From: Acidobacteriota bacterium
GTDB taxonomy: Bacteria; Acidobacteriota; UBA4820; DSQY01
NCBI GenBank assembly: GCA_049967655.1
Contig: JBMFSH010000008.1
Location: forward strand, 1-64,000
Length of the DNA stretch: 64,000 nt
Reading direction: 5' to 3'
Shown one piece after another: positions 1 through 64,000 of this stretch (positions are counted from its first letter, which is position 1; each line of letters opens with the position of its first letter). The notes below the pieces were generated by a model that was not told the DNA's origin, did no database searches, and was given only the letters and a program-made list of their open reading frames with translations. Made by a program: the position numbers and the translations under genes.

Positions 1-342
1 CCGAGGGTGGGGTGAGGCTCCACGGGCTTGGCCCGTGGAGCGGGGCCCCGCAGGGCAATCTCCCGAACCGTCGGGCTTAGCTCGCGGTTCGGGGCGGCAA
101 GGCCATGGCCCTCCCCGCCCAGGAGACAACGCCTTTCCCCCGTGAACCGGAGCCGTAGCCGAAGGCACCCGCGTGTCCATCGCGGAATTTGGGAGGATGG
201 TCTTCACGTCCGACGGCCGAGGGAGGCCACCTGTCGGTGTGCCGTGTCTACCCCTTCCCTCAGTTCTCACGGCGTCCTCCACAACCATCGCCCGGACCGA
301 CTGGAGCGGGCGCTGAGCCGTTCGCCGGCCCGGCGCCAGCGC

Positions 343-882
343 CTATCCCTGGCGAGGCCTGGATTTCAGAACGCGGAGCGCCTCCCTGAGGGCTTCCGGA
401 TCCGCGCTCTTGATGAGCTCTTGCAGCTCGTCCCTCTCCGAGTTCGGCGGCGTGGAGCCGGCCTCGGGCAAATCGACGCGCAACGTGGCGGCGACGGCCT
501 TCACGAACTTGGCGGCCGTGACCGGCTTGTCCAGGTAGGTGGTGGGACCCGACATGGTGCTCTCGGCGAGAGAGGCCGCGGCGTCCAGATCCCTTCGCAC
601 CTTCTCCTCCCGCGCGTGCCCCGTCAGGAACAGGACGGGAATCTTGCTCCAAAGGGGATTCTTATGGAGCTCGTGAAAGAGGACAACGCCCGATTTGCCC
701 GGCATCACCATGTCCAGCGAGATGCAGTCGGGGGGGTTCGCCCTAATCTTCTCCAGGGCCTCATCCACGCTCAAGGCCGTCTCCACCTGGAAACCGGCGT
801 CCTGGAGCGCCGTGCTCAGGAAGAACACCACGTCTTCCTCGTCGTCCACCACCAGCACCCTCTTGCCCTGAGATCTCTCCAT
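343..882 (-). CDS. Response regulator (receiver domain plus short helical C-terminal extension)
   Basis: VLVVDDE...LDMVMPGKSG...LTG...YLDKP receiver motifs; GGAGAGG-type RBS upstream; last gene of the redox operon. Confidence 0.85.
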   Translation of the reverse strand: MERSQGKRVLVVDDEEDVVFFLSTALQDAGFQVETALSVDEALEKIRANPPDCISLDMVMPGKSGVVLFHELHKNPLWSKIPVLFLTGHAREEKVRRDLDAAASLAESTMSGPTTYLDKPVTAAKFVKAVAATLRVDLPEAGSTPPNSERDELQELIKSADPEALREALRVLKSRPRQG

Positions 883-906
883 GGAATCCCTCCTCCGTAC
901 AGCGGT

Positions 907-2409
907 TCAGCTTGGCCCCGGCGCACTTCCACCGTTGTCGTCGCCGGGGCTGGTGGGCTTCGGCAGCCTCTCCCGCGGCAACAGGATCCGAAACGAAGTG
1001 CCTTGCCCTTCTTTGGATTCTACCAGGATTCTGCCCCCGTGTTCCTGCACGATCTTGCGCGTCAGAAGGAGCCCCAGGCCCGTGCCCCCCGCGCCCTTGG
1101 TGGTGAAGAAGGTGGTGAAGATCTTCTTCTTAACCTCGTAGTCCATGCCGCAGCCGTCGTCGGAGACTTCGAAGACGAGGACGCCATCCTCCTCCGAGGT
1201 CTTGAGCCGCACCTGGCAACCCGGCTTCTCGCTCGTCTGGCAGGCGTCGATGGCGTTGGAGACAAGGTTGGACAGGCAGGTGTGGATGCCTTCCGCATCC
1301 AGCGGGGCTCGGGCGATGTCCGGCTGGAGGTCGCCGGCGAGCCGGATGCCCAACTTGCCCGCCGTTTCCCGGAAGAGATCCAGGACCTCGCGGGCTACGG
1401 CGTTTGGATCGACGAGGGCGACGGAGGGCACGCGCCCCTTCGAAAACCCCAATAGGTTCTTCACCAGGGCGGATATCTTCTCCACGTTCCTGCTCAGCAT
1501 CTCCATGCCGCGTTGCACTCTCGCCGTCTCGTTCTTGCTGAGGCCCGACTGCATGACGTAGATCCCGCCCTCGAGCCCCATGAGGACGTTCTTGATGCCG
1601 TGGGCGAGTCCCGCCACGGTCTGGCCCACGGCCGCCATCCGCTCCGCCTCCAGCTTCTCCTTCTCCAGGTTGTGCAGGTGGGTGATGTCGGTGGCCATCT
1701 CGATCACAAAGTTGACCCTGCCGTTGGGATCGCCCGCCTCGCGCGAGAGCGGAGAGGCGGTCACGACGTAGTGCATCTCCTCCCCCGACGCCGACATCCC
1801 CACCTGGGTGGAGGTGTGGTCCTGCCCGTCCTCGAACACCATGAGCGCCGGGCATTCTCTGCAGGGCCGGTCGCGCCGCTTATACACCTGGTAGCATCGG
1901 CTGCCCCAGGCATGACCGAAGGTCTCCCGCATCTTGCGGTTCGCCCTTACGATCTCGAGGTCGCGGTCCAGCACGGTGATGTAAGAGGGCGCCCTCTCGA
2001 ACAGCAGCTCGTTCTCGTGCTGAAGGCTGCTGGCCTCGTTCACGTTGGACCCGATCCAGACGAGGTACGGAGGCCTCGACCTGGGCTCCGAGCCGAGGGG
2101 AGCGACACGCACCACGAAGTGAGAGGTCAGGGGACCTCCCATGTGCAGGCGGTCGTCGCAGACCCTGACTTTGCCATCCTCAAAGGTCCAGGCCGCCATG
2201 CACCGCTCGCAGGGAGCGTCCCGCTGCTTCAGGAGCTCGTAGCAGCGCTTCCCGTTCCAAGGCCCGAAGACCTCTTTGAAACGGCCGTTGGCCTCCACGA
2301 TCTCGAAGTCGGCACTGAGGACGGCCACCATGATGGGGGCCTGTTCGAAGAGGTGGTCGTGAAGCAGGTCCTGGATCTCACCCACGGTGAACTCCTCAGC
2401 TCCGCTCAA
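907..2409 (-). CDS. Cytoplasmic PAS-PAS sensor histidine kinase
   Basis: H-box AGLAHGIKN, N-box NLVSNAIDA, G-boxes DDGCGM and GTGLGL; two PAS-like repeats; no TM segment; TTG start overlapping the upstream RR. Confidence 0.9.
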   Translation of the reverse strand: MSGAEEFTVGEIQDLLHDHLFEQAPIMVAVLSADFEIVEANGRFKEVFGPWNGKRCYELLKQRDAPCERCMAAWTFEDGKVRVCDDRLHMGGPLTSHFVVRVAPLGSEPRSRPPYLVWIGSNVNEASSLQHENELLFERAPSYITVLDRDLEIVRANRKMRETFGHAWGSRCYQVYKRRDRPCRECPALMVFEDGQDHTSTQVGMSASGEEMHYVVTASPLSREAGDPNGRVNFVIEMATDITHLHNLEKEKLEAERMAAVGQTVAGLAHGIKNVLMGLEGGIYVMQSGLSKNETARVQRGMEMLSRNVEKISALVKNLLGFSKGRVPSVALVDPNAVAREVLDLFRETAGKLGIRLAGDLQPDIARAPLDAEGIHTCLSNLVSNAIDACQTSEKPGCQVRLKTSEEDGVLVFEVSDDGCGMDYEVKKKIFTTFFTTKGAGGTGLGLLLTRKIVQEHGGRILVESKEGQGTSFRILLPRERLPKPTSPGDDNGGSAPGPS

Positions 2410-2818
2410 AGAGCGCGGTCATGCGAGCGAGCAGGTTGCGGACGGAAATGGGCTTCTCAAGGTATCCATCCGGCAGCGGGACGTGTTCGAGCGAGAGCTG
2501 CCGGAGGGCGGTCCTCTGAAAGTCCTCCTCCTTCGAGTATCCGCTGATGATCAGCACGGGCACCTTGGCGGTCGCCTCCCGCCGGCGCAGTTCCTTGTAA
2601 AGGGAGAGCCCGGAATGGCCGGGCATCATGATATCCAGCAGGATGAGATCGGGGGTCTCCCTCTCGGTGGCCTCGAGGGCGGCATCGGCGTCGCTGGCAC
2701 CGATGGCGCTGAAGCCGTTGTCCTCGAGCACCGCCGAGAGATACTCCACGATGTCCTCCTCGTCGTCCACCACGAGAACCCGCAGCGGCCCCCTACTGGC
2801 GGCGTCCGCGGGGATCAT
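2396..2818 (-). CDS. Single-domain response regulator
   Basis: VLVVDDE, LLDIMMPG, ISGY, YLEKP; ATGA overlap with the upstream gene. Confidence 0.88.
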   Translation of the reverse strand: MIPADAASRGPLRVLVVDDEEDIVEYLSAVLEDNGFSAIGASDADAALEATERETPDLILLDIMMPGHSGLSLYKELRRREATAKVPVLIISGYSKEEDFQRTALRQLSLEHVPLPDGYLEKPISVRNLLARMTALFERS

Positions 2819-4860
2819 GGCCGGGCGGCCTCCTCCGCTCCTTTAGGCAGGGCAGCCATGTACTCCTGTTCCGATTCCGTCCCTGAATTGTGGCAGGTCC
2901 CGCAACGGCCTAGATTGGGATTCTCCGTCATCGGATTGGCGGCCTCCCGCACGTGACATGGGATGCACATTTTGTGCATGGCCTCCTTATAACTCACGGC
3001 CACAGGCGAATCGAACTTGGTCACCACGGGGGCCACCGCGACGGTGTGGCGCAGATGGCAATCGGAACAGGTGACCACCACCCTTGCGCTGGGGGTGCCG
3101 GGACCGTGGCACCTGACACAGGCGCTTTCTCCGCCGAGGTTTTCAACGTGGTAGTTGTGGTCGAATAGGCTGTGGTTCTTCTTGTAGGCCGCGTTGGTTA
3201 TGGCTGAAGGGGGCCAGTGGAACACCTTCAACGTCCTGTAGGGCGCCATCATGTCTTTCTGGTGGCAGTCCGAGCAGCGCTTGATCACCGTCAAGGAGAG
3301 CGGGCTTCCTTGGCCGTGGCACTTGACGCACGAGGCATCCCCCCCATTTCTAGCCACGTGAAGGTTGTGGTTAAAGACATCGCTGGGGGTGTAAAGCTGC
3401 CGGTGACAGTCGCTGCAGGGCGTCCCCACGTCCCCCGGCTTGTGGAGGTGGTGGCACAGACCGCAGGACTTCTGCCCTCCCATTTCCTCCTGGTGCTTCA
3501 CGTGATCGAAATAGACATAGCGTGGACCGGGTCCTAACCTCAGTACCTGCTCGCCCCGCCCGCGTTGAACCGGGTCCTGTATGGCGGGCTGACTCTTGGG
3601 GGCGAGCGTGAGCCCCACGGCCATGGCCAGCACGAAGAGCATGGAGTAGACCCGCAGGGACTTGCGCCAGCCCTCTCCCAGCCAGACCTGCGTGAAGGGG
3701 GCAAAGCGCGGTGTGGACTTCTCGGCCAAAGCCCGCTCCCGCTCGATGGCTTCGAGTCCCTGCGGGTCCACCGGGAAGTGTTCCTCGATGAAGAGGAAAA
3801 CGAGGGCGAGCGCGGCCACGTAGCCTACGTTGATGGCGATCTCGCCCCACGCCGGGATGTACAACCAACGCGTCGCCCAGACCTGGACAAGACCGCTGGT
3901 GTCGATCCGGTTCAGGGTAAAACCGATGATCCCGGTGGCCAAGCCGAGCAGCAACCCGGACGGTGAGCGCCGAAACGCAGGCACGGCGAACACGATTATG
4001 GGGATAACCGTTGAAAGTAGCATCTCAACGATGAAGAGGTTGCTCTCCCAACTGCCGCTGAAGATTAGGCCGAGCTTGTTCTCGAAAGCCAGGTCGGTCA
4101 TCCTGAAGATGCCGTAAAACGCGAGGATCCAAACCACGATGCCGGCGAGCGCCGAGATCATGTCGAGGTTCGGATTCTTCTTGTATAACCAAGGAACCAC
4201 AAACGACACAAACATCACGCTCATGATCCCAAGGCAGATGGCTGAGACGAAGAACAACTCGGGGATCAAGTGGCTGTACCAGAGGGGGTAAATCCTAAAC
4301 GGCATGATGAGTAGCATCGAACCGACCGAGGACTGGTGCAACGTCGAGAGCATGATTCCGAGGATGATGATCGGGAGGCTAAGCTTCTTGAGGAACCCGT
4401 ACGTCCTGCGGAAGCGTGTGCGCTCTAGAATGACGGGCAGGAGTTCGAGAGTCAGCACCGTCAGGTACAACATGATGCACCATGAGACCTCGAAGAGCGG
4501 TGAGTGAATGTTCCAGAAGACTACCGGGTGCCAGACGTTCCACGGCAGCCCGAGATCGAAAATGACGGCGGCCACTACACCAGCGTAGCCGAGAAACGCC
4601 ATCAGGATCGCTGGTCGCGCCGCGGCTTTCAGGCGCTCCCCGTGGAAGATGTGCACCATGGCGGCGAGGACAAAACCGCCGGCTGACACGGCCATCAGGG
4701 TGTAGTCGCCGAAACCGATCCATAAGCCCCACGGGGTCGTATCGGAGAGCGCCGTCGAAGCTCCGAGGCCAAGTGCGAAGCGTAGCAGAGCGATGGCTAC
4801 GGCCAAACCCGCGAGAATCCACAGAAAGCCCTTAAAAATGAATAGGCGCCTATTTTCCAT
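2815..4860 (-). CDS. NrfD/PsrC/HybB(HmcC)-family integral membrane protein fused to a C-terminal octaheme class III-like cytochrome c
   Basis: N-terminal part has PWGLWI, DLGLPW, SPLFEVSWC, LSTLHQSSVG (HybB/HmcC-like); C-terminal part has 8 CxxCH motifs and repeated FxHxxH; start taken at MENRR (4860) with GGAGG RBS. Confidence 0.88.
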   Translation of the reverse strand: MENRRLFIFKGFLWILAGLAVAIALLRFALGLGASTALSDTTPWGLWIGFGDYTLMAVSAGGFVLAAMVHIFHGERLKAAARPAILMAFLGYAGVVAAVIFDLGLPWNVWHPVVFWNIHSPLFEVSWCIMLYLTVLTLELLPVILERTRFRRTYGFLKKLSLPIIILGIMLSTLHQSSVGSMLLIMPFRIYPLWYSHLIPELFFVSAICLGIMSVMFVSFVVPWLYKKNPNLDMISALAGIVVWILAFYGIFRMTDLAFENKLGLIFSGSWESNLFIVEMLLSTVIPIIVFAVPAFRRSPSGLLLGLATGIIGFTLNRIDTSGLVQVWATRWLYIPAWGEIAINVGYVAALALVFLFIEEHFPVDPQGLEAIERERALAEKSTPRFAPFTQVWLGEGWRKSLRVYSMLFVLAMAVGLTLAPKSQPAIQDPVQRGRGEQVLRLGPGPRYVYFDHVKHQEEMGGQKSCGLCHHLHKPGDVGTPCSDCHRQLYTPSDVFNHNLHVARNGGDASCVKCHGQGSPLSLTVIKRCSDCHQKDMMAPYRTLKVFHWPPSAITNAAYKKNHSLFDHNYHVENLGGESACVRCHGPGTPSARVVVTCSDCHLRHTVAVAPVVTKFDSPVAVSYKEAMHKMCIPCHVREAANPMTENPNLGRCGTCHNSGTESEQEYMAALPKGAEEAARP

Positions 4861-5656
4861 TGGGCACCTCCCCCTTTTTTGCTTTCGCAACCTCCTCCGC
4901 CATCATTTTTTTGCGCCGCTCTATGATCCAGTAGATCGAGCCCATCACCGCCCCCATCCCTATGAACTCGAAGGGTACCGGCTTCAGCGCAGCCCAGGTT
5001 AGCGTCGGCAGGGGTTTATCCGTCAGCTCCTTGCTGTCGTTCCAGCCCAGGAAATCCAGGGAGATATCGGCGATGTAGAGGACCGACGTGCCGCCCACGA
5101 TCTTCTCGCCCCAGATGCGCTGGATGTACTTCTTGGGCTCGGCGGCCAAGCGCTTGTGCGCCTCCGCCAGCATCGCCTCGCGGGTTCCGAAGATGGTGGC
5201 TTTCGTGGGGCAGGCCGTGACGCAAGCCGGTTCCTGAATCGCTCCCGACTTGAGGCTGGGGTAGCACATGATGCACTTGCGCACCGAGGGAGCCGCCGAG
5301 GTCCACTCGTAGTGGGGGATACCGAAGGGGCATCCCAGCATGCAGTAGCGGCAGCCCATGCAGATGCTCTTGTCGTAGATGACCGGCCCCTCGGGCGTCT
5401 TCTGCAAGGCGCCGACGGGACAAACGGAGACGCAGGCCGGCTCTTCGCAATGGCGGCACTGCTTCCGCACGAAGTGGTTGTGAGGTTTCCGGATGACCGT
5501 CGTCCAGCGGTCGGCCGAGAGGCCGTCGGGGGTGGAGCCCGGACGGGGAGGCGGTCCCTCCGCCGGCAGGTGGTTGATCTTCTTGCACGCGGCCACGCAC
5601 TGTTCGCAGCCGATGCACTTCGTGACGTCCGTCAGGATGGTGGGATTCTGGATCAT
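4850..5656 (-). CDS. 4Fe-4S dicluster electron-transfer subunit (HybA/HmcB/FdnH-like) with C-terminal TM anchor
   Basis: CIGCEQCVAAC, CRHCEEPACVSVCP, CMGCRYCMLGCP, KCIMC...PACVTACP; C-terminal hydrophobic helix followed by RRKK. Confidence 0.9.
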   Translation of the reverse strand: MIQNPTILTDVTKCIGCEQCVAACKKINHLPAEGPPPRPGSTPDGLSADRWTTVIRKPHNHFVRKQCRHCEEPACVSVCPVGALQKTPEGPVIYDKSICMGCRYCMLGCPFGIPHYEWTSAAPSVRKCIMCYPSLKSGAIQEPACVTACPTKATIFGTREAMLAEAHKRLAAEPKKYIQRIWGEKIVGGTSVLYIADISLDFLGWNDSKELTDKPLPTLTWAALKPVPFEFIGMGAVMGSIYWIIERRKKMMAEEVAKAKKGEVPNGK

Positions 5657-6357
5657 ACGGGCTCACCTGCCTTTCCGAGGGCCTCGCGGACACGCTCGCC
5701 GGAGCCCGGGACGAAGTGCCACCCCAGCTCCCAGGAGATTCTCGTGAAGGGAAAGAGGGCCGCGTGGGCCAGCTTGGTGAAGGGGAGCAGGAGGAGAATC
5801 AGTTCGGCGCTGAGCAGGTGGACGAGGTAGACGAGCGTGAAGGGAAGCGGATTGGCGGCGGGGTGGGCCACGAAGTAGCCCGAGAGAAAGGCGGTAAAGC
5901 AAAGGACAAGCAGAAACCAGTCCTGGAAGGTTCCGAGCGTCCGGGAGGCGCGGTCGGCCAGGCGGAGGAAGGCCAGAGCGGCCAGTCCCAGCAGGGCGGC
6001 TAGCGTCAAACCGTCGGCGACGCCCGGAGGGAGCGTGGGCCAGGAGAGGCCGAGGCCTTTCCGGACCAGCTCCACGTGCCCTGCCAGGAAGAGCGGCACG
6101 AGCAGCATGCCCGCGTGGAAAAGGAGCGAGGCGAAGGTGTAGAAGGTTCGGGTCCCGCGCATCGCGTTCACAGGGAAGATCCACCCGAGGCTGCGCTTGA
6201 AGAGAAAGCTGACGGGCACCCGCTGGTCTCCGGCCTTCTCATAGGCCCTCCAGATCTCCACGACGGTGATGACGAGCTGTCGGAGGAGTCCTAGAAAGAG
6301 GACCATGAAGGCGAAGACGAGCAGCGGCCCCCTGACGAAGTGAGTCACATTTTCCAT
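5653..6357 (-). CDS. NarI/DsrM/HmcE-like diheme cytochrome b membrane subunit
   Basis: About 5-6 TM helices; four His in NarI-like positions (LFHAG, AGHVE, LVHLL, PFTKLAH). Confidence 0.82.
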   Translation of the reverse strand: MENVTHFVRGPLLVFAFMVLFLGLLRQLVITVVEIWRAYEKAGDQRVPVSFLFKRSLGWIFPVNAMRGTRTFYTFASLLFHAGMLLVPLFLAGHVELVRKGLGLSWPTLPPGVADGLTLAALLGLAALAFLRLADRASRTLGTFQDWFLLVLCFTAFLSGYFVAHPAANPLPFTLVYLVHLLSAELILLLLPFTKLAHAALFPFTRISWELGWHFVPGSGERVREALGKAGEPV

Positions 6358-6378
6358 GAGCCGGTCCCCCCAGAAGAA

Positions 6379-7830
6379 TTACAGCACGATGGCCTTGTAG
6401 ATGAGGTCGTGGAGGCCCACCACCTCGACCCCGTCCAGTCCGTTGTCCTCGCAGACCTCCCTGAGCTGCTTCTTGCAGTTGGCGCAGGGGGCCACCACGT
6501 AGTGCGCTTGCGTGGCGCGGATCTGCTCCGCCTTCATGAACCCGGTGGTCTTGGTGCGGTAGGAGCGGATCTCGTCCACGGAAACCGTACCGCCGCCCCC
6601 GCCGCAGCAATAGTTCTTGGCCCCCTTGGGCTCCATGTCCACGTAGTTCTTGCAGAAGGAGCGGAGGATCTCCCTCGGCTGGTCGATGATCCACCCGGTG
6701 CGGGCGATGTTGCAGGGGTCGTGATAGGTCACCCGCTCCGTGATGACGTCGGGGTTGAGTTTGAGTTTTCCCCGCCGGAGCATGTCCAGGGTGACCTCCA
6801 TGATGTTCACGACGGGCAGGGCGTTCTTGCCGCCCCCGAAGGAGGGCACGAAGAGCTTGGCGCTCCGGGAGGCGTGGCCGCACTCTCCGATGAGGATCTT
6901 CTGCCCCTTCAGCCGCTTGGTTTCCGCGATCTCCTTTTGGATGATGCGCTCGGCGCACCAGTCGTTGTAGAAGAGGCCGTAGTTGATGCCGTCGTAGTAG
7001 CCCGTACCGATGGTCCAGCGGTCGGTCTCGCCGGCGGCGTGGAAGGTGACGGCGATTCCCTTGAGCGTCTCCGCCTCCAGGAGGTAGTCGCTCACGGCGG
7101 GGAAGAACACGAACTCGCGTCCCTCCTGATCCACCGGGAAGCTCACCTCCACGCCCTTTTCGTCCTTGATGTCGTCTTGAAGAAACTCCAGGGTGTCCAG
7201 AAGGGCCGGCACGGGAATGGCCGAGGTGTTGCCGGTCTTCCCCTCGAGCTGCTCGCGCGTCGCCACCACCAGAGCCTTGGGGGCGATGTCCATCTCGCTC
7301 AGGATGTAGCGGGCCAGGTGGGTGACCAGGCCGTGGTCGATGCCCATGGGGCACTCGAAGGAGCAGCGGCGGCAGGCGGTGCAGTGGTAGACCGACTCGG
7401 CCAGCTCCGTGATCTTCTCGTCGGTGAGGTAGACGTTCCCCGTGATCTTGCTCTGGAGCACACCGCGGAAGGTGAAGTGCCGCCGGTAGATCTCCAGCAG
7501 CAGATTGGAGCGGTAGCAGGGCACGTCCTTGGGGTCGCGGGTCTTGACGTAGATCTGGCAGGCCACCGCGCAGTTGGCGCACTTGGCTCCCACCCGCGAA
7601 TAGGTGTCCAGGAGCTGCCCGTAGTTGCTGTGCTGGAGGACGGCGGCCATGATCTCCAGGAAGCGCTTGACCTTATCGCCCGGGTAGAGGCGTTCCACGT
7701 AGTAGCTCGTTCCCAGGATTTGGTGGGGCAAGAGCGGCGGCGGCGCCTTGGCCTTGCTGGCGGCCTCGGTCGCCGGGGCCGCCGTCTTTGCCGCCTGTTG
7801 TCCAATCGCTGCGGGCTGATCCTGTGCCAT
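6379..7830 (-). CDS. DsrK/HmcF/HdrD-like Fe-S protein with CCG domain (heterodisulfide-reductase-like)
   Basis: CTACRRCSFECPMGID, GECGHA, YHDPCNIAR, YCCGGGGG, PCANCKKQL; start MAQDQ at 7830 with GGGAGG RBS. Confidence 0.88.
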   Translation of the reverse strand: MAQDQPAAIGQQAAKTAAPATEAASKAKAPPPLLPHQILGTSYYVERLYPGDKVKRFLEIMAAVLQHSNYGQLLDTYSRVGAKCANCAVACQIYVKTRDPKDVPCYRSNLLLEIYRRHFTFRGVLQSKITGNVYLTDEKITELAESVYHCTACRRCSFECPMGIDHGLVTHLARYILSEMDIAPKALVVATREQLEGKTGNTSAIPVPALLDTLEFLQDDIKDEKGVEVSFPVDQEGREFVFFPAVSDYLLEAETLKGIAVTFHAAGETDRWTIGTGYYDGINYGLFYNDWCAERIIQKEIAETKRLKGQKILIGECGHASRSAKLFVPSFGGGKNALPVVNIMEVTLDMLRRGKLKLNPDVITERVTYHDPCNIARTGWIIDQPREILRSFCKNYVDMEPKGAKNYCCGGGGGTVSVDEIRSYRTKTTGFMKAEQIRATQAHYVVAPCANCKKQLREVCEDNGLDGVEVVGLHDLIYKAIVL

Positions 7831-7865
7831 GGAACCTCCCCTCGGGTATGAAGCGGTGCCTGATC

Positions 7866-8303
7866 TCACGTTTCGTCGCACTCTTCGCCCGACGAACTTT
7901 CCTGGGCGAAGCGCTGGTAGTAGTCGCACTCCTCGCAGTCGCGGAAGCGGCGCGCGGTCAGGGGCAGCAAGCCGTGGAGCTGCCAGCAGTTCAGGGCGCC
8001 GGAGCGATGGATGAGGCAGGTGTCGCACGCCTCGCCCTGCAGGCTTCCCCGACAGTGAAACTCCCAGCAGTAGGGCCGTACGTCCTTCTCTTCGTCCAGC
8101 AGGGCCGTCTCCATGCCCCGCTCCAGCATGAAGGTGCGCAGATCCTCGAGGCGGATCCTATACTGGCCGCCGACGGTACGCTGGGCCTTGAGCTGATTTG
8201 CCCGAATCCAGTTCAAGATGGTCTCCGGGGTCACGAAGCAGAAGCGGGCCACCTGGCCGGTGGAGAAGGCCTTGTAGCGCTCCGACCTCGTTTTCAACGC
8301 CAT
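7866..8303 (-). CDS. Excisionase/MerR-like HTH DNA-binding protein with Cys-rich (CW...CW) C-terminal domain
   Basis: FSTGQVARFCFVTPETILNWIRANQLKAQRTVGGQYRI fits HTH_17-like; C-terminus CWEFHC..CDTC..CW..CEEC; AAGGAG RBS. Confidence 0.8.
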   Translation of the reverse strand: MALKTRSERYKAFSTGQVARFCFVTPETILNWIRANQLKAQRTVGGQYRIRLEDLRTFMLERGMETALLDEEKDVRPYCWEFHCRGSLQGEACDTCLIHRSGALNCWQLHGLLPLTARRFRDCEECDYYQRFAQESSSGEECDET

Positions 8304-8366
8304 GGATGCTCTCCTTCTTGGGCCGATTCGGTGGTTTTGGTGCTTCCCCGAACCCGCCTGCAGCAG

Positions 8367-8382
8367 TGCATTCCGGATGCCA
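8367..8382 (-). promoter_or_regulatory. Putative sigma54 -24/-12 promoter of the redox operon
   Basis: Minus strand TGGCATCCGGAATGCA has GG and GC at exact sigma54 consensus spacing (TGGCACG-N4-TTGCW); a sigma54 activator is encoded divergently. Confidence 0.7.
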
Positions 8383-8513
8383 TTAGCCGGACCATCCGTC
8401 CCGTTCCTCTGCCGGGGCCCAATGGGGCTCTAACGCTTTAGGCGCCGAGCCGCCGAATCGCATGGCGGGCGGGGAGGGAAGATGCGGCGGAAGGAGCGCC
8501 ATTCGACGCACTC

Positions 8514-8551
8514 TGCGGCAGAGGCGTGCGACAGTGTTGCAATCTGCGACG
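8514..8551. promoter_or_regulatory. Putative upstream activator (enhancer) sites for the sigma54 activator
   Basis: Imperfect inverted repeats TGCGGCA-N6-TGCGACA and TGTTGCA-N3-TGCGACG about 130-170 bp from the -24 box. Confidence 0.45.
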
Positions 8552-8624
8552 CCGGTGCCCTAGCCTTTCATCTACGGGCCAGAAAGGGGCCGCCGGCGCG
8601 GCCCCGGGTCCCGAGGACCGGAAC

Positions 8625-9980
8625 ATGGACCAGAAAAGGCTGGATTCCCGTTACTTCCCTCTCGTATTGGACGTGGTGGACCAGGGCATCTTCACGGTAG
8701 ATCCCTCGGGACTGGTCACCTCCTTCAACAAGGCCGCCGAACAGATCACGGGGTTTAGCGAGGAGGAGGTCCTGGGGCACCGTTGCGACTCCGTCTTCCG
8801 GACCAACCTGTGCAAGACCGTCTGCCCCCTGCGCCGGAGCATCGCCACGGGGGAGAGGGCCCAGAACAGCCGGGTGCGCATCCACCGCAAGGATGGACAG
8901 ACCGTGCTGGTGGCCCTCAGCACCGCGCCGCTCAAAACCGGCGAGGGGCAGCTCTTGGGCGGGGTCGAGGTGTTCAGAGACATCTCCCACGTGGAGGCGC
9001 TCAAGCGCAAACTGGATGGTCAGTACCAATTCGAGGACATCGTCAGCCGGAACCCCGCCATGAACCGGATCTTCCAGATCCTGCCAGCGGTCTCCGAGAG
9101 CACCAGCACCATCCTCATCACCGGCGCGAGCGGAACGGGCAAGGAGCTCGTCGCCAAGGCCATCCACAACCACGGGGCCAGGCGCCGCAGGCCATTCGTG
9201 GCGCTCAACTGCGCGGCCCTGCCTGAGACCCTGCTGGAATCCGAGCTCTTCGGCTATCGACGGGGCGCCTTCACGGACGCCAAGCGCGACAAGGCGGGCC
9301 GCATCGCCCAGGCGGAGGGCGGCACGCTGTTCCTGGACGAGGTGGGCGACCTGCCCAAGAGCCTCCAGGTCAAGCTGCTGCGCTTTCTCCAGGAGAAGAG
9401 CTACGAGCCCCTCGGCTCGAACCTCACCCTCAAGGCCGACGTGCGGGTCATCACGGCTACCCACAGGGACCTGGAGGCCATGGTTCGCGAGGGAAGTTTC
9501 CGGGAGGATCTCTTCTTTCGCCTCAACATCCTTCAGATCGCCCTGCCCCCCCTTTCCAAACGCCCCGAGGACATCCCGCTCCTGGTTCGCCACTTCATCC
9601 AGCGGTTCCGCGACGCCACGGGCAAGCCCATCCTGGACGTGACTCCCGAAGCCCTCTCCGCCCTGCTCCGCTACGACTACCCCGGCAACATCCGCGAGCT
9701 GGAGAACCTCATCGAGAGGGCCTTCATTCTCTGCAACGAGTCGGAGATCCAAATCGAGTGCCTGCCGCCGCACGTGGCGGAGTGCGCGGGGCTCCCCGCC
9801 AAGCCGGCCGAGGTGGAGGGCCAGGGCCTCCAGCGCCTGGAGGCGGAGGCCATCCGCGCCGCCCTCGCCAGCCACTCCAACAACCGGAGCCGCGCGGCGA
9901 AGGAACTGGGGATCCACCGCTCCACGCTATTGAGGAAGATGCGCCGCCATGGTCTCCTGTCAGCGGACGGCCGCCCATGA
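8625..9980 (+). CDS. PAS-domain sigma54-dependent transcriptional activator (NtrC/Fis family)
   Basis: PAS, Walker [45 protein letters not shown]-terminal Fis HTH. Confidence 0.93.
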
Positions 9981-11374
9981 CAGCGGATCGAGCGCCTCGC
10001 ATGGTGGTGGCCGGACTGGGGGGCGACTCGGGCAAAACCCTCCTCTCGCTCGGTCTCCTCCTCTCCTTCCGGCGGGCCGGGCGTGAGGTGGCGGCCTTCA
10101 AGAAGGGGCCCGATTACATCGACGCGGCCTGGCTCTCCTGGGCCTCGGGCCGACCGGCCCGAAATCTGGACAGCTACCTCATGGGATTCGACGTTGCCGC
10201 CGGTTCCTTCTGCCGCCACGCCAGCCGCGCAGGCCTCAACGTGATCGAGGGGAACCGGGGGCTCTACGACGGGGTCGATTCGGCCGGAACGCACAGCACG
10301 GCGGAGCTGGCCAAGGCCATACAAGCCCCCGTGATCCTGGTCGTCAACGCGACCAAGGTTACGCGCACCGCGGCGGCTTACGTGCTGGGCTGCCAGGCCA
10401 TGGACCCCGCCGTCCGCCTCGCCGGCGTCGTGCTGAATCAGGTGGCTGGTAAACGCCACGAGGCGGTCCTGCGCCAGGCCATCGAGGAGACCTGCGGAGT
10501 CTCCGTCCTGGGCCTGCTGCCCCGAGCACCGGGGGAGGCCGTCCTCCCCGGGCGGCACCTGGGACTCGTGACCCCCAGCGAGCATCCCCGCATCGCCGAA
10601 TTGGAGAGCAACCTGCTGAGGCTCCTGGAAGGCCACCTCGACCTGGACCGGCTCGCGGCCATCGCTGCGGCCGCCCCGCCCCTGCCCGTTCCGGCCCCCT
10701 CCGGCCGCCATCCCGCCGGGTCGGCCGCGGTGAAGATCGGCTACGTTCACGATTCAGCCTTCACCTTCTACTACCCCGAGAACCTCGAATCTCTCGAACG
10801 GGGCGGCGCCCAGTTGGTCCCCCTCTCGGCCCTGCGCGACCAGGCCCTTCCTCCGGGGCTCCAGGCCCTCTACATCGGTGGAGGCTTCCCTGAGACGCAC
10901 GGCGCCGCCCTGGGCGAGAACACCGGCTTCCTCGCTTCCGTTCGGCAGGCCGCCGAGAGGGGATTGCCCATCTACGCGGAGTGCGGAGGGCTCATGTTCC
11001 TGTCCCAGGCCCTCCGCTGGCAAGGCCGGCGCTACCCGATGGCGGGGGTGCTTCCCTTCGAGGTGGAGGTGACGGCGAGGCCGCAGGGGCACGGTTACGC
11101 CGAACTGGAGGTGGACCGGGACAACCCGTTCTTTGCCCCGGGGACGCGCCTGAAAGGTCATGAATTCCACTATTCGAGGATCCTCGCGCCCGGAGCCCCC
11201 CCTCCCACGGCTTGCTGCGTCAAGCGGGGAACGGGCGCCCTTCCCGGTCGTGACGGCGTGGTGGTGGGCCGCGTATGGGCCAGCTACACCCACCTGCACG
11301 CCCTGGCCACGCCGGAGTGGACCAATTCGTTACTCTCTATCGCCGGTGATTTCGCCCGCCACTGTAACAGCTAA
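9977..11374 (+). CDS. cbiA: Cobyrinate a,c-diamide synthase family amidase (CbiA/CobB; in this context possibly DsrN siroheme amidase)
   Basis: GDSGKT, FKKGPDYID, IEGNRGLYDG, AFTFYYPEN, GGGFPE, YAECGGLM, GHEFHYS; ATGA overlap with the activator gene. Confidence 0.88.
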   Translation: MTADRAPRMVVAGLGGDSGKTLLSLGLLLSFRRAGREVAAFKKGPDYIDAAWLSWASGRPARNLDSYLMGFDVAAGSFCRHASRAGLNVIEGNRGLYDGVDSAGTHSTAELAKAIQAPVILVVNATKVTRTAAAYVLGCQAMDPAVRLAGVVLNQVAGKRHEAVLRQAIEETCGVSVLGLLPRAPGEAVLPGRHLGLVTPSEHPRIAELESNLLRLLEGHLDLDRLAAIAAAAPPLPVPAPSGRHPAGSAAVKIGYVHDSAFTFYYPENLESLERGGAQLVPLSALRDQALPPGLQALYIGGGFPETHGAALGENTGFLASVRQAAERGLPIYAECGGLMFLSQALRWQGRRYPMAGVLPFEVEVTARPQGHGYAELEVDRDNPFFAPGTRLKGHEFHYSRILAPGAPPPTACCVKRGTGALPGRDGVVVGRVWASYTHLHALATPEWTNSLLSIAGDFARHCNS

Positions 11375-11614
11375 TTTATCAGCGGTTAGAGAGAGGCGGG
11401 AAAGTGACGCGTGCCATTTGACACATTTCGCCCCCTTCATGCCCGCGTTGGGTAACTACCCGACGACGGGAACCCTATGATTGGAGACGGAGAACGGCTG
11501 TAGGGCCCTGAGGGCCGCGTCAGGCCCTGGCGGAGGGGGGCTCCGCATCATGCCGCCTGTGGCGGCGATCGTTCGCAAAGGACCGGCCGAGGCCAACTAT
11601 CGAGGAGGTTGTCG

Positions 11615-12886
11615 ATGAGCAAACTGGTACCCCCACACGGCAGTAAAGAACTCAAGTGCCTTCTGCTCGAAGGGAAGGCCAAGGAAGACGAGATCAAGAA
11701 GGCCCAGGGCCTGAAGAGGGTTCCCATCACCAGCCGCGAGACCGGCGACCTGATCATGATGGGTATCGGCGGCTTCACGCCCCTCGATGGATTCATGGGC
11801 CAGGCCGACTGGAAGGGCGTCTGCGACGAGTACAAGATGCCCAGCAAGAACGGCCTCTTCTGGCCCATTCCGATCACGCTGTCGGCCACCAAGGAGCTCG
11901 CCGACTCCATCAAGGCCAACGAGGAAGTGGCTCTCTGGGACACGGAGACGGACACGCTCATGGCCACCATGAAGGTGACCGAGAAATACACCATCGATAA
12001 GGCCTACGAGTGTCAGAAGGTCTTCAAGACCACGGATATGGCGCACCCCGGCGTGAAGATGGTCATGGAGCAGGCCGACGTGAACCTGGCCGGCCCCGTC
12101 AAGGTGCTCTCCGAGTCCTACTTCCCCGAGCAGTTCAAGGGCCTCTATCAGCGTCCCGCCGAAGCTCGCAAGATGTTCGAGGAGCGCGGCTGGAGTACGG
12201 TGGCCGCTCTGCAGCTGCGCAATCCCATGCACAATTCCCACGCCTACCTGGCCTGGATCGCCATCGAGGTCTGCGACGGCGTCTACATCCACCAGCTCGT
12301 GGGCAAGCTCAAGCCCGGCGACATCCCGGCCGACGTCCGCGTGAAAGCCATCGACGCCCTGGTCAACAAGTACTTCCGCAAGGAGCGCGTGGCCATGGCC
12401 GGCTATCCCCTCGACATGCGGTACGCGGGACCGCGCGAAGCGTTGCTCCACGCCGTGTTCCGGCAGAACTACGGCTGCTCGCACCTCATCGTGGGACGCG
12501 ACCACGCCGGCGTGGGCGACTACTACGGCCCCTTCGACGCTCAGAAGATCTTCCTTGAGATCCCGCCCGACGCCCTCCAGCTCAAGCCCCTCTGCATGGA
12601 CTGGACCTTCTACTGCTACGAGTGTGGCACCATGGCCTCCATGAAAACCTGCCCGCACGAGAGCAAAGCCGTCATCGACGAACAGGGCAACTACAAGGGA
12701 GGCGCCAGGCTGCTGCTTTCCGGTACCCTCCTCCGCAAGCTCATGAGCGAGGGCAAGCCCGTGCCGAAGGAGTTCTCCAAGCCCGAGGTCATCGCCGTTC
12801 TGAAGGAGTACTACGACCACCTCGAAGAGAAGGTGGAAGTGAAGCTTCACGGTGCGGCCACGGGAGACGCCAACAAGAAACGCTGA
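11615..12886 (+). CDS. sat: Sulfate adenylyltransferase (ATP sulfurylase, homo-oligomeric Sat type)
   Basis: MSKLVPPHG start, [29 protein letters not shown], zinc knuckle CYEC...CPH; GAGGAGG RBS. Confidence 0.95.
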
Positions 12887-12913
12887 ACGAGTCGAGGTCA
12901 TTACGGGGGGATC

Positions 12914-12944
12914 GCCGGGGCCTTCGGGCCCCGGCCTTCTTTTT
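12914..12944 (+). terminator. Rho-independent terminator after sat
   Basis: GCCGGGGCC-TTCG-GGCCCCGGC followed by a T-rich tract. Confidence 0.85.
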
Positions 12945-12976
12945 GGTGGAGGGTGGAGGCTGGAGGCGGAACCCGC

Positions 12977-13807
12977 TCAATCACCGCCCAAGTGGCGCAA
13001 TTCGGCGAGGGGCACGGCTTCGATCACCGCTCCCGCCTGGACCCGGCCCAACCGGTCGAGGGCGCGCTGCAGCTCCTCGTCCACCGCCCCCTCTTCCGGA
13101 GTGGCCTTCGCCGCCCTGGCCCCCAGCTCCGCAGCCGCGCGAGCGACCACGGGATCCAAAGGTAGGGGCCGCGTCACCACGAGCCCCACCAGCTTGAAAT
13201 CCCGGGTTCTGAAGAGCGGTCCTCCTCCGTAGCCGGCGGTGAAGGCGCCGCTCAGCACCAGCCTAGTGTCCAGCCCTCCTCCCTTCGTCACCACCCGCAG
13301 TCCCGCCACCACTCCCGACGAGAGCAGGGGCTCCGGCGGCTGTACGCCCTCCGGGAACCCCCAGGCGTAGACGGCCTCACCGGGGCTCACCGTCTCCGTT
13401 CCGCTCAAGTCCATTCCCCCCTTGAGCTTCTCGCGGAGATAGAGCTGGGCCACGCCCATGGCGGGGTCCACCTGCATTCCCCGGATGGGGACGGGCGCTC
13501 CCAGGTAGGAGGTCACCCGAATGTCGCCCGGCCTCGTTCCCGCGACGACCGAGGCGTCCGTCAGGATGGGTCCCTCCTGGCTCAGTACCCCCGTGGCCTG
13601 CCTCCCGGTGGCCAGGTTGGTCACGAGGTAGAGGGCGCGGATCACCTCCCGGTCGGTCTCTCCCACGCTCTTCAGGAGGAGCTGGGTGCTGGGGTTTTCC
13701 GGCGGCTTCTTGAGAGGGCCGACCCATCGGCGCCTCAGCCAGATCCCTCCCCACACGAACCCTACCAGCAAGGCCACTACCAGCAGCCACTTGAGCGCGT
13801 CCCGCAT
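12977..13807 (-). CDS. Membrane-anchored trypsin-like (S1) peptidase-fold protein with degenerate catalytic triad
   Basis: N-terminal TM; ATG..ILTDASVV, GEAVYAWGFP, AGYGGGPLF..LVGLV match the trypsin_2 scaffold. Confidence 0.7.
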   Translation of the reverse strand: MRDALKWLLVVALLVGFVWGGIWLRRRWVGPLKKPPENPSTQLLLKSVGETDREVIRALYLVTNLATGRQATGVLSQEGPILTDASVVAGTRPGDIRVTSYLGAPVPIRGMQVDPAMGVAQLYLREKLKGGMDLSGTETVSPGEAVYAWGFPEGVQPPEPLLSSGVVAGLRVVTKGGGLDTRLVLSGAFTAGYGGGPLFRTRDFKLVGLVVTRPLPLDPVVARAAAELGARAAKATPEEGAVDEELQRALDRLGRVQAGAVIEAVPLAELRHLGGD

Positions 13808-13917
13808 GCCGTGCCTCCATCGCCTGCGCCCCGCCGGGAGGGGCCGGACCCTGGCTCTTATTCTACGCCTTCGTGGCGGGCGTCCGGCGCGGTGAGGTGC
13901 CGATCGGGCGGGGAACG

Positions 13918-13946
13918 TTGCGAGGCCCCCTCGCCCTGGTTAGAAT
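13918..13946 (+). promoter_or_regulatory. Putative sigma70 promoter of yajQ
   Basis: TTGCGA-N17-TAGAAT. Confidence 0.55.
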
Positions 13947-13973
13947 GCAGCCATCGCGAGGGAGGCGAGTCCC

Positions 13974-14477
13974 ATGGCCAAAATCGAATCGTTCGACGTG
14001 ACCACCGGCGTGGACCTGATGGAGGTCGAGAACGCCGTCAATCAGGCGCTCAAGGAGATCAGCCAGCGCTACGATTTCAAGGGGGCCAAGACCCTGTTGG
14101 AGCTCCGCAAGGCCGACCACCTGCTGGTTCTGGAGGCGCCGGACGACATGAAGCTCAAGGCCATGTGGGAGATCCTCCTGGGCAAGCTGGTGCGCCGGAA
14201 GGTCCCCACCAAGAACTGCCAGCTGGAGCCCATCCAGAAGGCCGGAGGCGATCGCGTCCGGCAGGAGATCAAGCTGGTCTCGGGGCTCGACATCGAGATC
14301 TGCCGCCGGATCGTCAAGTCCATCAAGGAGGCGAAGTTCAAGAAGGCCCAGGCCGCCATCGAGGGTGAGAAGGTCCGGATTTCAGGGCCGTCCCGCGACG
14401 AGCTTCAGGAGGTCATCGCCCACCTGAAGCAGCAGGACTTCGGCGTGGAACTCCAGTTCGGGAACTACCGCTCGTAG
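13974..14477 (+). CDS. yajQ: YajQ family nucleotide/c-di-GMP-binding protein
   Basis: SFDV..DLMEVENAVNQALKEISQRYDFKG, KVRISGPSRDELQ, LQFGNYR. Confidence 0.93.
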   Translation: MAKIESFDVTTGVDLMEVENAVNQALKEISQRYDFKGAKTLLELRKADHLLVLEAPDDMKLKAMWEILLGKLVRRKVPTKNCQLEPIQKAGGDRVRQEIKLVSGLDIEICRRIVKSIKEAKFKKAQAAIEGEKVRISGPSRDELQEVIAHLKQQDFGVELQFGNYRS

Positions 14478-14554
14478 CGCCGAGTGAGGACCGCGATTCC
14501 AGGGTTGACCGGCGCTCCGGCGCGGGGTTTACTGTCCCGCTGAAGGGAGGCCTC

Positions 14555-15247
14555 TTGGACCAGGAGCTGACCCGGCGGGAGCGCGCCGCCGCCCGCCTGA
14601 ACACCCGCCGGCAGGAGATCCGAGAAGAGATCGCCAACGCTCTCAGCCACGGTATAGGGCTGGGACTGGCTCTGGTGGGGCTCGCCCTGCTGGTGGCCCT
14701 CGTCAGCCGGGGCGGCGGGCCTTGGCGCGTGGTAACGGCGGTCCTCTACGGCATCACCCTCGTGGTCCTCTACCTCGCCTCCACCCTCTACCACGGCATC
14801 CAGAAGCCGAGGGCCAAGCGCATCCTTCGGGTGGCGGACCACGTGACCATCTTCTTTCTCATCGCCGGCACCTACACCCCCTTCACGCTGGTGAGCCTAC
14901 GAGGGGCCTGGGGCTGGGGCATCTTCGCCGCCATTTGGATCCTGGCGCTCGCCGGGACGCTGATGAAGTTGTTTTGGTTCGATCGGATGCACCTCGTGGG
15001 CCCCTTCCTCTACCTGGCCATGGGCTGGCTAATTGTGATCAGCCTCACTCCCCTTCGGGAGGCCGTGCCCGACTGGGGGCTGGTTCTCCTCGGGGCCGGC
15101 GGGTTCTTCTACACGGGCGGACTCCTCTTCTTCGCCCTGGACAAGCGCTACCGGTACTTCCATCTCATCTGGCACCTCTTCGTGCTGGCCGGGAGTATCT
15201 GCCACTACTTCGCCATCCTCGTCGCCATCCTGCCTCCGAGAGCCTGA
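14555..15247 (+). CDS. Hemolysin III / PAQR (TrhA-like) membrane protein
   Basis: EEIANALSHG, STLYH, DHVTIFFLIAGTYTPF, YLAMGW, HLIWHLFV; TTG start with GGGAGG RBS. Confidence 0.9.
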   Translation: MDQELTRRERAAARLNTRRQEIREEIANALSHGIGLGLALVGLALLVALVSRGGGPWRVVTAVLYGITLVVLYLASTLYHGIQKPRAKRILRVADHVTIFFLIAGTYTPFTLVSLRGAWGWGIFAAIWILALAGTLMKLFWFDRMHLVGPFLYLAMGWLIVISLTPLREAVPDWGLVLLGAGGFFYTGGLLFFALDKRYRYFHLIWHLFVLAGSICHYFAILVAILPPRA

Positions 15248-15255
15248 CCCTGTCG

Positions 15256-16266
15256 CTAACGCACCCGGACCACCATCTTCCCGGTATTCTCTCCGGAAAA
15301 GAGCCCTAGAAAGGCCTTCGGCGCATTTTCGAAGCCCTCCACCACCGTCTCTCGGACTTTGAGCCGCCCCTCCTGCACCCAGTCCACCAGACGCCGCCGG
15401 GCCTCGGGGAAGCGCTCCTTGAAGTCAAAGACGATGAAGCCCTCGGCACGGGCCCGCCGGACCAAGAGCGTGGCGAAGGGGCGGGTGCCCCGGGGGGGGT
15501 TCTTGGCGTTGTACTGGGCGATCTGGCCGCAGATCACCACCCGGGCCCGCAGGTTGATCAGGCCAAGAACCGCGTCGCTCACGGCTCCCCCCACGTTGTC
15601 GAAATAGACGTCTACGCCCGAGGGGCACAGGGGGGCGAGGGCCTCCCGCAGATCCTCGTGGGCCTTGTAGTTGAGGGCCGCATCGAAGCCGAGCTCCTCC
15701 GTGAGCCATCGTACCTTCTCTTCGCCACCCGCCACCCCGACGGCCCGGCAGCCCATCAGGCGGGCGATCTGGCCCACGAGCGAGCCCACGGCCCCCGCGG
15801 CGCCCGAGACGAGCACCGTCTCGCCCGGCCTGGGCCGCCCCACGTCGAGAAGGCCGAAGTAGGCGGTGAGCCCCGGCATGCCCAGGGCGCCGAGGGCGAG
15901 GGAGGCCCGCTCAGCCGGCAACGCCACCTTCTGCAGGAGCGCCCCGGCGAGCACCCCGGCGGTGGACCAGCCGAGCGGCGCCAGAACGAGATCGCCTTCG
16001 GCGAAGCCGGGGTGCCGCGACGCCACCACGCGCGCCACCGTTTCGCCTCCGACCACGTCGCCGGGTTGATAGGGCGCCACGTAGCTCTTGACGGGGCTCA
16101 TGCGCCCGCGCATGTAGGGATCCACCGAAAGGTAGAGGGTCTCGAGCAGTACCTCCCCCTCCGTGGGCTCCGGAACCGGCCGGCTCTCCCTTCGGAAGGT
16201 CGCGTCGTTGGGCATCCCTTCGGGATAGCCCGTCAGAATCCAGCATTCGCTTTGACGGGTGGGCAT
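15256..16266 (-). CDS. NADP-dependent oxidoreductase (CurA/prostaglandin reductase MDR family)
   Basis: YLSVDPYMRGRM, GMPGLTAYFGL, SGAAGAVGS, DVYFDNVGG, GENTGK. Confidence 0.92.
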   Translation of the reverse strand: MPTRQSECWILTGYPEGMPNDATFRRESRPVPEPTEGEVLLETLYLSVDPYMRGRMSPVKSYVAPYQPGDVVGGETVARVVASRHPGFAEGDLVLAPLGWSTAGVLAGALLQKVALPAERASLALGALGMPGLTAYFGLLDVGRPRPGETVLVSGAAGAVGSLVGQIARLMGCRAVGVAGGEEKVRWLTEELGFDAALNYKAHEDLREALAPLCPSGVDVYFDNVGGAVSDAVLGLINLRARVVICGQIAQYNAKNPPRGTRPFATLLVRRARAEGFIVFDFKERFPEARRRLVDWVQEGRLKVRETVVEGFENAPKAFLGLFSGENTGKMVVRVR

Positions 16267-16288
16267 GGCAGACTCCTAGGGGTTCGGT

Positions 16289-16765
16289 TCAACGCCTTTC
16301 GTAGCGCAGGAAGGTGTAGGGCGGAGGCCCCGGGCGATCCACCCGAGAGGTTTCTCGGAAGAGCTCAACGGGCACCTCGGGGAAGAAGGCATCTCCGGGG
16401 AAGGCGGCGTGGACCACGGTGAGGTAGATTCGTTGGGCCACGGGTAGGGTCTGGGCGTAGATCTCGCCGCCTCCGCACACGAAGAGCTCCTCCTGAGAGT
16501 GTTCAAAGAGGGCGAGGGCCGAGGTCAGGTCCGGAACGACCTCGGCGCCGCGGACTTCGTAGCCCCGCTGCCGCGTCAGTACCACGGTCCGCCTCCCCGG
16601 CAACGGCACGTTGACCGTCTCCCAGGTCTTGCGCCCGAGCAGGACGGGGTGGCCCCAGGTCGTGCGCTTGAAGAAGTCCAGGTCTTCGGGGAGGTGCCAC
16701 GGCACGCGGCCGCCCCTCCCGATCACCCGGTTTTCCCCCATGGCGGCGATGAGCGAGAGGATCAT
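16289..16765 (-). CDS. folA: Dihydrofolate reductase
   Basis: LIAAMGENRVIG..PWHLPEDL..FK, GRKTW, LPGRR, GGGEIY, GDAFFP; GGAGGAG RBS. Confidence 0.93.
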   Translation of the reverse strand: MILSLIAAMGENRVIGRGGRVPWHLPEDLDFFKRTTWGHPVLLGRKTWETVNVPLPGRRTVVLTRQRGYEVRGAEVVPDLTSALALFEHSQEELFVCGGGEIYAQTLPVAQRIYLTVVHAAFPGDAFFPEVPVELFRETSRVDRPGPPPYTFLRYERR

Positions 16766-16850
16766 CGGGGCTCCTCCTCCGGTCCCGCGCAACGGCTGGC
16801 GCCAGTTTCCTATCTCCGGGTTCCCTTGGGAACGGCTCCCGGGCCGAGCT

Positions 16851-17190
16851 CTAGAGCAGACGGGCCACCACGAGGGTGATGTCGTCGGCCTGCGGCGCGC
16901 TCCTCGAGAAGCGGGCCACCTCCTCCAGCACGCGGTCCCGGCATCGAAACCAGGAGCTCCTGGAGCCGCTCCTCCTCGAAGAACTCCCCGGCCTCGTTCA
17001 TGGCCTCCGTCACGCCGTCCGAGAAGAGGACCAACACGTCCCCCTGCCGCAGCGCGAGCTGACGCTGGCCGTAGCCCTGCTCCGGGAAGACTCCCACGAT
17101 GGTGCCCGTGGCCGGGAGCCGCAGTACCTCGGCCGCGCCGACGGTCCGCCGCAGGAGCATGGGCGGGGTGTGGCCCGCGATAGCGAAATC
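16851..17190 (-). pseudogene. Remnant of a SpoIIE/RsbU-type PP2C phosphatase (N-terminus missing, frameshifted)
   Basis: One frame gives AGHTPPML..GDVLVLFSDGVTEAMN..; after a frame change near 16941 the sequence reads RDRVLEEVARFSRSAPQADDITLVVARLL-stop. Confidence 0.7.
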
Positions 17191-17290
17191 CCGCAGTCCC
17201 ACGGTAGGCCTGCCCGCGCGCCTTCGTCAAGCCGGCGATGTCCGCCAGTCCAAGTGCCGGCGCCAGAAGCGACGGCCCGGGAGCGGCTTT

Positions 17291-17884
17291 TTAGCGGCCG
17301 GTCGCCGGGATGAGAAGCCGCTCCTCCCGCGGTTCCAGGAAGCGCCACCGGCCCGAAGGGACATCCAGTTCCACGGGACCGTAGGCGACCCTCTTGAGGT
17401 CCAGCACCTTGAGCGGCGTGCCGTGACGCTCGTCGCGCAGGGCGCCGAAGAGCCGGCGGACGTGGCGGTTGCGGCCCTCGTCCAGAACTACCCTCAGGCG
17501 GGTCCGAGGGCCCCGGTAGCCAAGGATCTCGGCAGAGGAGCAGCGCAGGAGCCCGACGGGCGTGCCGACCCCCTGAAGCAGGAGGGGCAGCTGACCCTCC
17601 TGGAGGTGGCCGCGCACCTCCACCTCATAGCTTCGCTCCAGCCCGCCGGGCCTCGTGAGCAGTTCCACGAGCCGACCCTCCCGCACGAAGAGCAGCAGGC
17701 CGCGCGAATCCCGGTCGAGGCGGCCCACGGGGACCCACCCTTCGCCGCGGAGCCAGGCCGGCAGCAGATCGTAAACGGTCTTCCGGCCGAGCTCGTCGCT
17801 GCCCGTCACCACGACGCCCTTCGGTTTGTGGAAGAGGAGGAGGCGCGGCCAGGCGCCTTCCGCCGAGGCTTCGACCTTGCTCAC
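17291..17884 (-). CDS. RsuA/RluB/E/F-family pseudouridine synthase (no S4 domain)
   Basis: FHKPKGVV, VGRLDRDSRGLLL, EGRNRHVRR, LKRVAYG. Confidence 0.88.
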   Translation of the reverse strand: MSKVEASAEGAWPRLLLFHKPKGVVVTGSDELGRKTVYDLLPAWLRGEGWVPVGRLDRDSRGLLLFVREGRLVELLTRPGGLERSYEVEVRGHLQEGQLPLLLQGVGTPVGLLRCSSAEILGYRGPRTRLRVVLDEGRNRHVRRLFGALRDERHGTPLKVLDLKRVAYGPVELDVPSGRWRFLEPREERLLIPATGR

Positions 17885-18016
17885 GGGCCCTTCACCAAGG
17901 CGAGGATCCGGGCGAAGGCCGGTTCTTCCAAAGGACCCCCTGGCGCAGGAGGACGGGATCCACTCCTCGGCCCCACGGGGAGCAGCAGAAGCAGAGGCAC
18001 GCGCATGGTTTTTGCG

Positions 18017-18739
18017 TCACTCCCGCGCGCGAGGGGGAGACGCCGCCGGCTTCTTGGCCGGATAGGGGCACAGGCGGTACACCGGGCACTCGCCGCAGTG
18101 CGGGCCCACGGGGCGGCAGATCCTCTGGCCGAAGGCCACCAGAAGCCCGTTGATGGGAATCCACCAGCGCCTCGGGAGGTTGCGCCTCAGCGCCATCTCC
18201 GTCTCTTCGGGCGTTTTCGTGGCCACGAACCCCCACCGGTAGTTGAGGATGCGGTGGACGTGCGTGTCCACACAGATGCCCGGCTTGCCGAAGCCCTCCG
18301 TGAGCACGAGGTTGGCCGTCTTGCGCCCCACGCCCGGCAGGGCGAGCAGTTCCTCCAACTCATCGGGGACCGCTCCGCCGTGCTTCTCCAGGAGGAGGGC
18401 GGCGATGGCGCGCAGGGCCCTGGCCTTGGTCTTGTAGAAGCCGACGGGGCGGATGGCGGCCTCCAGGAGCGGCAGCGGCAGCTTCAGCATCGCCTGGGGG
18501 GAAGAGGCGAGCGGCCAGAGGCGGTCGAAGGCCTTCTCGGTCACCACGTCGCGCGTGCGGAGGGAGAGCACCGTGCCCACCAGGACGGCGTAGGGATCGC
18601 GGTGCTCCTCCCGGATGCGTCCCACCACCGGCTCCTCGACCTCGGCCCTCCACTCCCGCAGGGCGCGGAGCAGGCGGGAGAGGGTCCGAACGGCCATGGG
18701 CCGGGCCGGGCGAAGAAGCGGGGGCTTGGGTTGGACCAC
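18017..18739 (-). CDS. nth: Endonuclease III
   Basis: LSLRTRD, GFYKTKA, HhH LPGVGRKTANLVL, VDTHVHRI, FCL motif CRPVGPHCGECPVYRLC; GTG start chosen from AAAGGAG RBS (alternative ATG 18697). Confidence 0.9.
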   Translation of the reverse strand: MVQPKPPLLRPARPMAVRTLSRLLRALREWRAEVEEPVVGRIREEHRDPYAVLVGTVLSLRTRDVVTEKAFDRLWPLASSPQAMLKLPLPLLEAAIRPVGFYKTKARALRAIAALLLEKHGGAVPDELEELLALPGVGRKTANLVLTEGFGKPGICVDTHVHRILNYRWGFVATKTPEETEMALRRNLPRRWWIPINGLLVAFGQRICRPVGPHCGECPVYRLCPYPAKKPAASPPRARE

Positions 18740-18759
18740 GGGAAGGGCTCCTTTCCGGT

Positions 18760-19158
18760 TCAACTGCCCGGCGAGGGGCGGTCCTCGTCGAAGGGAACTC
18801 CCTCGCGGAGGTTCACCCACACAGCCTGGGCGCTGCGCCGGGTGAGCATGACCTCCCAGTCGCCGCGCCAGTCCCGCACCACCGATCCGAAGAGAATCCG
18901 AAACTCGCTCTCCGAAAACTTCTCCTGGAAGACGTACCCGAAATCCGCGACCGACTCCCTGAAGACCCAGGCGGGGAAACGCATGGCGCGCGGGATCGAG
19001 AGCTCCCGGATGCGAGCCGGTTCGTACCCACATTCCCTCAGAACGGCCTGGAACTCTTCGGTGGCGTCCGTTCCGTCCACCCTCAAGTCGTGGCGCGACC
19101 GCTGGAGCTTGCCTTGGGCCAGCTCGCGCAGGGTCTCACGGAATTCGTCCCGGCTCAT
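18760..19158 (-). CDS. Hypothetical protein, probably co-transcribed with nth
   Basis: Protein-like 132-aa ORF with GGGAGG RBS, ends 20 bp before nth; no family recognised. Confidence 0.6.
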   Translation of the reverse strand: MSRDEFRETLRELAQGKLQRSRHDLRVDGTDATEEFQAVLRECGYEPARIRELSIPRAMRFPAWVFRESVADFGYVFQEKFSESEFRILFGSVVRDWRGDWEVMLTRRSAQAVWVNLREGVPFDEDRPSPGS

Positions 19159-19367
19159 GCCATCGGCCTCCCGGCCCAAGGCCTTCAGTATACGCGCTCT
19201 GCTCCGGCCACCACGGTCCAGCCGTTGTCCCAGGGTCCGCTACCCCAACCTCGACCCGTCCTCCGGCGAGCATGGGCAACGCCATCGGCGAGGTACGGCG
19301 CTTTTCGCTTTTTCTCCCTTCTCACTCGCTCACTTTTCACTTTTTGCTTCCCCCGATCGGGGCCATA

Positions 19368-19398
19368 AGAAAGAGCGGGGCCGAAGCCCCGCCCTTTT
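19368..19398 (-). terminator. Rho-independent terminator after citrate synthase (possibly bidirectional)
   Basis: Minus strand GGGCGGGGC-TTCG-GCCCCGCTC then TTTCTT. Confidence 0.75.
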
Positions 19399-19469
19399 GT
19401 CCTGCACCTCCGAAAAGGCCTCTGGCGGCCGGAGCGATGCACAGGCGCATCGGCCTCTGGAGAGACCTC

Positions 19470-20750
19470 CTACTTCGCCGCCTGCGCCTTGAACCAGGCG
19501 GTGGGCATGGACTTGGGCCGCTCGATGGGCTCGCCCCAGGCGCGGGAGACCACGAGCTGGGAGCACATGCCCATGGTGCGGCTGACGGAGAAGAGCACGG
19601 TGTAGTAGCTGAACTCCTTCATGCCGAAGTGGTAGAGCAGGCTTCCGGAGGCCGCATCCACGTTCGGCCACGGATCCTTGATCTTCTGAACCTGCTTGAG
19701 GACCTCGGGCACGACCTTGAAGACGCGGGCCATGGTCTGGTAGGTGGGATCGTTGGGGCACACCTTGGCGCCGAAGGCGTGGAAGGCGTCGAAGCGCGGG
19801 TCCGTGATGCGCAGGACGGCGTGGCCGTACCCGGGCACCACCTTGCCGGCGTTGAGCGTGTCCTGGGCGTACTTGGCGAGCTGCTCCTCCGTGGGGGCGC
19901 CGCCGAACTTCTTGTTGGTCTCCAGGATCCAGCTCAGGCACTCCTGGTTGGCCAGGCCGTGCAGGGGGCCCGCCAGGCCGTTGAGGCCGGCCGAGACCGC
20001 ATAGAAGGCGTCCGAGAGGGCCGAGCCCACGCAGTGGCAGGTGTGCGCCGAGACGTTGCCGCCCTCGTGGTCGCTGTGGAGGGTCAGGTAGAGGCGCATG
20101 AGGTTCTTGAACTCGCCCGTGGGGTCCGGGATGCCCAGCATGTGGGCGTAGTTGCCGCCCCAGTCCAGGTTCGGATCGGCGGGAATGCGCGGGCCCTTGC
20201 CGAAGGTCTTGCGGTAGATGTAGGCCGCGATCTCGGGCATCCAGGCCAGGATGTTGAGGGAGTCCTCCAGCATGGGCTCCCAGTACTGGTCCTTCTTCAT
20301 GCCCGCGTCGTACCCTTTGCGGAACTCGGATTCGCGCTCGAGGGCCAGGATGGCCGTGTCGAGCTGGCACATGGGGTGGGAGTCCTTCGGCATGGCGTTG
20401 AGGACGTCGAAGACGTAGTTCGGGAGCTTCTTCGCGCGGGCCTTCAGGTCGGCCTGAAGGTCCTTCAGCTCGTCGGCGCTCGGCAGCTTGCCCACACAGA
20501 GGAGCCAGAAGATCTCTTCGGGCAGCTTCCCGGTGAGCTCGGCGATGGGGATCCCCCGGATGATGAGGCCCTTGTCCGGCGGCACCTCGGAGGTGTCGCA
20601 CACCATGGCCTTGAGGCCGCGCATGCCGCCGAAGGCCGCGCCGATGGTCAGCTCGCCGATAACCTTGGCCCCGTGTTCCTTCACGAAGGCCTTGATGTCG
20701 TTGCGCATGTCGGGAATCTGCTTGGCCAATACATCGTGTAGCTTGCTCAT
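19470..20750 (-). CDS. gltA: Citrate (Si)-synthase, eukaryotic/mitochondrial-type
   Basis: GGMRGL, HSDHEGGNVSAHT, NGLAGPLHGLANQE, VVPGYGHAVLRITDPR, PWPNVDAASG, YYTVLF, PIERPKS; AGGAGG RBS. Confidence 0.93.
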   Translation of the reverse strand: MSKLHDVLAKQIPDMRNDIKAFVKEHGAKVIGELTIGAAFGGMRGLKAMVCDTSEVPPDKGLIIRGIPIAELTGKLPEEIFWLLCVGKLPSADELKDLQADLKARAKKLPNYVFDVLNAMPKDSHPMCQLDTAILALERESEFRKGYDAGMKKDQYWEPMLEDSLNILAWMPEIAAYIYRKTFGKGPRIPADPNLDWGGNYAHMLGIPDPTGEFKNLMRLYLTLHSDHEGGNVSAHTCHCVGSALSDAFYAVSAGLNGLAGPLHGLANQECLSWILETNKKFGGAPTEEQLAKYAQDTLNAGKVVPGYGHAVLRITDPRFDAFHAFGAKVCPNDPTYQTMARVFKVVPEVLKQVQKIKDPWPNVDAASGSLLYHFGMKEFSYYTVLFSVSRTMGMCSQLVVSRAWGEPIERPKSMPTAWFKAQAAK

Positions 20751-20940
20751 CAAACACCTCCTAAGATTTGGGTCCCAATTCAGGCCCGGCCGCCCGCTTG
20801 GCCGGGGTTTCTTCGCGACGCCCCCCTTCACCGAAGACCGCTGAGGCACCACGCACTTAAAACTCAATTGGCCGGACGAATCGCCGCATCCGTGGGCGGT
20901 GAGCTAGGCGTCCAGAGATCACCCCATAAACCGAGGGTAA

Positions 20941-20969
20941 AGTATGGGGACCACCCCCAGGGATGTCAA
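20941..20969 (-). promoter_or_regulatory. sigma70 promoter of citrate synthase
   Basis: Minus strand TTGACA-N17-CATACT. Confidence 0.7.
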
Positions 20970-21300
20970 GAAAAAGTCATGGCTCTGAAAGGGATGCGGT
21001 GAGAGCCCCCACTCCGTTCCCCTGCGGCACGTCCGGCGGGGAACGGTGGAGGGTGGAGGGTGGAGCGCCGGTCCGGCCGGGATTCCGCGTGCATCTCGCG
21101 GTCATCACCCTCCTTCAGCCCCCGCCGCCGCGCGGAGGCCGGTGGGGCCCGGCACACGCGCAAGGGAACCCCGGCCGTGGTAAGGTGGTCTCATCAACAG
21201 GTACCGGAGGCCCTTCTGGCGCCCTGCCGCTCCCGTCGTTCGCGTTCTCCCCCGGGGCGGGCCGAGGCCCTCCTCCGCGACCGAAGCAAAGGAGGCCACA

Positions 21301-22716
21301 ATGAAGCGCTCGTTCGTGCTCGTCCTCTTGGCGCTGGGGTTGCCCGCGGCCACCGCGGCTCAGGGCGGACAGACCATGCTGACGGTGTACAACCAGGACC
21401 TGGCCCTCGTCCGGCAGGTGAGGACCATACCGGTCCAGAAAGGGGTCTTCCCCTTCCGCTTCGAGGACGTGACGGCCAAGATCGATCCCACCTCCGTCTC
21501 CCTGGAGGCGCTTTCGGGCCCCCCCCTGGCCATCCTCGAACAGAACTACGCCTACGATCTGGTGAACGACCAGAAGGTCCTCGAAAAGAGCATCGGGCAG
21601 CCCATCACCTTCTTCGAGACGATCGGGAACGAGGAGAAGTCCTTCACCGGGACCCTCCTCTCGGTCAGCGGGAACCGGGCCGTCGTCAGGACGGGAGAGG
21701 GCATCTACGTGGGGGCCCCCTCGCGTTTCCTCCTCAACAAGCTGCCCCCCGGTCTCATCCTGAAACCCACGCTGGTCTGGCTCCTGAAGGGCGAGCAAAC
21801 GGGGGATCAGCGGGTGGCCCTCTCCTACCTCACCTCCGGCCTGTCGTGGCAGGCCAACTACGTCCTGCTCCTGTCCAAGGACGAACGGCACGCGGGCTTC
21901 ACCGGCTGGGTCACCCTCACCAACCAGAGCGGCGTCGGCTTCGAGGACGCCACCCTCAAGCTGATGGCGGGCGACGTCCACCGGGTGGAAAAGGTCCAGC
22001 CACCGCGCCCCATGCTCATGCGCGCCGAGGCCGCCCCCTCGCCGCAGCAGTTCGAGGAGAAGGGGCTCTTTGAGTATCACCTCTACACGCTCCAGCGGCC
22101 GGCCACGGTGGCCGACAACGAGACCAAGCAGATCCAGCTCATCAGCGCCCCGGAGGTTCCCGTGACCAAGAGCTACGTCTACGACGGGGCGGACCTTTCG
22201 GGGTACACGGGCTGGTACTACGGCTCCCGCGAGAACAGGGACCTGGGTGTGCCCTCCAACAAGAAGGTCGCGGTCTACTTGGGGTTCGAGAACAAGGCCG
22301 CTTCCGGCCTGGGAATCCCGCTGCCCAAGGGAACGGTCCGGGTTTTTCAGAACGACAGCGACGGCTCGGCCCAGTTCATCGGCGAGGACTCCATCGACCA
22401 CACCCCCAAGGATGAGCACCTGCGCATCCAGCTCGGCGACGCCTTCGACATCGTGGGCGAGCGCAAACAGACCGACTTCCGAGTGGTGGTGCCGAACCAC
22501 GTGGTGGAGGAATCCTTCGCCATCACGCTGCGCAACCACAAGAAGGAGGCCGTGGCGGTGAAGGTGGTGGAGGTGCTCTACCGCTGGTCCAACTGGGAGA
22601 TCGTCAAGGAGAGCCAACCCCACGAGAAGGTGGACAGCCAGACGGTGGTCTTTCCGGTCAACGTCCCAGCCGACGGCCAGAGCACGGTGACCTACACCGT
22701 GCGGTACACCTGGTAG
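21301..22716 (+). CDS. Secreted DUF4139-like protein
   Basis: Signal peptide; LTVYNQDLALVR, SYLTSGLSWQANY, LGIPLPKGTVRVF, IGEDSIDHTP; AAGGAGG RBS. Confidence 0.8.
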   Translation: MKRSFVLVLLALGLPAATAAQGGQTMLTVYNQDLALVRQVRTIPVQKGVFPFRFEDVTAKIDPTSVSLEALSGPPLAILEQNYAYDLVNDQKVLEKSIGQPITFFETIGNEEKSFTGTLLSVSGNRAVVRTGEGIYVGAPSRFLLNKLPPGLILKPTLVWLLKGEQTGDQRVALSYLTSGLSWQANYVLLLSKDERHAGFTGWVTLTNQSGVGFEDATLKLMAGDVHRVEKVQPPRPMLMRAEAAPSPQQFEEKGLFEYHLYTLQRPATVADNETKQIQLISAPEVPVTKSYVYDGADLSGYTGWYYGSRENRDLGVPSNKKVAVYLGFENKAASGLGIPLPKGTVRVFQNDSDGSAQFIGEDSIDHTPKDEHLRIQLGDAFDIVGERKQTDFRVVVPNHVVEESFAITLRNHKKEAVAVKVVEVLYRWSNWEIVKESQPHEKVDSQTVVFPVNVPADGQSTVTYTVRYTW

Positions 22717-22741
22717 GCGGGCGGGGGCCCGATCGCGGCGG

Positions 22742-23086
22742 TCAGGGCTTCACGTAGGCGAACCCCTCCTGCTGGAGCCTCACCAGTTCGAGGATGCCCG
22801 CGGGGACGATCTCGCACGGCCCCAGGAGGCTCTCGCGGGGCACCGCGAGGCCGCCGAGGGAGTTCCGGCAAAGGAGGAAGCGCGCGCCCGCGGCGGACAG
22901 ACGGGAGATCCGCTCGGCCTCCGGCTGACCGGCCACGAAGAGGCGCACAGCCGTCCCGTTGGCCACCATGCGGACGTCGGCCCGGTCGGGCGGGATCTCC
23001 TTGTAGAGGTTCTCGATGTTGTTGAGCGCCAGCGTCAGACGGCTGCCGCTGTCCTCGTCCAGATGAAAAACGACCTTCGTCTCCAT
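22742..23086 (-). CDS. DsrE/DsrF-like family protein
   Basis: KVVFHLD, LNNIENL, VANG, LCRNSL, VPAGILELVRLQQEGFAYVKP; AAGGAG RBS. Confidence 0.8.
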   Translation of the reverse strand: METKVVFHLDEDSGSRLTLALNNIENLYKEIPPDRADVRMVANGTAVRLFVAGQPEAERISRLSAAGARFLLCRNSLGGLAVPRESLLGPCEIVPAGILELVRLQQEGFAYVKP

Positions 23087-23124
23087 GTTCCATCTCCTTG
23101 CAGTCGGGCGAGCGCTGGGCCCAC

Positions 23125-26100
23125 CTATGGCTCCCCCTCGGCCGGCGCCTTCTCCCGGGCACCCCCACCGCCCCATCGGAGATAGAGGGCCGGGATCAGG
23201 TTGGTGCTCAGGAGGGAGCTCCAGAGCGTCCCTCCGAGAATGACGAGGGCGAGCCCCTGTTCGGGCTCGGCGCCCAGCCCCCAGCCCAGGGCCGTGGGCA
23301 GAACGCCCAGCGCGGCGGTGAGGGTCGTGAGGAGGATGGGGCGGAAGCGGACGCGCACGGCTTCGCGGACCGCCTCCCCGCGCTCCATCCCCAGAGCCTC
23401 GTTCTTGCGGGCCCGGTGCAGCAGCACGATGTCGTGGTTGAGGCTCATGCCCACGAGCGTGAGCAGCCCCACGAGGCCCGTGGCGTTCAACCCCACCCCG
23501 CTCACCGCCAGCGCCAGCGAGCCCCCCGTAAAGGCCAGCGGCATCTCGATCATGAGCAGGGCCGGGAGCCGCCAGCCATCGAACTGGAGCAGCAGGATGC
23601 CCAAGAGGAGCACCAGCGCGCCGAGGAGGGCGACCCCCAGTCCCGCGGCCGTCTGTTCGAGCTCCAGGAGAAGGCCGCCGAACTCGACGCGGTAGCCCGG
23701 GGGCACGGTGAGCCCCGCAAGGGCTCGGCGGGCCTCCGAAATGGTGCTGCCGAGCGGGCCCGTGGGGGTCGCCAGGATCTGGACGGCTCGCGCGCCGTCG
23801 ATGTGGCGGATGGCGTTGGGGCCCTGCACCAAGTTCACCGAGGCGAGCTGTCCCAGGGGCGTCCAGCCCCCGCCGGTACGCAGGAGCAGGTCGCGAAGGC
23901 CCGCCATACCGATGCCTGGGGCATCCGCGAGCCGTAGGTAGAGATCGAGGTGGTAGTTGCCGCTCGGAATGCGGGCGACGACGCTCCCGCCGAGGGCGGG
24001 CCGGATCTGGTCGTAGAGCTCCGCCGGCGTGATGCCGTAGAGGGCCATGGCTCCCTCATCGGGCCGGATCTGGAGCTCGCTCACGGGGTAGGCGTCGTTG
24101 TTGAAGAGGTCCGTGAGGGCTTTCACGTGCTTGAGGCGGGCGGTGACGGCCTCGGAGAGGGTTCGCAGCTCTCCCAAGTCCTCTCCGTAGACCGTGACGG
24201 CGAAGGGCTGGGGCAGGCCCGAGAGGCTCTCTCCCAGCCGCTCGATGGTGGGCGTGTCGATACTCTGCTGGACACCGTCCATGGCGGCCTCGCGTAGGAG
24301 GCGGGCGGCCACGCGGTCCAGGCTCTGGACCTTGACGCCCGGCTTGAGCGTGACCTGGATCTCCCCGGCGTAGGCCGGCTCGGTGTAGGTGGTCTTGGCG
24401 GACGAGCCGACGCGGGCCAGGACGTGCTCCACGTCGCCGTCGGCCATGAGCTTGGCCGTCAGGCGGTCCACCACGCGCCGGGTCTCCCGAAGGCCCGTCC
24501 CGGGCGGCAGGGTGTAGCTGTCGAGCAGCACCCCCTCGTTGGGCAGGGGCAAAAAGTTGACGGGCACGAACACGAGCACGGCGATGCTCAGGAGGAGCAG
24601 AACCACGGCGGCGGCCAGGCTCGCCCCCGGCCGGCGCAGCGTGAGGCTCAAGAGCCGCTCGTTCTGCCGCTCCAGCCAGGCAACGAAGGGGGCCCCGGGC
24701 GCGGGAGCGCTCGCCCCCCTCGCGCGCAACATGCCCAGGAGCAGGGGGACGAGGGTCAGGGAGATGAGCAGCGAGGCGAGGAGCGAGATGCTCATGGCCA
24801 GGGCGAAGGGGATGAAGAAGAGGCCGGCGATGCCGCCCACCAGCAGGAGCGGGAGGTAAACCGAAACCGTGCTGAAGGTGCCCGTAGCGTCGGGGGCCGC
24901 GATGTCGCAGAGGCCGAGCCAGACGCCCTCGCGCCCCTCGTGGCCGTTCTCCCACTGGTGGTAGATGCTCTCGAGTACGATGATGCCGTCGTCGGCCAGG
25001 AGGCCCACGGCCACCGACAGGGCGCCGAGCGTCAGGAGGTTCAGGCTCTGGCCCGTGGCGTAGAGGCCGGCGATGCCCACGAGCAGGGCCATGGGGATGC
25101 TCAACGCCAGGATCCAGACGCCCCGGTGCAGCCCCAGGAGCCAGAAGAGGACGAGGACCGCCAGAATCCCGCCGATGATCAGGTTCCGTCCCAGGTCGTG
25201 GCCGATCAGGCCCACCACCTGCCCCTGGGTGTAGATGCGAACCCAGCGGGCCCCCGCGGGAAGCTGGCCCTTCAGCGATTCGAGCGTGCGGGCCAGGGCC
25301 CGGGTGACGGGGACGGTGGAGGCCCCCGAGTGCTTGAAGACGAGCATGGCGACGGTCTGCCTGCCGTCCAGCAGTTCGGCGTTGCGCATGGGCTTGGTGG
25401 CGGTCACGATGCGGGCCAGCGCCCTGAGGGGGATGGGGCCGGAGGGTGCCGGCACGGTGACGGCGTCCAGCGCCGCCACGGTCTTCGGGAGGTCTCTCGC
25501 CTGGATCAGCACGTCCTGGTAGCCCAGGCGCAGATAGCCCGCCGGCCCCAGCAGCACCTGCTTCCGGAGCGTCTGCTCCAGGAGCGGGAGGGGCACCCCG
25601 TAGTGCCGGAGGGCGTTTAGGTCGGGCTGGACCCAGAGGGCCTCGGTGCCGCCGCCGAAGACGATCACCCGCTGGACTCCCGGCAGGGCCCGCACCGCGG
25701 GTTCGACGCGCGTGATGACGGCCCGTTCGGCTGCGGCCGGGGAGACCCCCGCGGGGACGCTGAGGGCGTAGTCAGCCACCTCGTTGATGGCCGCGCCCAT
25801 GATCTCGGCGTAGGGCTCCACGCCGGCGGGCAGGCTGTTGCGCACGCGATCCATGGCCCCGTAGACCGCCTGCAGGTCCATCTGCGGGTCGGAGCCGTTG
25901 CGAAAGCGGGCGTCGATCTCCAGCGTGTTTTGCCCCATGACCGAGCGGAGGGAGGAGAGGGCCGGGAGGGAAAGGAGCTGGCCCTCCAGGGGCCGCGCCA
26001 CGAGGTTTTCAAGGTCCTCCGCCGTGGCCCCGGGGTAGTGGGCCGTGATGGCGATCTCCGGGTAGTTGAAGCGGGGCAGCACCTCCACGGGGATGTTTTT

Positions 26101-26196
26101 GAGCGCCACCAGGCCGTAGGCCAGGAGGCCCCCGAAGATCATGAGCCAGAGGACGGGCCGATCGAGGCTGCGGCGGAAGAGGGATTTCAGCTCCAT
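23125..26196 (-). CDS. RND efflux permease (AcrB/CzcA-like)
   Basis: 1023 aa, PVEVLPRFNYP, LNLLTLGAL..GLLADDGIIVLE, RFRPILLTTL. Confidence 0.92.
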   Translation of the reverse strand: MELKSLFRRSLDRPVLWLMIFGGLLAYGLVALKNIPVEVLPRFNYPEIAITAHYPGATAEDLENLVARPLEGQLLSLPALSSLRSVMGQNTLEIDARFRNGSDPQMDLQAVYGAMDRVRNSLPAGVEPYAEIMGAAINEVADYALSVPAGVSPAAAERAVITRVEPAVRALPGVQRVIVFGGGTEALWVQPDLNALRHYGVPLPLLEQTLRKQVLLGPAGYLRLGYQDVLIQARDLPKTVAALDAVTVPAPSGPIPLRALARIVTATKPMRNAELLDGRQTVAMLVFKHSGASTVPVTRALARTLESLKGQLPAGARWVRIYTQGQVVGLIGHDLGRNLIIGGILAVLVLFWLLGLHRGVWILALSIPMALLVGIAGLYATGQSLNLLTLGALSVAVGLLADDGIIVLESIYHQWENGHEGREGVWLGLCDIAAPDATGTFSTVSVYLPLLLVGGIAGLFFIPFALAMSISLLASLLISLTLVPLLLGMLRARGASAPAPGAPFVAWLERQNERLLSLTLRRPGASLAAAVVLLLLSIAVLVFVPVNFLPLPNEGVLLDSYTLPPGTGLRETRRVVDRLTAKLMADGDVEHVLARVGSSAKTTYTEPAYAGEIQVTLKPGVKVQSLDRVAARLLREAAMDGVQQSIDTPTIERLGESLSGLPQPFAVTVYGEDLGELRTLSEAVTARLKHVKALTDLFNNDAYPVSELQIRPDEGAMALYGITPAELYDQIRPALGGSVVARIPSGNYHLDLYLRLADAPGIGMAGLRDLLLRTGGGWTPLGQLASVNLVQGPNAIRHIDGARAVQILATPTGPLGSTISEARRALAGLTVPPGYRVEFGGLLLELEQTAAGLGVALLGALVLLLGILLLQFDGWRLPALLMIEMPLAFTGGSLALAVSGVGLNATGLVGLLTLVGMSLNHDIVLLHRARKNEALGMERGEAVREAVRVRFRPILLTTLTAALGVLPTALGWGLGAEPEQGLALVILGGTLWSSLLSTNLIPALYLRWGGGGAREKAPAEGEP

Positions 26197-26203
26197 GCCT
26201 GGC

Positions 26204-27250
26204 TCAGTCGGGAGGGGTGTAGCTCTTGGCTACGTCCTGGTGGAAGCGGAGGTACGCGTCGTTGGCCACCACACGGTCACCGGCCTTGAGCCCCCTCACG
26301 ATGGCCCGCCAGCCGTCCGACTCGGGCCCCGGTTCCACCTCGCGGCGCTCCTCGCCCGAGGGGCCGGCGATCAGCACGTACCACTGCTGCCCCTTGAGCA
26401 CGAGGGCACGCTCGGGCACGGCCGGCCACGAGGCGGCGGCTCCCTCCAGCCTCAGCGTGCCTGCCTGGCCGCTGATCCAAGCTGCGGGTCCGATGGGCAC
26501 GCACCCAACGGCGCGGCCGCCGTCGGGCCTCACGGGAGCGATGACGCCGCGGACCTGGACCGGTACCGGCTCGCCTCCCCCCGCCGGCGTGAAGAGGCCC
26601 TTCATGCCGGCCTTGAGCTCCAGGGCGTCACGGCCGTAGAAGACGGCGCGCGCCCAGAGCCGGGCCGGGTCCTCCAGGCGGGCCAGCACCGTTCCGGCCG
26701 CGACCGGCTGCCCTTGGGCAACGGCCACCTCCGTCACCGTTCCGCTGACGGGGGCTCGGATCTCTCCCTCCGCGCTGACAAAGGTCCACCGGGCCTTGGC
26801 CGCCTTCAGGGCACTTGCGGTCTGGGTGACTGCCGCCTGGGCCTCGGCCAGCTTCTGGCTGTTGCTGATCACGGGATAGGTCTGATGAACCACGGCCTCG
26901 TTTCTCTTAGCCAGATCGAGGGCACTCTCCGCCTGGTCCAGCGCGGAGCGGGCCTCGGCCAGCTCCTTGGCTCGCTCGGGGCCCGCGAGGCGTCCCAGCA
27001 GCTCCCCCCTCCGGACGGCCATGCCCGGCGAGACCTTCCACTGAACCAGCGTGCCGTCCACGAGGGCCGGTACGGTGACGAGAGCCACCGGCTCCACGAG
27101 GGCATAGGCCGTGAGCGAAGTCGAAAAGGATCTCTCATGGACGACGATAGGCGCCTCAGCCCCCCCCGGCGCGCCGGAGCCCATGGCGGCACCGGCCGGA
27201 AGGAGGGAGAGAGAGACGAACACCGCAGTGGTCAAGACCTTGGAGCGCAT
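26204..27250 (-). CDS. RND periplasmic adaptor (membrane fusion protein)
   Basis: Signal peptide, lipoyl halves (IRAPVSGTV), alpha-hairpin, GLKAGDRVV; AGGAGG RBS. Confidence 0.85.
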   Translation of the reverse strand: MRSKVLTTAVFVSLSLLPAGAAMGSGAPGGAEAPIVVHERSFSTSLTAYALVEPVALVTVPALVDGTLVQWKVSPGMAVRRGELLGRLAGPERAKELAEARSALDQAESALDLAKRNEAVVHQTYPVISNSQKLAEAQAAVTQTASALKAAKARWTFVSAEGEIRAPVSGTVTEVAVAQGQPVAAGTVLARLEDPARLWARAVFYGRDALELKAGMKGLFTPAGGGEPVPVQVRGVIAPVRPDGGRAVGCVPIGPAAWISGQAGTLRLEGAAASWPAVPERALVLKGQQWYVLIAGPSGEERREVEPGPESDGWRAIVRGLKAGDRVVANDAYLRFHQDVAKSYTPPD

Positions 27251-27287
27251 GGCCCCTCCTCGGACGGAGTACCATCCGTTTGAAATC

Positions 27288-27320
27288 AGTATAGCGCCCC
27301 AGGTTACGGCAGCCTTACCG
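27288..27320 (-). promoter_or_regulatory. Putative -10 plus OmpR-type direct-repeat box for the left RND operon
   Basis: Minus strand GGTAA-N6-CGTAA, 10 nt, TATACT. Confidence 0.45.
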
Positions 27321-27650
27321 TCATCCGGGAGACGCGAAAGGCAAGGCGTGAGGCGCAAGACACGAGATCCAAAAGTCCCTCCCCCGGGCTGGTGAAGGGA
27401 TAACGGATGATGGCTGAGGGAGCGGTCGCGTTATGGCCCCGACCTCCGATCCGAAATCCTAACTCCGCGATCCCCACTTCACATTCCCCCTTCCTCGATG
27501 TGGAGGTCTCTGTCTTCCGGACTCCGCCTCCCCACACCGCCCCTGGACAGCCCGGGGGCTCTCGGATAGGCTGTCCCTGACGCACGGCGGGCAACAGGCG
27601 ATTGGATCGCGACAGGGTGCCGGGCCGGAGCTCTTCGTCGGGAGGGACTC

Positions 27651-28337
27651 ATGCGTCTATTGATCGTGGAGGATGACCCGCAGATAGCCGCCCTCTCCAA
27701 GAAGAAGCTGGAGGAGGCCGGCTTTGCGGTGGACTGGGCGAGAGACGGCGAGGAGGGGCTCTCCCTTGCGCTGGCCGAACCCTACGACTGCGCCGTCGTA
27801 GACGTCATGCTGCCCCGGCTGGACGGCCTCTCCCTCATCCGGGAGATGAGGAAGGAGCGAGTGAATACGCCCGTCCTGATCCTGAGCGCCAAGCGCTCCG
27901 TGGAGGACCGGGTGGAGGGGCTTCATTCGGGGAGCGACGACTACCTCACCAAACCCTTCGCCTTCTCCGAGCTCCTGGCGCGCATCCATGCCCTCCTCCG
28001 CCGCGCCACCGGGGCCATGGAGCCGGTGCGGCTGGAGGCCGGAGACCTCTCCCTGGACCTCCTGCGCCACGAGGCCTTCCGGGGAGGCAAGCGCATCAAC
28101 CTCAAACCGAAGGAGTTCTCCCTTCTGGAGTACCTCATGCGCAGCAGGGGGCGGGTCGTCTCCAAGACGATGATCCTGGAACACGTCTGGGATTATCACT
28201 TCGAGCCCCAGGCCAACGTGGTCGAGGCCGCCATCAGCCGCCTGCGCGACAAGGTGGACCGCGACTTCGAGCCCAAGATGATCCGCACGTTGCGGGGGGT
28301 GGGGTACCTCCTCGAGGCGTCCCGTGACACACCCTAG
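27651..28337 (+). CDS. OmpR/CusR-family response regulator
   Basis: MRLLIVEDD, DVMLP, DDYLTKPFAFSELLARI, winged helix IRTLRGVGY. Confidence 0.93.
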   Translation: MRLLIVEDDPQIAALSKKKLEEAGFAVDWARDGEEGLSLALAEPYDCAVVDVMLPRLDGLSLIREMRKERVNTPVLILSAKRSVEDRVEGLHSGSDDYLTKPFAFSELLARIHALLRRATGAMEPVRLEAGDLSLDLLRHEAFRGGKRINLKPKEFSLLEYLMRSRGRVVSKTMILEHVWDYHFEPQANVVEAAISRLRDKVDRDFEPKMIRTLRGVGYLLEASRDTP

Positions 28338-29715
28338 AACCGCGGCAGCCCGGCTGGCCCTGGCCTTCGCGGGAGCCATCGCCCTGGCCCTCTGTGTGCT
28401 GTTCGCCAGCTTCTACAGCTTCGTCAAGGCCGACCTCGATTCCCGCACCGACCGCCTGCTCCTGGACAAGTCGCGGGAATTCCGGGAGCTGGCGGAGGAG
28501 GGAGGCACGGCCAACCTTCCGGGTGAATTCCAACGCGAAGCGCAGACGATGGGGACCCGCCTGGCCCTCTACCGCCTCCTGGCTCCGGACGGGAGCATCC
28601 TCAGCGGCTCCAACGGGGCGGCCTTTCCCGGCCTCAGCGTTCATCCCCAGGCCCTGCCCCGCCTCGTGCAGGGCAAGCCGCTCCTCCGGACCATCTCGAT
28701 CCAAGGCCGCCGGTACCAGGCGCGGGAGTGTTTGGTCCGCCTCCGTTCGGGCCTGATCCTCCAGCTCGTCCATTACATGGGGGACGACGAGGACCTCCTG
28801 GAGGACCTGAGGCGGAGCTTCGGCTTCACCCTCGTCGGAGTATTTCTGGGGGCCGCCCTCCTCGGCTGGATCCTGTCGCGCCGCGCCCTCGCCGGCGTGG
28901 AGGAGGCGACGCGGACGGCACAGGCCATCGCCGGCGGCACGCTGGAGAACCGCGTGCCGCTCCTGGGGCGAGGCGAGGAGATCGACCGCCTGGCCACCAC
29001 CTTCAACGCCATGCTGGACCGAATTCAGGCCATGGTGGCCGAGATGCGGCAGGTCTCGGACGACATCGCCCACGACCTCAAGAGCCCCCTGACCCGCCTG
29101 CGGGGCCAGGCCGAGATGGCGCTCACGGCCAAGGGCGGCGGCGAAGAGCTGGAGGCCCTGGCGGCGAACACCGTGGAGGAGTGCGACCGTCTCCTGGCCA
29201 TGGTGAACACCATGCTCGACCTTTCCGAAGCAGAGGCTGGCGTCCCCTCGGGAGAATCCCAACGGGTGGACCTTCGCGACTTGGTCCGGGAGGCCTACGA
29301 GCTCTACCTGCCGGCGGCCGAGGAGAAGGGGCTGGCCCTGATCCTGGAGGCCCGTGCACCCGTGGAAGCCCTGGGGAGCGTGCACCGCTTTCGGCGCATC
29401 CTGGCCAACCTCCTCGACAACGCGATCAAGTACACACCTCCCGCGGGACGAGTGACGATCGAAGCGCAGATGCAGGGGGGATGGGCTCGGGTGGCGGTGC
29501 GCGATTCGGGGCCGGGCATCGAGTCGGAGGAGCTGCCCAAGATCTTCGACCGCTTCTACCGGAGCGACCAGAGCCGCAGCACACCGGGCAGCGGCCTGGG
29601 GCTCAGCCTGGCCCGCGCTCTGGCCAGGGCCATGGGTGGAGATCTCACGGCGGAAAGTATGCCGGGCCAGGGCAGCGTGTTCACCCTCCTCCTGCCCGCC
29701 GCTTCCCCATTTTGA
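28324..29715 (+). CDS. HAMP sensor histidine kinase (CusS/CzcS-like)
   Basis: Two TM, HAMP, IAHDLKSPL, NLLDNAIKY, DSGPGI, GSGLGL. Confidence 0.92.
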   Translation: MTHPRTAAARLALAFAGAIALALCVLFASFYSFVKADLDSRTDRLLLDKSREFRELAEEGGTANLPGEFQREAQTMGTRLALYRLLAPDGSILSGSNGAAFPGLSVHPQALPRLVQGKPLLRTISIQGRRYQARECLVRLRSGLILQLVHYMGDDEDLLEDLRRSFGFTLVGVFLGAALLGWILSRRALAGVEEATRTAQAIAGGTLENRVPLLGRGEEIDRLATTFNAMLDRIQAMVAEMRQVSDDIAHDLKSPLTRLRGQAEMALTAKGGGEELEALAANTVEECDRLLAMVNTMLDLSEAEAGVPSGESQRVDLRDLVREAYELYLPAAEEKGLALILEARAPVEALGSVHRFRRILANLLDNAIKYTPPAGRVTIEAQMQGGWARVAVRDSGPGIESEELPKIFDRFYRSDQSRSTPGSGLGLSLARALARAMGGDLTAESMPGQGSVFTLLLPAASPF

Positions 29716-29733
29716 ACCCTCGCGAACTCAACC

Positions 29734-29776
29734 GGTCAGGCCGGGTCACGTTCAGGTCATGTTGTTCGCCTACAAT
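29734..29776 (+). promoter_or_regulatory. Putative response-regulator direct repeats plus -10 for the right RND operon
   Basis: GGTCA at 29734, 29744 and 29755 (10-11 bp period), then TACAAT at 29771. Confidence 0.5.
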
Positions 29777-29820
29777 GCCGTTTGACGGGGGGAACTTACC
29801 CGCCGGCAAGGAGGTCCGTC

Positions 29821-31227
29821 ATGACCGGGCAACGATTCAAGCCCCTCTTCCTCTTACTTCTCTTGAGCGCGACGGCGTGCGCCACCTACCACCCGCTTCC
29901 CCTCGACAAGAAGGCGGAGGCGCAGGCGCTCGCCCCGCCCGACATGGGGCGCGTGACCGTGGAGGCCGCCCAGATTCACCACCCGCTGCTCAAGCCCGTG
30001 CATCTGGACCTAGCCAGGGGCCTGACGCCGGATGAGCTGGCCATCGTGGCCGTGCTGACCAATCCGCAGCTTCGAGCGGTCCGCGACCAGCGGGGGCTGG
30101 CCCACGCGCAAGTGATCCAGGCGGGGCTGCTGCCCAACCCCGTGGCCTCCTACGGGCAGGATAAACCGACGGGCGGCAGTGACCAGGGAACGGTCACCGC
30201 CTATACCACCGGCATGGGCTTCGACCTGACCTCGCTCCTCACCTATTCTTTGCGCAAAGAGGCGGCCAAGAGCCAGGCCCAGGCCGTTGACCTGGACGTG
30301 GCATGGCAGGAGTGGCAGGTAGCCCAGGCCGCCCGAATGGCGGCCTACCACCTTCTGGCGCTTAGGGAACAGGTTCCCTTCGCGCGCAAAGGGATGGAGG
30401 AGGCCCAGCAGACCCTCGACGCCATGCATGCGGCGGCCAAGGCCGGGGCGGTGAGCCAGGCGGACGAAGCCTTAGCTCTCTCCGCCTTCGAGCAGGCCCG
30501 TCAGACGTTCCTTCTCCTGAGCGAGGCGGAGACGAGAGCCAGACAGGATCTGAACCAGATGCTGGGCCTCCCGCCCGGGAGCAAGCCGCCCTTGCGAGAG
30601 GAGGCAACGCTGCCCGACTGGCGAGCTATCCCGGACGAACAGCTCCTCGTTCGAGGGCTGGCCGACCGTCGCTTGGATCTGCTGGCCTTCAAGAAGGGGT
30701 ACGAGAGCCAGGATACCCAGCTTCGAATCGCCATTCGCTCCCAATTCCCCAACATCGGCATCGATCTGAGCCATTCGCGTGACACGAGCAACATCGTGAC
30801 GACGGGCTACGGCGTCGCCATCTCCCTTCCCATCTTCGACCGCAACCAGGGACGCATCGCCTACGAGCGCGCCACGCGCCGCCAGATGTACGACGAGTTC
30901 CAGTCGAGGCTTTTCGACGCCCGCGCCCAGGTGGCCCAGATCCTCTCGAGGTTGGACAGCGTGCGGCGGCAGCTCGCCACGGCGGAGGATACCCTCTCCT
31001 CTCTGCGCACCACGGCCGAGGGGTACGAGAAGGCCAAGGCTTCGGGAGCCGTGGATCTGGTGAGCGCGCAGAATGCTCAACAGGCTTACCTTTCTCAGGC
31101 CATGACGGTGGCCAGCCTGAAAGCCGAGCGAGCGGACCTCGGCGTCGCCCTCGAGGTGGCGTCGGGTGAGGTCCTGCCGGCCGACACCATGGGCGCCGCC
31201 ACACCAAAAGGGGGAAACAGACCATGA
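29821..31227 (+). CDS. TolC/CzcC-family outer membrane factor (lipoprotein)
   Basis: Lipobox-like ATAC, AGLLPNP, ISLPIFDRNQG; AAGGAGG RBS. Confidence 0.88.
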   Translation: MTGQRFKPLFLLLLLSATACATYHPLPLDKKAEAQALAPPDMGRVTVEAAQIHHPLLKPVHLDLARGLTPDELAIVAVLTNPQLRAVRDQRGLAHAQVIQAGLLPNPVASYGQDKPTGGSDQGTVTAYTTGMGFDLTSLLTYSLRKEAAKSQAQAVDLDVAWQEWQVAQAARMAAYHLLALREQVPFARKGMEEAQQTLDAMHAAAKAGAVSQADEALALSAFEQARQTFLLLSEAETRARQDLNQMLGLPPGSKPPLREEATLPDWRAIPDEQLLVRGLADRRLDLLAFKKGYESQDTQLRIAIRSQFPNIGIDLSHSRDTSNIVTTGYGVAISLPIFDRNQGRIAYERATRRQMYDEFQSRLFDARAQVAQILSRLDSVRRQLATAEDTLSSLRTTAEGYEKAKASGAVDLVSAQNAQQAYLSQAMTVASLKAERADLGVALEVASGEVLPADTMGAATPKGGNRP

Positions 31228-32324
31228 ATCGCAAGATCCTTTGGATGGGTGTGATCGGTGCCCTGGCGCTCATGGGCGCCACGGCCTTCCTTACATCTTG
31301 GATGGGCCGTTCCAGAGGCTTGGCAGAGCCCTCTCGATCCGATGTGCAGACACTTCCCAAGGAGGTGACGGCCGCCGTTCGCGTTGTTCCCGTCCAGGAA
31401 TCGGTGCTCAGCCGCACGGCGACGGCCTACGGGGACATCGTCCCCCCTCCCGGCGGCGTGCGGACGGTGAGCGTTCCCTTCGACTGCCAGATCTTGACCC
31501 TCTCCGTGCGTGAGGGGCAGGCCGCTTCCCGGGGGATGCTCCTCATGACCGTCACGGGGAGCCCCGATGCCAAGTTGGCCCTCGCGCAGGCCCGTGCCCA
31601 GGCTAGTTCCGACGAGGCGGCCCTCAGGCAGGTGGAGGCGCGCCACCGCCTCAAGCTGGCCGACGATGCGGCTCTGGCTCAGGCCAAGGGGGCCTTCGAG
31701 GCCTCCGAGGCCCGCCTGAAGAGTCTGGAGGCGAGGGGTCTTGCCGCGGCTCATCCGCTGGTTTCTCCGGTGGACGGCACGGTGCTTAGGCTTCCCTTCA
31801 GCCGGGGGGCCGTCGTGCCGGCGGGAACGGCGCTAGCCGAGGTGGCGGGCCTGGGCCACCTGGAGGCGCTGCTCGGCTTGGAACCGGGGGATGCCCATGA
31901 CCTTCATCCCGGCGCGCCCGTCGACCTCGACATGGTGGGGGACCATGCGGGTCCGCCGCTGAAGGGGATTCTCACCAGCGTCTCTCCCGCCATCAACCCT
32001 TCGACCCGCCTCGTGGAGGCTTACGTGGCCCTTCCGCCCGGGAGTTCCCTGCCCCTGGGCGCCTACGTGCGCGGCACCTTCACCTTGACCTCCGCCAAGG
32101 GGCTGGTGGTGCCGTATGCGGCCGTCTTGCCCACAAGTGGCGGAGGCGTGCTGTATACCGTTCGTGATGGCCACGCCGTCCGCCACGAGGTCCGCGTGGA
32201 CCTTGAGACGGGCAGCGAAGCGTTGGTCTCATGCCCGGGTTTGGCGGCGGGCGATCTGGTGGTGGTCACCGGAAATTACGAGCTGAAAAACGGCATGGCG
32301 GTAAAGGTGGAGCCCCACCCATGA
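31224..32324 (+). CDS. RND periplasmic adaptor (membrane fusion protein)
   Basis: N-terminal anchor, SPVDGTV, INPSTR, GLAAGDLVVVTG; ATGA coupling. Confidence 0.88.
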   Translation: MNRKILWMGVIGALALMGATAFLTSWMGRSRGLAEPSRSDVQTLPKEVTAAVRVVPVQESVLSRTATAYGDIVPPPGGVRTVSVPFDCQILTLSVREGQAASRGMLLMTVTGSPDAKLALAQARAQASSDEAALRQVEARHRLKLADDAALAQAKGAFEASEARLKSLEARGLAAAHPLVSPVDGTVLRLPFSRGAVVPAGTALAEVAGLGHLEALLGLEPGDAHDLHPGAPVDLDMVGDHAGPPLKGILTSVSPAINPSTRLVEAYVALPPGSSLPLGAYVRGTFTLTSAKGLVVPYAAVLPTSGGGVLYTVRDGHAVRHEVRVDLETGSEALVSCPGLAAGDLVVVTGNYELKNGMAVKVEPHP

Positions 32325-35300
32325 CCTTCACCAACTGGATGCAGGCGCACCGTCGCTCCCTGCTCTTCCTCATGGCGGTGCTCATCGTGGCGGGGAGCGT
32401 GGCGACCTTCAAGCTGCCCGTTGGACTCTTCCCCAGGATCAACTTCCCCAGGGTGCGCGTCTCGCTGGATGCGGGAGACCGCCCGGCGGACCGCATGGTC
32501 ATCGAGGTGACGCGTCCCGTGGAGGAGGCGGTGCGCGGCGTTCCCGGGGTCGTGGAGGTCCGCTCCGTCACCAGCCGAGGCACCGCCGACATCGACGTCA
32601 ACTTCTCCTGGGGCCAGAACATGGTAGCCGCCATGCTCCAGGTGGAGTCCGCCATCGCCCAAATCGCTAATAGGCTTCCACGGGGAATGAGCTACAGCGT
32701 CATCCGAATGGACCCCACGGTGGACCCCGTGATCGCCTACAGCCTGACCTCCTCGGACGAGTCCTTGACCCAGCTCCGGGACCTGGCCCTCTACCAGCTC
32801 CGGCCCGTTCTGTCCAGGGTCAAGGGCGTGGCGCGCATCCAGGTGCAGGGGGGATTGACGGAGGAGTACAGAGTCACGGTGGACCCGGCCAGGCTCCAAG
32901 CCCTGGGGCTGACCTTTCAGGATGCCGCCTCGGCCCTGTCGGCGGCCAACAATATCAAGGCCGTGGGACGGCTGGAGGACCACGACAAGCTCTACCTCAT
33001 TCTCTCCGACACGCAGTTTGAGAATCTGCGCCAGGTGGGCGAGACGGTCCTGCGCTCGGGGCCGGGCGGCGTGATCCGCCTGAAAGACGTGGCTAGGGTC
33101 GAGAGGGGCACGGAGCCGAACTGGACGAGGGTCACAGCGGACGGCCGCGACGCCGTTCTGATCAACGTCTACCAGCAGCTCGACGGGAATACGGTGCAGA
33201 TCGCCAGGGATATCAAGGCGGCCTTGGCGGCCTATGGCCCCCACCTCCCTCCCGGCGTCCACATCGCCAACTGGTACGACCAGAGCCAGCTCATCCTGGC
33301 TTCCGCCAGCAGCGTGCGCGACGCCCTCCTGGTGGGCGTCCTCATGGCCGCGCTGATCCTCTTCCTGTTCTTGCGCAATTTCAAGGTCATGCTCATCGCC
33401 ATCCTCACGGTCCCGGGCGTGCTGGCCATCACGATTCTCCTGCTCTACGTGCTGCACATGAGCTTCAACATCATGACCCTGGGCGGCATGGCGGCGGCGG
33501 TGGGGCTCATCATCGACGACGCCATCGTCATGGTGGAGCACATCATCCGGCGCATGCGGGGGGGAGAGGGGGCGCACCACGGCCGCGTCATGAAGGCGGC
33601 CAGGGAGTTTACTAAGCCCCTGGCGGGCTCCTCCGCGGCCACCATTATCATCTTCGCTCCGCTGGCCTTTCTCTCCGGCGTCACGGGCGCCTTCTTCAAG
33701 GCCCTCAGCCTCACCATGGCGGCCAGCCTGATCATCTCCTACCTCGTGGCGTGGCTGGCCGTTCCGCTTCTGGCGGACAAGTTCCTCAACGAGAAGGATG
33801 CGGCGCAGAAGGAGGGAGGGGCCCTGACCGACTGGGTTGACGAGCGTTACGAGCGCCTGATGGGGCGCCTCTTCGCCCGGCCAGCCTTGGTGCTCCTGGG
33901 AGTTCTGCCCCTTCTCCTGGCGGGCTACCTGGGGTACCGGATGATCGGTTCGGGCTTCATGCCGGTCATGGACGAGGGCGGGTTCATCCTGGACTACCGG
34001 AGCGAGCCCGGCACCTCCCTCGCCGAGACCGATCGCCTGCTGCGACAGGTGGAAGCCATTCTGCAGAAAACGCCCGAGGTGGACACCTACTCGCGGCGAA
34101 CGGGGCTGCAGCTTGGAGGGGGCGTGACGGAGGCCAACGAGGGCGACTTCTTCGTCCGCCTCAAGCCCTATCCCCGCCGGAACATCGAAGCCGTCATGGA
34201 AGACGTGCGCGAACGGGTGGAGAGGACGGTCCCCGGCCTTCACATCGAGATGGCCCAGCTCATGGAGGACCTCATCGGGGACCTGACGGCCGTGCCCCAG
34301 CCCATCGAGATCAAACTCTTCTCCGACGACCAGGGCAAACTGCTGGCGCTGGCGCCGCGCGTGGCGGAGGCGATCCGGAAGGTGCCCGGCGTGGTGGACG
34401 TGAAGAGCGGGGTGGTGCTGGCGGGAGACGCCCTGGATATCCGCGTGGACCGCGCCAAGGCCGCCCTCGAGGGCATGGACCCCGAGGCGGTGACCCGCCT
34501 TGCCCAGGATTACCTGGAGGGCGTCGTGACCACCCAGGTTCAGCGCGGACCGAAGATGGTGGGGATCCGGATCTGGGTACCGAAGGGGCTTCGCAGGAAT
34601 ACGGCCGCCGTGCGCTCGCTCCTGCTGCGGGCCCCTGACGGCCACCTCTTCCCCTTGAGCCGCGTGGCCACGGTCACTCCTGTTACTGGCCAGCCCCAGA
34701 TTACGCGGGACGACCTCAAGCTCATGGTCCCCGTGACGGGACGCATCAGCGGGAGGGACATGGGCTCCACGGTGAAGGACGTGAAGAAGGTCCTCGCCGA
34801 ACCGGGGCTCATCCCCAAAGACGTGGACCTCTCGCTAGGAGGCCTCTACAGGCAGCAGCAGATCGCCTTCGCCGGACTCATGGCCGTCTTCCTCGCGGCC
34901 GTAGCGCTGGTCTTCCTTCTGCTCCTTTTCCTTTTCGAGCGGTTCCGGCCGGCCGTGGGCGTCATGCTGACCGCCCTTATGGCCCTGAGCGCCGTCTTCA
35001 TCGGGCTTTGGATCACCGGCACGGAGCTGAACATCTCCTCCATGATGGGCATGACCATGATCCTCGGCATCGTGACGGAGGTGGCCATCTTCATGGTATG
35101 GGAGTTCCTGACGGCGCCCGAGGGGATGGACGAGAGCGCCTCCCTCATCTACGCTGGAAAACACCGGATGCGCGCCATCACCATGAGCACCCTGGCGGCG
35201 GTGCTCGCCCTATCCCCCCTGGGCCTCGGCATCGGCCAGGGCTCCGCCATGCAGCGACCGCTCGCCATCGCCATCATCAGCGGCCTCATTTTCCAGCTTC

Positions 35301-35359
35301 CGCTGGTCTTCATCTTGATGCCCGTACTCTTCCGCCTGCTGGGCGTGAAACGGAAATAG
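32321..35359 (+). CDS. RND efflux permease (AcrB/CzcA-like)
   Basis: LPVGLFPRINFP, FNIMTLGGMAAAVGLIIDDAIVMVE, FMPVMDEG, PLAIAIISG; ATGA coupling. Confidence 0.93.
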   Translation: MTFTNWMQAHRRSLLFLMAVLIVAGSVATFKLPVGLFPRINFPRVRVSLDAGDRPADRMVIEVTRPVEEAVRGVPGVVEVRSVTSRGTADIDVNFSWGQNMVAAMLQVESAIAQIANRLPRGMSYSVIRMDPTVDPVIAYSLTSSDESLTQLRDLALYQLRPVLSRVKGVARIQVQGGLTEEYRVTVDPARLQALGLTFQDAASALSAANNIKAVGRLEDHDKLYLILSDTQFENLRQVGETVLRSGPGGVIRLKDVARVERGTEPNWTRVTADGRDAVLINVYQQLDGNTVQIARDIKAALAAYGPHLPPGVHIANWYDQSQLILASASSVRDALLVGVLMAALILFLFLRNFKVMLIAILTVPGVLAITILLLYVLHMSFNIMTLGGMAAAVGLIIDDAIVMVEHIIRRMRGGEGAHHGRVMKAAREFTKPLAGSSAATIIIFAPLAFLSGVTGAFFKALSLTMAASLIISYLVAWLAVPLLADKFLNEKDAAQKEGGALTDWVDERYERLMGRLFARPALVLLGVLPLLLAGYLGYRMIGSGFMPVMDEGGFILDYRSEPGTSLAETDRLLRQVEAILQKTPEVDTYSRRTGLQLGGGVTEANEGDFFVRLKPYPRRNIEAVMEDVRERVERTVPGLHIEMAQLMEDLIGDLTAVPQPIEIKLFSDDQGKLLALAPRVAEAIRKVPGVVDVKSGVVLAGDALDIRVDRAKAALEGMDPEAVTRLAQDYLEGVVTTQVQRGPKMVGIRIWVPKGLRRNTAAVRSLLLRAPDGHLFPLSRVATVTPVTGQPQITRDDLKLMVPVTGRISGRDMGSTVKDVKKVLAEPGLIPKDVDLSLGGLYRQQQIAFAGLMAVFLAAVALVFLLLLFLFERFRPAVGVMLTALMALSAVFIGLWITGTELNISSMMGMTMILGIVTEVAIFMVWEFLTAPEGMDESASLIYAGKHRMRAITMSTLAAVLALSPLGLGIGQGSAMQRPLAIAIISGLIFQLPLVFILMPVLFRLLGVKRK

Positions 35360-35368
35360 GGAGGCTCC

Positions 35369-36049
35369 ATGTCTAACCGAAGGTTTCTTGGAACCCTGCT
35401 GACGATCCCGTTCTTGCTCGCTTTGGCCGTTCAGGCCGCCCCGCCGCGCGCGTCAGGATCCTGGGTGATACCCGCCCGCGCGCTGGAGGAGCACGCCGAG
35501 GATTCCATCGACCTCCTCATGGCGAGCAAGCCCAATACCGCCAAGCTAGAGGCGATGACGGCCCAAATGGAGGCGCTGCTGAGGCGTCTGCAGATGGCCT
35601 CGCTGGGTCGCGCCGAGGTGACCCGCCAGGCCTCCCAAGCCGAGAGCGCCCTTGGCCAGATGAAGGCGGAGATCGCCTCCAGGGCTTACGTGAAGGCCGC
35701 CCTGGCCGCGAACCAGATCACCATGGTCATGCTGCCCATCGAGGGCTTCCCCACCCCCGAGCACCGGGAGGTGGCGCTGTTGGACTGCCTCTCTCGGGAG
35801 ATCACCCTCCTCAATGAAGATGAGCCCGCATCCCACGCCCCTCTCCTGAAGGAGCGCAGGGACCAGATCGAAGCCACCTGGAAACTTCTGCGGCCCTGGT
35901 ACGCAGCCAGGAAGGGGACGGCCAAACTCATGGCCGACGTAGATGCCTGCGTGGCGAGCATCCGCTCGGACACGGAGGCCGCCCAGCAGGTGAAGGCAGG
36001 GAACCGCCTCGGCGACCTGGTGGACGAACTGGAGCGGTATCGGCCGTAG
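35369..36049 (+). CDS. Secreted helical hypothetical protein at the end of the RND operon
   Basis: Signal peptide (..AVQA), GGGAGG RBS directly after the permease stop. Confidence 0.7.
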   Translation: MSNRRFLGTLLTIPFLLALAVQAAPPRASGSWVIPARALEEHAEDSIDLLMASKPNTAKLEAMTAQMEALLRRLQMASLGRAEVTRQASQAESALGQMKAEIASRAYVKAALAANQITMVMLPIEGFPTPEHREVALLDCLSREITLLNEDEPASHAPLLKERRDQIEATWKLLRPWYAARKGTAKLMADVDACVASIRSDTEAAQQVKAGNRLGDLVDELERYRP

Positions 36050-36055
36050 AAGTAA

Positions 36056-36207
36056 GGGTGGAGGGTGGAGGGTGGAGAGTGGAGGGGGAAAAGAAAAAAA
36101 CGGTGATCGCGGGTTCGTGGCCGACCGTCGGCTACGGGCCGCGGTCCTCGTGAGACCTTGGACTGACCGTTCTCCGCCCCTCCACCCTCCACTCTCCACC
36201 CTCCACC
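36056..36207. repeat. Inverted pair of (GGGTGGA)n heptamer arrays flanking an 88-bp core
   Basis: Left arm GGGTGGAGGGTGGAGGGTGGAGAGTGGAGGGGG, right arm CCCCTCCACCCTCCACTCTCCACCCTCCACC; single arrays also at 12945-12967 and 21045-21065. Confidence 0.85.
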
Positions 36208-36237
36208 GCCCCCCGGCTCCAGGCCCCGGCTCCAGGC

Positions 36238-36280
36238 TTGACAGATTGGAATCTGGATTCTATATTCCGAATCTTGATTT
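36238..36280 (+). promoter_or_regulatory. sigma70 promoter with tandem palindromic operators (TetR autoregulation)
   Basis: TTGACA-N17-TATATT; GAATCtgGATTC (36249-36260) and GAATCttGATTT (36269-36280). Confidence 0.75.
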
Positions 36281-36291
36281 TGGAGCTGCCG

Positions 36292-36906
36292 GTGCATTTG
36301 AACCGAAGAGAGGCCGAACGGATGCAGCGCCGCCAGCTCCTGCTGGAGGCCGCCGAGAGGGTCTTCGGCCGGAAGCCCTTCGACGAGGCCACCATGCAGG
36401 AGGTGGCCTCGGAGGCCCAGATCGGGATGCAGGGGCTCTACGAGCAGTTCCCCTCCAAGCAGGTTCTTTACGAGAGCCTCATCATGGAAAGGGTCAAGAC
36501 CTTCAGGACCAAGGTCGAGAGGGCCCTGGAGACGGACGAAAACCCTATCCAGCGTCTCAGGGCATGGGCCACCGTCCACGCCGAATCCTTCAGCGGGACT
36601 CCCGCCTTTTTCCCTGTCTTTCTCCGCGAGAAAATCCACCGGGACTGGGAGTTCGCCTCGCGCTTCGGCCCCGCCCTGTACGAGGCCTTTGGCCATGAGG
36701 AGGAGCGCTTGACAGAGATCATGCGGGCCGCTGCGGCGGAGGGACAGATCCAGAAGTTGGACATATCGTTCCTGGTTCGGTTCTTCCTGGCGGCCCTCCA
36801 CGCCTCGGTCTTCTACCACATTCGTTATAATCCCGATGAGGAGGTTTCAGCGTGCGTGAACCGTGCCATGAACAGCTTCTTACGCGGAGTGGAACTCACC
36901 GGGTGA
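36292..36906 (+). CDS. TetR/AcrR family transcriptional regulator
   Basis: LLEAAERVF..ATMQEVASEAQIGMQGLYEQFPSK HTH; GTG start after GGAG. Confidence 0.88.
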   Translation: MHLNRREAERMQRRQLLLEAAERVFGRKPFDEATMQEVASEAQIGMQGLYEQFPSKQVLYESLIMERVKTFRTKVERALETDENPIQRLRAWATVHAESFSGTPAFFPVFLREKIHRDWEFASRFGPALYEAFGHEEERLTEIMRAAAAEGQIQKLDISFLVRFFLAALHASVFYHIRYNPDEEVSACVNRAMNSFLRGVELTG

Positions 36907-38237
36907 GGGCCGCCTCCCTGGCCCTGGTCCTCTGCTCGGGCCTTCTGGCCATGAGGCTTCCAGCCCAGGAGGTGCTCACGCTCCGGAAGGCCTTGGAGCT
37001 GGCGGGCAAGGGATCACTGCCCGCCGTCACCAGCCGGAGCGATGAGGCGGTGGCCCGCGAGCAGACCCTCCAGGTCCGGGGGGCCACCTACTTCCCGGAG
37101 GTCACGCTCCAGGGAGGCTACACCGACCAGAGGGATCAGACGCTCCTGCGCTTCGGCCTCCTGCAGGCGCCCTCCAACCAAAAATCGTATTGGCAGTACG
37201 ATTTTACCGTTCGCCAGCTCCTCTGGGACTTCGGTCGGCGCTCCGAGGCCCTCAAGGCCAGCCGCACCAGTGAGGAGGCGGTGCGCCTTTCGGGGTCCGA
37301 CGCGGTTCGCCGGGCGCAGGTCCAGGTCGTAGAGCGCTACATGTCGGCCATGACGGTCCGCGCCGAAAGAGAGGTTGTGGCGAAGCGGGAGAAGGCCCTC
37401 TCGGACCACCTCAGGATCGTACAGGACCTCTACCAGCAGGGCATGGTGGCCCGCAACGACCTGCTCCGGACCGAGGTCGCCCTGCGCTCGGTGGAAGATT
37501 CGGCGAGGCGCTTGGACGACGCCTACGACACGGCCATGGAGGCGCTGAACGTGGCCATCGGCCTTCCCACGGACACCAAGGAGACCCTTCCGGGTGGCTT
37601 CGCTCCTCCGCCCGAACTGCCCTGGACCATGGACCGCGCCCGTAGCATCAGCGTGAGCAACAACGGGACGGTGAAGGCCTTGAGAGCCCGGTGCCAGGCG
37701 CTCGAAGAACAACTCACCTTTCGCCGTAGGGACTACTACCCCAGCTTGGTGGCGCAGTACGACAACGCCTACCAGCAGAATGAGTATCTCGTCTATCCGC
37801 ACGTGCAGTCGCTGTTCGTCGGCCTCTCCTGGAACATCTTCGACGGAGGCGTCCGGGCCGCCAAGATCCGCGAGAGCCAAGCCGACCTGGATCGCGCCCG
37901 CCGGGAGCTCACGGAGGCGGAACGGACCGCCCAGCTTGCCGCCAACCAGGCCTACCGGGACTTCGTGGAGGCCCTCAGGGAGCGGAAGACCGCCGAACTC
38001 AACGTCCAGTCCTCGAAGGAGAACTTCCGGATCGTTGAAGACCAGTACAAGGCAGGCCTGGCACGCACCACGGACGTCTTGGATGCCGAATCGGTGCTCG
38101 CCCAGAGCCGCTCCGAACTCGTTCAAAAAACCTATCAGGCCTATACCAAGCAGGCGGCTCTCCTGGCCGCCATGGGGGAGGACCTCCCCGGCTTCTACAG
38201 CCGGCAGGGGGAGCCGGTCGCCGCGGAGGAGAAGTAG
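36903..38237 (+). CDS. TolC-family outer membrane factor
   Basis: Signal peptide, QLLWDFG, LSWNIFDGG, YKAGLARTTDVLDA; GTGA coupling. Confidence 0.88.
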   Translation: MRAASLALVLCSGLLAMRLPAQEVLTLRKALELAGKGSLPAVTSRSDEAVAREQTLQVRGATYFPEVTLQGGYTDQRDQTLLRFGLLQAPSNQKSYWQYDFTVRQLLWDFGRRSEALKASRTSEEAVRLSGSDAVRRAQVQVVERYMSAMTVRAEREVVAKREKALSDHLRIVQDLYQQGMVARNDLLRTEVALRSVEDSARRLDDAYDTAMEALNVAIGLPTDTKETLPGGFAPPPELPWTMDRARSISVSNNGTVKALRARCQALEEQLTFRRRDYYPSLVAQYDNAYQQNEYLVYPHVQSLFVGLSWNIFDGGVRAAKIRESQADLDRARRELTEAERTAQLAANQAYRDFVEALRERKTAELNVQSSKENFRIVEDQYKAGLARTTDVLDAESVLAQSRSELVQKTYQAYTKQAALLAAMGEDLPGFYSRQGEPVAAEEK

Positions 38238-38239
38238 CC

Positions 38240-39238
38240 ATGGCCGTGAAAAAGAAATGGGTGGCATTGGGTATTCTGTTGGGGCTGGCCGTGGCGGGAG
38301 GCATCGTGGGCTACCTCCGCTGGAAGCACGGCCAGATCTTCGTGAGCACCGAGGACGCCTACGTGGGGGGACGGATCTTCACCGTGGCGCCGCAGATCCC
38401 CGGCAAAATCCTCACCCTGCCCATCGACGAAAACATGCTCGTCCAAAAGGGCCAGGTGATGGCCACCATCGATCCGAAGGACTATGACGCCGCCGTGGCC
38501 CAGGCCAGTGCCAATCTGTCCGAAGCTCAGGCGGCCGTGGCCACCAACCTCGCGGCTATCGCTCAGGCCAAGGCCCAGGTTCTGGCCTACGAGAGCCAGC
38601 TCCGCCTGGCCAAGATTGACCTGGGCCGCATCCAGACCCTCTACGAGCGCCAATCCATTCCCAAGCAGAACTACGACGACGTCGTCACCCGCGAGGAGGT
38701 GGCCCAGGCCCAGCTCAAGGCGGCCCAGAAGACCGTCGCCCAGGCGGAGGCGGCCTTGGGCGTCTCGCAGGAGCGCATCAAGGTGGCCCAGGCAGCTCTG
38801 ACCCAGGCCCAGCTCCAGCGCTCTTACTGCACCATCACCTCTCCCGTAACCGGCTACATCAGCCGCAAGCTGACGCAGGTGGGCCAGGTTCTCGCTGCCG
38901 GCCAGCCCCTCTGCGCCGTGGTCTCCCTCTCCTTGAACGACATCTGGGTGGAGGCCAACTACAAAGAGACCCAGCTCGGGAACGTCCGCGTCGGTCAGCC
39001 CGTCAAGATCTGGGCCGACATCGACAAGGACCGCACCTACCGGGGAACGGTGGAAGGCATCAGCGCGGGAACGGGCGCGGTCTTCTCGCTGCTTCCCCCC
39101 GAAAACGCAACGGGCAACTGGGTCAAGGTGGTTCAGCGAGTGCCCGTCCGAATCAAGATCGACCCCGCGAGCGACCCAAACCACGAGCTGAGGCTAGGGC
39201 TGTCCGTAACCTGCGAGATCGATACCCGAAAACACTAG
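38240..39238 (+). CDS. emrA: EmrA/HlyD-family periplasmic adaptor
   Basis: STEDAYV, WVEANYKETQL, FSLLPPENATGNWVKVVQRVPVRI. Confidence 0.92.
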   Translation: MAVKKKWVALGILLGLAVAGGIVGYLRWKHGQIFVSTEDAYVGGRIFTVAPQIPGKILTLPIDENMLVQKGQVMATIDPKDYDAAVAQASANLSEAQAAVATNLAAIAQAKAQVLAYESQLRLAKIDLGRIQTLYERQSIPKQNYDDVVTREEVAQAQLKAAQKTVAQAEAALGVSQERIKVAQAALTQAQLQRSYCTITSPVTGYISRKLTQVGQVLAAGQPLCAVVSLSLNDIWVEANYKETQLGNVRVGQPVKIWADIDKDRTYRGTVEGISAGTGAVFSLLPPENATGNWVKVVQRVPVRIKIDPASDPNHELRLGLSVTCEIDTRKH

Positions 39239-39333
39239 CCTGAAAGCGGGAACCGTTATGCGATCCCGCATCCGTCGTCATGGGGTACCTGGGGGGAATC
39301 CATGGCTCAAAAGGTTAACGTTGGGGGTGTGCC

Positions 39334-40911
39334 TTGAGCCTCGAGAGTGATGTTGGGGCTGGGCTTGCCAGCGGCAACCACTTGGAGAAGTGGATCATCG
39401 CGGTGACCACCAGTCTGGGCACCTTCATGGAGGTGCTCGATACCTCCGTCGCCAACGTCGCCCTCCCCCACATGGCGGGGACCTACGCCGTCGGCACGGA
39501 CGAGATCACGTGGGTGATCACCTCCTACCTCGTGGCCAACGCCGTGATCCTGCCCCTCACCGGCTGGCTGGGCTCCTACTTCAGCCGCAAGCGGGTCTAT
39601 CTGCTGTGTCTCGCCCTCTTCACCGCCGCTTCGTACGGATCGGGCATGGCCCCCACCCTCTGGTTTCTCATCCTGATGCGGGTCATTCAGGGGCTCGCGG
39701 GGGGGGCTATGGTGCCCATGTCCCAGGCCATCCTCCTGGAGACCTTCCCCAAGGAGGAGCACGGCAAGGCGACGGCCATCTTCGGCCTGGGAGCAGTCTT
39801 CGCTCCCGTCCTGGGGCCGCTCGTGGGCGGATGGATCACCGACCACTGGTCGTGGCCGTGGATCTTCTTCATCAACATCCCCATCGGTGCACTGGCCATC
39901 CTCTTGGCCCTTCTCTTCATCACGGATCCGCCCTACCTGAAGCGGGCGGAAGGGCGCGTGGATTACGCGAGCTTCCTCTTTGTCGCCGTCGGGCTGGGAA
40001 GCCTCGAAGTCATGCTCAACAGGGGGGAGCGCTTCGACTGGTTCGCCTCCAATTTCATCAAGTTTTTCGCGGGGCTGGCCGTCCTGGGGCTCGCCCTTTT
40101 CGTGTGGCGCTCCCTGACCGCCGAGAACCCCCTGGTGGATCTCTCCCTCTTCAAGGACAGACAGTTCTCGGCCAGTCTCGCCCTCATGTTCGCCGCCGGA
40201 TTCGCCCTGTACGGCGTCTTCACCTTCCTCCCGCTGTTCGTTCAAAACCTCATGGGCTACACGGCCACCTGGGCGGGAGTCATCCTTTCACCCGGCGGCA
40301 TCGGAACGATCGTGACCATGGCCCTTTCCGCCGTCCTCGTGGGCAAGGTGGACACCCGCGTGCTGGTGGGGATCGGCCTCGCGGTCCAGGGCTGGGCCTG
40401 CTTTCTCCTCGCCGGCTCCACCTTGCAGGCGGGTCTCGCCCATTTCTGGATGGCGCTCTTCATCCAGGGGCTGGGGATGGGGCTATTCTTCGTGCCGCTC
40501 GGGGTAGCCATGGCGCAGGATGTTCCTCCGGCGAAGATGGGGACCGCCACCGCCCTCTTCAATCTGATGCGCAACGAGGGCGGCTCCATCGGCGTCGCCC
40601 TCTCCACGACGCTGCTCTCCCAGCGGGCCCAGTTTCATAACGCACGGCTGGCGGAGCACGCCAGCGCATTCAACCCACTGTGGCGCGAAGCCGAGTTCTC
40701 CGCCCGAGCGGTGCTGTTCCCCACCGCCGGTCAGGACCCACATTCCATGAACCAGCTCGCCAACGGTCTTCTCGGAGCGCAGGTAACGCAGCAGGCCTAT
40801 CTCCTGTCCTACCTGGACGTCTTCGCCTATCTCGGAGGGGTGTTTACCGTCATCCTTCTCCTGGTCCCCTTGTTGAGAGGCCGAAGCACGGGGCCCCTCT
40901 CCCTTCACTGA
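39334..40911 (+). CDS. emrB: DHA2 MFS multidrug efflux permease (EmrB/QacA), paralog 1
   Basis: FMEVLDTSVANVALPHM, WVITSYLVANA, WIFFINIPIG, RNEGGSIG; TTG start uncertain. Confidence 0.9.
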   Translation: MSLESDVGAGLASGNHLEKWIIAVTTSLGTFMEVLDTSVANVALPHMAGTYAVGTDEITWVITSYLVANAVILPLTGWLGSYFSRKRVYLLCLALFTAASYGSGMAPTLWFLILMRVIQGLAGGAMVPMSQAILLETFPKEEHGKATAIFGLGAVFAPVLGPLVGGWITDHWSWPWIFFINIPIGALAILLALLFITDPPYLKRAEGRVDYASFLFVAVGLGSLEVMLNRGERFDWFASNFIKFFAGLAVLGLALFVWRSLTAENPLVDLSLFKDRQFSASLALMFAAGFALYGVFTFLPLFVQNLMGYTATWAGVILSPGGIGTIVTMALSAVLVGKVDTRVLVGIGLAVQGWACFLLAGSTLQAGLAHFWMALFIQGLGMGLFFVPLGVAMAQDVPPAKMGTATALFNLMRNEGGSIGVALSTTLLSQRAQFHNARLAEHASAFNPLWREAEFSARAVLFPTAGQDPHSMNQLANGLLGAQVTQQAYLLSYLDVFAYLGGVFTVILLLVPLLRGRSTGPLSLH

Positions 40912-40936
40912 ATCCCGACTCTAGGGAAGGCTGTGC

Positions 40937-42481
40937 TTGGAGAATTCTTCTAAGACCTCCAACAAATGGCTGATCGCCATGGCCACGCTGCTTGGCCCCC
41001 TGATGCAGAACATCGACACGGCCGTGGCCAACGTGGCGCTGCCGCACATGGCGGGGACCTTCTCGGTGGGGGTGGACGAGATCGCCTGGGTCCTGACGGC
41101 CTACCTGGTCGCCAACGCGGTCATCCTGCCCATGACGGGCTTCCTGGGGATGCGCTTCGGACGAAAGCGCTTCTACCTCTCCTGCCTGGTCCTCTTCATA
41201 GTGGCTTCCCTGGGCTCCGGCCTGGCCCCCTCCCTGGCCTTCCTGATCGTGATGCGCGTCCTTCAGGGCCTCGCGGGGGGGGCCATGGTCCCCATGTGCC
41301 AGGCCATCCTTCTGGAGACCTTCCCCAAGGAAGAGCACGGCAAGGCCATGGCCTTCTTCGGGGCCGGCCAGATCGTGGGCCCCCTGATCGGCCCCGTGCT
41401 CGGCGGATACCTCACCGACACCTACACCTGGCCGTGGGTCTTCTACGTCAACGTCCCGGTGGGCCTGATGGCCCTCGTGCTGGGCTTCTTCTTCATCCAC
41501 GACCCTCCTTACATCAAGAAGCCCGAGGGCCGGGTGGACTACTGGAGCTTCCTCTTCATCACCGTGGGCGTGGGAAGCCTGGAGGTGGTGCTCAGCCGGG
41601 GCGAGCGCTACGACTGGCTGGACAGCTCTTTCATCAAGATCTTCGCCTTCTGCGCGCTCGTGGGGCTCGCCCTCTTCGTCTGGCGCTCCCTCACGGCCGA
41701 AAAGCCCCTGGTCAATTTCGCGTTTTTCAGGAAGAAGGAGTTCACCGCGGGGGCGCTCCTCATGTTCACCTGGGGATTCGGCCTTTACGGCGCCATGGTC
41801 ACGATCCCCCTCTTCGTCCAGGAGCTGCTCGGGTACAACGCCACGTGGGCCGGCATGATCCTCTCCGTCGGCGGCCTATCGGCCCTGGCCGCCATGCCCA
41901 TCGTCGGGCGCCTCACGGGGAAGGTGGATACCCGCGTGCTCGTCTTTGCCGGGCTGGCCATGAATGTCTTCTCCATGACCTTGTACCGGCAGGTCTACCT
42001 CGGCATCGACTTCCCCTACCTCGCCACCGCCCGCCTCTTTCAAAGCTTCGGGCAGGCCTTCGTCTCCATCCCCCTTCTCGTGGCGGCCTTCGCCCGCATC
42101 CGGCCCGAGGAGACAGGGCAGGCCACGGGCCTCTACAACCTGATGCGCAACGAAGGGGGATCGGTGGGGATCGCCCTGGCCAACACGGTGCTGGCGAGGC
42201 GCGCCCAGTTCCACCAGGCCAACCTCGTGGGGCACCTAAATCCGTTCAACCCGGCCTACCGGGCGGCGCTCTCAGGCATTGAGCAGGGGCTGCGCCCGGC
42301 GACGGGGGTGGACCCAACCACCCTTCACCTCATGGCGGTCCATCTCCTGGGTCTCCAGTTGGAGCGCCAGGCGAACCTCATGGCCTTCGTGGATGTGTTT
42401 CAGATGCTGCTGGTCCTCTTCCTGGTCCTTTCGCCCCTCGTGCTGCTCCTCAAGAAACCGCGGGACGCACGTCCGGCCTAG
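40937..42481 (+). CDS. emrB: DHA2 MFS multidrug efflux permease (EmrB/QacA), paralog 2
   Basis: IDTAVANVALPHM, WVFYVNVPVG, RNEGGSVG; TM1 reads MQNID rather than MEV(L/I)D. Confidence 0.9.
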   Translation: MENSSKTSNKWLIAMATLLGPLMQNIDTAVANVALPHMAGTFSVGVDEIAWVLTAYLVANAVILPMTGFLGMRFGRKRFYLSCLVLFIVASLGSGLAPSLAFLIVMRVLQGLAGGAMVPMCQAILLETFPKEEHGKAMAFFGAGQIVGPLIGPVLGGYLTDTYTWPWVFYVNVPVGLMALVLGFFFIHDPPYIKKPEGRVDYWSFLFITVGVGSLEVVLSRGERYDWLDSSFIKIFAFCALVGLALFVWRSLTAEKPLVNFAFFRKKEFTAGALLMFTWGFGLYGAMVTIPLFVQELLGYNATWAGMILSVGGLSALAAMPIVGRLTGKVDTRVLVFAGLAMNVFSMTLYRQVYLGIDFPYLATARLFQSFGQAFVSIPLLVAAFARIRPEETGQATGLYNLMRNEGGSVGIALANTVLARRAQFHQANLVGHLNPFNPAYRAALSGIEQGLRPATGVDPTTLHLMAVHLLGLQLERQANLMAFVDVFQMLLVLFLVLSPLVLLLKKPRDARPA

Positions 42482-42504
42482 GATCGGGGGAACCGTCCAC
42501 GACC

Positions 42505-44436
<1,932 letters not shown>

Positions 44437-44599
44437 GGCGCACCTTTCACTCGGCCTCCCCAGGCCGCACCGAGAACCCTGGTCTCTCGCAATGCTTCTT
44501 CATACAGTAAACTCTTCCGGCTTGCAAGGAAAGCACCCGCCCCCGCGCCTCCACGACTCCTCGCTTCTGGCCCCCTGCCCTTGGTTCCCGGCCTCTCAT

Positions 44600-44629
44600 T
44601 TGACAGCCTTCGACCTCCCTGTGTACCTT
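44600..44629 (+). promoter_or_regulatory. Putative sigma70 promoter of the third emrB
   Basis: TTGACA-N18-TACCTT. Confidence 0.5.
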
Positions 44630-44669
44630 ACGCAAGGACCGGCGGGACCCGCCGGGCCAAGGAGACGAC

Positions 44670-46211
44670 GTGAAGACTTCCAACAAGTACCTGATCGCCG
44701 TGACGGCCATGCTCGGCACCCTCATGGAGGTGATCGACACCTCCGTGGCCAACGTGGCCCTCCCGCACATGGCCGGCACCTACTCGGCGGGAGTGGACGA
44801 GGTCACGTGGGTCATCACGAGCTACCTCGTGGCCAACGCCGTGGTCCTGCCCATCACGGGCTTTCTGGGAAACTACTTCGGCCGCAAGCGCTTCTTCCTC
44901 TCCTGCCTCGTGCTTTTCAGCGTCGCCTCATTCGGCTCCGGAGCCGCTCCCACCCTTTGGTTCTTGATCATCATGCGGGTCATCCAGGGTTTCGCGGGCG
45001 GGGCCATGGTGCCCATGTCCCAGGCCATCCTCCTGGAATCTTTCCCCAAGGAGGAGCACGGCAAGGCCATGGCGCTTTTCAGCGTGGGGGTCATCTTCGG
45101 CCCCATCATCGGTCCCGCCCTGGGAGGCTGGATCACCGACAACTGGACCTGGCCCTGGATCTTTTTCATCAACATCCCGCTGGGCCTCGTGGCGCTCGTG
45201 CTGGGCTACTTCTTCATCGAAGATCCTTCCTACATGAAGCGGCCCGAGGGCCGGGTGGACTACTGGAGCTTCCTCTTCATCGCCATGGGGCTCGGCAGCC
45301 TGGAGGTGATGCTCAACCGCGGGGACCGCTACGACTGGTTCCACAGCAACTTCATTAAAGCCTTCGCCGTCTCCGCCGCCCTGGGCATCGCCCTCTTCCT
45401 CTGGCGTTCCTTAACGGCCGAGAACCCCCTGGTGGATCTTTCCATCATGAAGAACCGCGAGTACGCCACCGGCACGACCCTCATGTTCCTCCTGGGATTC
45501 GGTCTCTACGGCTCCTTCGTGGCCCTCCCCCTCTTCGCCCAGGATCTCTTGGGCTACACGGCCACCTGGGCCGGGCTCGTCCTCTCCCCGGGAGGCATCG
45601 CATCCCTCGTGGCGGTGTTCTTCGTGGGCAACCTCATGGGCAAGATCGACACCCGCCTCATGGTGACGGTGGGAGTGCTGCTGAATATCGTGTCCATGGC
45701 CCTGCTCGTCTCGGTGGACCTGCACGTGAGCTTTTCCTACCTGATGTGGACGCGATGTCTCCAGGGCTTCGGCATGGGCTGCCTCTTCGTGCCCGTAGCC
45801 GTCTCCTCCTACTCGCGGATTCCCCCCGAAAAAACGGGCCAGGCCACGGGCCTGTTCAACCTCCTGCGCAACGAGGGGGGCTCCGTGGGCATCGCGCTCA
45901 CCACCACCGTCCTCAGCCACCGCTCGCAGTTCCACCAGGAGCGGCTCGTGGAGCACCTCACCCCCTTCAACCCCGCCTACCGGGAGACGCTGGCACAGAC
46001 CGCGCACGGCCTGTTCGCCACGGCGGGGCTCGATCCCTCCACCATGAAGCAGCTCTCCATCGGCCTCCTGTACGGCCAGGTCCAGCGCCAGGCGGCCGTG
46101 ATGGCCTTCGTGGACGTCTTCTGGATGCTGATGTTGATCTTCGCCGCCATCCTGCCTCTCATCTTCCTGCTCCGGGGGAAGGCGGGCGGCCAGGCGGCCG
46201 GGATTCACTGA
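44670..46211 (+). CDS. emrB: DHA2 MFS multidrug efflux permease (EmrB/QacA), paralog 3
   Basis: LMEVIDTSVANVALPHM, WIFFINIPLG, RNEGGSVG; AAGGAG RBS with GTG start. Confidence 0.9.
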   Translation: MKTSNKYLIAVTAMLGTLMEVIDTSVANVALPHMAGTYSAGVDEVTWVITSYLVANAVVLPITGFLGNYFGRKRFFLSCLVLFSVASFGSGAAPTLWFLIIMRVIQGFAGGAMVPMSQAILLESFPKEEHGKAMALFSVGVIFGPIIGPALGGWITDNWTWPWIFFINIPLGLVALVLGYFFIEDPSYMKRPEGRVDYWSFLFIAMGLGSLEVMLNRGDRYDWFHSNFIKAFAVSAALGIALFLWRSLTAENPLVDLSIMKNREYATGTTLMFLLGFGLYGSFVALPLFAQDLLGYTATWAGLVLSPGGIASLVAVFFVGNLMGKIDTRLMVTVGVLLNIVSMALLVSVDLHVSFSYLMWTRCLQGFGMGCLFVPVAVSSYSRIPPEKTGQATGLFNLLRNEGGSVGIALTTTVLSHRSQFHQERLVEHLTPFNPAYRETLAQTAHGLFATAGLDPSTMKQLSIGLLYGQVQRQAAVMAFVDVFWMLMLIFAAILPLIFLLRGKAGGQAAGIH

Positions 46212-46287
46212 GGCTTTCCACGGGGAACCTCCCGTCCGCCCGTCTCCCGATCGGAAGGGGTGCCCGTTTCATCCGCGCCTGAGGACG

Positions 46288-46313
46288 AAAGGGCCCGCCG
46301 CGAGGGCGGGCCC
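46288..46313 (-). terminator. Terminator hairpin between convergent emrB3 and gap
   Basis: GGGCCCGCC-N5-GGCGGGCCC with TTT on the minus strand. Confidence 0.6.
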
Positions 46314-46341
46314 GATGGATCGCTGGGTCCATGCGGCCGAT

Positions 46342-47412
46342 TCACGGTTGCTGGGCCGGGAGCGCCTTCTTGCCGGAGCGCAACAGATCCTTGACGATGC
46401 CGAGGGTGGCGTTGGTGGTTTCGATGGACTTGGCCCCGACCTTCTCCAGGCCCGTGAGCGCCCGGATCGCGTCCACGTTCTCGGGGACCACGATGGACAT
46501 GTTGTGGACCTGGTAGAAGAGGTAGAGCTCCACCCCGTCCACCGCCAGGATGTCCTCCCAGACCACCACCTCCCACATGTCGCCGCGGGAGCGGCCCAGA
46601 TCGTGGACCAGCTCCACGTTGCAGTTCAAGGCGGTGATGCCGTCGGAGGCGCGCACGAAGGCGATGCGGGGGGTCTTCCAGAGGACCTCCAGGACCTCCT
46701 CCCGGCTCGCCGGCCGGGTCATCTCGATCTGCCAGACGTGGGCGTGGCTGATGGTCTGCGGAGTCAGGATGGCCATGGTGGTGATGTTCAGGTCCGGCAC
46801 GATGGTCTTGGCGTCGGGCGCCTGGTGGCTGGGCACGTGCAGCTCCGGCACGATGGTGTTCATGATGCCCGTCTGGTGAGTGTTCCAAGGATCCACGGCG
46901 CGTCGGGCCAGGGTCCCCCACCCCTTCTTCACGAGACCGGCCTTGTGCAGAGCCCCCAGGGTGCGGACGATGGAGGTGGTGTTGCAAGAGACTACTCGCG
47001 TGGAGTTGAGACCCAGGGCGCTCTCGTAGTTGGCCTGGGCCACGAAGGAGTGGCCCGTCAGGGAGTGCTTCTCGGCGCCCTGGAAGATGGACTTGATGCC
47101 CAGTCCGTCGTAGAGGACCTTGTTCTTGGAAGCCACGGCTCTCGGTGTGCAGTCCACCACCACGTCCACCTGCTTCAGCAGGTCGGGAAGGGTCCCGTGG
47201 ACGTGGACGCCCGTCTCCCTCATGGTGGACCAAGCCTCCTCGGTCATGGCGTAGACCGGGATACCGTGGACCTCCGCCACCTGAACGCGGTAGTCCCCCA
47301 CCACATCGGAAACGCCCACCAGCTCCATGTCGGGCTGGAGCCGCACCGCGTCCGCCACCCTCTTCCCGATGACCCCGTAGCCATTCACCGCCACGCGCGC
47401 TTTTCTATCCAT
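46342..47412 (-). CDS. gap: Type II (archaeal-type) phosphorylating glyceraldehyde-3-phosphate dehydrogenase
   Basis: VAVNGYGVIGKRVADAV..QPDMELVGV, VVDCTP, FQGAEK, RVVSCNTT, VPSHQAPD, SIVVPENVDAIRA are class II signatures. Confidence 0.88.
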   Translation of the reverse strand: MDRKARVAVNGYGVIGKRVADAVRLQPDMELVGVSDVVGDYRVQVAEVHGIPVYAMTEEAWSTMRETGVHVHGTLPDLLKQVDVVVDCTPRAVASKNKVLYDGLGIKSIFQGAEKHSLTGHSFVAQANYESALGLNSTRVVSCNTTSIVRTLGALHKAGLVKKGWGTLARRAVDPWNTHQTGIMNTIVPELHVPSHQAPDAKTIVPDLNITTMAILTPQTISHAHVWQIEMTRPASREEVLEVLWKTPRIAFVRASDGITALNCNVELVHDLGRSRGDMWEVVVWEDILAVDGVELYLFYQVHNMSIVVPENVDAIRALTGLEKVGAKSIETTNATLGIVKDLLRSGKKALPAQQP

Positions 47413-47474
47413 CCCGGATTCCCCTTACAATCCTTTTGCCTTCATAACCCCTTGGAACACGCCGGAGGCGGCCC

Positions 47475-47858
47475 TCAGCCGCGGTTGTACACGTCCTCTA
47501 CCCGAACGATGTCCCGTTCGTCGGGATCGCCGAACCAAAACTCCAGAAAGCGGGCGGGCGCCCGGCCCACCCCGCTGGCGCGGTGCAGAACCCCGCACGC
47601 GACCCAGATCTCCTCACCGGGTTCAGGGCGCCAGACCCTCTCGCCCAGAGTCACCTCGAGGCCCTCGTCCAAGACCACCCAGTATTCGCTCCGCCGCTGG
47701 TGGTACTGCAGGGAGAGCACCCCTCCCGGCTCGAGGGTCAGGATCTTGATGCCCTCCACCTCGTCCTTCGGGTAGCGCCGGAAACGGCCCCAAGGACGGG
47801 TCTCTTCCAGGATCCCCCCGCGGAATTCTTCCGGGGTTACCTGCTCCTCTCTAGGCAT
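47475..47858 (-). CDS. Stand-alone mannose-6-phosphate isomerase type II C-terminal cupin
   Basis: RPWG, LSLQYHQRRSEYWVV, DIVRVEDVYNR; GGGAGG RBS. Confidence 0.82.
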   Translation of the reverse strand: MPREEQVTPEEFRGGILEETRPWGRFRRYPKDEVEGIKILTLEPGGVLSLQYHQRRSEYWVVLDEGLEVTLGERVWRPEPGEEIWVACGVLHRASGVGRAPARFLEFWFGDPDERDIVRVEDVYNRG

Positions 47859-47995
47859 GCCACATCCTCCCGCGAAGCCGCAAAAAACCCCGCTCTGAGT
47901 GGCGGAGGGGCTATTGTAATCGCAGGCGGCGGTTGAAGGCAAAACCCATTCAACCCCGCCGTGAAAGCGGGTATACTCCCACTCCGGGAGGGATC

Positions 47996-48772
47996 ATGGG
48001 AGTCGGGCCTTACACCGTCCGGTCCAACGTGCGCCGGGGGCTCTATGCGACGCTTACCGTGGAGGGGCGCGTGGAGCCGAGCGCGCCCGGCCAGTTCTAC
48101 ATGGTCCGCGGCGACTGGGGGTCCGATCCGCTCCTGGCACGGCCCCTTTCCATCCTGAGCGACGATTCCTCTCGAGGCATCCTCCGCTTCCTTCTCAAGG
48201 TCTTCGGAGAGGGCAGCCGCCGCCTGCATGCGCTGGAGCCCGGGCAGAAGGTCCACGCCCTCGGGCCGCTGGGCCGCCCCTTTCCTCGCGGCGCGTCTGA
48301 CGGAGGGGGCAAGCCGGCCTTTGTGGGAGGCGGCGTCGGCGTACCGCCGCTGGTCTACCTGGCCGAAGCCTTTGCGCGGGAGGGAAGGCCCTTCACCTTC
48401 CTCCAGGGCGCTCGGACGAGGGATGACCTGGTCTGCCTGGAGGAGCTGGCCGCACTGGGCGTGCAACCGGAAGTGACTACCGAGGACGGGAGCGAGGGAG
48501 AGAAGGGCCTCGTCACGGCATCCCTGAAAAGAGCCATCGAAAGGGGCGCCCCCGCCGTCTACGCCTGCGGCCCCGAGGGGATGCTCAAGGCGGTGGCCGC
48601 TCTCTGCCGGGGGCGGGTTCCCTCCTACCTGAGCCTGGAAGCGCGCATGGGCTGCGGCTACGGCGTCTGCCTGGGCTGCGTTGTGCCCGTGGTCCGGGAC
48701 GGCGTGCGGAGCTACGAGCGCGTCTGCCAGGAGGGTCCGGTCTTCGAAGGGGAGGTGGTGGAATGGCCGTAG
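47996..48772 (+). CDS. pyrK: Dihydroorotate dehydrogenase electron transfer subunit
   Basis: PGQF, RPLSI, GGGVGVPP, ACGPEGM, MGCGYGVCLGC..VCQEGPVF. Confidence 0.92.
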   Translation: MGVGPYTVRSNVRRGLYATLTVEGRVEPSAPGQFYMVRGDWGSDPLLARPLSILSDDSSRGILRFLLKVFGEGSRRLHALEPGQKVHALGPLGRPFPRGASDGGGKPAFVGGGVGVPPLVYLAEAFAREGRPFTFLQGARTRDDLVCLEELAALGVQPEVTTEDGSEGEKGLVTASLKRAIERGAPAVYACGPEGMLKAVAALCRGRVPSYLSLEARMGCGYGVCLGCVVPVVRDGVRSYERVCQEGPVFEGEVVEWP

Positions 48773-49704
48773 AGATGGCCGTGACGCTCGGCTCCCTCCG
48801 CCTCAAGAATCCTGTCATGCTGGCTTCGGGCTGTTGCGGGTACGGCTTGGACATGGAGGGGTACCTGGACCTGAACCGGCTGGGCGGAGCATGCCTCAAG
48901 GGCCTCTCCGTGGCGGGGAGCGAGGGCAACCCTCCGCCGAGGATCTGGGAGACCCAGGGCGGCATGATCAATGCCATCGGGCTGCAGAACGTAGGGACAC
49001 GGCGGTTCATCGAGGAGAAGGCTCCCCGCCTGAGAGGCTACGACACCGCCTTCGTGGCCAACTTCTACGGGCACACCGTGGAGGAATACGTGGAGGCGGC
49101 CCGCCAGCTCGACGGGGAGCCCTGCCTTGCGGCCCTGGAGATGAACATCTCCTGCCCCAACATCCAGGAGGGAGGCATCCACTTCGGCACCGATCCCGCC
49201 ATGGTCTACGCCGTGACCAAGGCCTGCCGGGAGGTCGCGAAGAAGCCGCTCTGGGTGAAGCTGAGTCCCAACGTCTCGGACGTGGCGGCGGTGGCCAGGG
49301 CCGCCGAGGAGGCGGGGGCCGACGCCCTCACCTGCATCAACACCATGCCCGCCATGGCCATCGACGTAGAGAGGCGAGAATTTCGCATCTGGAACAAGAT
49401 CGGCGGCCTCTCCGGCCCCGCCCTCCGCCCCATCGCCATCCGGATCGTCTACCAGGTGAGCCGGGCCGTGAAGATTCCGGTCGTCGGCATCGGCGGGGTC
49501 GCGACGGCGAGCGACGCCCTCGAGTTCCTTCTCGCGGGCGCCAAGGCGGTCCAGGTAGGGACGGCCCTCTTCGTGGACCCGCAGTGCCCTTACTCCATCC
49601 TCGACGGCATCGAGGCCTACTGCGAACGCCACGGGTTTCCCTCGGTGGAAGCGCTCATCGGCCAGATCAAAGATCCGGGGCCCAGGCCCCGGTGTCACGG
49701 GTGA
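48763..49704 (+). CDS. pyrD: Dihydroorotate dehydrogenase (NAD+), family 1B catalytic subunit
   Basis: KNPVMLASG, GNPPPR, NAIGLQN, EMNISCPN, VKLSPN, GGLSGPA. Confidence 0.95.
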   Translation: MAVEMAVTLGSLRLKNPVMLASGCCGYGLDMEGYLDLNRLGGACLKGLSVAGSEGNPPPRIWETQGGMINAIGLQNVGTRRFIEEKAPRLRGYDTAFVANFYGHTVEEYVEAARQLDGEPCLAALEMNISCPNIQEGGIHFGTDPAMVYAVTKACREVAKKPLWVKLSPNVSDVAAVARAAEEAGADALTCINTMPAMAIDVERREFRIWNKIGGLSGPALRPIAIRIVYQVSRAVKIPVVGIGGVATASDALEFLLAGAKAVQVGTALFVDPQCPYSILDGIEAYCERHGFPSVEALIGQIKDPGPRPRCHG

Positions 49705-49804
49705 CCGCGATGACCATGGCTCGAACCCAGGGTGCCGGCCCTCATCACTTCATCCCCTCATCACCTCATCTTGAAGCCTCCATCGGGCTCCCACGGAGGT
49801 TCAG

Positions 49805-50527
49805 TTGGCAGAGTTGATCATCGCCCTCGACGTGAACGACGAGAGACGCCTGAACGACCTCGCGGCGGCCCTTGAAGGCCAGCCGGTGTGGCTCAAGTTG
49901 GGGTTGGAGGCCCTCTCGGCCTTCGGGTACGGCGTGATTGAGCGGCAGGCCGCGAAGGGCTTCAAAGTCTTTGCGGACGTGAAGTTCCACGACATTCCCA
50001 ACACCGTGGGGGCGGCCTCGCGGGTGTTGACCCGGACGGGGGCGGCCCTCTTCAACGTGCACGCCGCGGGCGGGGTCGCCATGTGCGCGCAGGCCCGGGA
50101 GCAGTCGGAGCGGGAAGCCTCCACCCTGGGCCGTCCCCGGCCCCTCGCGGTGGGCGTGACCATCCTCACGAGCCTGGGCCCCGAGGAGGTCCGCTCGGTC
50201 GGGTACGAGGGGACGCCGGGCGAGGCTGCGCTTCGGTTGGCCATGGTGGCCAAGCAGGGCAACCTGGACGGCGTGGTCTGCTCGGTCCACGAGGCGGCCG
50301 CCGTGAAGGCAGCCTGCGGGCGGGATTTTCTCACCGTATGCCCCGGCATCCGACCGGCGGGCGCCGATATCCAGGACCAGAAGCGCATCGCCACCCCCCG
50401 CGGCGCGGTGGAAGCAGGCGTCGACTTCCTGGTGGTGGGTCGCCCCGTCACCGGTGCACCCGATCCGGCGGCTGCCTGCGCGGCCATCCTCGATCAGATG
50501 CGCGGCCGCGGACCAGGGCCGGGTTGA
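49805..50527 (+). CDS. pyrF: Orotidine-5'-phosphate decarboxylase
   Basis: IIALD, DVKFHDIPNTV, VTILTS, PGIRP, DQKR, VVGRP; GGAGG RBS with TTG start. Confidence 0.95.
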   Translation: MAELIIALDVNDERRLNDLAAALEGQPVWLKLGLEALSAFGYGVIERQAAKGFKVFADVKFHDIPNTVGAASRVLTRTGAALFNVHAAGGVAMCAQAREQSEREASTLGRPRPLAVGVTILTSLGPEEVRSVGYEGTPGEAALRLAMVAKQGNLDGVVCSVHEAAAVKAACGRDFLTVCPGIRPAGADIQDQKRIATPRGAVEAGVDFLVVGRPVTGAPDPAAACAAILDQMRGRGPGPG

Positions 50528-50626
50528 CATGATCCGAAAGAAGGACAATCTCCGCTCGTTGATCGAGCAGAACCGGGAGGCTCCGCTGCCTCCCTCCCTT
50601 TTTGCTGGTGACGACAGGAGGCCCGC

Positions 50627-51610
50627 ATGCACGTCTTGAGGACGCTGAAGAGCCGCTATTACGTGTCCAGGCCGGAGGATTCCCTCCCCTCGCGCCTTTG
50701 GAAATCGGCGACCCGGCGACACGTCCCCTCCTTCCCCCGCACGGTGCAGTTCCAGACGCAGACGGGCTGCAACGCGGCCTGCATCTTCTGCCCCTACCCC
50801 GACACGGTGGAGAGCCAACCCAAGGGATTCATGTCCGCGGAGCTCTTCGAGCGGATCGTGGACGAGATCGCCCGGCACGGCGTGCGGCGCATCTCTCCCT
50901 ACCTCATGAACGAGCCCTTCCTGGATCCCGGTATCATCGACAAGATGGTCGCCATCAAGCGGAAGATCCCCGAAGCGCGCCTCGTGGTGACCAGCAACGG
51001 ATCGAGGCTCACCCCGCGGGTGGCGGAACGGCTCATTGCGGCAAACGTGCTGCACGCCCTCTATATCTCTTTCCAGGGGGTGGAGAAGGAGCCCTACGAG
51101 GCGACCATGGGCGGCGCCATGGTTTTCGAGAGAACCATGGAGAACGTCACGAGCCTCATCGAGAAGTGGCGGGCCGCCGGCGGCCGGGATCGCTTCAAGA
51201 TCGTGGTGACCATGGTCGGGACCAACAGGATCGACGTGGAGAAGGCCGTGGCCTTCTGGCGGGACAAGGGCGTGGAGAGCCAATGGACGGCCTTGGAGAA
51301 CCGCGGCGGAAACATCGCCATCGCCTCCGACTTGGCGCCCCGGAACCATCCCATGAAACACTTCGCCACCTGCACCCGCCTCTTCAAGCAGGCCTACATC
51401 CTGTTCAACGGGGACATGGTGCTTTGCTGCACCGATTACAGGCGCAAGGTGATCCTCGGCAACGTGGCCAAATCCAGCATCGCCGAGGTCTGGAACTCCG
51501 AGAAAAGCGTGGCCATCCGCCGGCTCTTCTCGGAGGGCCGCATGAACCAGATCCCGCTCTGCCGCACCTGCGAGATCAGCGACACCGACGGCGGGGAGGA
51601 GTTCAACTAG
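50627..51610 (+). CDS. Radical SAM protein with SPASM/twitch-like C-terminal domain
   Basis: CNAACIFC, NEPF; C-terminal CTRLF..GDMVLCC..CRTC; AGGAGG RBS. Confidence 0.88.
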   Translation: MHVLRTLKSRYYVSRPEDSLPSRLWKSATRRHVPSFPRTVQFQTQTGCNAACIFCPYPDTVESQPKGFMSAELFERIVDEIARHGVRRISPYLMNEPFLDPGIIDKMVAIKRKIPEARLVVTSNGSRLTPRVAERLIAANVLHALYISFQGVEKEPYEATMGGAMVFERTMENVTSLIEKWRAAGGRDRFKIVVTMVGTNRIDVEKAVAFWRDKGVESQWTALENRGGNIAIASDLAPRNHPMKHFATCTRLFKQAYILFNGDMVLCCTDYRRKVILGNVAKSSIAEVWNSEKSVAIRRLFSEGRMNQIPLCRTCEISDTDGGEEFN

Positions 51611-51712
51611 GCTCCCATCGGCGCCGGAACGCGCCTTCCTGCGCTTGGCTCCGGAAGGCAGGCCCTTCAAGGGTGAATCAGAATTGTTGGACAGCTATGA
51701 TTCAGCATGAAT

Positions 51713-54175
51713 CTATTTGGCTTTGCCTCTCGGCTTCGTGAGCGCTGAGTTCCTCCGGCCTTTGGCGGGCCTCGCCGCGGAGGCACGTCTGGGGCCCGCC
51801 TTCGAAGAAGTTGTCTTCTTCTTGGCCTGCCTGGGCCTGAGGGCTAGCTCGAGGGCCTGGGGAATCTCTTTGACGAAGTGGAAGGTCATGTCTTTCTTCG
51901 CCTCCTCGGTGAGATCCTCCAGGTCGTTCTCGTTGCGTTCGGGAAGGATCACGGCCGAAAGCCCAGCCCGTTTCGCAGCAAGCACCTTCTCCTTGATGCC
52001 CCCCACGGGCAGCACCTTGCCCGTGAGCGTGATCTCGCCGGTCATGGCGAGGTCGTCGCGCACGACCCTGCCCGTGAGCAGGGAGACGAGCGATGAGGTG
52101 AGCGCCACGCCCGCCGAAGGGCCGTCCTTGGGAATGGCCCCCTGCGGCACGTGGACGTGGATGTCCCGCTTGGCGAAGATGTCCTCCGAGATGCCCAGCT
52201 CCTTGGCGTGGGTGCGGATCCAGGAGAGGGCCGCGTGGGCCGACTCCTTCATCACGTCGCCGAGCTGACCGGTCAGCGACAGGGAACCCCGCCCCTTCAT
52301 GGCCGTGGACTCCACGAAGAGGATGTCGCCGCCCACGGGGGTCCAGGCCAGGCCCGTGGCAACGCCGGGCCGGTCGATGCGCTCCCTCGTCTCCAGGTAG
52401 ACCTGCTGAGGGCCCAGGTATTCGCGGATATTATGGGCGGTCAGGGTCACCTTGGCCTTTCGCCCAGCGATCCGGGCCTTGGCCACCTTCCGGCAGACGG
52501 CGGACATCTCCCGCTCCAGGTTCCGGACGCCGGCCTCTCGCGTGTAGTCGGAGATGATGGCCCGCAGCCCATCGTCCGAAAACAGGACCTGGCTCCGCTT
52601 CAGGCCGTGGTTGGAGAGGACGCGCGGCAGGAGGTGCTCCTTGGCGATGTGGAGCTTCTCCTCCTCGGTGTAGCCGGGAAGCCGCAGAACCTCCATCCGG
52701 TCGAGGAGGGGTTGCGGGATGGTGTCCAGGATGTTGGCCGTGGCGATGAACATGGTCTTGGAGAGATCGAAGGCGACCTCGAGGTAGTGGTCCGAAAAGG
52801 AGAAGTTCTGCTCGGGATCCAGAACCTCCAGGAGGGCCGACGTGGGATCGCCGCGGAAATCCATCCCGACCTTGTCCAGCTCGTCGAGCATCATGACCGG
52901 GTTGTGGCTGCCCGCCTTCCTCATGCCCTGGATGATGCGGCCGGGCAGGGCGCCCACGTAGGTGCGGCGGTGGCCCCGGATCTCGGCCTCGTCGCGGATG
53001 CCGCCCAGGCTCATGCGCACAAACTTTCGGCCGAGCGAGCGGGCGATGGAGCGCCCGAGGCTCGTCTTGCCCACGCCGGGAGGCCCCACCAGGCACAAGA
53101 TGGGGCCCTTGAGATCCTTCTTGAGCTGCTGCACCGCGAGGTATTCGATGATCCGGTCCTTGACCTTCTCCAGGCCGTAGTGATCCTCGTCCAGGAACCT
53201 CTGGGCCCGCTCAATGTCGAGGCGGTCCTTAGTGCTCTTGCTCCAAGGCAGCTCGATGAGCCAGTCCAGGTAAGTGCGGGAGACGGTGTATTCGGCGGCC
53301 GAGGGGTGCATCATGGCGAGCCGGTCCACCTCCTTGAGGGCTACCTCTTCCGCCTCCTTGGGCATCTTGGCCTTGGCCACCCTGGCCTTGAGCTCATCCA
53401 CTTCCCTGACGCGGTCGTCCCCCTCGCCCAGCTCCTTCTGAATGGCCTTCATTTGCTCCTTCAAGAAGTAGTCGCGCTGGGCCTTGTTCAGCTTATCGAT
53501 AACCTCGGACTGGATCTTCGAACCCAGCTCCACCACCTGGAGCTCCCGAGCCAGAATGCCCGTGAGCATTTTGAGGCGCTGTATGGTGTCGACCTCCTCC
53601 AGGATGGCCTGCTTCTCCGCCAGGGGGATGCTGAGGTTGAAACTGATGGTGTCCACCACGCGGTTGGCGTCTTCGTAACGCTGGAGCGGCGCAACCATCT
53701 CCTGGGGGATGGACGGGACCAGGCTGGCCAGCTTCTCGTATTGGGCCAGGATGTTCTTCTGGAGGGCCTCCACCTCGATGGGGCTGCCCGGGATGTTTTC
53801 AAGGAAGCTCACTCGGGCCTCGAAGTAGCTCTCCTCCGGTGTGAAGGACTCCACCCGCACCTTTCCCTGGCCGTGGACGATCACCGACAGGTTGTTGGGC
53901 GCCACACGCATGAGCCTGAGGATCTTGGCAATGACGCCCACGCGGTAGAGGTCGTCCTGCCCCGGCTCCTCCACGTCGCCGTCCTTTTGGCTCAGGATGA
54001 GCAGGTAGCCCTCTCCGCGCGTGGCCTGCTCCACCGCCTTGAGCGACTTGTCTCGCCCCACCGCGAGCGGAATGATCATGTCCGGGAAGAGCAGGGTGTT
54101 CCGCAACGGAAGGACGGGTAGGACGGGGTTTTCTTTGAGTTTCTTTTCCAGGTCCTGTTCGGCTGCGCTCGTCAT
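51713..54175 (-). CDS. lon: ATP-dependent Lon protease
   Basis: LPLRN, GPPGVGKTS, HRRTYVGALPG, PKDGPSAG, GGIKEK; start MTSAA. Confidence 0.96.
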   Translation of the reverse strand: MTSAAEQDLEKKLKENPVLPVLPLRNTLLFPDMIIPLAVGRDKSLKAVEQATRGEGYLLILSQKDGDVEEPGQDDLYRVGVIAKILRLMRVAPNNLSVIVHGQGKVRVESFTPEESYFEARVSFLENIPGSPIEVEALQKNILAQYEKLASLVPSIPQEMVAPLQRYEDANRVVDTISFNLSIPLAEKQAILEEVDTIQRLKMLTGILARELQVVELGSKIQSEVIDKLNKAQRDYFLKEQMKAIQKELGEGDDRVREVDELKARVAKAKMPKEAEEVALKEVDRLAMMHPSAAEYTVSRTYLDWLIELPWSKSTKDRLDIERAQRFLDEDHYGLEKVKDRIIEYLAVQQLKKDLKGPILCLVGPPGVGKTSLGRSIARSLGRKFVRMSLGGIRDEAEIRGHRRTYVGALPGRIIQGMRKAGSHNPVMMLDELDKVGMDFRGDPTSALLEVLDPEQNFSFSDHYLEVAFDLSKTMFIATANILDTIPQPLLDRMEVLRLPGYTEEEKLHIAKEHLLPRVLSNHGLKRSQVLFSDDGLRAIISDYTREAGVRNLEREMSAVCRKVAKARIAGRKAKVTLTAHNIREYLGPQQVYLETRERIDRPGVATGLAWTPVGGDILFVESTAMKGRGSLSLTGQLGDVMKESAHAALSWIRTHAKELGISEDIFAKRDIHVHVPQGAIPKDGPSAGVALTSSLVSLLTGRVVRDDLAMTGEITLTGKVLPVGGIKEKVLAAKRAGLSAVILPERNENDLEDLTEEAKKDMTFHFVKEIPQALELALRPRQAKKKTTSSKAGPRRASAARPAKGRRNSALTKPRGKAK

Positions 54176-54520
54176 CTCGTTTTCCCCCTTCGGGCCCAGC
54201 CTTGTCGGGCTGGCCGGTGCGGGCGCCGGGGCTGCAAGTCCCCGATTATGCTCGCCACTGACGCCCAAGCGACGGTGGCCCCGGTGCCATGAGCGCCGGC
54301 GAATGTTTCTCTGTCTAGCATAGCGGAACTGCCACCGAACCCGCAACCCTGAGGCTTAGGGAGGGGGACTCGGCCGGAGGTTCTTGTACACGAAGCGCTC
54401 TCCTCTTATTCCGCCCCCCAAGATCCCACGCCCCCTCCCTGGCCCGAGCGCAAGCCCCTTTACAGCGAGCCGGTTATGTGTTACGCTCTTATCTTTGAGG
54501 TGGATAGGAGAAACGCGAAG

Positions 54521-54784
54521 ATGGAGAGACAAAACAAGAAAGTCCTCATGGAGCAGTACCGGAAGCACCCCTCCGACACGGGCTCGCCTGAGGTCCAGAT
54601 CGCCCTTCTTTCGGACCGCATCAACTCCCTGACGGACCACATGAAGACCCATCGCAAGGACTTCAGCACCCGCCGGGGCCTGTTGATGCTGGTCGGCCAG
54701 CGCCGACGCCTGCTCAACTATCTCAAAGACCGTGACATCGAGCGGTACCGCGAGCTGATCGGTCGGCTGGGCTTGCGCAAATAA
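54521..54784 (+). CDS. rpsO: 30S ribosomal protein S15
   Basis: [35 protein letters not shown]. Confidence 0.96.
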
Positions 54785-54858
54785 CACGTCAGCCCATTCT
54801 TTCCAGCTCCCGACAACAGCCGAAGCGGAAGAGGTGTGGCAGGAGATGAGGTGCGTTC

Positions 54859-57081
54859 ATGTACCGTGAAGAAACGGTCACAGTTGATGTCGGGGGCAGG
54901 GCCCTCAAATTCAGTACGGGCAAGGTAGCCAAACAGGCCCACGGAGCCACGTGGGTCCGTTACGGCGATTCGGTGGTCCTGGTGACCGCCGCCATGGACA
55001 AGAACGGTAGGGAGGGGCTCGACTTCCTTCCCTTCACCGTGGATTACCGAGAGTACACTTACGCGGGCGGCCGCATCCCCGGCGGCTTCTTCAAGCGGGA
55101 GGGGAAGCCCACCGATCCGGAGGTGCTCATCTCCCGCATGATTGACCGGCCGCTGCGGCCACTCTTTCCCGAGGGGTTCCACTACGAGACGCAAGTCATC
55201 GCCATGGTGCTCTCGGCGGACTATGAAAACGACCCCGGGATCATGGCCATCAACGGCGCCTCCTTCGCCCTCTACTGCTCGACCATCCCCTTCACACGTC
55301 CCGTCGGAGCCGTGCGGGTTGGCCTCATGGACGGCCAGTACGTGGTCAACCCCTCCATGAAGGTCATGGACCAAAGTCGCCTGAATCTGGTGGTGGCCGG
55401 CACCAAGGAGGCCATCTGCATGGTGGAGGCGGGGGCCGGCGAGCTCTCCGAGTCGGAGATGGTGGAGGCTCTCAAGGTCGCCCACGCTGAGATCCGCAAG
55501 ATCGTTCAGGCTCAGGAGGAGCTCTTCACCCGCCTGGGCATCCAGAAGATGGTGGTAGAGAGGCCCGGCGTGGACCCCGCCCACCTCGCCGAGGTGGAAG
55601 AGAAGATCGCCGCGCCGCTCAAACAGGCCATGGCCGTCAAGGGCAAGCTGGCCATGTACGCCGCCCTCGACAAGGTCCGGGACGACCTGCTGGCCACCTA
55701 CCCCGAGGACCAGCCCGAACGCAAGGCCGAGGCGGGCAGGATCTACCACGAGGTCCTCGTGAAGACCTTCCGCTCCGTCCTGCTGCGCGAGGGCCGCCGC
55801 GTGGACGGCCGCCTCTTCGACGAGATCCGGCCGGTCTGGAGCGAGGTGGGAGTGCTCCCCAGAACCCACGGCTCGGCCCTCTTCACCCGCGGCGAGACCA
55901 TGGCCCTGGCCAACTGCACCCTCGGCACGGCCGCGGATGCCCAGCGCCTCTCGGGCCTTCTCGAAGGCCAGCAGAAGCACTTCATCCTGCACTACAACTT
56001 CCCTCCCTTCAGCGTTGGCGAGGTCAAGTTCCTACGCGGACCCGGCCGGCGCGAAATCGGACACGGAGCCCTGGCGGAGCGGGCCATCGCGCCCATGATC
56101 CCCGACGAGAAATCCTTCCCCTACACCATCCGCGTGGTCTCCGATATCCTCGAATCCAACGGCTCCTCTTCACAGGCCACCATCTGCGGTGCCACCCTGG
56201 CCCTCATGGACGCGGGCGTCCCCATCAAGGCCCCCGTGGCCGGAGTGGCCATGGGCCTCATCATGGAAGGGGACCGATACGCCATCCTCTCGGACATCGC
56301 CGGACTGGAGGACCACTACGGGGACATGGACTTCAAGGTGGCCGGCACCTCCAAGGGGATCACGGCCCTCCAGATGGACATCAAGGTGGACGGCATCTCC
56401 TTCGAGATCATGACTGAGGCGCTGGAGCAGGCCCGCAAGGGCCGCCTGCACCTGCTGGAGCTCATGGCCCAGACCCTCCCGGCCCCGCGCGCCGACATTT
56501 CGCCTTACGCTCCCCGGATCTACGCCATCCAGATCCCCAAGGCCAAGATCGGCGAGCTGATCGGCCCCGGAGGCAAGAACGTGCGCGCCATCCAGGAATC
56601 AACCGGCGTGGACATCAACATCGAGGAGGACGGCACCGTCCAGGTGGCCTCCAACGATGCGGCGGCCGCCGAGAAGGCCCTCGCCATGATCCGTGCCCAG
56701 ATGGAAGAGCCCGAGCTGGGGCGAATCTACAAGGGCGTGGTGAAGCGCGTGGAACCGTACGGGGCCTTTGTGGAGATCCTTCCCGGCACGGACGGCCTCC
56801 TGCACGTTTCCGAGCTGGACTGGAACCGCGTGGACAGCGTGGACGACGTGCTGAAACTGGGCGACGAGATCGAGGTCAAGCTCGTGGATTACGAGCGCGG
56901 CGGCAAGCTCCGTTTGAGCCGGAAGGTCCTTCTGCCGAAGCCCGAGGGCTACGTGGAGCGTCCGCGCGCGCCGCGCGATGACCGCCCGCCCCGCAGCGGC
57001 CCCAGGGGAGACCGACGTGACGACCGCCGAGGCGATCGCGACAGGGGCGGCGACCGAGGCCGGCCCAGCCGGCCCCGCTGA
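54859..57081 (+). CDS. pnp: Polyribonucleotide nucleotidyltransferase
   Basis: GRIPGGFFKRE, RREIGHG, DMDFKVAGT, KH and S1 domains; follows rpsO. Confidence 0.97.
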   Translation: MYREETVTVDVGGRALKFSTGKVAKQAHGATWVRYGDSVVLVTAAMDKNGREGLDFLPFTVDYREYTYAGGRIPGGFFKREGKPTDPEVLISRMIDRPLRPLFPEGFHYETQVIAMVLSADYENDPGIMAINGASFALYCSTIPFTRPVGAVRVGLMDGQYVVNPSMKVMDQSRLNLVVAGTKEAICMVEAGAGELSESEMVEALKVAHAEIRKIVQAQEELFTRLGIQKMVVERPGVDPAHLAEVEEKIAAPLKQAMAVKGKLAMYAALDKVRDDLLATYPEDQPERKAEAGRIYHEVLVKTFRSVLLREGRRVDGRLFDEIRPVWSEVGVLPRTHGSALFTRGETMALANCTLGTAADAQRLSGLLEGQQKHFILHYNFPPFSVGEVKFLRGPGRREIGHGALAERAIAPMIPDEKSFPYTIRVVSDILESNGSSSQATICGATLALMDAGVPIKAPVAGVAMGLIMEGDRYAILSDIAGLEDHYGDMDFKVAGTSKGITALQMDIKVDGISFEIMTEALEQARKGRLHLLELMAQTLPAPRADISPYAPRIYAIQIPKAKIGELIGPGGKNVRAIQESTGVDINIEEDGTVQVASNDAAAAEKALAMIRAQMEEPELGRIYKGVVKRVEPYGAFVEILPGTDGLLHVSELDWNRVDSVDDVLKLGDEIEVKLVDYERGGKLRLSRKVLLPKPEGYVERPRAPRDDRPPRSGPRGDRRDDRRGDRDRGGDRGRPSRPR

Positions 57082-57109
57082 GCCCCACTCTTCCTTTCGC
57101 ACCAATTCC

Positions 57110-57140
57110 GGGCACGGACATAAAAGGTCCGTGCCCTTTT
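57110..57140 (+). terminator. Rho-independent terminator after pnp
   Basis: GGGCACGGAC-N7-GTCCGTGCCC-TTTT. Confidence 0.85.
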
Positions 57141-57235
57141 CGTTTCTCCATCCATCATCCCTATCACTCCCATCCCCTCTTGACCCCTCCCACACTGAGG
57201 CATTACGCTGTTCAGTAAGGGACGGGGCAGGGAAC

Positions 57236-57607
57236 ATGAAGCAGACGATCCTCGTTATCGACGACAACCCCGATCTGCTGGATATCGTCGATGCGATCCT
57301 CTCGGAAGCGGGTTTTTTAGTGGCCAAGGCCCTTTCGGGCGAGGACGGGCTGGGCGTGGCGCGAAACCTTCGTCCCCACCTGATCCTCCTCGATCTGAAC
57401 ATGCCCAGGATGGACGGCTGGGAGGTCCTCAATCTCCTCAAGGCCGACGCCGTCACCAGGGAGATCCCCGTGGCCATCTTCTCGGTGCGCACCGACCTCA
57501 AGGACAAGATCTTCGGCCTCCAGCGGGGGGCCGTCGACTACATCCCCAAGCCCTTCCAGTACGACCGCCTGGCCGCGCGCGTCTCGCGGATCCTCGAGCA
57601 CGCCTGA
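57236..57607 (+). CDS. Single-domain response regulator
   Basis: ILVIDDN, LLDLNMPRMDG, DYIPKPF. Confidence 0.88.
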   Translation: MKQTILVIDDNPDLLDIVDAILSEAGFLVAKALSGEDGLGVARNLRPHLILLDLNMPRMDGWEVLNLLKADAVTREIPVAIFSVRTDLKDKIFGLQRGAVDYIPKPFQYDRLAARVSRILEHA

Positions 57608-57755
57608 AACAACCAGCACCGTCGAAGCTGGACCACGGCACTGCGGGACGCGCAAGGCCCCTTGATGTCTGCTTGCCACGGGACGCGGCCCCTCGCCTCA
57701 CGCCGAGGGGCCGCTCAAGGTCGGTTGCATGACGAAGGGAACGGCGGTGGCGCGC

Positions 57756-58016
57756 TCAGGCTCGGATGCGCCCGCGTTCGATGGCGGCCTTCACCAGCGC
57801 CAGAATCTTCTCGAGTTCCTCCCGGACGGCCGCCTGGATGTGCTTGGGGTTCCCCAGCCCCTCGACGGCCGTCCTGTAGGAGGCGCGCTTCTGGAAGAGG
57901 ATGCGCCCTCCCGCGTACACTCGCACCTCCAGCTCGGCGTTGCCTTCGAGATCCTCGATCTGGATGTGGAAATCGGCCCCGCCGTGCTCGAAGTGGGTGT
58001 TCACCCCGGTGATCAC
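57756..58016 (-). CDS. Small conserved hypothetical protein
   Basis: MITGVNTHFEHGGADFHIQIED; GTGA-coupled to the metallophosphoesterase. Confidence 0.65.
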   Translation of the reverse strand: MITGVNTHFEHGGADFHIQIEDLEGNAELEVRVYAGGRILFQKRASYRTAVEGLGNPKHIQAAVREELEKILALVKAAIERGRIRA

Positions 58017-58762
58017 GTGCCCACCTTCAGGCGGTTGGCCAAGTGGACCGGCAGCCCCGCCCTCCTGATCCGTTCCGCCGCCACCTCCACCTCGTACTCC
58101 ACCCTCCGGACCACCAGCCGCCGGGCCTCCGGGTAGAACTCCGCGAAGGCCGCCTTGGCGTTCCGGTCCCTGGGCTGGCCTACGGAGCCGGGGTTGATGA
58201 GGTAACGCGCCTCGGACGAAAGGGTCAGCTCCACCTGGTCGCCCCGGATGGGCAGGTATTCGACCCCCTCCTCGCTCTTCCGGTAGACCGCCGGGATGTG
58301 GGTGTGGCCGAAGAAGCAGATGTGGAAGGGGGCGGCCTGAAAGGCCTGGTAGGCGTCGAAATCCGAGAAGAGATAGGCGTCCTCGTCCTGGAACGAACCG
58401 TGGGCCAGCCAGATCCCGGGGAGCACCTCGACGGGCCCCACGGGCAGGCGCCGGAGGTACTCCCGGTTCTCCAGCCTCAGGTGGTGCAGCGTCCAGAGGG
58501 CCGCCTCCCGCGCGGCGCTGTTGAAGTTGTCGCCGTCCTCGATGCCGCAGCAGACCTTGTCGTGGTTGCCTCGCACCACTCGGAGGTTGCGCACCCTCCG
58601 GATCCGGCTCACCACGGGATTGGGGTTGGCCCCGTAGCCCACCAAGTCCCCGAGGCAGAAAACGCCCTCGTAGCGGCGTCGCTGGACGACCCGGAAGACG
58701 GCCTCCAGCGCCTGCTGGTTGGCGTGCACGTCCGAGATGATGAGGTAGCGCTTTCTGGCCAA
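58013..58762 (-). CDS. Metallophosphoesterase (calcineurin-like family)
   Basis: SDVHAN, LGDLVGYG, RGNHD, AHGS, GHTH, NPGSVGQPRD. Confidence 0.9.
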   Translation of the reverse strand: MARKRYLIISDVHANQQALEAVFRVVQRRRYEGVFCLGDLVGYGANPNPVVSRIRRVRNLRVVRGNHDKVCCGIEDGDNFNSAAREAALWTLHHLRLENREYLRRLPVGPVEVLPGIWLAHGSFQDEDAYLFSDFDAYQAFQAAPFHICFFGHTHIPAVYRKSEEGVEYLPIRGDQVELTLSSEARYLINPGSVGQPRDRNAKAAFAEFYPEARRLVVRRVEYEVEVAAERIRRAGLPVHLANRLKVGT

Positions 58763-58786
58763 CCCGTCTCCCTGCTTGGTTTCACG

Positions 58787-59275
58787 TTAGATGAAACGCA
58801 GAATCGCGTCAACCACCTCGTCCACCGTGAGCCCCTCCGTCCAGACCCGGTGGGAGGCCCTGGCGTACCAGCGCCGGCGGCGGAGGAAGAGCCCGAAGAG
58901 GTCGGGGTCCTTCAGCATGGGCCGCCGGGCGTCACCGGCTACGCGCCTTTGCACCTCCTGGAAGGTGAGGTCGAGGTGAACGGTGGGGCCGAGCCGGTTC
59001 AGAAGAGGTGCGGTCTCGTCGTTAAAGCCCCCGCCCCCCACGGCGAGCACCCGCTGGCCCTCCTCCGGCGTGGAGAGGATGATCCGGCGCTCCAGGTCCC
59101 GGAAATAGGGCTCCCCTTTCTGGGCGAAGATCCGCGCGATGGGCATGCCCTCCTGCTCCTCGATGAGCGCGTCCGTATCCTTGAAGGGCCAGCGCAGGCG
59201 CATGGCCAGCACTCGCCCCACGGTGCTCTTGCCGCTCCCCATGAATCCCACGAGGGTGATAGTCCTGCCGCTCAT
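58787..59275 (-). CDS. aroK: Shikimate kinase
   Basis: GFMGSGKSTVG, DTD, GEPYFRDLE, GGG, RPML. Confidence 0.92.
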   Translation of the reverse strand: MSGRTITLVGFMGSGKSTVGRVLAMRLRWPFKDTDALIEEQEGMPIARIFAQKGEPYFRDLERRIILSTPEEGQRVLAVGGGGFNDETAPLLNRLGPTVHLDLTFQEVQRRVAGDARRPMLKDPDLFGLFLRRRRWYARASHRVWTEGLTVDEVVDAILRFI

Positions 59276-59435
59276 GGGCTAACGGTAGCACAGCTTGTGG
59301 CGGGCAGCCTCCGGGAAACAGGGAATCAGGGAGAGCGCTCCAGAGACTTCGGGCTCTCCAGTTCCCTTTCCCTGTCACCCTGTCTCGCCGTCTCCCTGTT
59401 TCTCTCCGAGAAGGAGGGGGGCCCCCATAAGCCGA

Positions 59436-59457
59436 AGAGGGAGCCGAAGCTCCCTCT
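59436..59457 (-). terminator. Hairpin downstream of the tRNA
   Basis: Minus strand AGAGGGAGC-TTCG-GCTCCCTCT. Confidence 0.6.
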
Positions 59458-59470
59458 CGTCAAATTAGGA

Positions 59471-59545
59471 TGGTGGGCGATGCTGGATTCGAACCAGCGA
59501 CTCCTACCGTGTGAGGATAGTACTCTCCCGCTGAGTTAATCGCCC
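59471..59545 (-). tRNA. tRNA-Val (anticodon CAC)
   Basis: GGGCGATTAACTCAGCGGGAGAGTACTATCCT-CAC-ACGGTAGGAGTCGCTGGTTCGAATCCAGCATCGCCCACCA folds as a cloverleaf with TTCGAA T-loop and encoded CCA. Confidence 0.95.
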
Positions 59546-59556
59546 ACGGGTTGTTC

Positions 59557-59586
59557 ATGATAGGGGAGGCCCCAGTGCCCTGTCAA
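59557..59586 (-). promoter_or_regulatory. sigma70 promoter of tRNA-Val
   Basis: Minus strand TTGACA-N18-TATCAT just upstream of the tRNA. Confidence 0.7.
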
Positions 59587-59753
59587 GTGGAACGGCGGGC
59601 CCCTCGGGTTGCCCGGAGTCTGGGTGTTCGAGTAGACTCTGAGTCTGTCCGCCAGCCTCAAGGCCTTTGGCGGGTGGAGGATGAACGCCGGCTCTCCTCG
59701 AACGAGCCGCCCGAACCCCGTCGCACAGCGGGTTCCACGCTGGAGGTTCACCC

Positions 59754-61385
59754 ATGGCCAATAATCTGATCCCCGTCCCGAAGCCGCAGAACGAGCCGGT
59801 CTTCTCCTACGCCCCCGGCTCCCCCGAGAAGAAAATCCTCAAGGCCGAACTGAGCCGCATGCTCCGCGAGGAGATCGAGATCCCCCTCGTCATCGGCGGG
59901 AAGGAAGTCCGCACGGGCAACACGGCGAAGGCCGTCTGCCCCCACGACCACAAGCACGTTCTGGCCACCTACCACCAGGCCGGCCCGAAGGAGGTGGAGC
60001 AGGCCATCGTCGCCTCCCAGGAGGCCTGGAAGGAGTGGTCGGCCATGCCATGGGAGCACCGGGCGGCCATCTTCCTGAAGGCCGCCGACCTCCTGGGCGG
60101 CCCCATGCGTGCGACGGCCAACGCGGCGACCATGCTCAACCAGAGCAAGACGGCCTTCCAGGCGGAGATCGACTCGGCCTGCGAGCTCATCGACTTCTAC
60201 CGCTTCAACCCCTACTACATGCAGTTCGTCTACCAGCAGCAGCCGGACAGCGTGAAGGGCATCTGGGACTACGCCGAGTACCGTGCGCTGGAGGGCTTCA
60301 TCTTCGCCGTGACGCCCTTCAACTTCACCTCCATCGCGGGCAATCTGCCCACGGCGCCCGCCATGATGGGCAACGTGGTGCTCTGGAAGCCCGCCTCCTC
60401 GGCGGTCTTCTCGGCCTACCAGATCCTCAAAGTCCTGCAGGCGGCGGGGCTACCCGACGGCGTGATCAACTTCGTACCGGGCCGCGGCGGGGCGGTAGGT
60501 GACCCCGTCCTCGCCAGCCCCCACTTCGCCGGCGTCCACTTCACCGGCTCCACGGCGGTCTTCCAGGGTATGTGGAGGACCATCGGCGCCAACATCGCGA
60601 AGTACAAGAGCTACCCGCGCATCGTTGGAGAGACGGGCGGCAAGGACTTCGTCTTCGCCCACGCCAGCGCCGACTCCGCAGCCCTCGTCACGGCCCTGGT
60701 GCGCGGCGCCTTCGAGTTTCAGGGTCAAAAGTGTTCGGCCGCCTCCCGCGCTTACATCCCGAAGAGCCTCTGGCCCAAGGTGAAGGAGCAGCTCCTGGCC
60801 CAGATCGCCGAGATCAAGATGGGTTCTCCCCTCGATTTCCGAAACTTCATGACGGCGGTCATCGACCAGAACGCCTTCAAGGACCACAAGGGCTACATCG
60901 ACTTCGCCAAGGCCTCGCCCGAGGCAGAGATCCTGTGCGGCGGCGGCTGCGACGACTCCCTCGGCTACTTTATCCAGCCCACCGTGGTCCAGACCACCAA
61001 TCCCAAGTTCAAGCTCATGGAGGAAGAGATCTTCGGCCCCGTCCTCACCCTCTACGTCTACGAGGACACCAGGCTGGACGAAACCCTCGAGCTCTGCGAC
61101 ACCACGAGTCCCTACGCCCTCACGGGCGCCGTCTTCGGCACCGACCGCAAGGCCATCATGAAGATGATGGAGCGCCTGCGGCACTCCTCGGGGAATTTCT
61201 ACATCAACGACAAGCCCACGGGCGCCGTGGTGAGCCAGCAGCCCTTCGGCGGCGGCCGCGCCAGCGGCACCAACGACAAGGCGGGCTCCTACCTCAACCT
61301 CATTCGCTGGACCAGCATGCGCGCCGTCAAGGAGACCTTCGTCCCCCCCACCCACTTCGCCTACCCCTTCATGGCGGAGGAGTAG
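59754..61385 (+). CDS. pruA: L-glutamate gamma-semialdehyde (P5C) dehydrogenase
   Basis: NEPV..YAPGS, PFNFTSIAGNL, FTGST, GETGGKDF, FQGQKCSA, EEIFGP, INDKPTGAVV. Confidence 0.95.
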   Translation: MANNLIPVPKPQNEPVFSYAPGSPEKKILKAELSRMLREEIEIPLVIGGKEVRTGNTAKAVCPHDHKHVLATYHQAGPKEVEQAIVASQEAWKEWSAMPWEHRAAIFLKAADLLGGPMRATANAATMLNQSKTAFQAEIDSACELIDFYRFNPYYMQFVYQQQPDSVKGIWDYAEYRALEGFIFAVTPFNFTSIAGNLPTAPAMMGNVVLWKPASSAVFSAYQILKVLQAAGLPDGVINFVPGRGGAVGDPVLASPHFAGVHFTGSTAVFQGMWRTIGANIAKYKSYPRIVGETGGKDFVFAHASADSAALVTALVRGAFEFQGQKCSAASRAYIPKSLWPKVKEQLLAQIAEIKMGSPLDFRNFMTAVIDQNAFKDHKGYIDFAKASPEAEILCGGGCDDSLGYFIQPTVVQTTNPKFKLMEEEIFGPVLTLYVYEDTRLDETLELCDTTSPYALTGAVFGTDRKAIMKMMERLRHSSGNFYINDKPTGAVVSQQPFGGGRASGTNDKAGSYLNLIRWTSMRAVKETFVPPTHFAYPFMAEE

Positions 61386-61438
61386 GGAGAACCCATCACC
61401 ACGGTGCCACAGGCACGGTGGCAGCAAGCTTTCGTGGA

Positions 61439-61466
61439 AAGGGCGGGCCGGCGGTCCGCCCTTCTT
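61439..61466. terminator. Terminator between convergent pruA and the ACT-domain gene
   Basis: AAGGGCGGGCC-GGC-GGTCCGCCCTT-CTT. Confidence 0.65.
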
Positions 61467-61470
61467 GTAT

Positions 61471-62127
61471 TTACGGCCAGAAGTAGGCCTTGAGGATGGA
61501 GAAGGCCCGGTCCACGTCGCGCTTTTCCAGAACGATGGTGAGCTCGGTGTAGGTGGAGACGAGCTCCACCACGTTGATGCCGGCCCACATCAGCTGTTTG
61601 AGGATGGAGTAGTAGACGCCGGGCATGTCCACGATGCGGGGGGTGTAGTGGATGCCCACGGCGGCGAGATCCCGGAGGCGGGCCACGCGTCGCTCCTGCT
61701 CGAACACCCTCTCCACGAGAGGCTCCAGCCCCGCGTTCACCATGACGGTCATCTCGTGCACGCCGTGGGTGAAGGTCACGAAGGCGTGGCCCTCCCCGCG
61801 CACCTCCGCCAGGAGGGCCGTCTGACACCGGAGAATGGTGGGGGAATGCTGAAAGGTGAACTCGGTGATGTCGGAGCGCACCGTCACATCCTGGATCTGG
61901 CGGCCCACCTTCTTGGGGGTGGAGGCCTTCCGGGCGAGCCGCCCCGAAAGGCGGCTCAAGGCTACGATCACGGCCCCCTCACCCACGGGCTTCCGAGCCT
62001 CGGCCTCCACCTGGGGGCGGATGGCGCGCGCCACCGCCGAGAGGTTCAGGATCCCCGAGGCCAGTCCCTCTTCGAGGACCGGCGCCCCCCGGACGATGCG
62101 CCCCACGGCCGCGGCGACGGTGATCAT
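61471..62127 (-). CDS. ACT-like domain protein with N-terminal helical (HTH-like) region; putative amino-acid-sensing regulator
   Basis: GILNLSAVARAIRP..AVIVALSR N-terminus; C-terminal PGVYYSILKQLMWAGINVVELVSTYTELTIVL is ACT-like; no kinase domain. Confidence 0.7.
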   Translation of the reverse strand: MITVAAAVGRIVRGAPVLEEGLASGILNLSAVARAIRPQVEAEARKPVGEGAVIVALSRLSGRLARKASTPKKVGRQIQDVTVRSDITEFTFQHSPTILRCQTALLAEVRGEGHAFVTFTHGVHEMTVMVNAGLEPLVERVFEQERRVARLRDLAAVGIHYTPRIVDMPGVYYSILKQLMWAGINVVELVSTYTELTIVLEKRDVDRAFSILKAYFWP

Positions 62128-62177
62128 GTTCGAAATATAACACTTTTCTTCGAATCATGAAAGATTCATCCAGATTT

Positions 62178-62206
62178 TTGACGTCCGCGTTCCCGCGGGC
62201 CAGAAT
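62178..62206 (+). promoter_or_regulatory. sigma70 promoter of the lysW operon
   Basis: TTGACG-N17-CAGAAT, then GGAGG RBS before lysW. Confidence 0.65.
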
Positions 62207-62229
62207 GCGCCCTCTTGTGGAGGTGCAAC

Positions 62230-62406
62230 ATGACCGCTTCCTACGCTCTCTGCCCCGTCTGCGACGCCCAAGTCCCCGTTCCCCCGAACCCTGTGCTTTC
62301 CGAACTCCTGGTCTGCGAATCGTGCAGCGTGGCCTTGGAGGTCCGCGCGCTAGACCCCGTGGTCCTGGACGAGGCCCCCCAGGAAGAAGAGGACTGGGGC
62401 CAGTGA
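62230..62406 (+). CDS. lysW: LysW-type amino-group carrier protein (C-terminus EDWGQ)
   Basis: CPVC..CESC zinc ribbon, LEV, acidic tail EEEDWGQ; upstream of homocitrate synthase and lysX. Confidence 0.9.
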   Translation: MTASYALCPVCDAQVPVPPNPVLSELLVCESCSVALEVRALDPVVLDEAPQEEEDWGQ

Positions 62407-63617
62407 GCCTCACCATCCTGGACACCACCCTGCGCGAAGGCGAGCAGACGCCGGGCGTCTGCTTCGACGTCCACATCAAGCTCGCCATCGCCGACCTGCT
62501 CGACCGCGTGGGGGTGGAGGTGATCGAGGCGGGTCATCCCGCCGTCACCGAGGAGATTCGTCGCTCCGTGACGCTTCTGGCGGCCGGGGGCCTGGGCCCC
62601 CGCGTGGGCGCCCACGCCCGCTCGCTGGAGAGCGACGTGGACCTGGCCCTCGCGTGCGGCGTCGGCTTCCTCGGAGTCTTCTACTGCGTCACCGACGAGC
62701 GGCTGGAGGACCACCGCCAGACCCTGACCCGCGCCCTGGACCGCATCGCTCGCGTCATCGCCTATGCGCGGGAGCGGCGGCCGGACCTCTGGATCCGCTA
62801 CACCCCCGAGGACACCGTGCGGAGCCCCTTCGAGAACGTCCTCTCGGCCGCCACGGCCGCCGTGCACGCCGGGGCCGACATCATCAGCGTGGCGGACACC
62901 ACGGGCTTCCTGATCCCGGGGACTCCCCGAGACATGTACGGCTTTGTGGCCCGCCTGCGCGACGGTCTCGCGGCGCGCGGGGCCTTTCCCAAGATTGCCG
63001 TGCACTGCCACAACGATCGCGGGCTTGCCCTCGCCAACGTGCTGGACGGCCTTCGCGCGGGAGCCGAGGTCGTGGACGCGAGCGTCCTGGGCCTCGGCGA
63101 GCGGGCCGGCATCGTGGACCTGGCGACGCTGCTCGCGGTGCTGGCCCACGATTTCGGAGAGGCGGAGCGGTGGGATCTCACCGTCCTGCCCGAGCTCTAC
63201 GATCTCGTGTCGCGCTACGCCCGCATCCCGGTTCCGGCGCACTTCCCGGTCACGGGGCGCAACGCCTTCACCCACTGCGCCGGCATCCACACCCAGGCCG
63301 CCACCCGCAACCCGCTGCACTACCAGAGCCTGCCCGCCGAGCTCGTGGGCCGGAAATCGGAGATCGCCCTCGACCACATGTCGGGGTTGGCCTCGGTCCG
63401 CCACTGCCTGGCGCTCCTCGGAATCGAGGCCGGCGCGGAGCTGGCGCGCGCGGTGCTCCGCAGGGTCAAGGATGTGGGCCAGACGGGCCGCACCGTGGAC
63501 CTCATCGAGCTCAAGTACATCGTGCGCGCCCTGGAAGCGTCAGAGGGGGGATGGCGCGTTGACGCCGTCGCGACCTCGCTCGGGCCGGAGCCCGAGGAGA
63601 AGACCGGCACCTGCTGA
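62403..63617 (+). CDS. Homocitrate synthase (DRE-TIM, LeuA family without regulatory domain)
   Basis: LDTTLREGEQ, PEDTVRS, ADTTG, HCHNDRG, GLGERAG, HCAGIH; GTGA-coupled to lysW in a LysW operon. Confidence 0.8.
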   Translation: MSLTILDTTLREGEQTPGVCFDVHIKLAIADLLDRVGVEVIEAGHPAVTEEIRRSVTLLAAGGLGPRVGAHARSLESDVDLALACGVGFLGVFYCVTDERLEDHRQTLTRALDRIARVIAYARERRPDLWIRYTPEDTVRSPFENVLSAATAAVHAGADIISVADTTGFLIPGTPRDMYGFVARLRDGLAARGAFPKIAVHCHNDRGLALANVLDGLRAGAEVVDASVLGLGERAGIVDLATLLAVLAHDFGEAERWDLTVLPELYDLVSRYARIPVPAHFPVTGRNAFTHCAGIHTQAATRNPLHYQSLPAELVGRKSEIALDHMSGLASVRHCLALLGIEAGAELARAVLRRVKDVGQTGRTVDLIELKYIVRALEASEGGWRVDAVATSLGPEPEEKTGTC

Positions 63618-63641
63618 AGGGGCCGGGCCGAAGGAGAGACG

Positions 63642-64000
63642 ATGGTCCGCATCGGTTTTCTGCATTCCGTCATCCGACGCGAGGAGAAGCTCCTCCTCGA
63701 AACCCTGGCCGCCCAGGCCGGCGTGGAGGTGGTGCCCCTGGATGACCGTACGCTCACCTTCGCCCTGCCGGGCCGCCCGGCCGCCATGGACCTGGTGCTG
63801 GACCGCTCCCTCACGCACTCCAGGGCCCTCTACGCGCTTCGTCTCTTCGAGAGCGCCGGCGTGCGGTGCGTCAACCCCTCCCGCGCCGTCGCCCTCTGCG
63901 GCGACAAGCTCCTGACCAGCATCGCCCTGGCGGAGGCGGGCATCCCTCAGCCAGAGGTTCGGACCGCCTTCACGCCCGAGGCCGCCCTCGCCGCCATCGA
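63642..64000 (+). CDS. lysX: LysX/ArgX RimK-family ATP-grasp ligase (5' part, runs off the window)
   Basis: MVRIGFLHSVIRREEKLL..DLVLDRS..CVNPSRAVALCGDKLLTS..GIPQP; follows lysW and homocitrate synthase. Confidence 0.88.
   Translation, partial: MVRIGFLHSVIRREEKLLLETLAAQAGVEVVPLDDRTLTFALPGRPAAMDLVLDRSLTHSRALYALRLFESAGVRCVNPSRAVALCGDKLLTSIALAEAGIPQPEVRTAFTPEAALAAI

Follow-up and report, generated by a model that had tools for sequence, protein, structure and literature searches.

Four adjacent minus-strand genes of a sulfite-reducing acidobacterium (positions 2815-7830), in the order K-M-O-P-cytochrome, encode a predicted accessory membrane complex that would work beside DsrMKJOP, take electrons from its fused multihaem cytochrome in the periplasm and pass them via the quinone pool to a DsrK-type site reducing DsrC trisulfide; this reading is given about an even chance of being right. 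The genes lie in a window of 64,000 nt, which is the whole stretch of DNA analysed (contig JBMFSH010000008.1 of GCA_049967655.1, Acidobacteriota bacterium, GTDB UBA4820; DSQY01, positions 1-64,000). The motifs of the subunits and their co-occurrence with dsr genes support the original prediction of a compact complex linking periplasmic haems, the quinone pool and a cytoplasmic disulfide/trisulfide reductase, and we infer that the products form one physical complex, that DsrC is its substrate and that electrons flow in the direction given. Judged by its sequences, the operon is a chimera, with a K subunit from the DsrK radiation and M, O and P subunits of Tmc/Hmc type.

K (6379..7830, minus strand; 483 aa) is a cytoplasmic Fe-S protein of the DsrK radiation with Pfam CCG and Fer4 domains, and M (5653..6357, minus strand; 234 aa) is a short NarI-family membrane protein of the TmcC/HmcE type with a weak match to Nitrate_red_gam (E 6.6e-5). 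O (4850..5656, minus strand; 268 aa; Fer4_11) is an HmcB/HybA-type ferredoxin with a C-terminal membrane tail, and P-cytochrome (2815..4860, minus strand; 681 aa) combines NrfD and Cytochrom_CIII/C7 domains and contains eight CxxCH motifs. A gap of 21 nt separates K from M, M and O overlap by 4 nt, O and P by 11 nt, and the P-cytochrome gene overlaps the next response regulator gene by 4 nt. Coordinates and Pfam matches thus bear out the predicted set of CCG protein, cytochrome b, ferredoxin and NrfD-multihaem protein. The module types that had been named also stood, but O and P proved to be of HmcB/HybA and HmcC/HybB type rather than DsrO/DsrP type, and K belongs to the DsrK radiation rather than to the HmcF type.

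K contains two ferredoxin motifs, a GECGH motif (Cys317) and one five-cysteine CCG motif. Cys317 and all five CCG cysteines are kept in 33/33 operon K rows; the first cysteine of ferredoxin motif 1 is missing from the same 33, all of which have a new Cys105, whereas canonical CxxCxxCxxxC ferredoxin motifs, motif 1 included, occur in DsrK (11/11) and also in Tmc/Hmc proteins (8/8). The GECGH and CCG cysteines are features given for DsrK catalysis (bioRxiv 2023.08.03.551783), but they do not name the substrate, because HmcF and TmcB also have GECGH and one CCG motif. K shares about one third of its residues with the host DsrK; against the DsrK model NF045796 it reaches 283 bits (cut-off 400), against HmcF 202 bits (cut-off 750) and against TmcB 197 bits (cut-off 735). 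Operon K sequences form a clade of their own (SH-aLRT 98-99) outside the above-cut-off DsrK clade and inside the wider DsrK radiation, with which they group at SH-aLRT 99 under two models. A clade uniting K with HmcF/TmcB was rejected by the AU test (p-AU 1.7e-7). The K tree came from a quick tree search with 36 of 105 rows left out, and a second K tree had 44 rows. A PDB sequence search with K gave one weak match, 9ojn_A (E 8e-9).

M scores 122 bits against TmcC (cut-off 240) and 120 bits against HmcE (cut-off 275), and the DsrM model NF038037, against which the host DsrM scores 520, gave no match to it at E 0.001. It is short compared with DsrM-type cytochromes b (~330 aa). Four histidines are invariant in 40/40 rows, with two haems b predicted, and a family-specific conserved C-terminal extension forms a cytoplasmic tail.

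P-cytochrome consists of an HmcC/HybB-type NrfD domain of 10 helices, an 11th helix and a c3-type multihaem domain predicted to be periplasmic; it scores 230 bits against HmcC (cut-off 550), 38.5 against HmcA (cut-off 400) and 28 against TmcA (cut-off 114). Six CxxCH motifs stand behind the NrfD domain in 116/120 listed homologues, so the fusion is not an artefact or a chance event; eight CxxCH occur in one of the 120. The six distal histidines are invariant in 116/116 fusions, so that all haems are predicted to be bis-His electron carriers. The structure model has 11 long helices and a low-confidence haem domain (pLDDT mostly <50 beyond residue 535); together with the loop charges of the 116 fusions it places the haem domain outside, and an inverted NrfD subunit is ruled out by those charges. 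Like true HmcC and HybB, the protein keeps Asp102, Ser120, Glu124, Glu139, His175 and Arg318, which match by offset the quinone-site/channel residues of NhcC as given in part of PMC8076601. Periplasmic loop motifs for docking HmcB/HybA-type ferredoxins are also conserved in it; the family Asp51 in helix 2 is Gly in the window, with Asp at 52 instead. An internal duplication (3004..3378, minus strand; residues ~495-550 and 565-619, 24/56 identical) adds two CxxCH and one HxxH pair. A tract at approximately 2835..5055 (minus strand), comprising the O tail and the whole P-cytochrome gene, has seemingly been replaced from a more distant lineage: its synonymous difference from two same-genus genomes is 0.58-0.60 compared with 0.13-0.31 for the flanking genes, and related strains match both flanks and only patches inside. 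The window's NrfD-cytochrome allele thus looks imported. No PDB sequence matched the fusion.

The membrane tail of O is followed by ERRKK at the C-terminal end, an Arg/Lys cluster that, as in HmcB/HybA, predicts an N-out topology. A Tat signal is absent from all examined copies of O, and the window copy aligns with the HmcB model only from model position 38 of 307. In 59/78 copies no more than 12 residues separate the start from the first cluster motif, and in the remaining copies longer in-frame stretches overlap the M gene or a contig end. Of three copies flagged by a lenient Tat rule, L037 and L071 turned out to be in-frame shadows of M and L070 a fragment at a contig end, and all three were rejected. 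The controls were positive throughout (4/4 HmcB from true Hmc operons, the host HybA and 4 DsrO). No Tat signal was found on the other operon proteins. The NrfD N-terminus resembles one in the window copy, but among the 116 fusions it carries RR in 50, KR/RK in 13 and a single R in 52, and RR precedes helix 11 in 51/116; a Tat reading of either site is therefore unsupported family-wide. The host has tatC, and no obvious carrier for O emerged when its genome was scanned for orphan redox proteins with Tat signals. A ferredoxin of this kind, tail-anchored, lacking a signal peptide and likewise paired with a HybB-like protein, is described in PMC10924467, but there a Tat-bearing Fe-Fe hydrogenase is encoded directly upstream as carrier, whereas no Tat-bearing partner was found in the operon. 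If the export route is an unrecognised one, the polytopic NrfD subunit might, for example, take O across with its Arg-rich N-terminus. The trees of O and P, also from a quick tree search, had few outgroups, and DsrO rows aligned poorly.

The operon shares its module types with DsrMKJOP and occurs in the same genomes, often in the same gene cluster, and its K retains the GECGH and single CCG motifs within the wider DsrK radiation. It differs in its K, which scores too low for the DsrK cut-off and lies outside the DsrK clade, in its M, of the short TmcC/HmcE type unmatched by DsrM, and in its O and P, of HmcB and HmcC type. DsrMKJOP has a separate trihaem DsrJ, whereas the operon lacks dsrJ and has the fused domain of six bis-His haems; in DsrO a Tat signal is present and the tail is missing, in O it is the other way round. 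Nearest to O, P and M are the HmcB, HmcC and HmcE/TmcC subunits of Desulfovibrio vulgaris HmcABCDEF and of the Hmc/Tmc hybrid operons (L126, L129-L131). The operon shares with them a c3-type haem domain, the 10-helix HmcC-type NrfD core with its quinone-site residues, a four-His dihaem b subunit of HmcE type, a related HTH regulator upstream, and receiver proteins and kinases nearby. Hmc, however, has a separate 16-haem HmcA, whereas the cytochrome of the operon is fused behind the 11th NrfD helix, and HmcB has the Tat signal that O lacks. No HmcD-like small hydrophobic gene lies between the four genes, which leave no room for one (a 21-nt gap or overlaps). A plain Hmc orthologue was rejected, all scores being below cut-off and the joint clade of K with HmcF/TmcB excluded. 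TmcABCD, with tetrahaem TmcA, has no NrfD module, unlike the operon, whose TmcB, TmcC and TmcA scores are below cut-off. None of the four subunits falls within a characterised clade of Hmc, Tmc or DsrMKJOP proteins, an outcome that would have spoken against a distinct module, and none passes its NCBIfam cut-off. The claim of a non-canonical arrangement held for the fusion without a separate cytochrome gene; the gene order is less unusual than claimed, being similar in the Thermodesulfovibrio Hmc cluster (CCG protein, 16-haem cytochrome, an unnamed gene, ferredoxin and NrfD, according to part of PMC5165239). The extra DsrMK-like genes dsrM2/dsrK2 near dsrAB of peat Acidobacteria and Ca. Thermonerobacter (PMC6018796, PMC6338057), compared by description alone, differ in being described in the relevant parts of these papers as an MK pair only, with neither ferredoxin nor NrfD-cytochrome fusion. 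No earlier description of the four-gene complex was found in the literature searched.

The four genes are co-conserved, as a genuine module had been expected to be: their order is kept in 73/80 loci from at least 6 lineages, and K is missing from one M-O-P locus (L055). Many of the lineages with this arrangement are uncultured and have the standard Dsr genes as well; besides Acidobacteriota, the complex occurs in many Ignavibacteria, Zixibacteria and others. The suspected link to sulfur metabolism was borne out more strongly than anticipated, through co-occurrence with dsrAB, dsrC and dsrJ. In the Acidobacteriota sample the operon was present in 26/32 dsrA-positive and 2/269 dsrA-negative genomes; a K orthologue was absent from the other 6/32 dsrA-positive genomes, where K would be dispensable or unassembled. 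The dsrA gene lies within 10 kb of the operon in 31/80 loci and elsewhere in the genome for 39 of the other 49, and a DsrC-family gene was present in 5/5 dsrA-negative operon genomes tested. As the genomes are related, this co-occurrence is not independent evidence. The host itself carries dsrAB, dsrC, dsrMKJO and qmoC above cut-off, aprA and sat, together with a separate MK-only type (contig C26) that falls in another clade of the K tree. DsrJ is above cut-off in the host and in 43/46 operon genomes, so a role of the operon as replacement for a missing DsrMKJOP was rejected; it is extra to the canonical complex.

The regulators, the CobB/DsrN-like gene and sat were found by profile searches where the original prediction had put them. 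Downstream of the operon lie genes for a DivK-like receiver protein (2396..2818), a PAS histidine kinase (907..2409) and a second receiver protein (343..882), all on the minus strand; a kinase stands at most 900 nt downstream in 41/66 loci with enough flank. The predicted first gene of the operon (7866..8303, minus strand) encodes an HTH_17/MerR-like DNA-binding protein with a Cys-rich C-terminal part; such a gene occurs in 15/80 loci, and the protein is 47% identical to that encoded upstream of the true Hmc operon L129. A sigma-54-type -24/-12 promoter motif (8368..8382, minus strand) lies ~65 nt upstream of the HTH gene. Such motifs occur in 25/56 upstream regions versus 2/168 background stretches, with a pattern picked after the window and its relatives had been seen. 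The divergent gene for a PAS-domain sigma-54 activator (8628..9980, plus strand), the likely operon regulator, has homologues (at least 40% identity) in 29/80 loci. We infer that the operon would be under sigma-54 and two-component control. The following CobB-family amidase (9977..11374, plus strand; CobB 424 bits, cut-off 254), the only such gene found in the host genome, is likely the host DsrN, and in relatives its homologues belong to dsrAB-dsrL-dsrN-dsrC clusters. Sulfate adenylyltransferase (11615..12886, plus strand; 488 bits, cut-off 387) had been taken as a further hint at sulfur metabolism; the adjacency holds in the window and is only local elsewhere (4/80 loci).

In the preferred reading, a periplasmic donor would reduce the six (in the window, eight) bis-His c haems of P-cytochrome, from which electrons would pass to the Fe-S clusters of O and then to menaquinone bound in P on the periplasmic side. 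Menaquinone would reduce the two b haems of M and these the clusters of K, whose non-cubane cluster and Cys317 would act on DsrC trisulfide. A PF02085 search of the host gave three matches (P-cytochrome, a membrane-bound multihaem-cytochrome b protein and an alternative-complex-III-like cytochrome), none of them a free type-I cytochrome c3 as donor. Bis-His c3-type haems are usually of low potential, which favours this inward flow and speaks against the reverse, in which K would oxidise reduced or persulfidated DsrC and electrons would exit to the periplasmic haems by way of the quinone pool. Such a reversal is judged unlikely; its use, along lines put forward for Hmc, would be sulfide oxidation, redox poising or delivery to an acceptor outside. 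A dsrD-like gene after dsrB in the host, recognised by position only and without a Pfam DsrD match, also argues against it. Pointing the other way, DsrL is encoded in 20/80 loci, dedicated sensors suggest conditional use, and the canonical DsrMKJOP of 43/46 genomes would make a second reductase redundant; moreover, parts of PMC10564751 and PMC6018796 call the direction of the Dsr pathway in such hosts uncertain, and part of PMC5109826 has Hmc working probably outward.

The missing Tat signal counts against the periplasmic path, which needs O to be exported. It would be accommodated if O were cytoplasmic, held by its tail and joined to M-K, with the fused haem domain meeting the quinone site of P directly; the positive Tat controls, the Tat-bearing partner available to the ferredoxin of PMC10924467 and the conserved cytoplasmic tail of M fit such a topology. 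It is nevertheless considered quite improbable, as the Arg/Lys cluster predicts N-out, P keeps its docking motifs, and a single event in the window seemingly replaced P along with the tail of O, which suggests that O and P pair. There is similarly a slim chance that K acts on another thiol, disulfide or persulfide carrier and that the dsr link reflects a common anaerobic sulfur lifestyle. The low identity of K to the host DsrK, its sub-threshold score and its motif-1 cysteine swap agree with this, as do two genomes (G163, G239; completeness at least 94%) with K in which neither dsrA nor dsrJ was found. Both, however, are fragmented (500 and 390 contigs) and have a DsrC-family gene, and the operon directly adjoins dsrAB or dsrMKJOP in several unrelated lineages.

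The operon would represent a four-gene alternative to DsrMKJOP and poses a specific protein-export puzzle, and the cysteine swap in K together with the NrfD-hexahaem fusion provides a marker signature. It touches the wider question of where the electrons for DsrC-trisulfide reduction come from and how the reaction serves energy conservation; the part played by the JOP-type module has been called an enigma (bioRxiv 2023.08.03.551783). Tentatively, and with a rather low probability, the operon may represent a third family of DsrC-linked transmembrane complexes, widespread in uncultured DsrL-bearing lineages, in which O would cross the membrane by an unrecognised route or the complex would be rewired. 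If so, this family may let its hosts switch the electron source or the direction of the Dsr pathway.

Four contiguous genes on the minus strand encode a CCG Fe-S protein of the DsrK radiation (K, 7830-6379), a NarI-family dihaem-b membrane protein (M, 6357-5653), a tail-anchored HmcB/HybA-type ferredoxin (O, 5656-4850) and an NrfD protein fused to a c3-type multihaem domain (P, 4860-2815), and the set claimed in the original prediction at 2815..7830 is real. The neighbours it named are also present: an HTH gene lies upstream of K-M-O-P, genes for two receiver proteins and a PAS kinase lie downstream, and a sigma-54 activator, a DsrN-like gene of the CobB family and sat are on the opposite strand. 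A sigma-54-type motif (8382-8368), its pattern picked after inspection, occurs in 25 of 56 upstream regions versus 2 of 168 background stretches. As no other CobB-like gene was found in the host genome and homologues occur within dsr clusters of other genomes, this gene is likely DsrN. Positions 23125-39238 hold a run of several RND/HlyD/outer-membrane efflux systems, ordinary by Pfam.

In profile searches none of the four proteins attained its NCBIfam cut-off (bits/cut-off for K: 283/400 DsrK, 202/750 HmcF, 197/735 TmcB; M: 122/240 TmcC, 120/275 HmcE; O: 236/420 HmcB; P: 230/550 HmcC, 225/450 HybB). In trees computed under LG+G4 (69/105 rows) and a mixture model (44 rows), with references labelled by NCBIfam score (one HmcF over cut-off, TmcB-like rows just below theirs), the K copies formed a single clade (SH-aLRT 98-99) within a well-supported radiation of DsrK and paralogues from MK-only pairs (DsrMK-like, without O and P), apart from HmcF/TmcB. 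Grouping with HmcF/TmcB was rejected (p-AU 1.7e-7). M is of the short TmcC/HmcE type, and in small trees O and P cluster with HmcB/HybA and HmcC/HybB, not with DsrO/DsrP. The likenesses originally predicted to DsrK, HmcE, HmcB/HybA and HmcC were borne out; those of K to HmcF and of O and P to DsrO and DsrP were not. Judged by its sequences, the complex is therefore a chimera, with a putative catalytic subunit of the DsrK radiation on a membrane scaffold of Hmc/Tmc type.

K keeps Cys317 of GECGH and the five CCG cysteines in 33/33 copies. In all 33, ferredoxin motif 1 is missing its first cysteine and there is a new invariant Cys105, whereas the motif is canonical in DsrK (11/11), Tmc/Hmc (8/8) and the MK-only type (7/7); a cluster-ligand swap would be the simplest reading. 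Four His are invariant in M. P was modelled with 11 long helices (mean pLDDT 66, low in the haem domain), and loop charges in 116 fusions point to an N-terminus inside and a haem domain outside. Six proximal and six further His of that domain are invariant; on this basis its haems are predicted to be bis-His carriers with no open site. P retains Asp102, Ser120, Glu124, Glu139, His175, Ser178 and Arg318, as do true HmcC and HybB; their correspondence to the NhcC residues given in the available part of PMC8076601 is by offset, NhcC itself not being in the alignment.

Regarding synteny, the four genes are co-conserved, with K-M-O-P order in 73 of the best 80 loci of at least 574 matches; six of the remaining seven are cut at contig ends and one (L055) has no K. 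The best 80 come from Acidobacteriota, NC10, Zixibacteria, Ignavibacteria/Kryptonia/Bacteroidetes, KSB1, Phycisphaerales, Anaeromyxobacter and Deltaproteobacteria. Six CxxCH motifs are present in 116 of the 120 fusion homologues listed and eight, among those listed, in the window only. A sulfur-respiration module had been proposed, and the tie to the Dsr pathway is tight: 31 of the best 80 loci include dsrA, as do 39/49 genomes of the rest, and among 301 Acidobacteriota genomes (completeness at least 90%; K orthologue at least 55% identity) 28 have K (two in fragments), including 26 of the 32 with dsrA. These co-occurrence counts are not independent, the genomes being related and 16 of the 28 K-bearing ones belonging to one family. 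The two K-bearing genomes without dsrA are fragmented and both have a DsrC-family gene, as do three more dsrA-negative operon genomes, making 5/5 of those tested. Of 46 operon genomes examined for DsrJ, 43 carry one scoring above its cut-off; the operon thus comes on top of DsrMKJOP, and its role as a substitute is ruled out. Two K-orthologue copies each (loci L110, L111, L112, L114, L116, L119) were found in G008, G009, G036, G169 and G311; the second loci fetched hold the same four genes, O without Tat signal. Upstream of K, some Ignavibacteria-type loci have a NifX/FeMo-cofactor-domain gene in place of the HTH gene (L051:6224-6985, L065:6222-6971). A tandem double-DsrC-like protein without C-terminal cysteines is encoded directly 3' of a CCG protein at L100/L133:3500-4177.

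In the host genome (99% complete at 3.14 Mb), dsrA, dsrC and aprA score above their cut-offs, and contig C22 carries qmoC, a separate canonical dsrM, K, J, O set and DsrL-like and DsrT-like genes. An 82-residue gene 3' of dsrB (L005:13860-14108) is DsrD-like by position only, with no match to Pfam DsrD. A conserved 144-aa protein between dsrB/dsrD-like and dsrL (L005:13342-13776), without Pfam or NCBIfam match, has homologues in the same position in 12 of the best 80 loci. Contig C20 carries a hydrogenase-2 operon, and contig C26 ends with an MK-only pair (L007:10526-13802) followed by a DivK-like regulator; pairs of this type, which form a separate clade, are neighbours of the operon or of dsrAB in 20 of the best 80 loci. 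A possible periplasmic partner is a host protein (L142:1210-3279) that joins a multihaem cytochrome c to a cytochrome b561-type domain.

O has a C-terminal tail and an Arg/Lys cluster, as HmcB and HybA have. No Tat signal was found on it: of 78 copies, 59 begin no more than 12 residues ahead of the first cluster motif and 19 have longer in-frame stretches that run into M or a contig end; another 11 copies were likewise negative. The signal was present in the controls: host HybA, four DsrO and four HmcB from true Hmc operons, among them that of locus L129, which exceeds the cut-offs for HmcA, B, C and TmcC. Tat-like signals were found on 0/61 K and 0/70 M, and the N-terminus of P is not supported as a family-wide Tat signal, with RR in only 50/116 copies. 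The accessible part of PMC10924467 describes one signal-less module of O type with a Tat-bearing hydrogenase adjoining, whereas K-M-O-P has no Tat-bearing carrier of that kind. The missing signal is the one feature beyond every current explanation.

DsrMKJOP reduces DsrC trisulfide (bioRxiv 2023.08.03.551783, available portion), and by analogy the likeliest reading, at about even odds, makes the complex an accessory route for electrons from periplasmic haems to this substrate. Electrons would pass from the haems through O, as periplasm-side carrier though without Tat signal, to the quinone site of P, then via menaquinol to the b haems of M and to K, which would reduce the trisulfide. The same complex working with reversed electron flow is an unlikely reading. 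A cytoplasmic O, on which both the absent signal and the HmcB/HybA-like tail bear, is considered very doubtful; equally doubtful is action of K on a thiol substrate other than DsrC, to be set beside the DsrC-family genes of dsrA-negative operon genomes.

Compared with two same-genus genomes, the flanking genes show a synonymous difference of 0.13-0.31 and M one of 0.40; the value reaches 0.58-0.60 from about codon 200 of O through the entire fusion gene, a tract across which those two differ from each other by 0.09. In related strains (four public runs) both flanks were matched, and 2835-5020 in patches only. Positions 2835-5055 (O tail and fusion gene) look imported from a distant lineage. 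The tract contains a duplication of two haems (24/56 residues identical between copies), and the helix-2 Asp of P has moved one residue (Gly51/Asp52), as in one listed homologue (P0002). It seems that the complex can have its cytochrome end exchanged.

Neither the four-gene set nor the fusion is described in the literature searched, outside which lie subscription reviews and dsrM2/K2 listings in supplements or figures, where the K-M-O-P genes may be listed; the search included the accessible text of PMC8528874, PMC10564751, PMC8076601, bioRxiv 2023.06.27.546762, PMC8477390, PMC7596348, PMC5109826 and PMC13673990. In the available sections, PMC10504309 names Hmc and Tmc merely as filters, and PMC6338057 and PMC6018796 record dsrM2/K2 paralogues. 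The Thermodesulfovibrio Hmc order, as found in the accessible part of PMC5165239, is like K-M-O-P except for Hmc's separate cytochrome, so gene order alone is not what is new; of the non-canonical arrangement once claimed, the cytochrome fused to NrfD stands, and the order is less unusual than supposed. Hybrid tmcC-tmcB-hmcA-hmcB-hmcC operons (L126, L129, L130, L131) occur in the phylum of genome G106, two with the same upstream HTH regulator as the window's operon. The operon is real, widespread and apparently undescribed so far; its modules are known ones, and it is a variant of the DsrMKJOP/Hmc kind.
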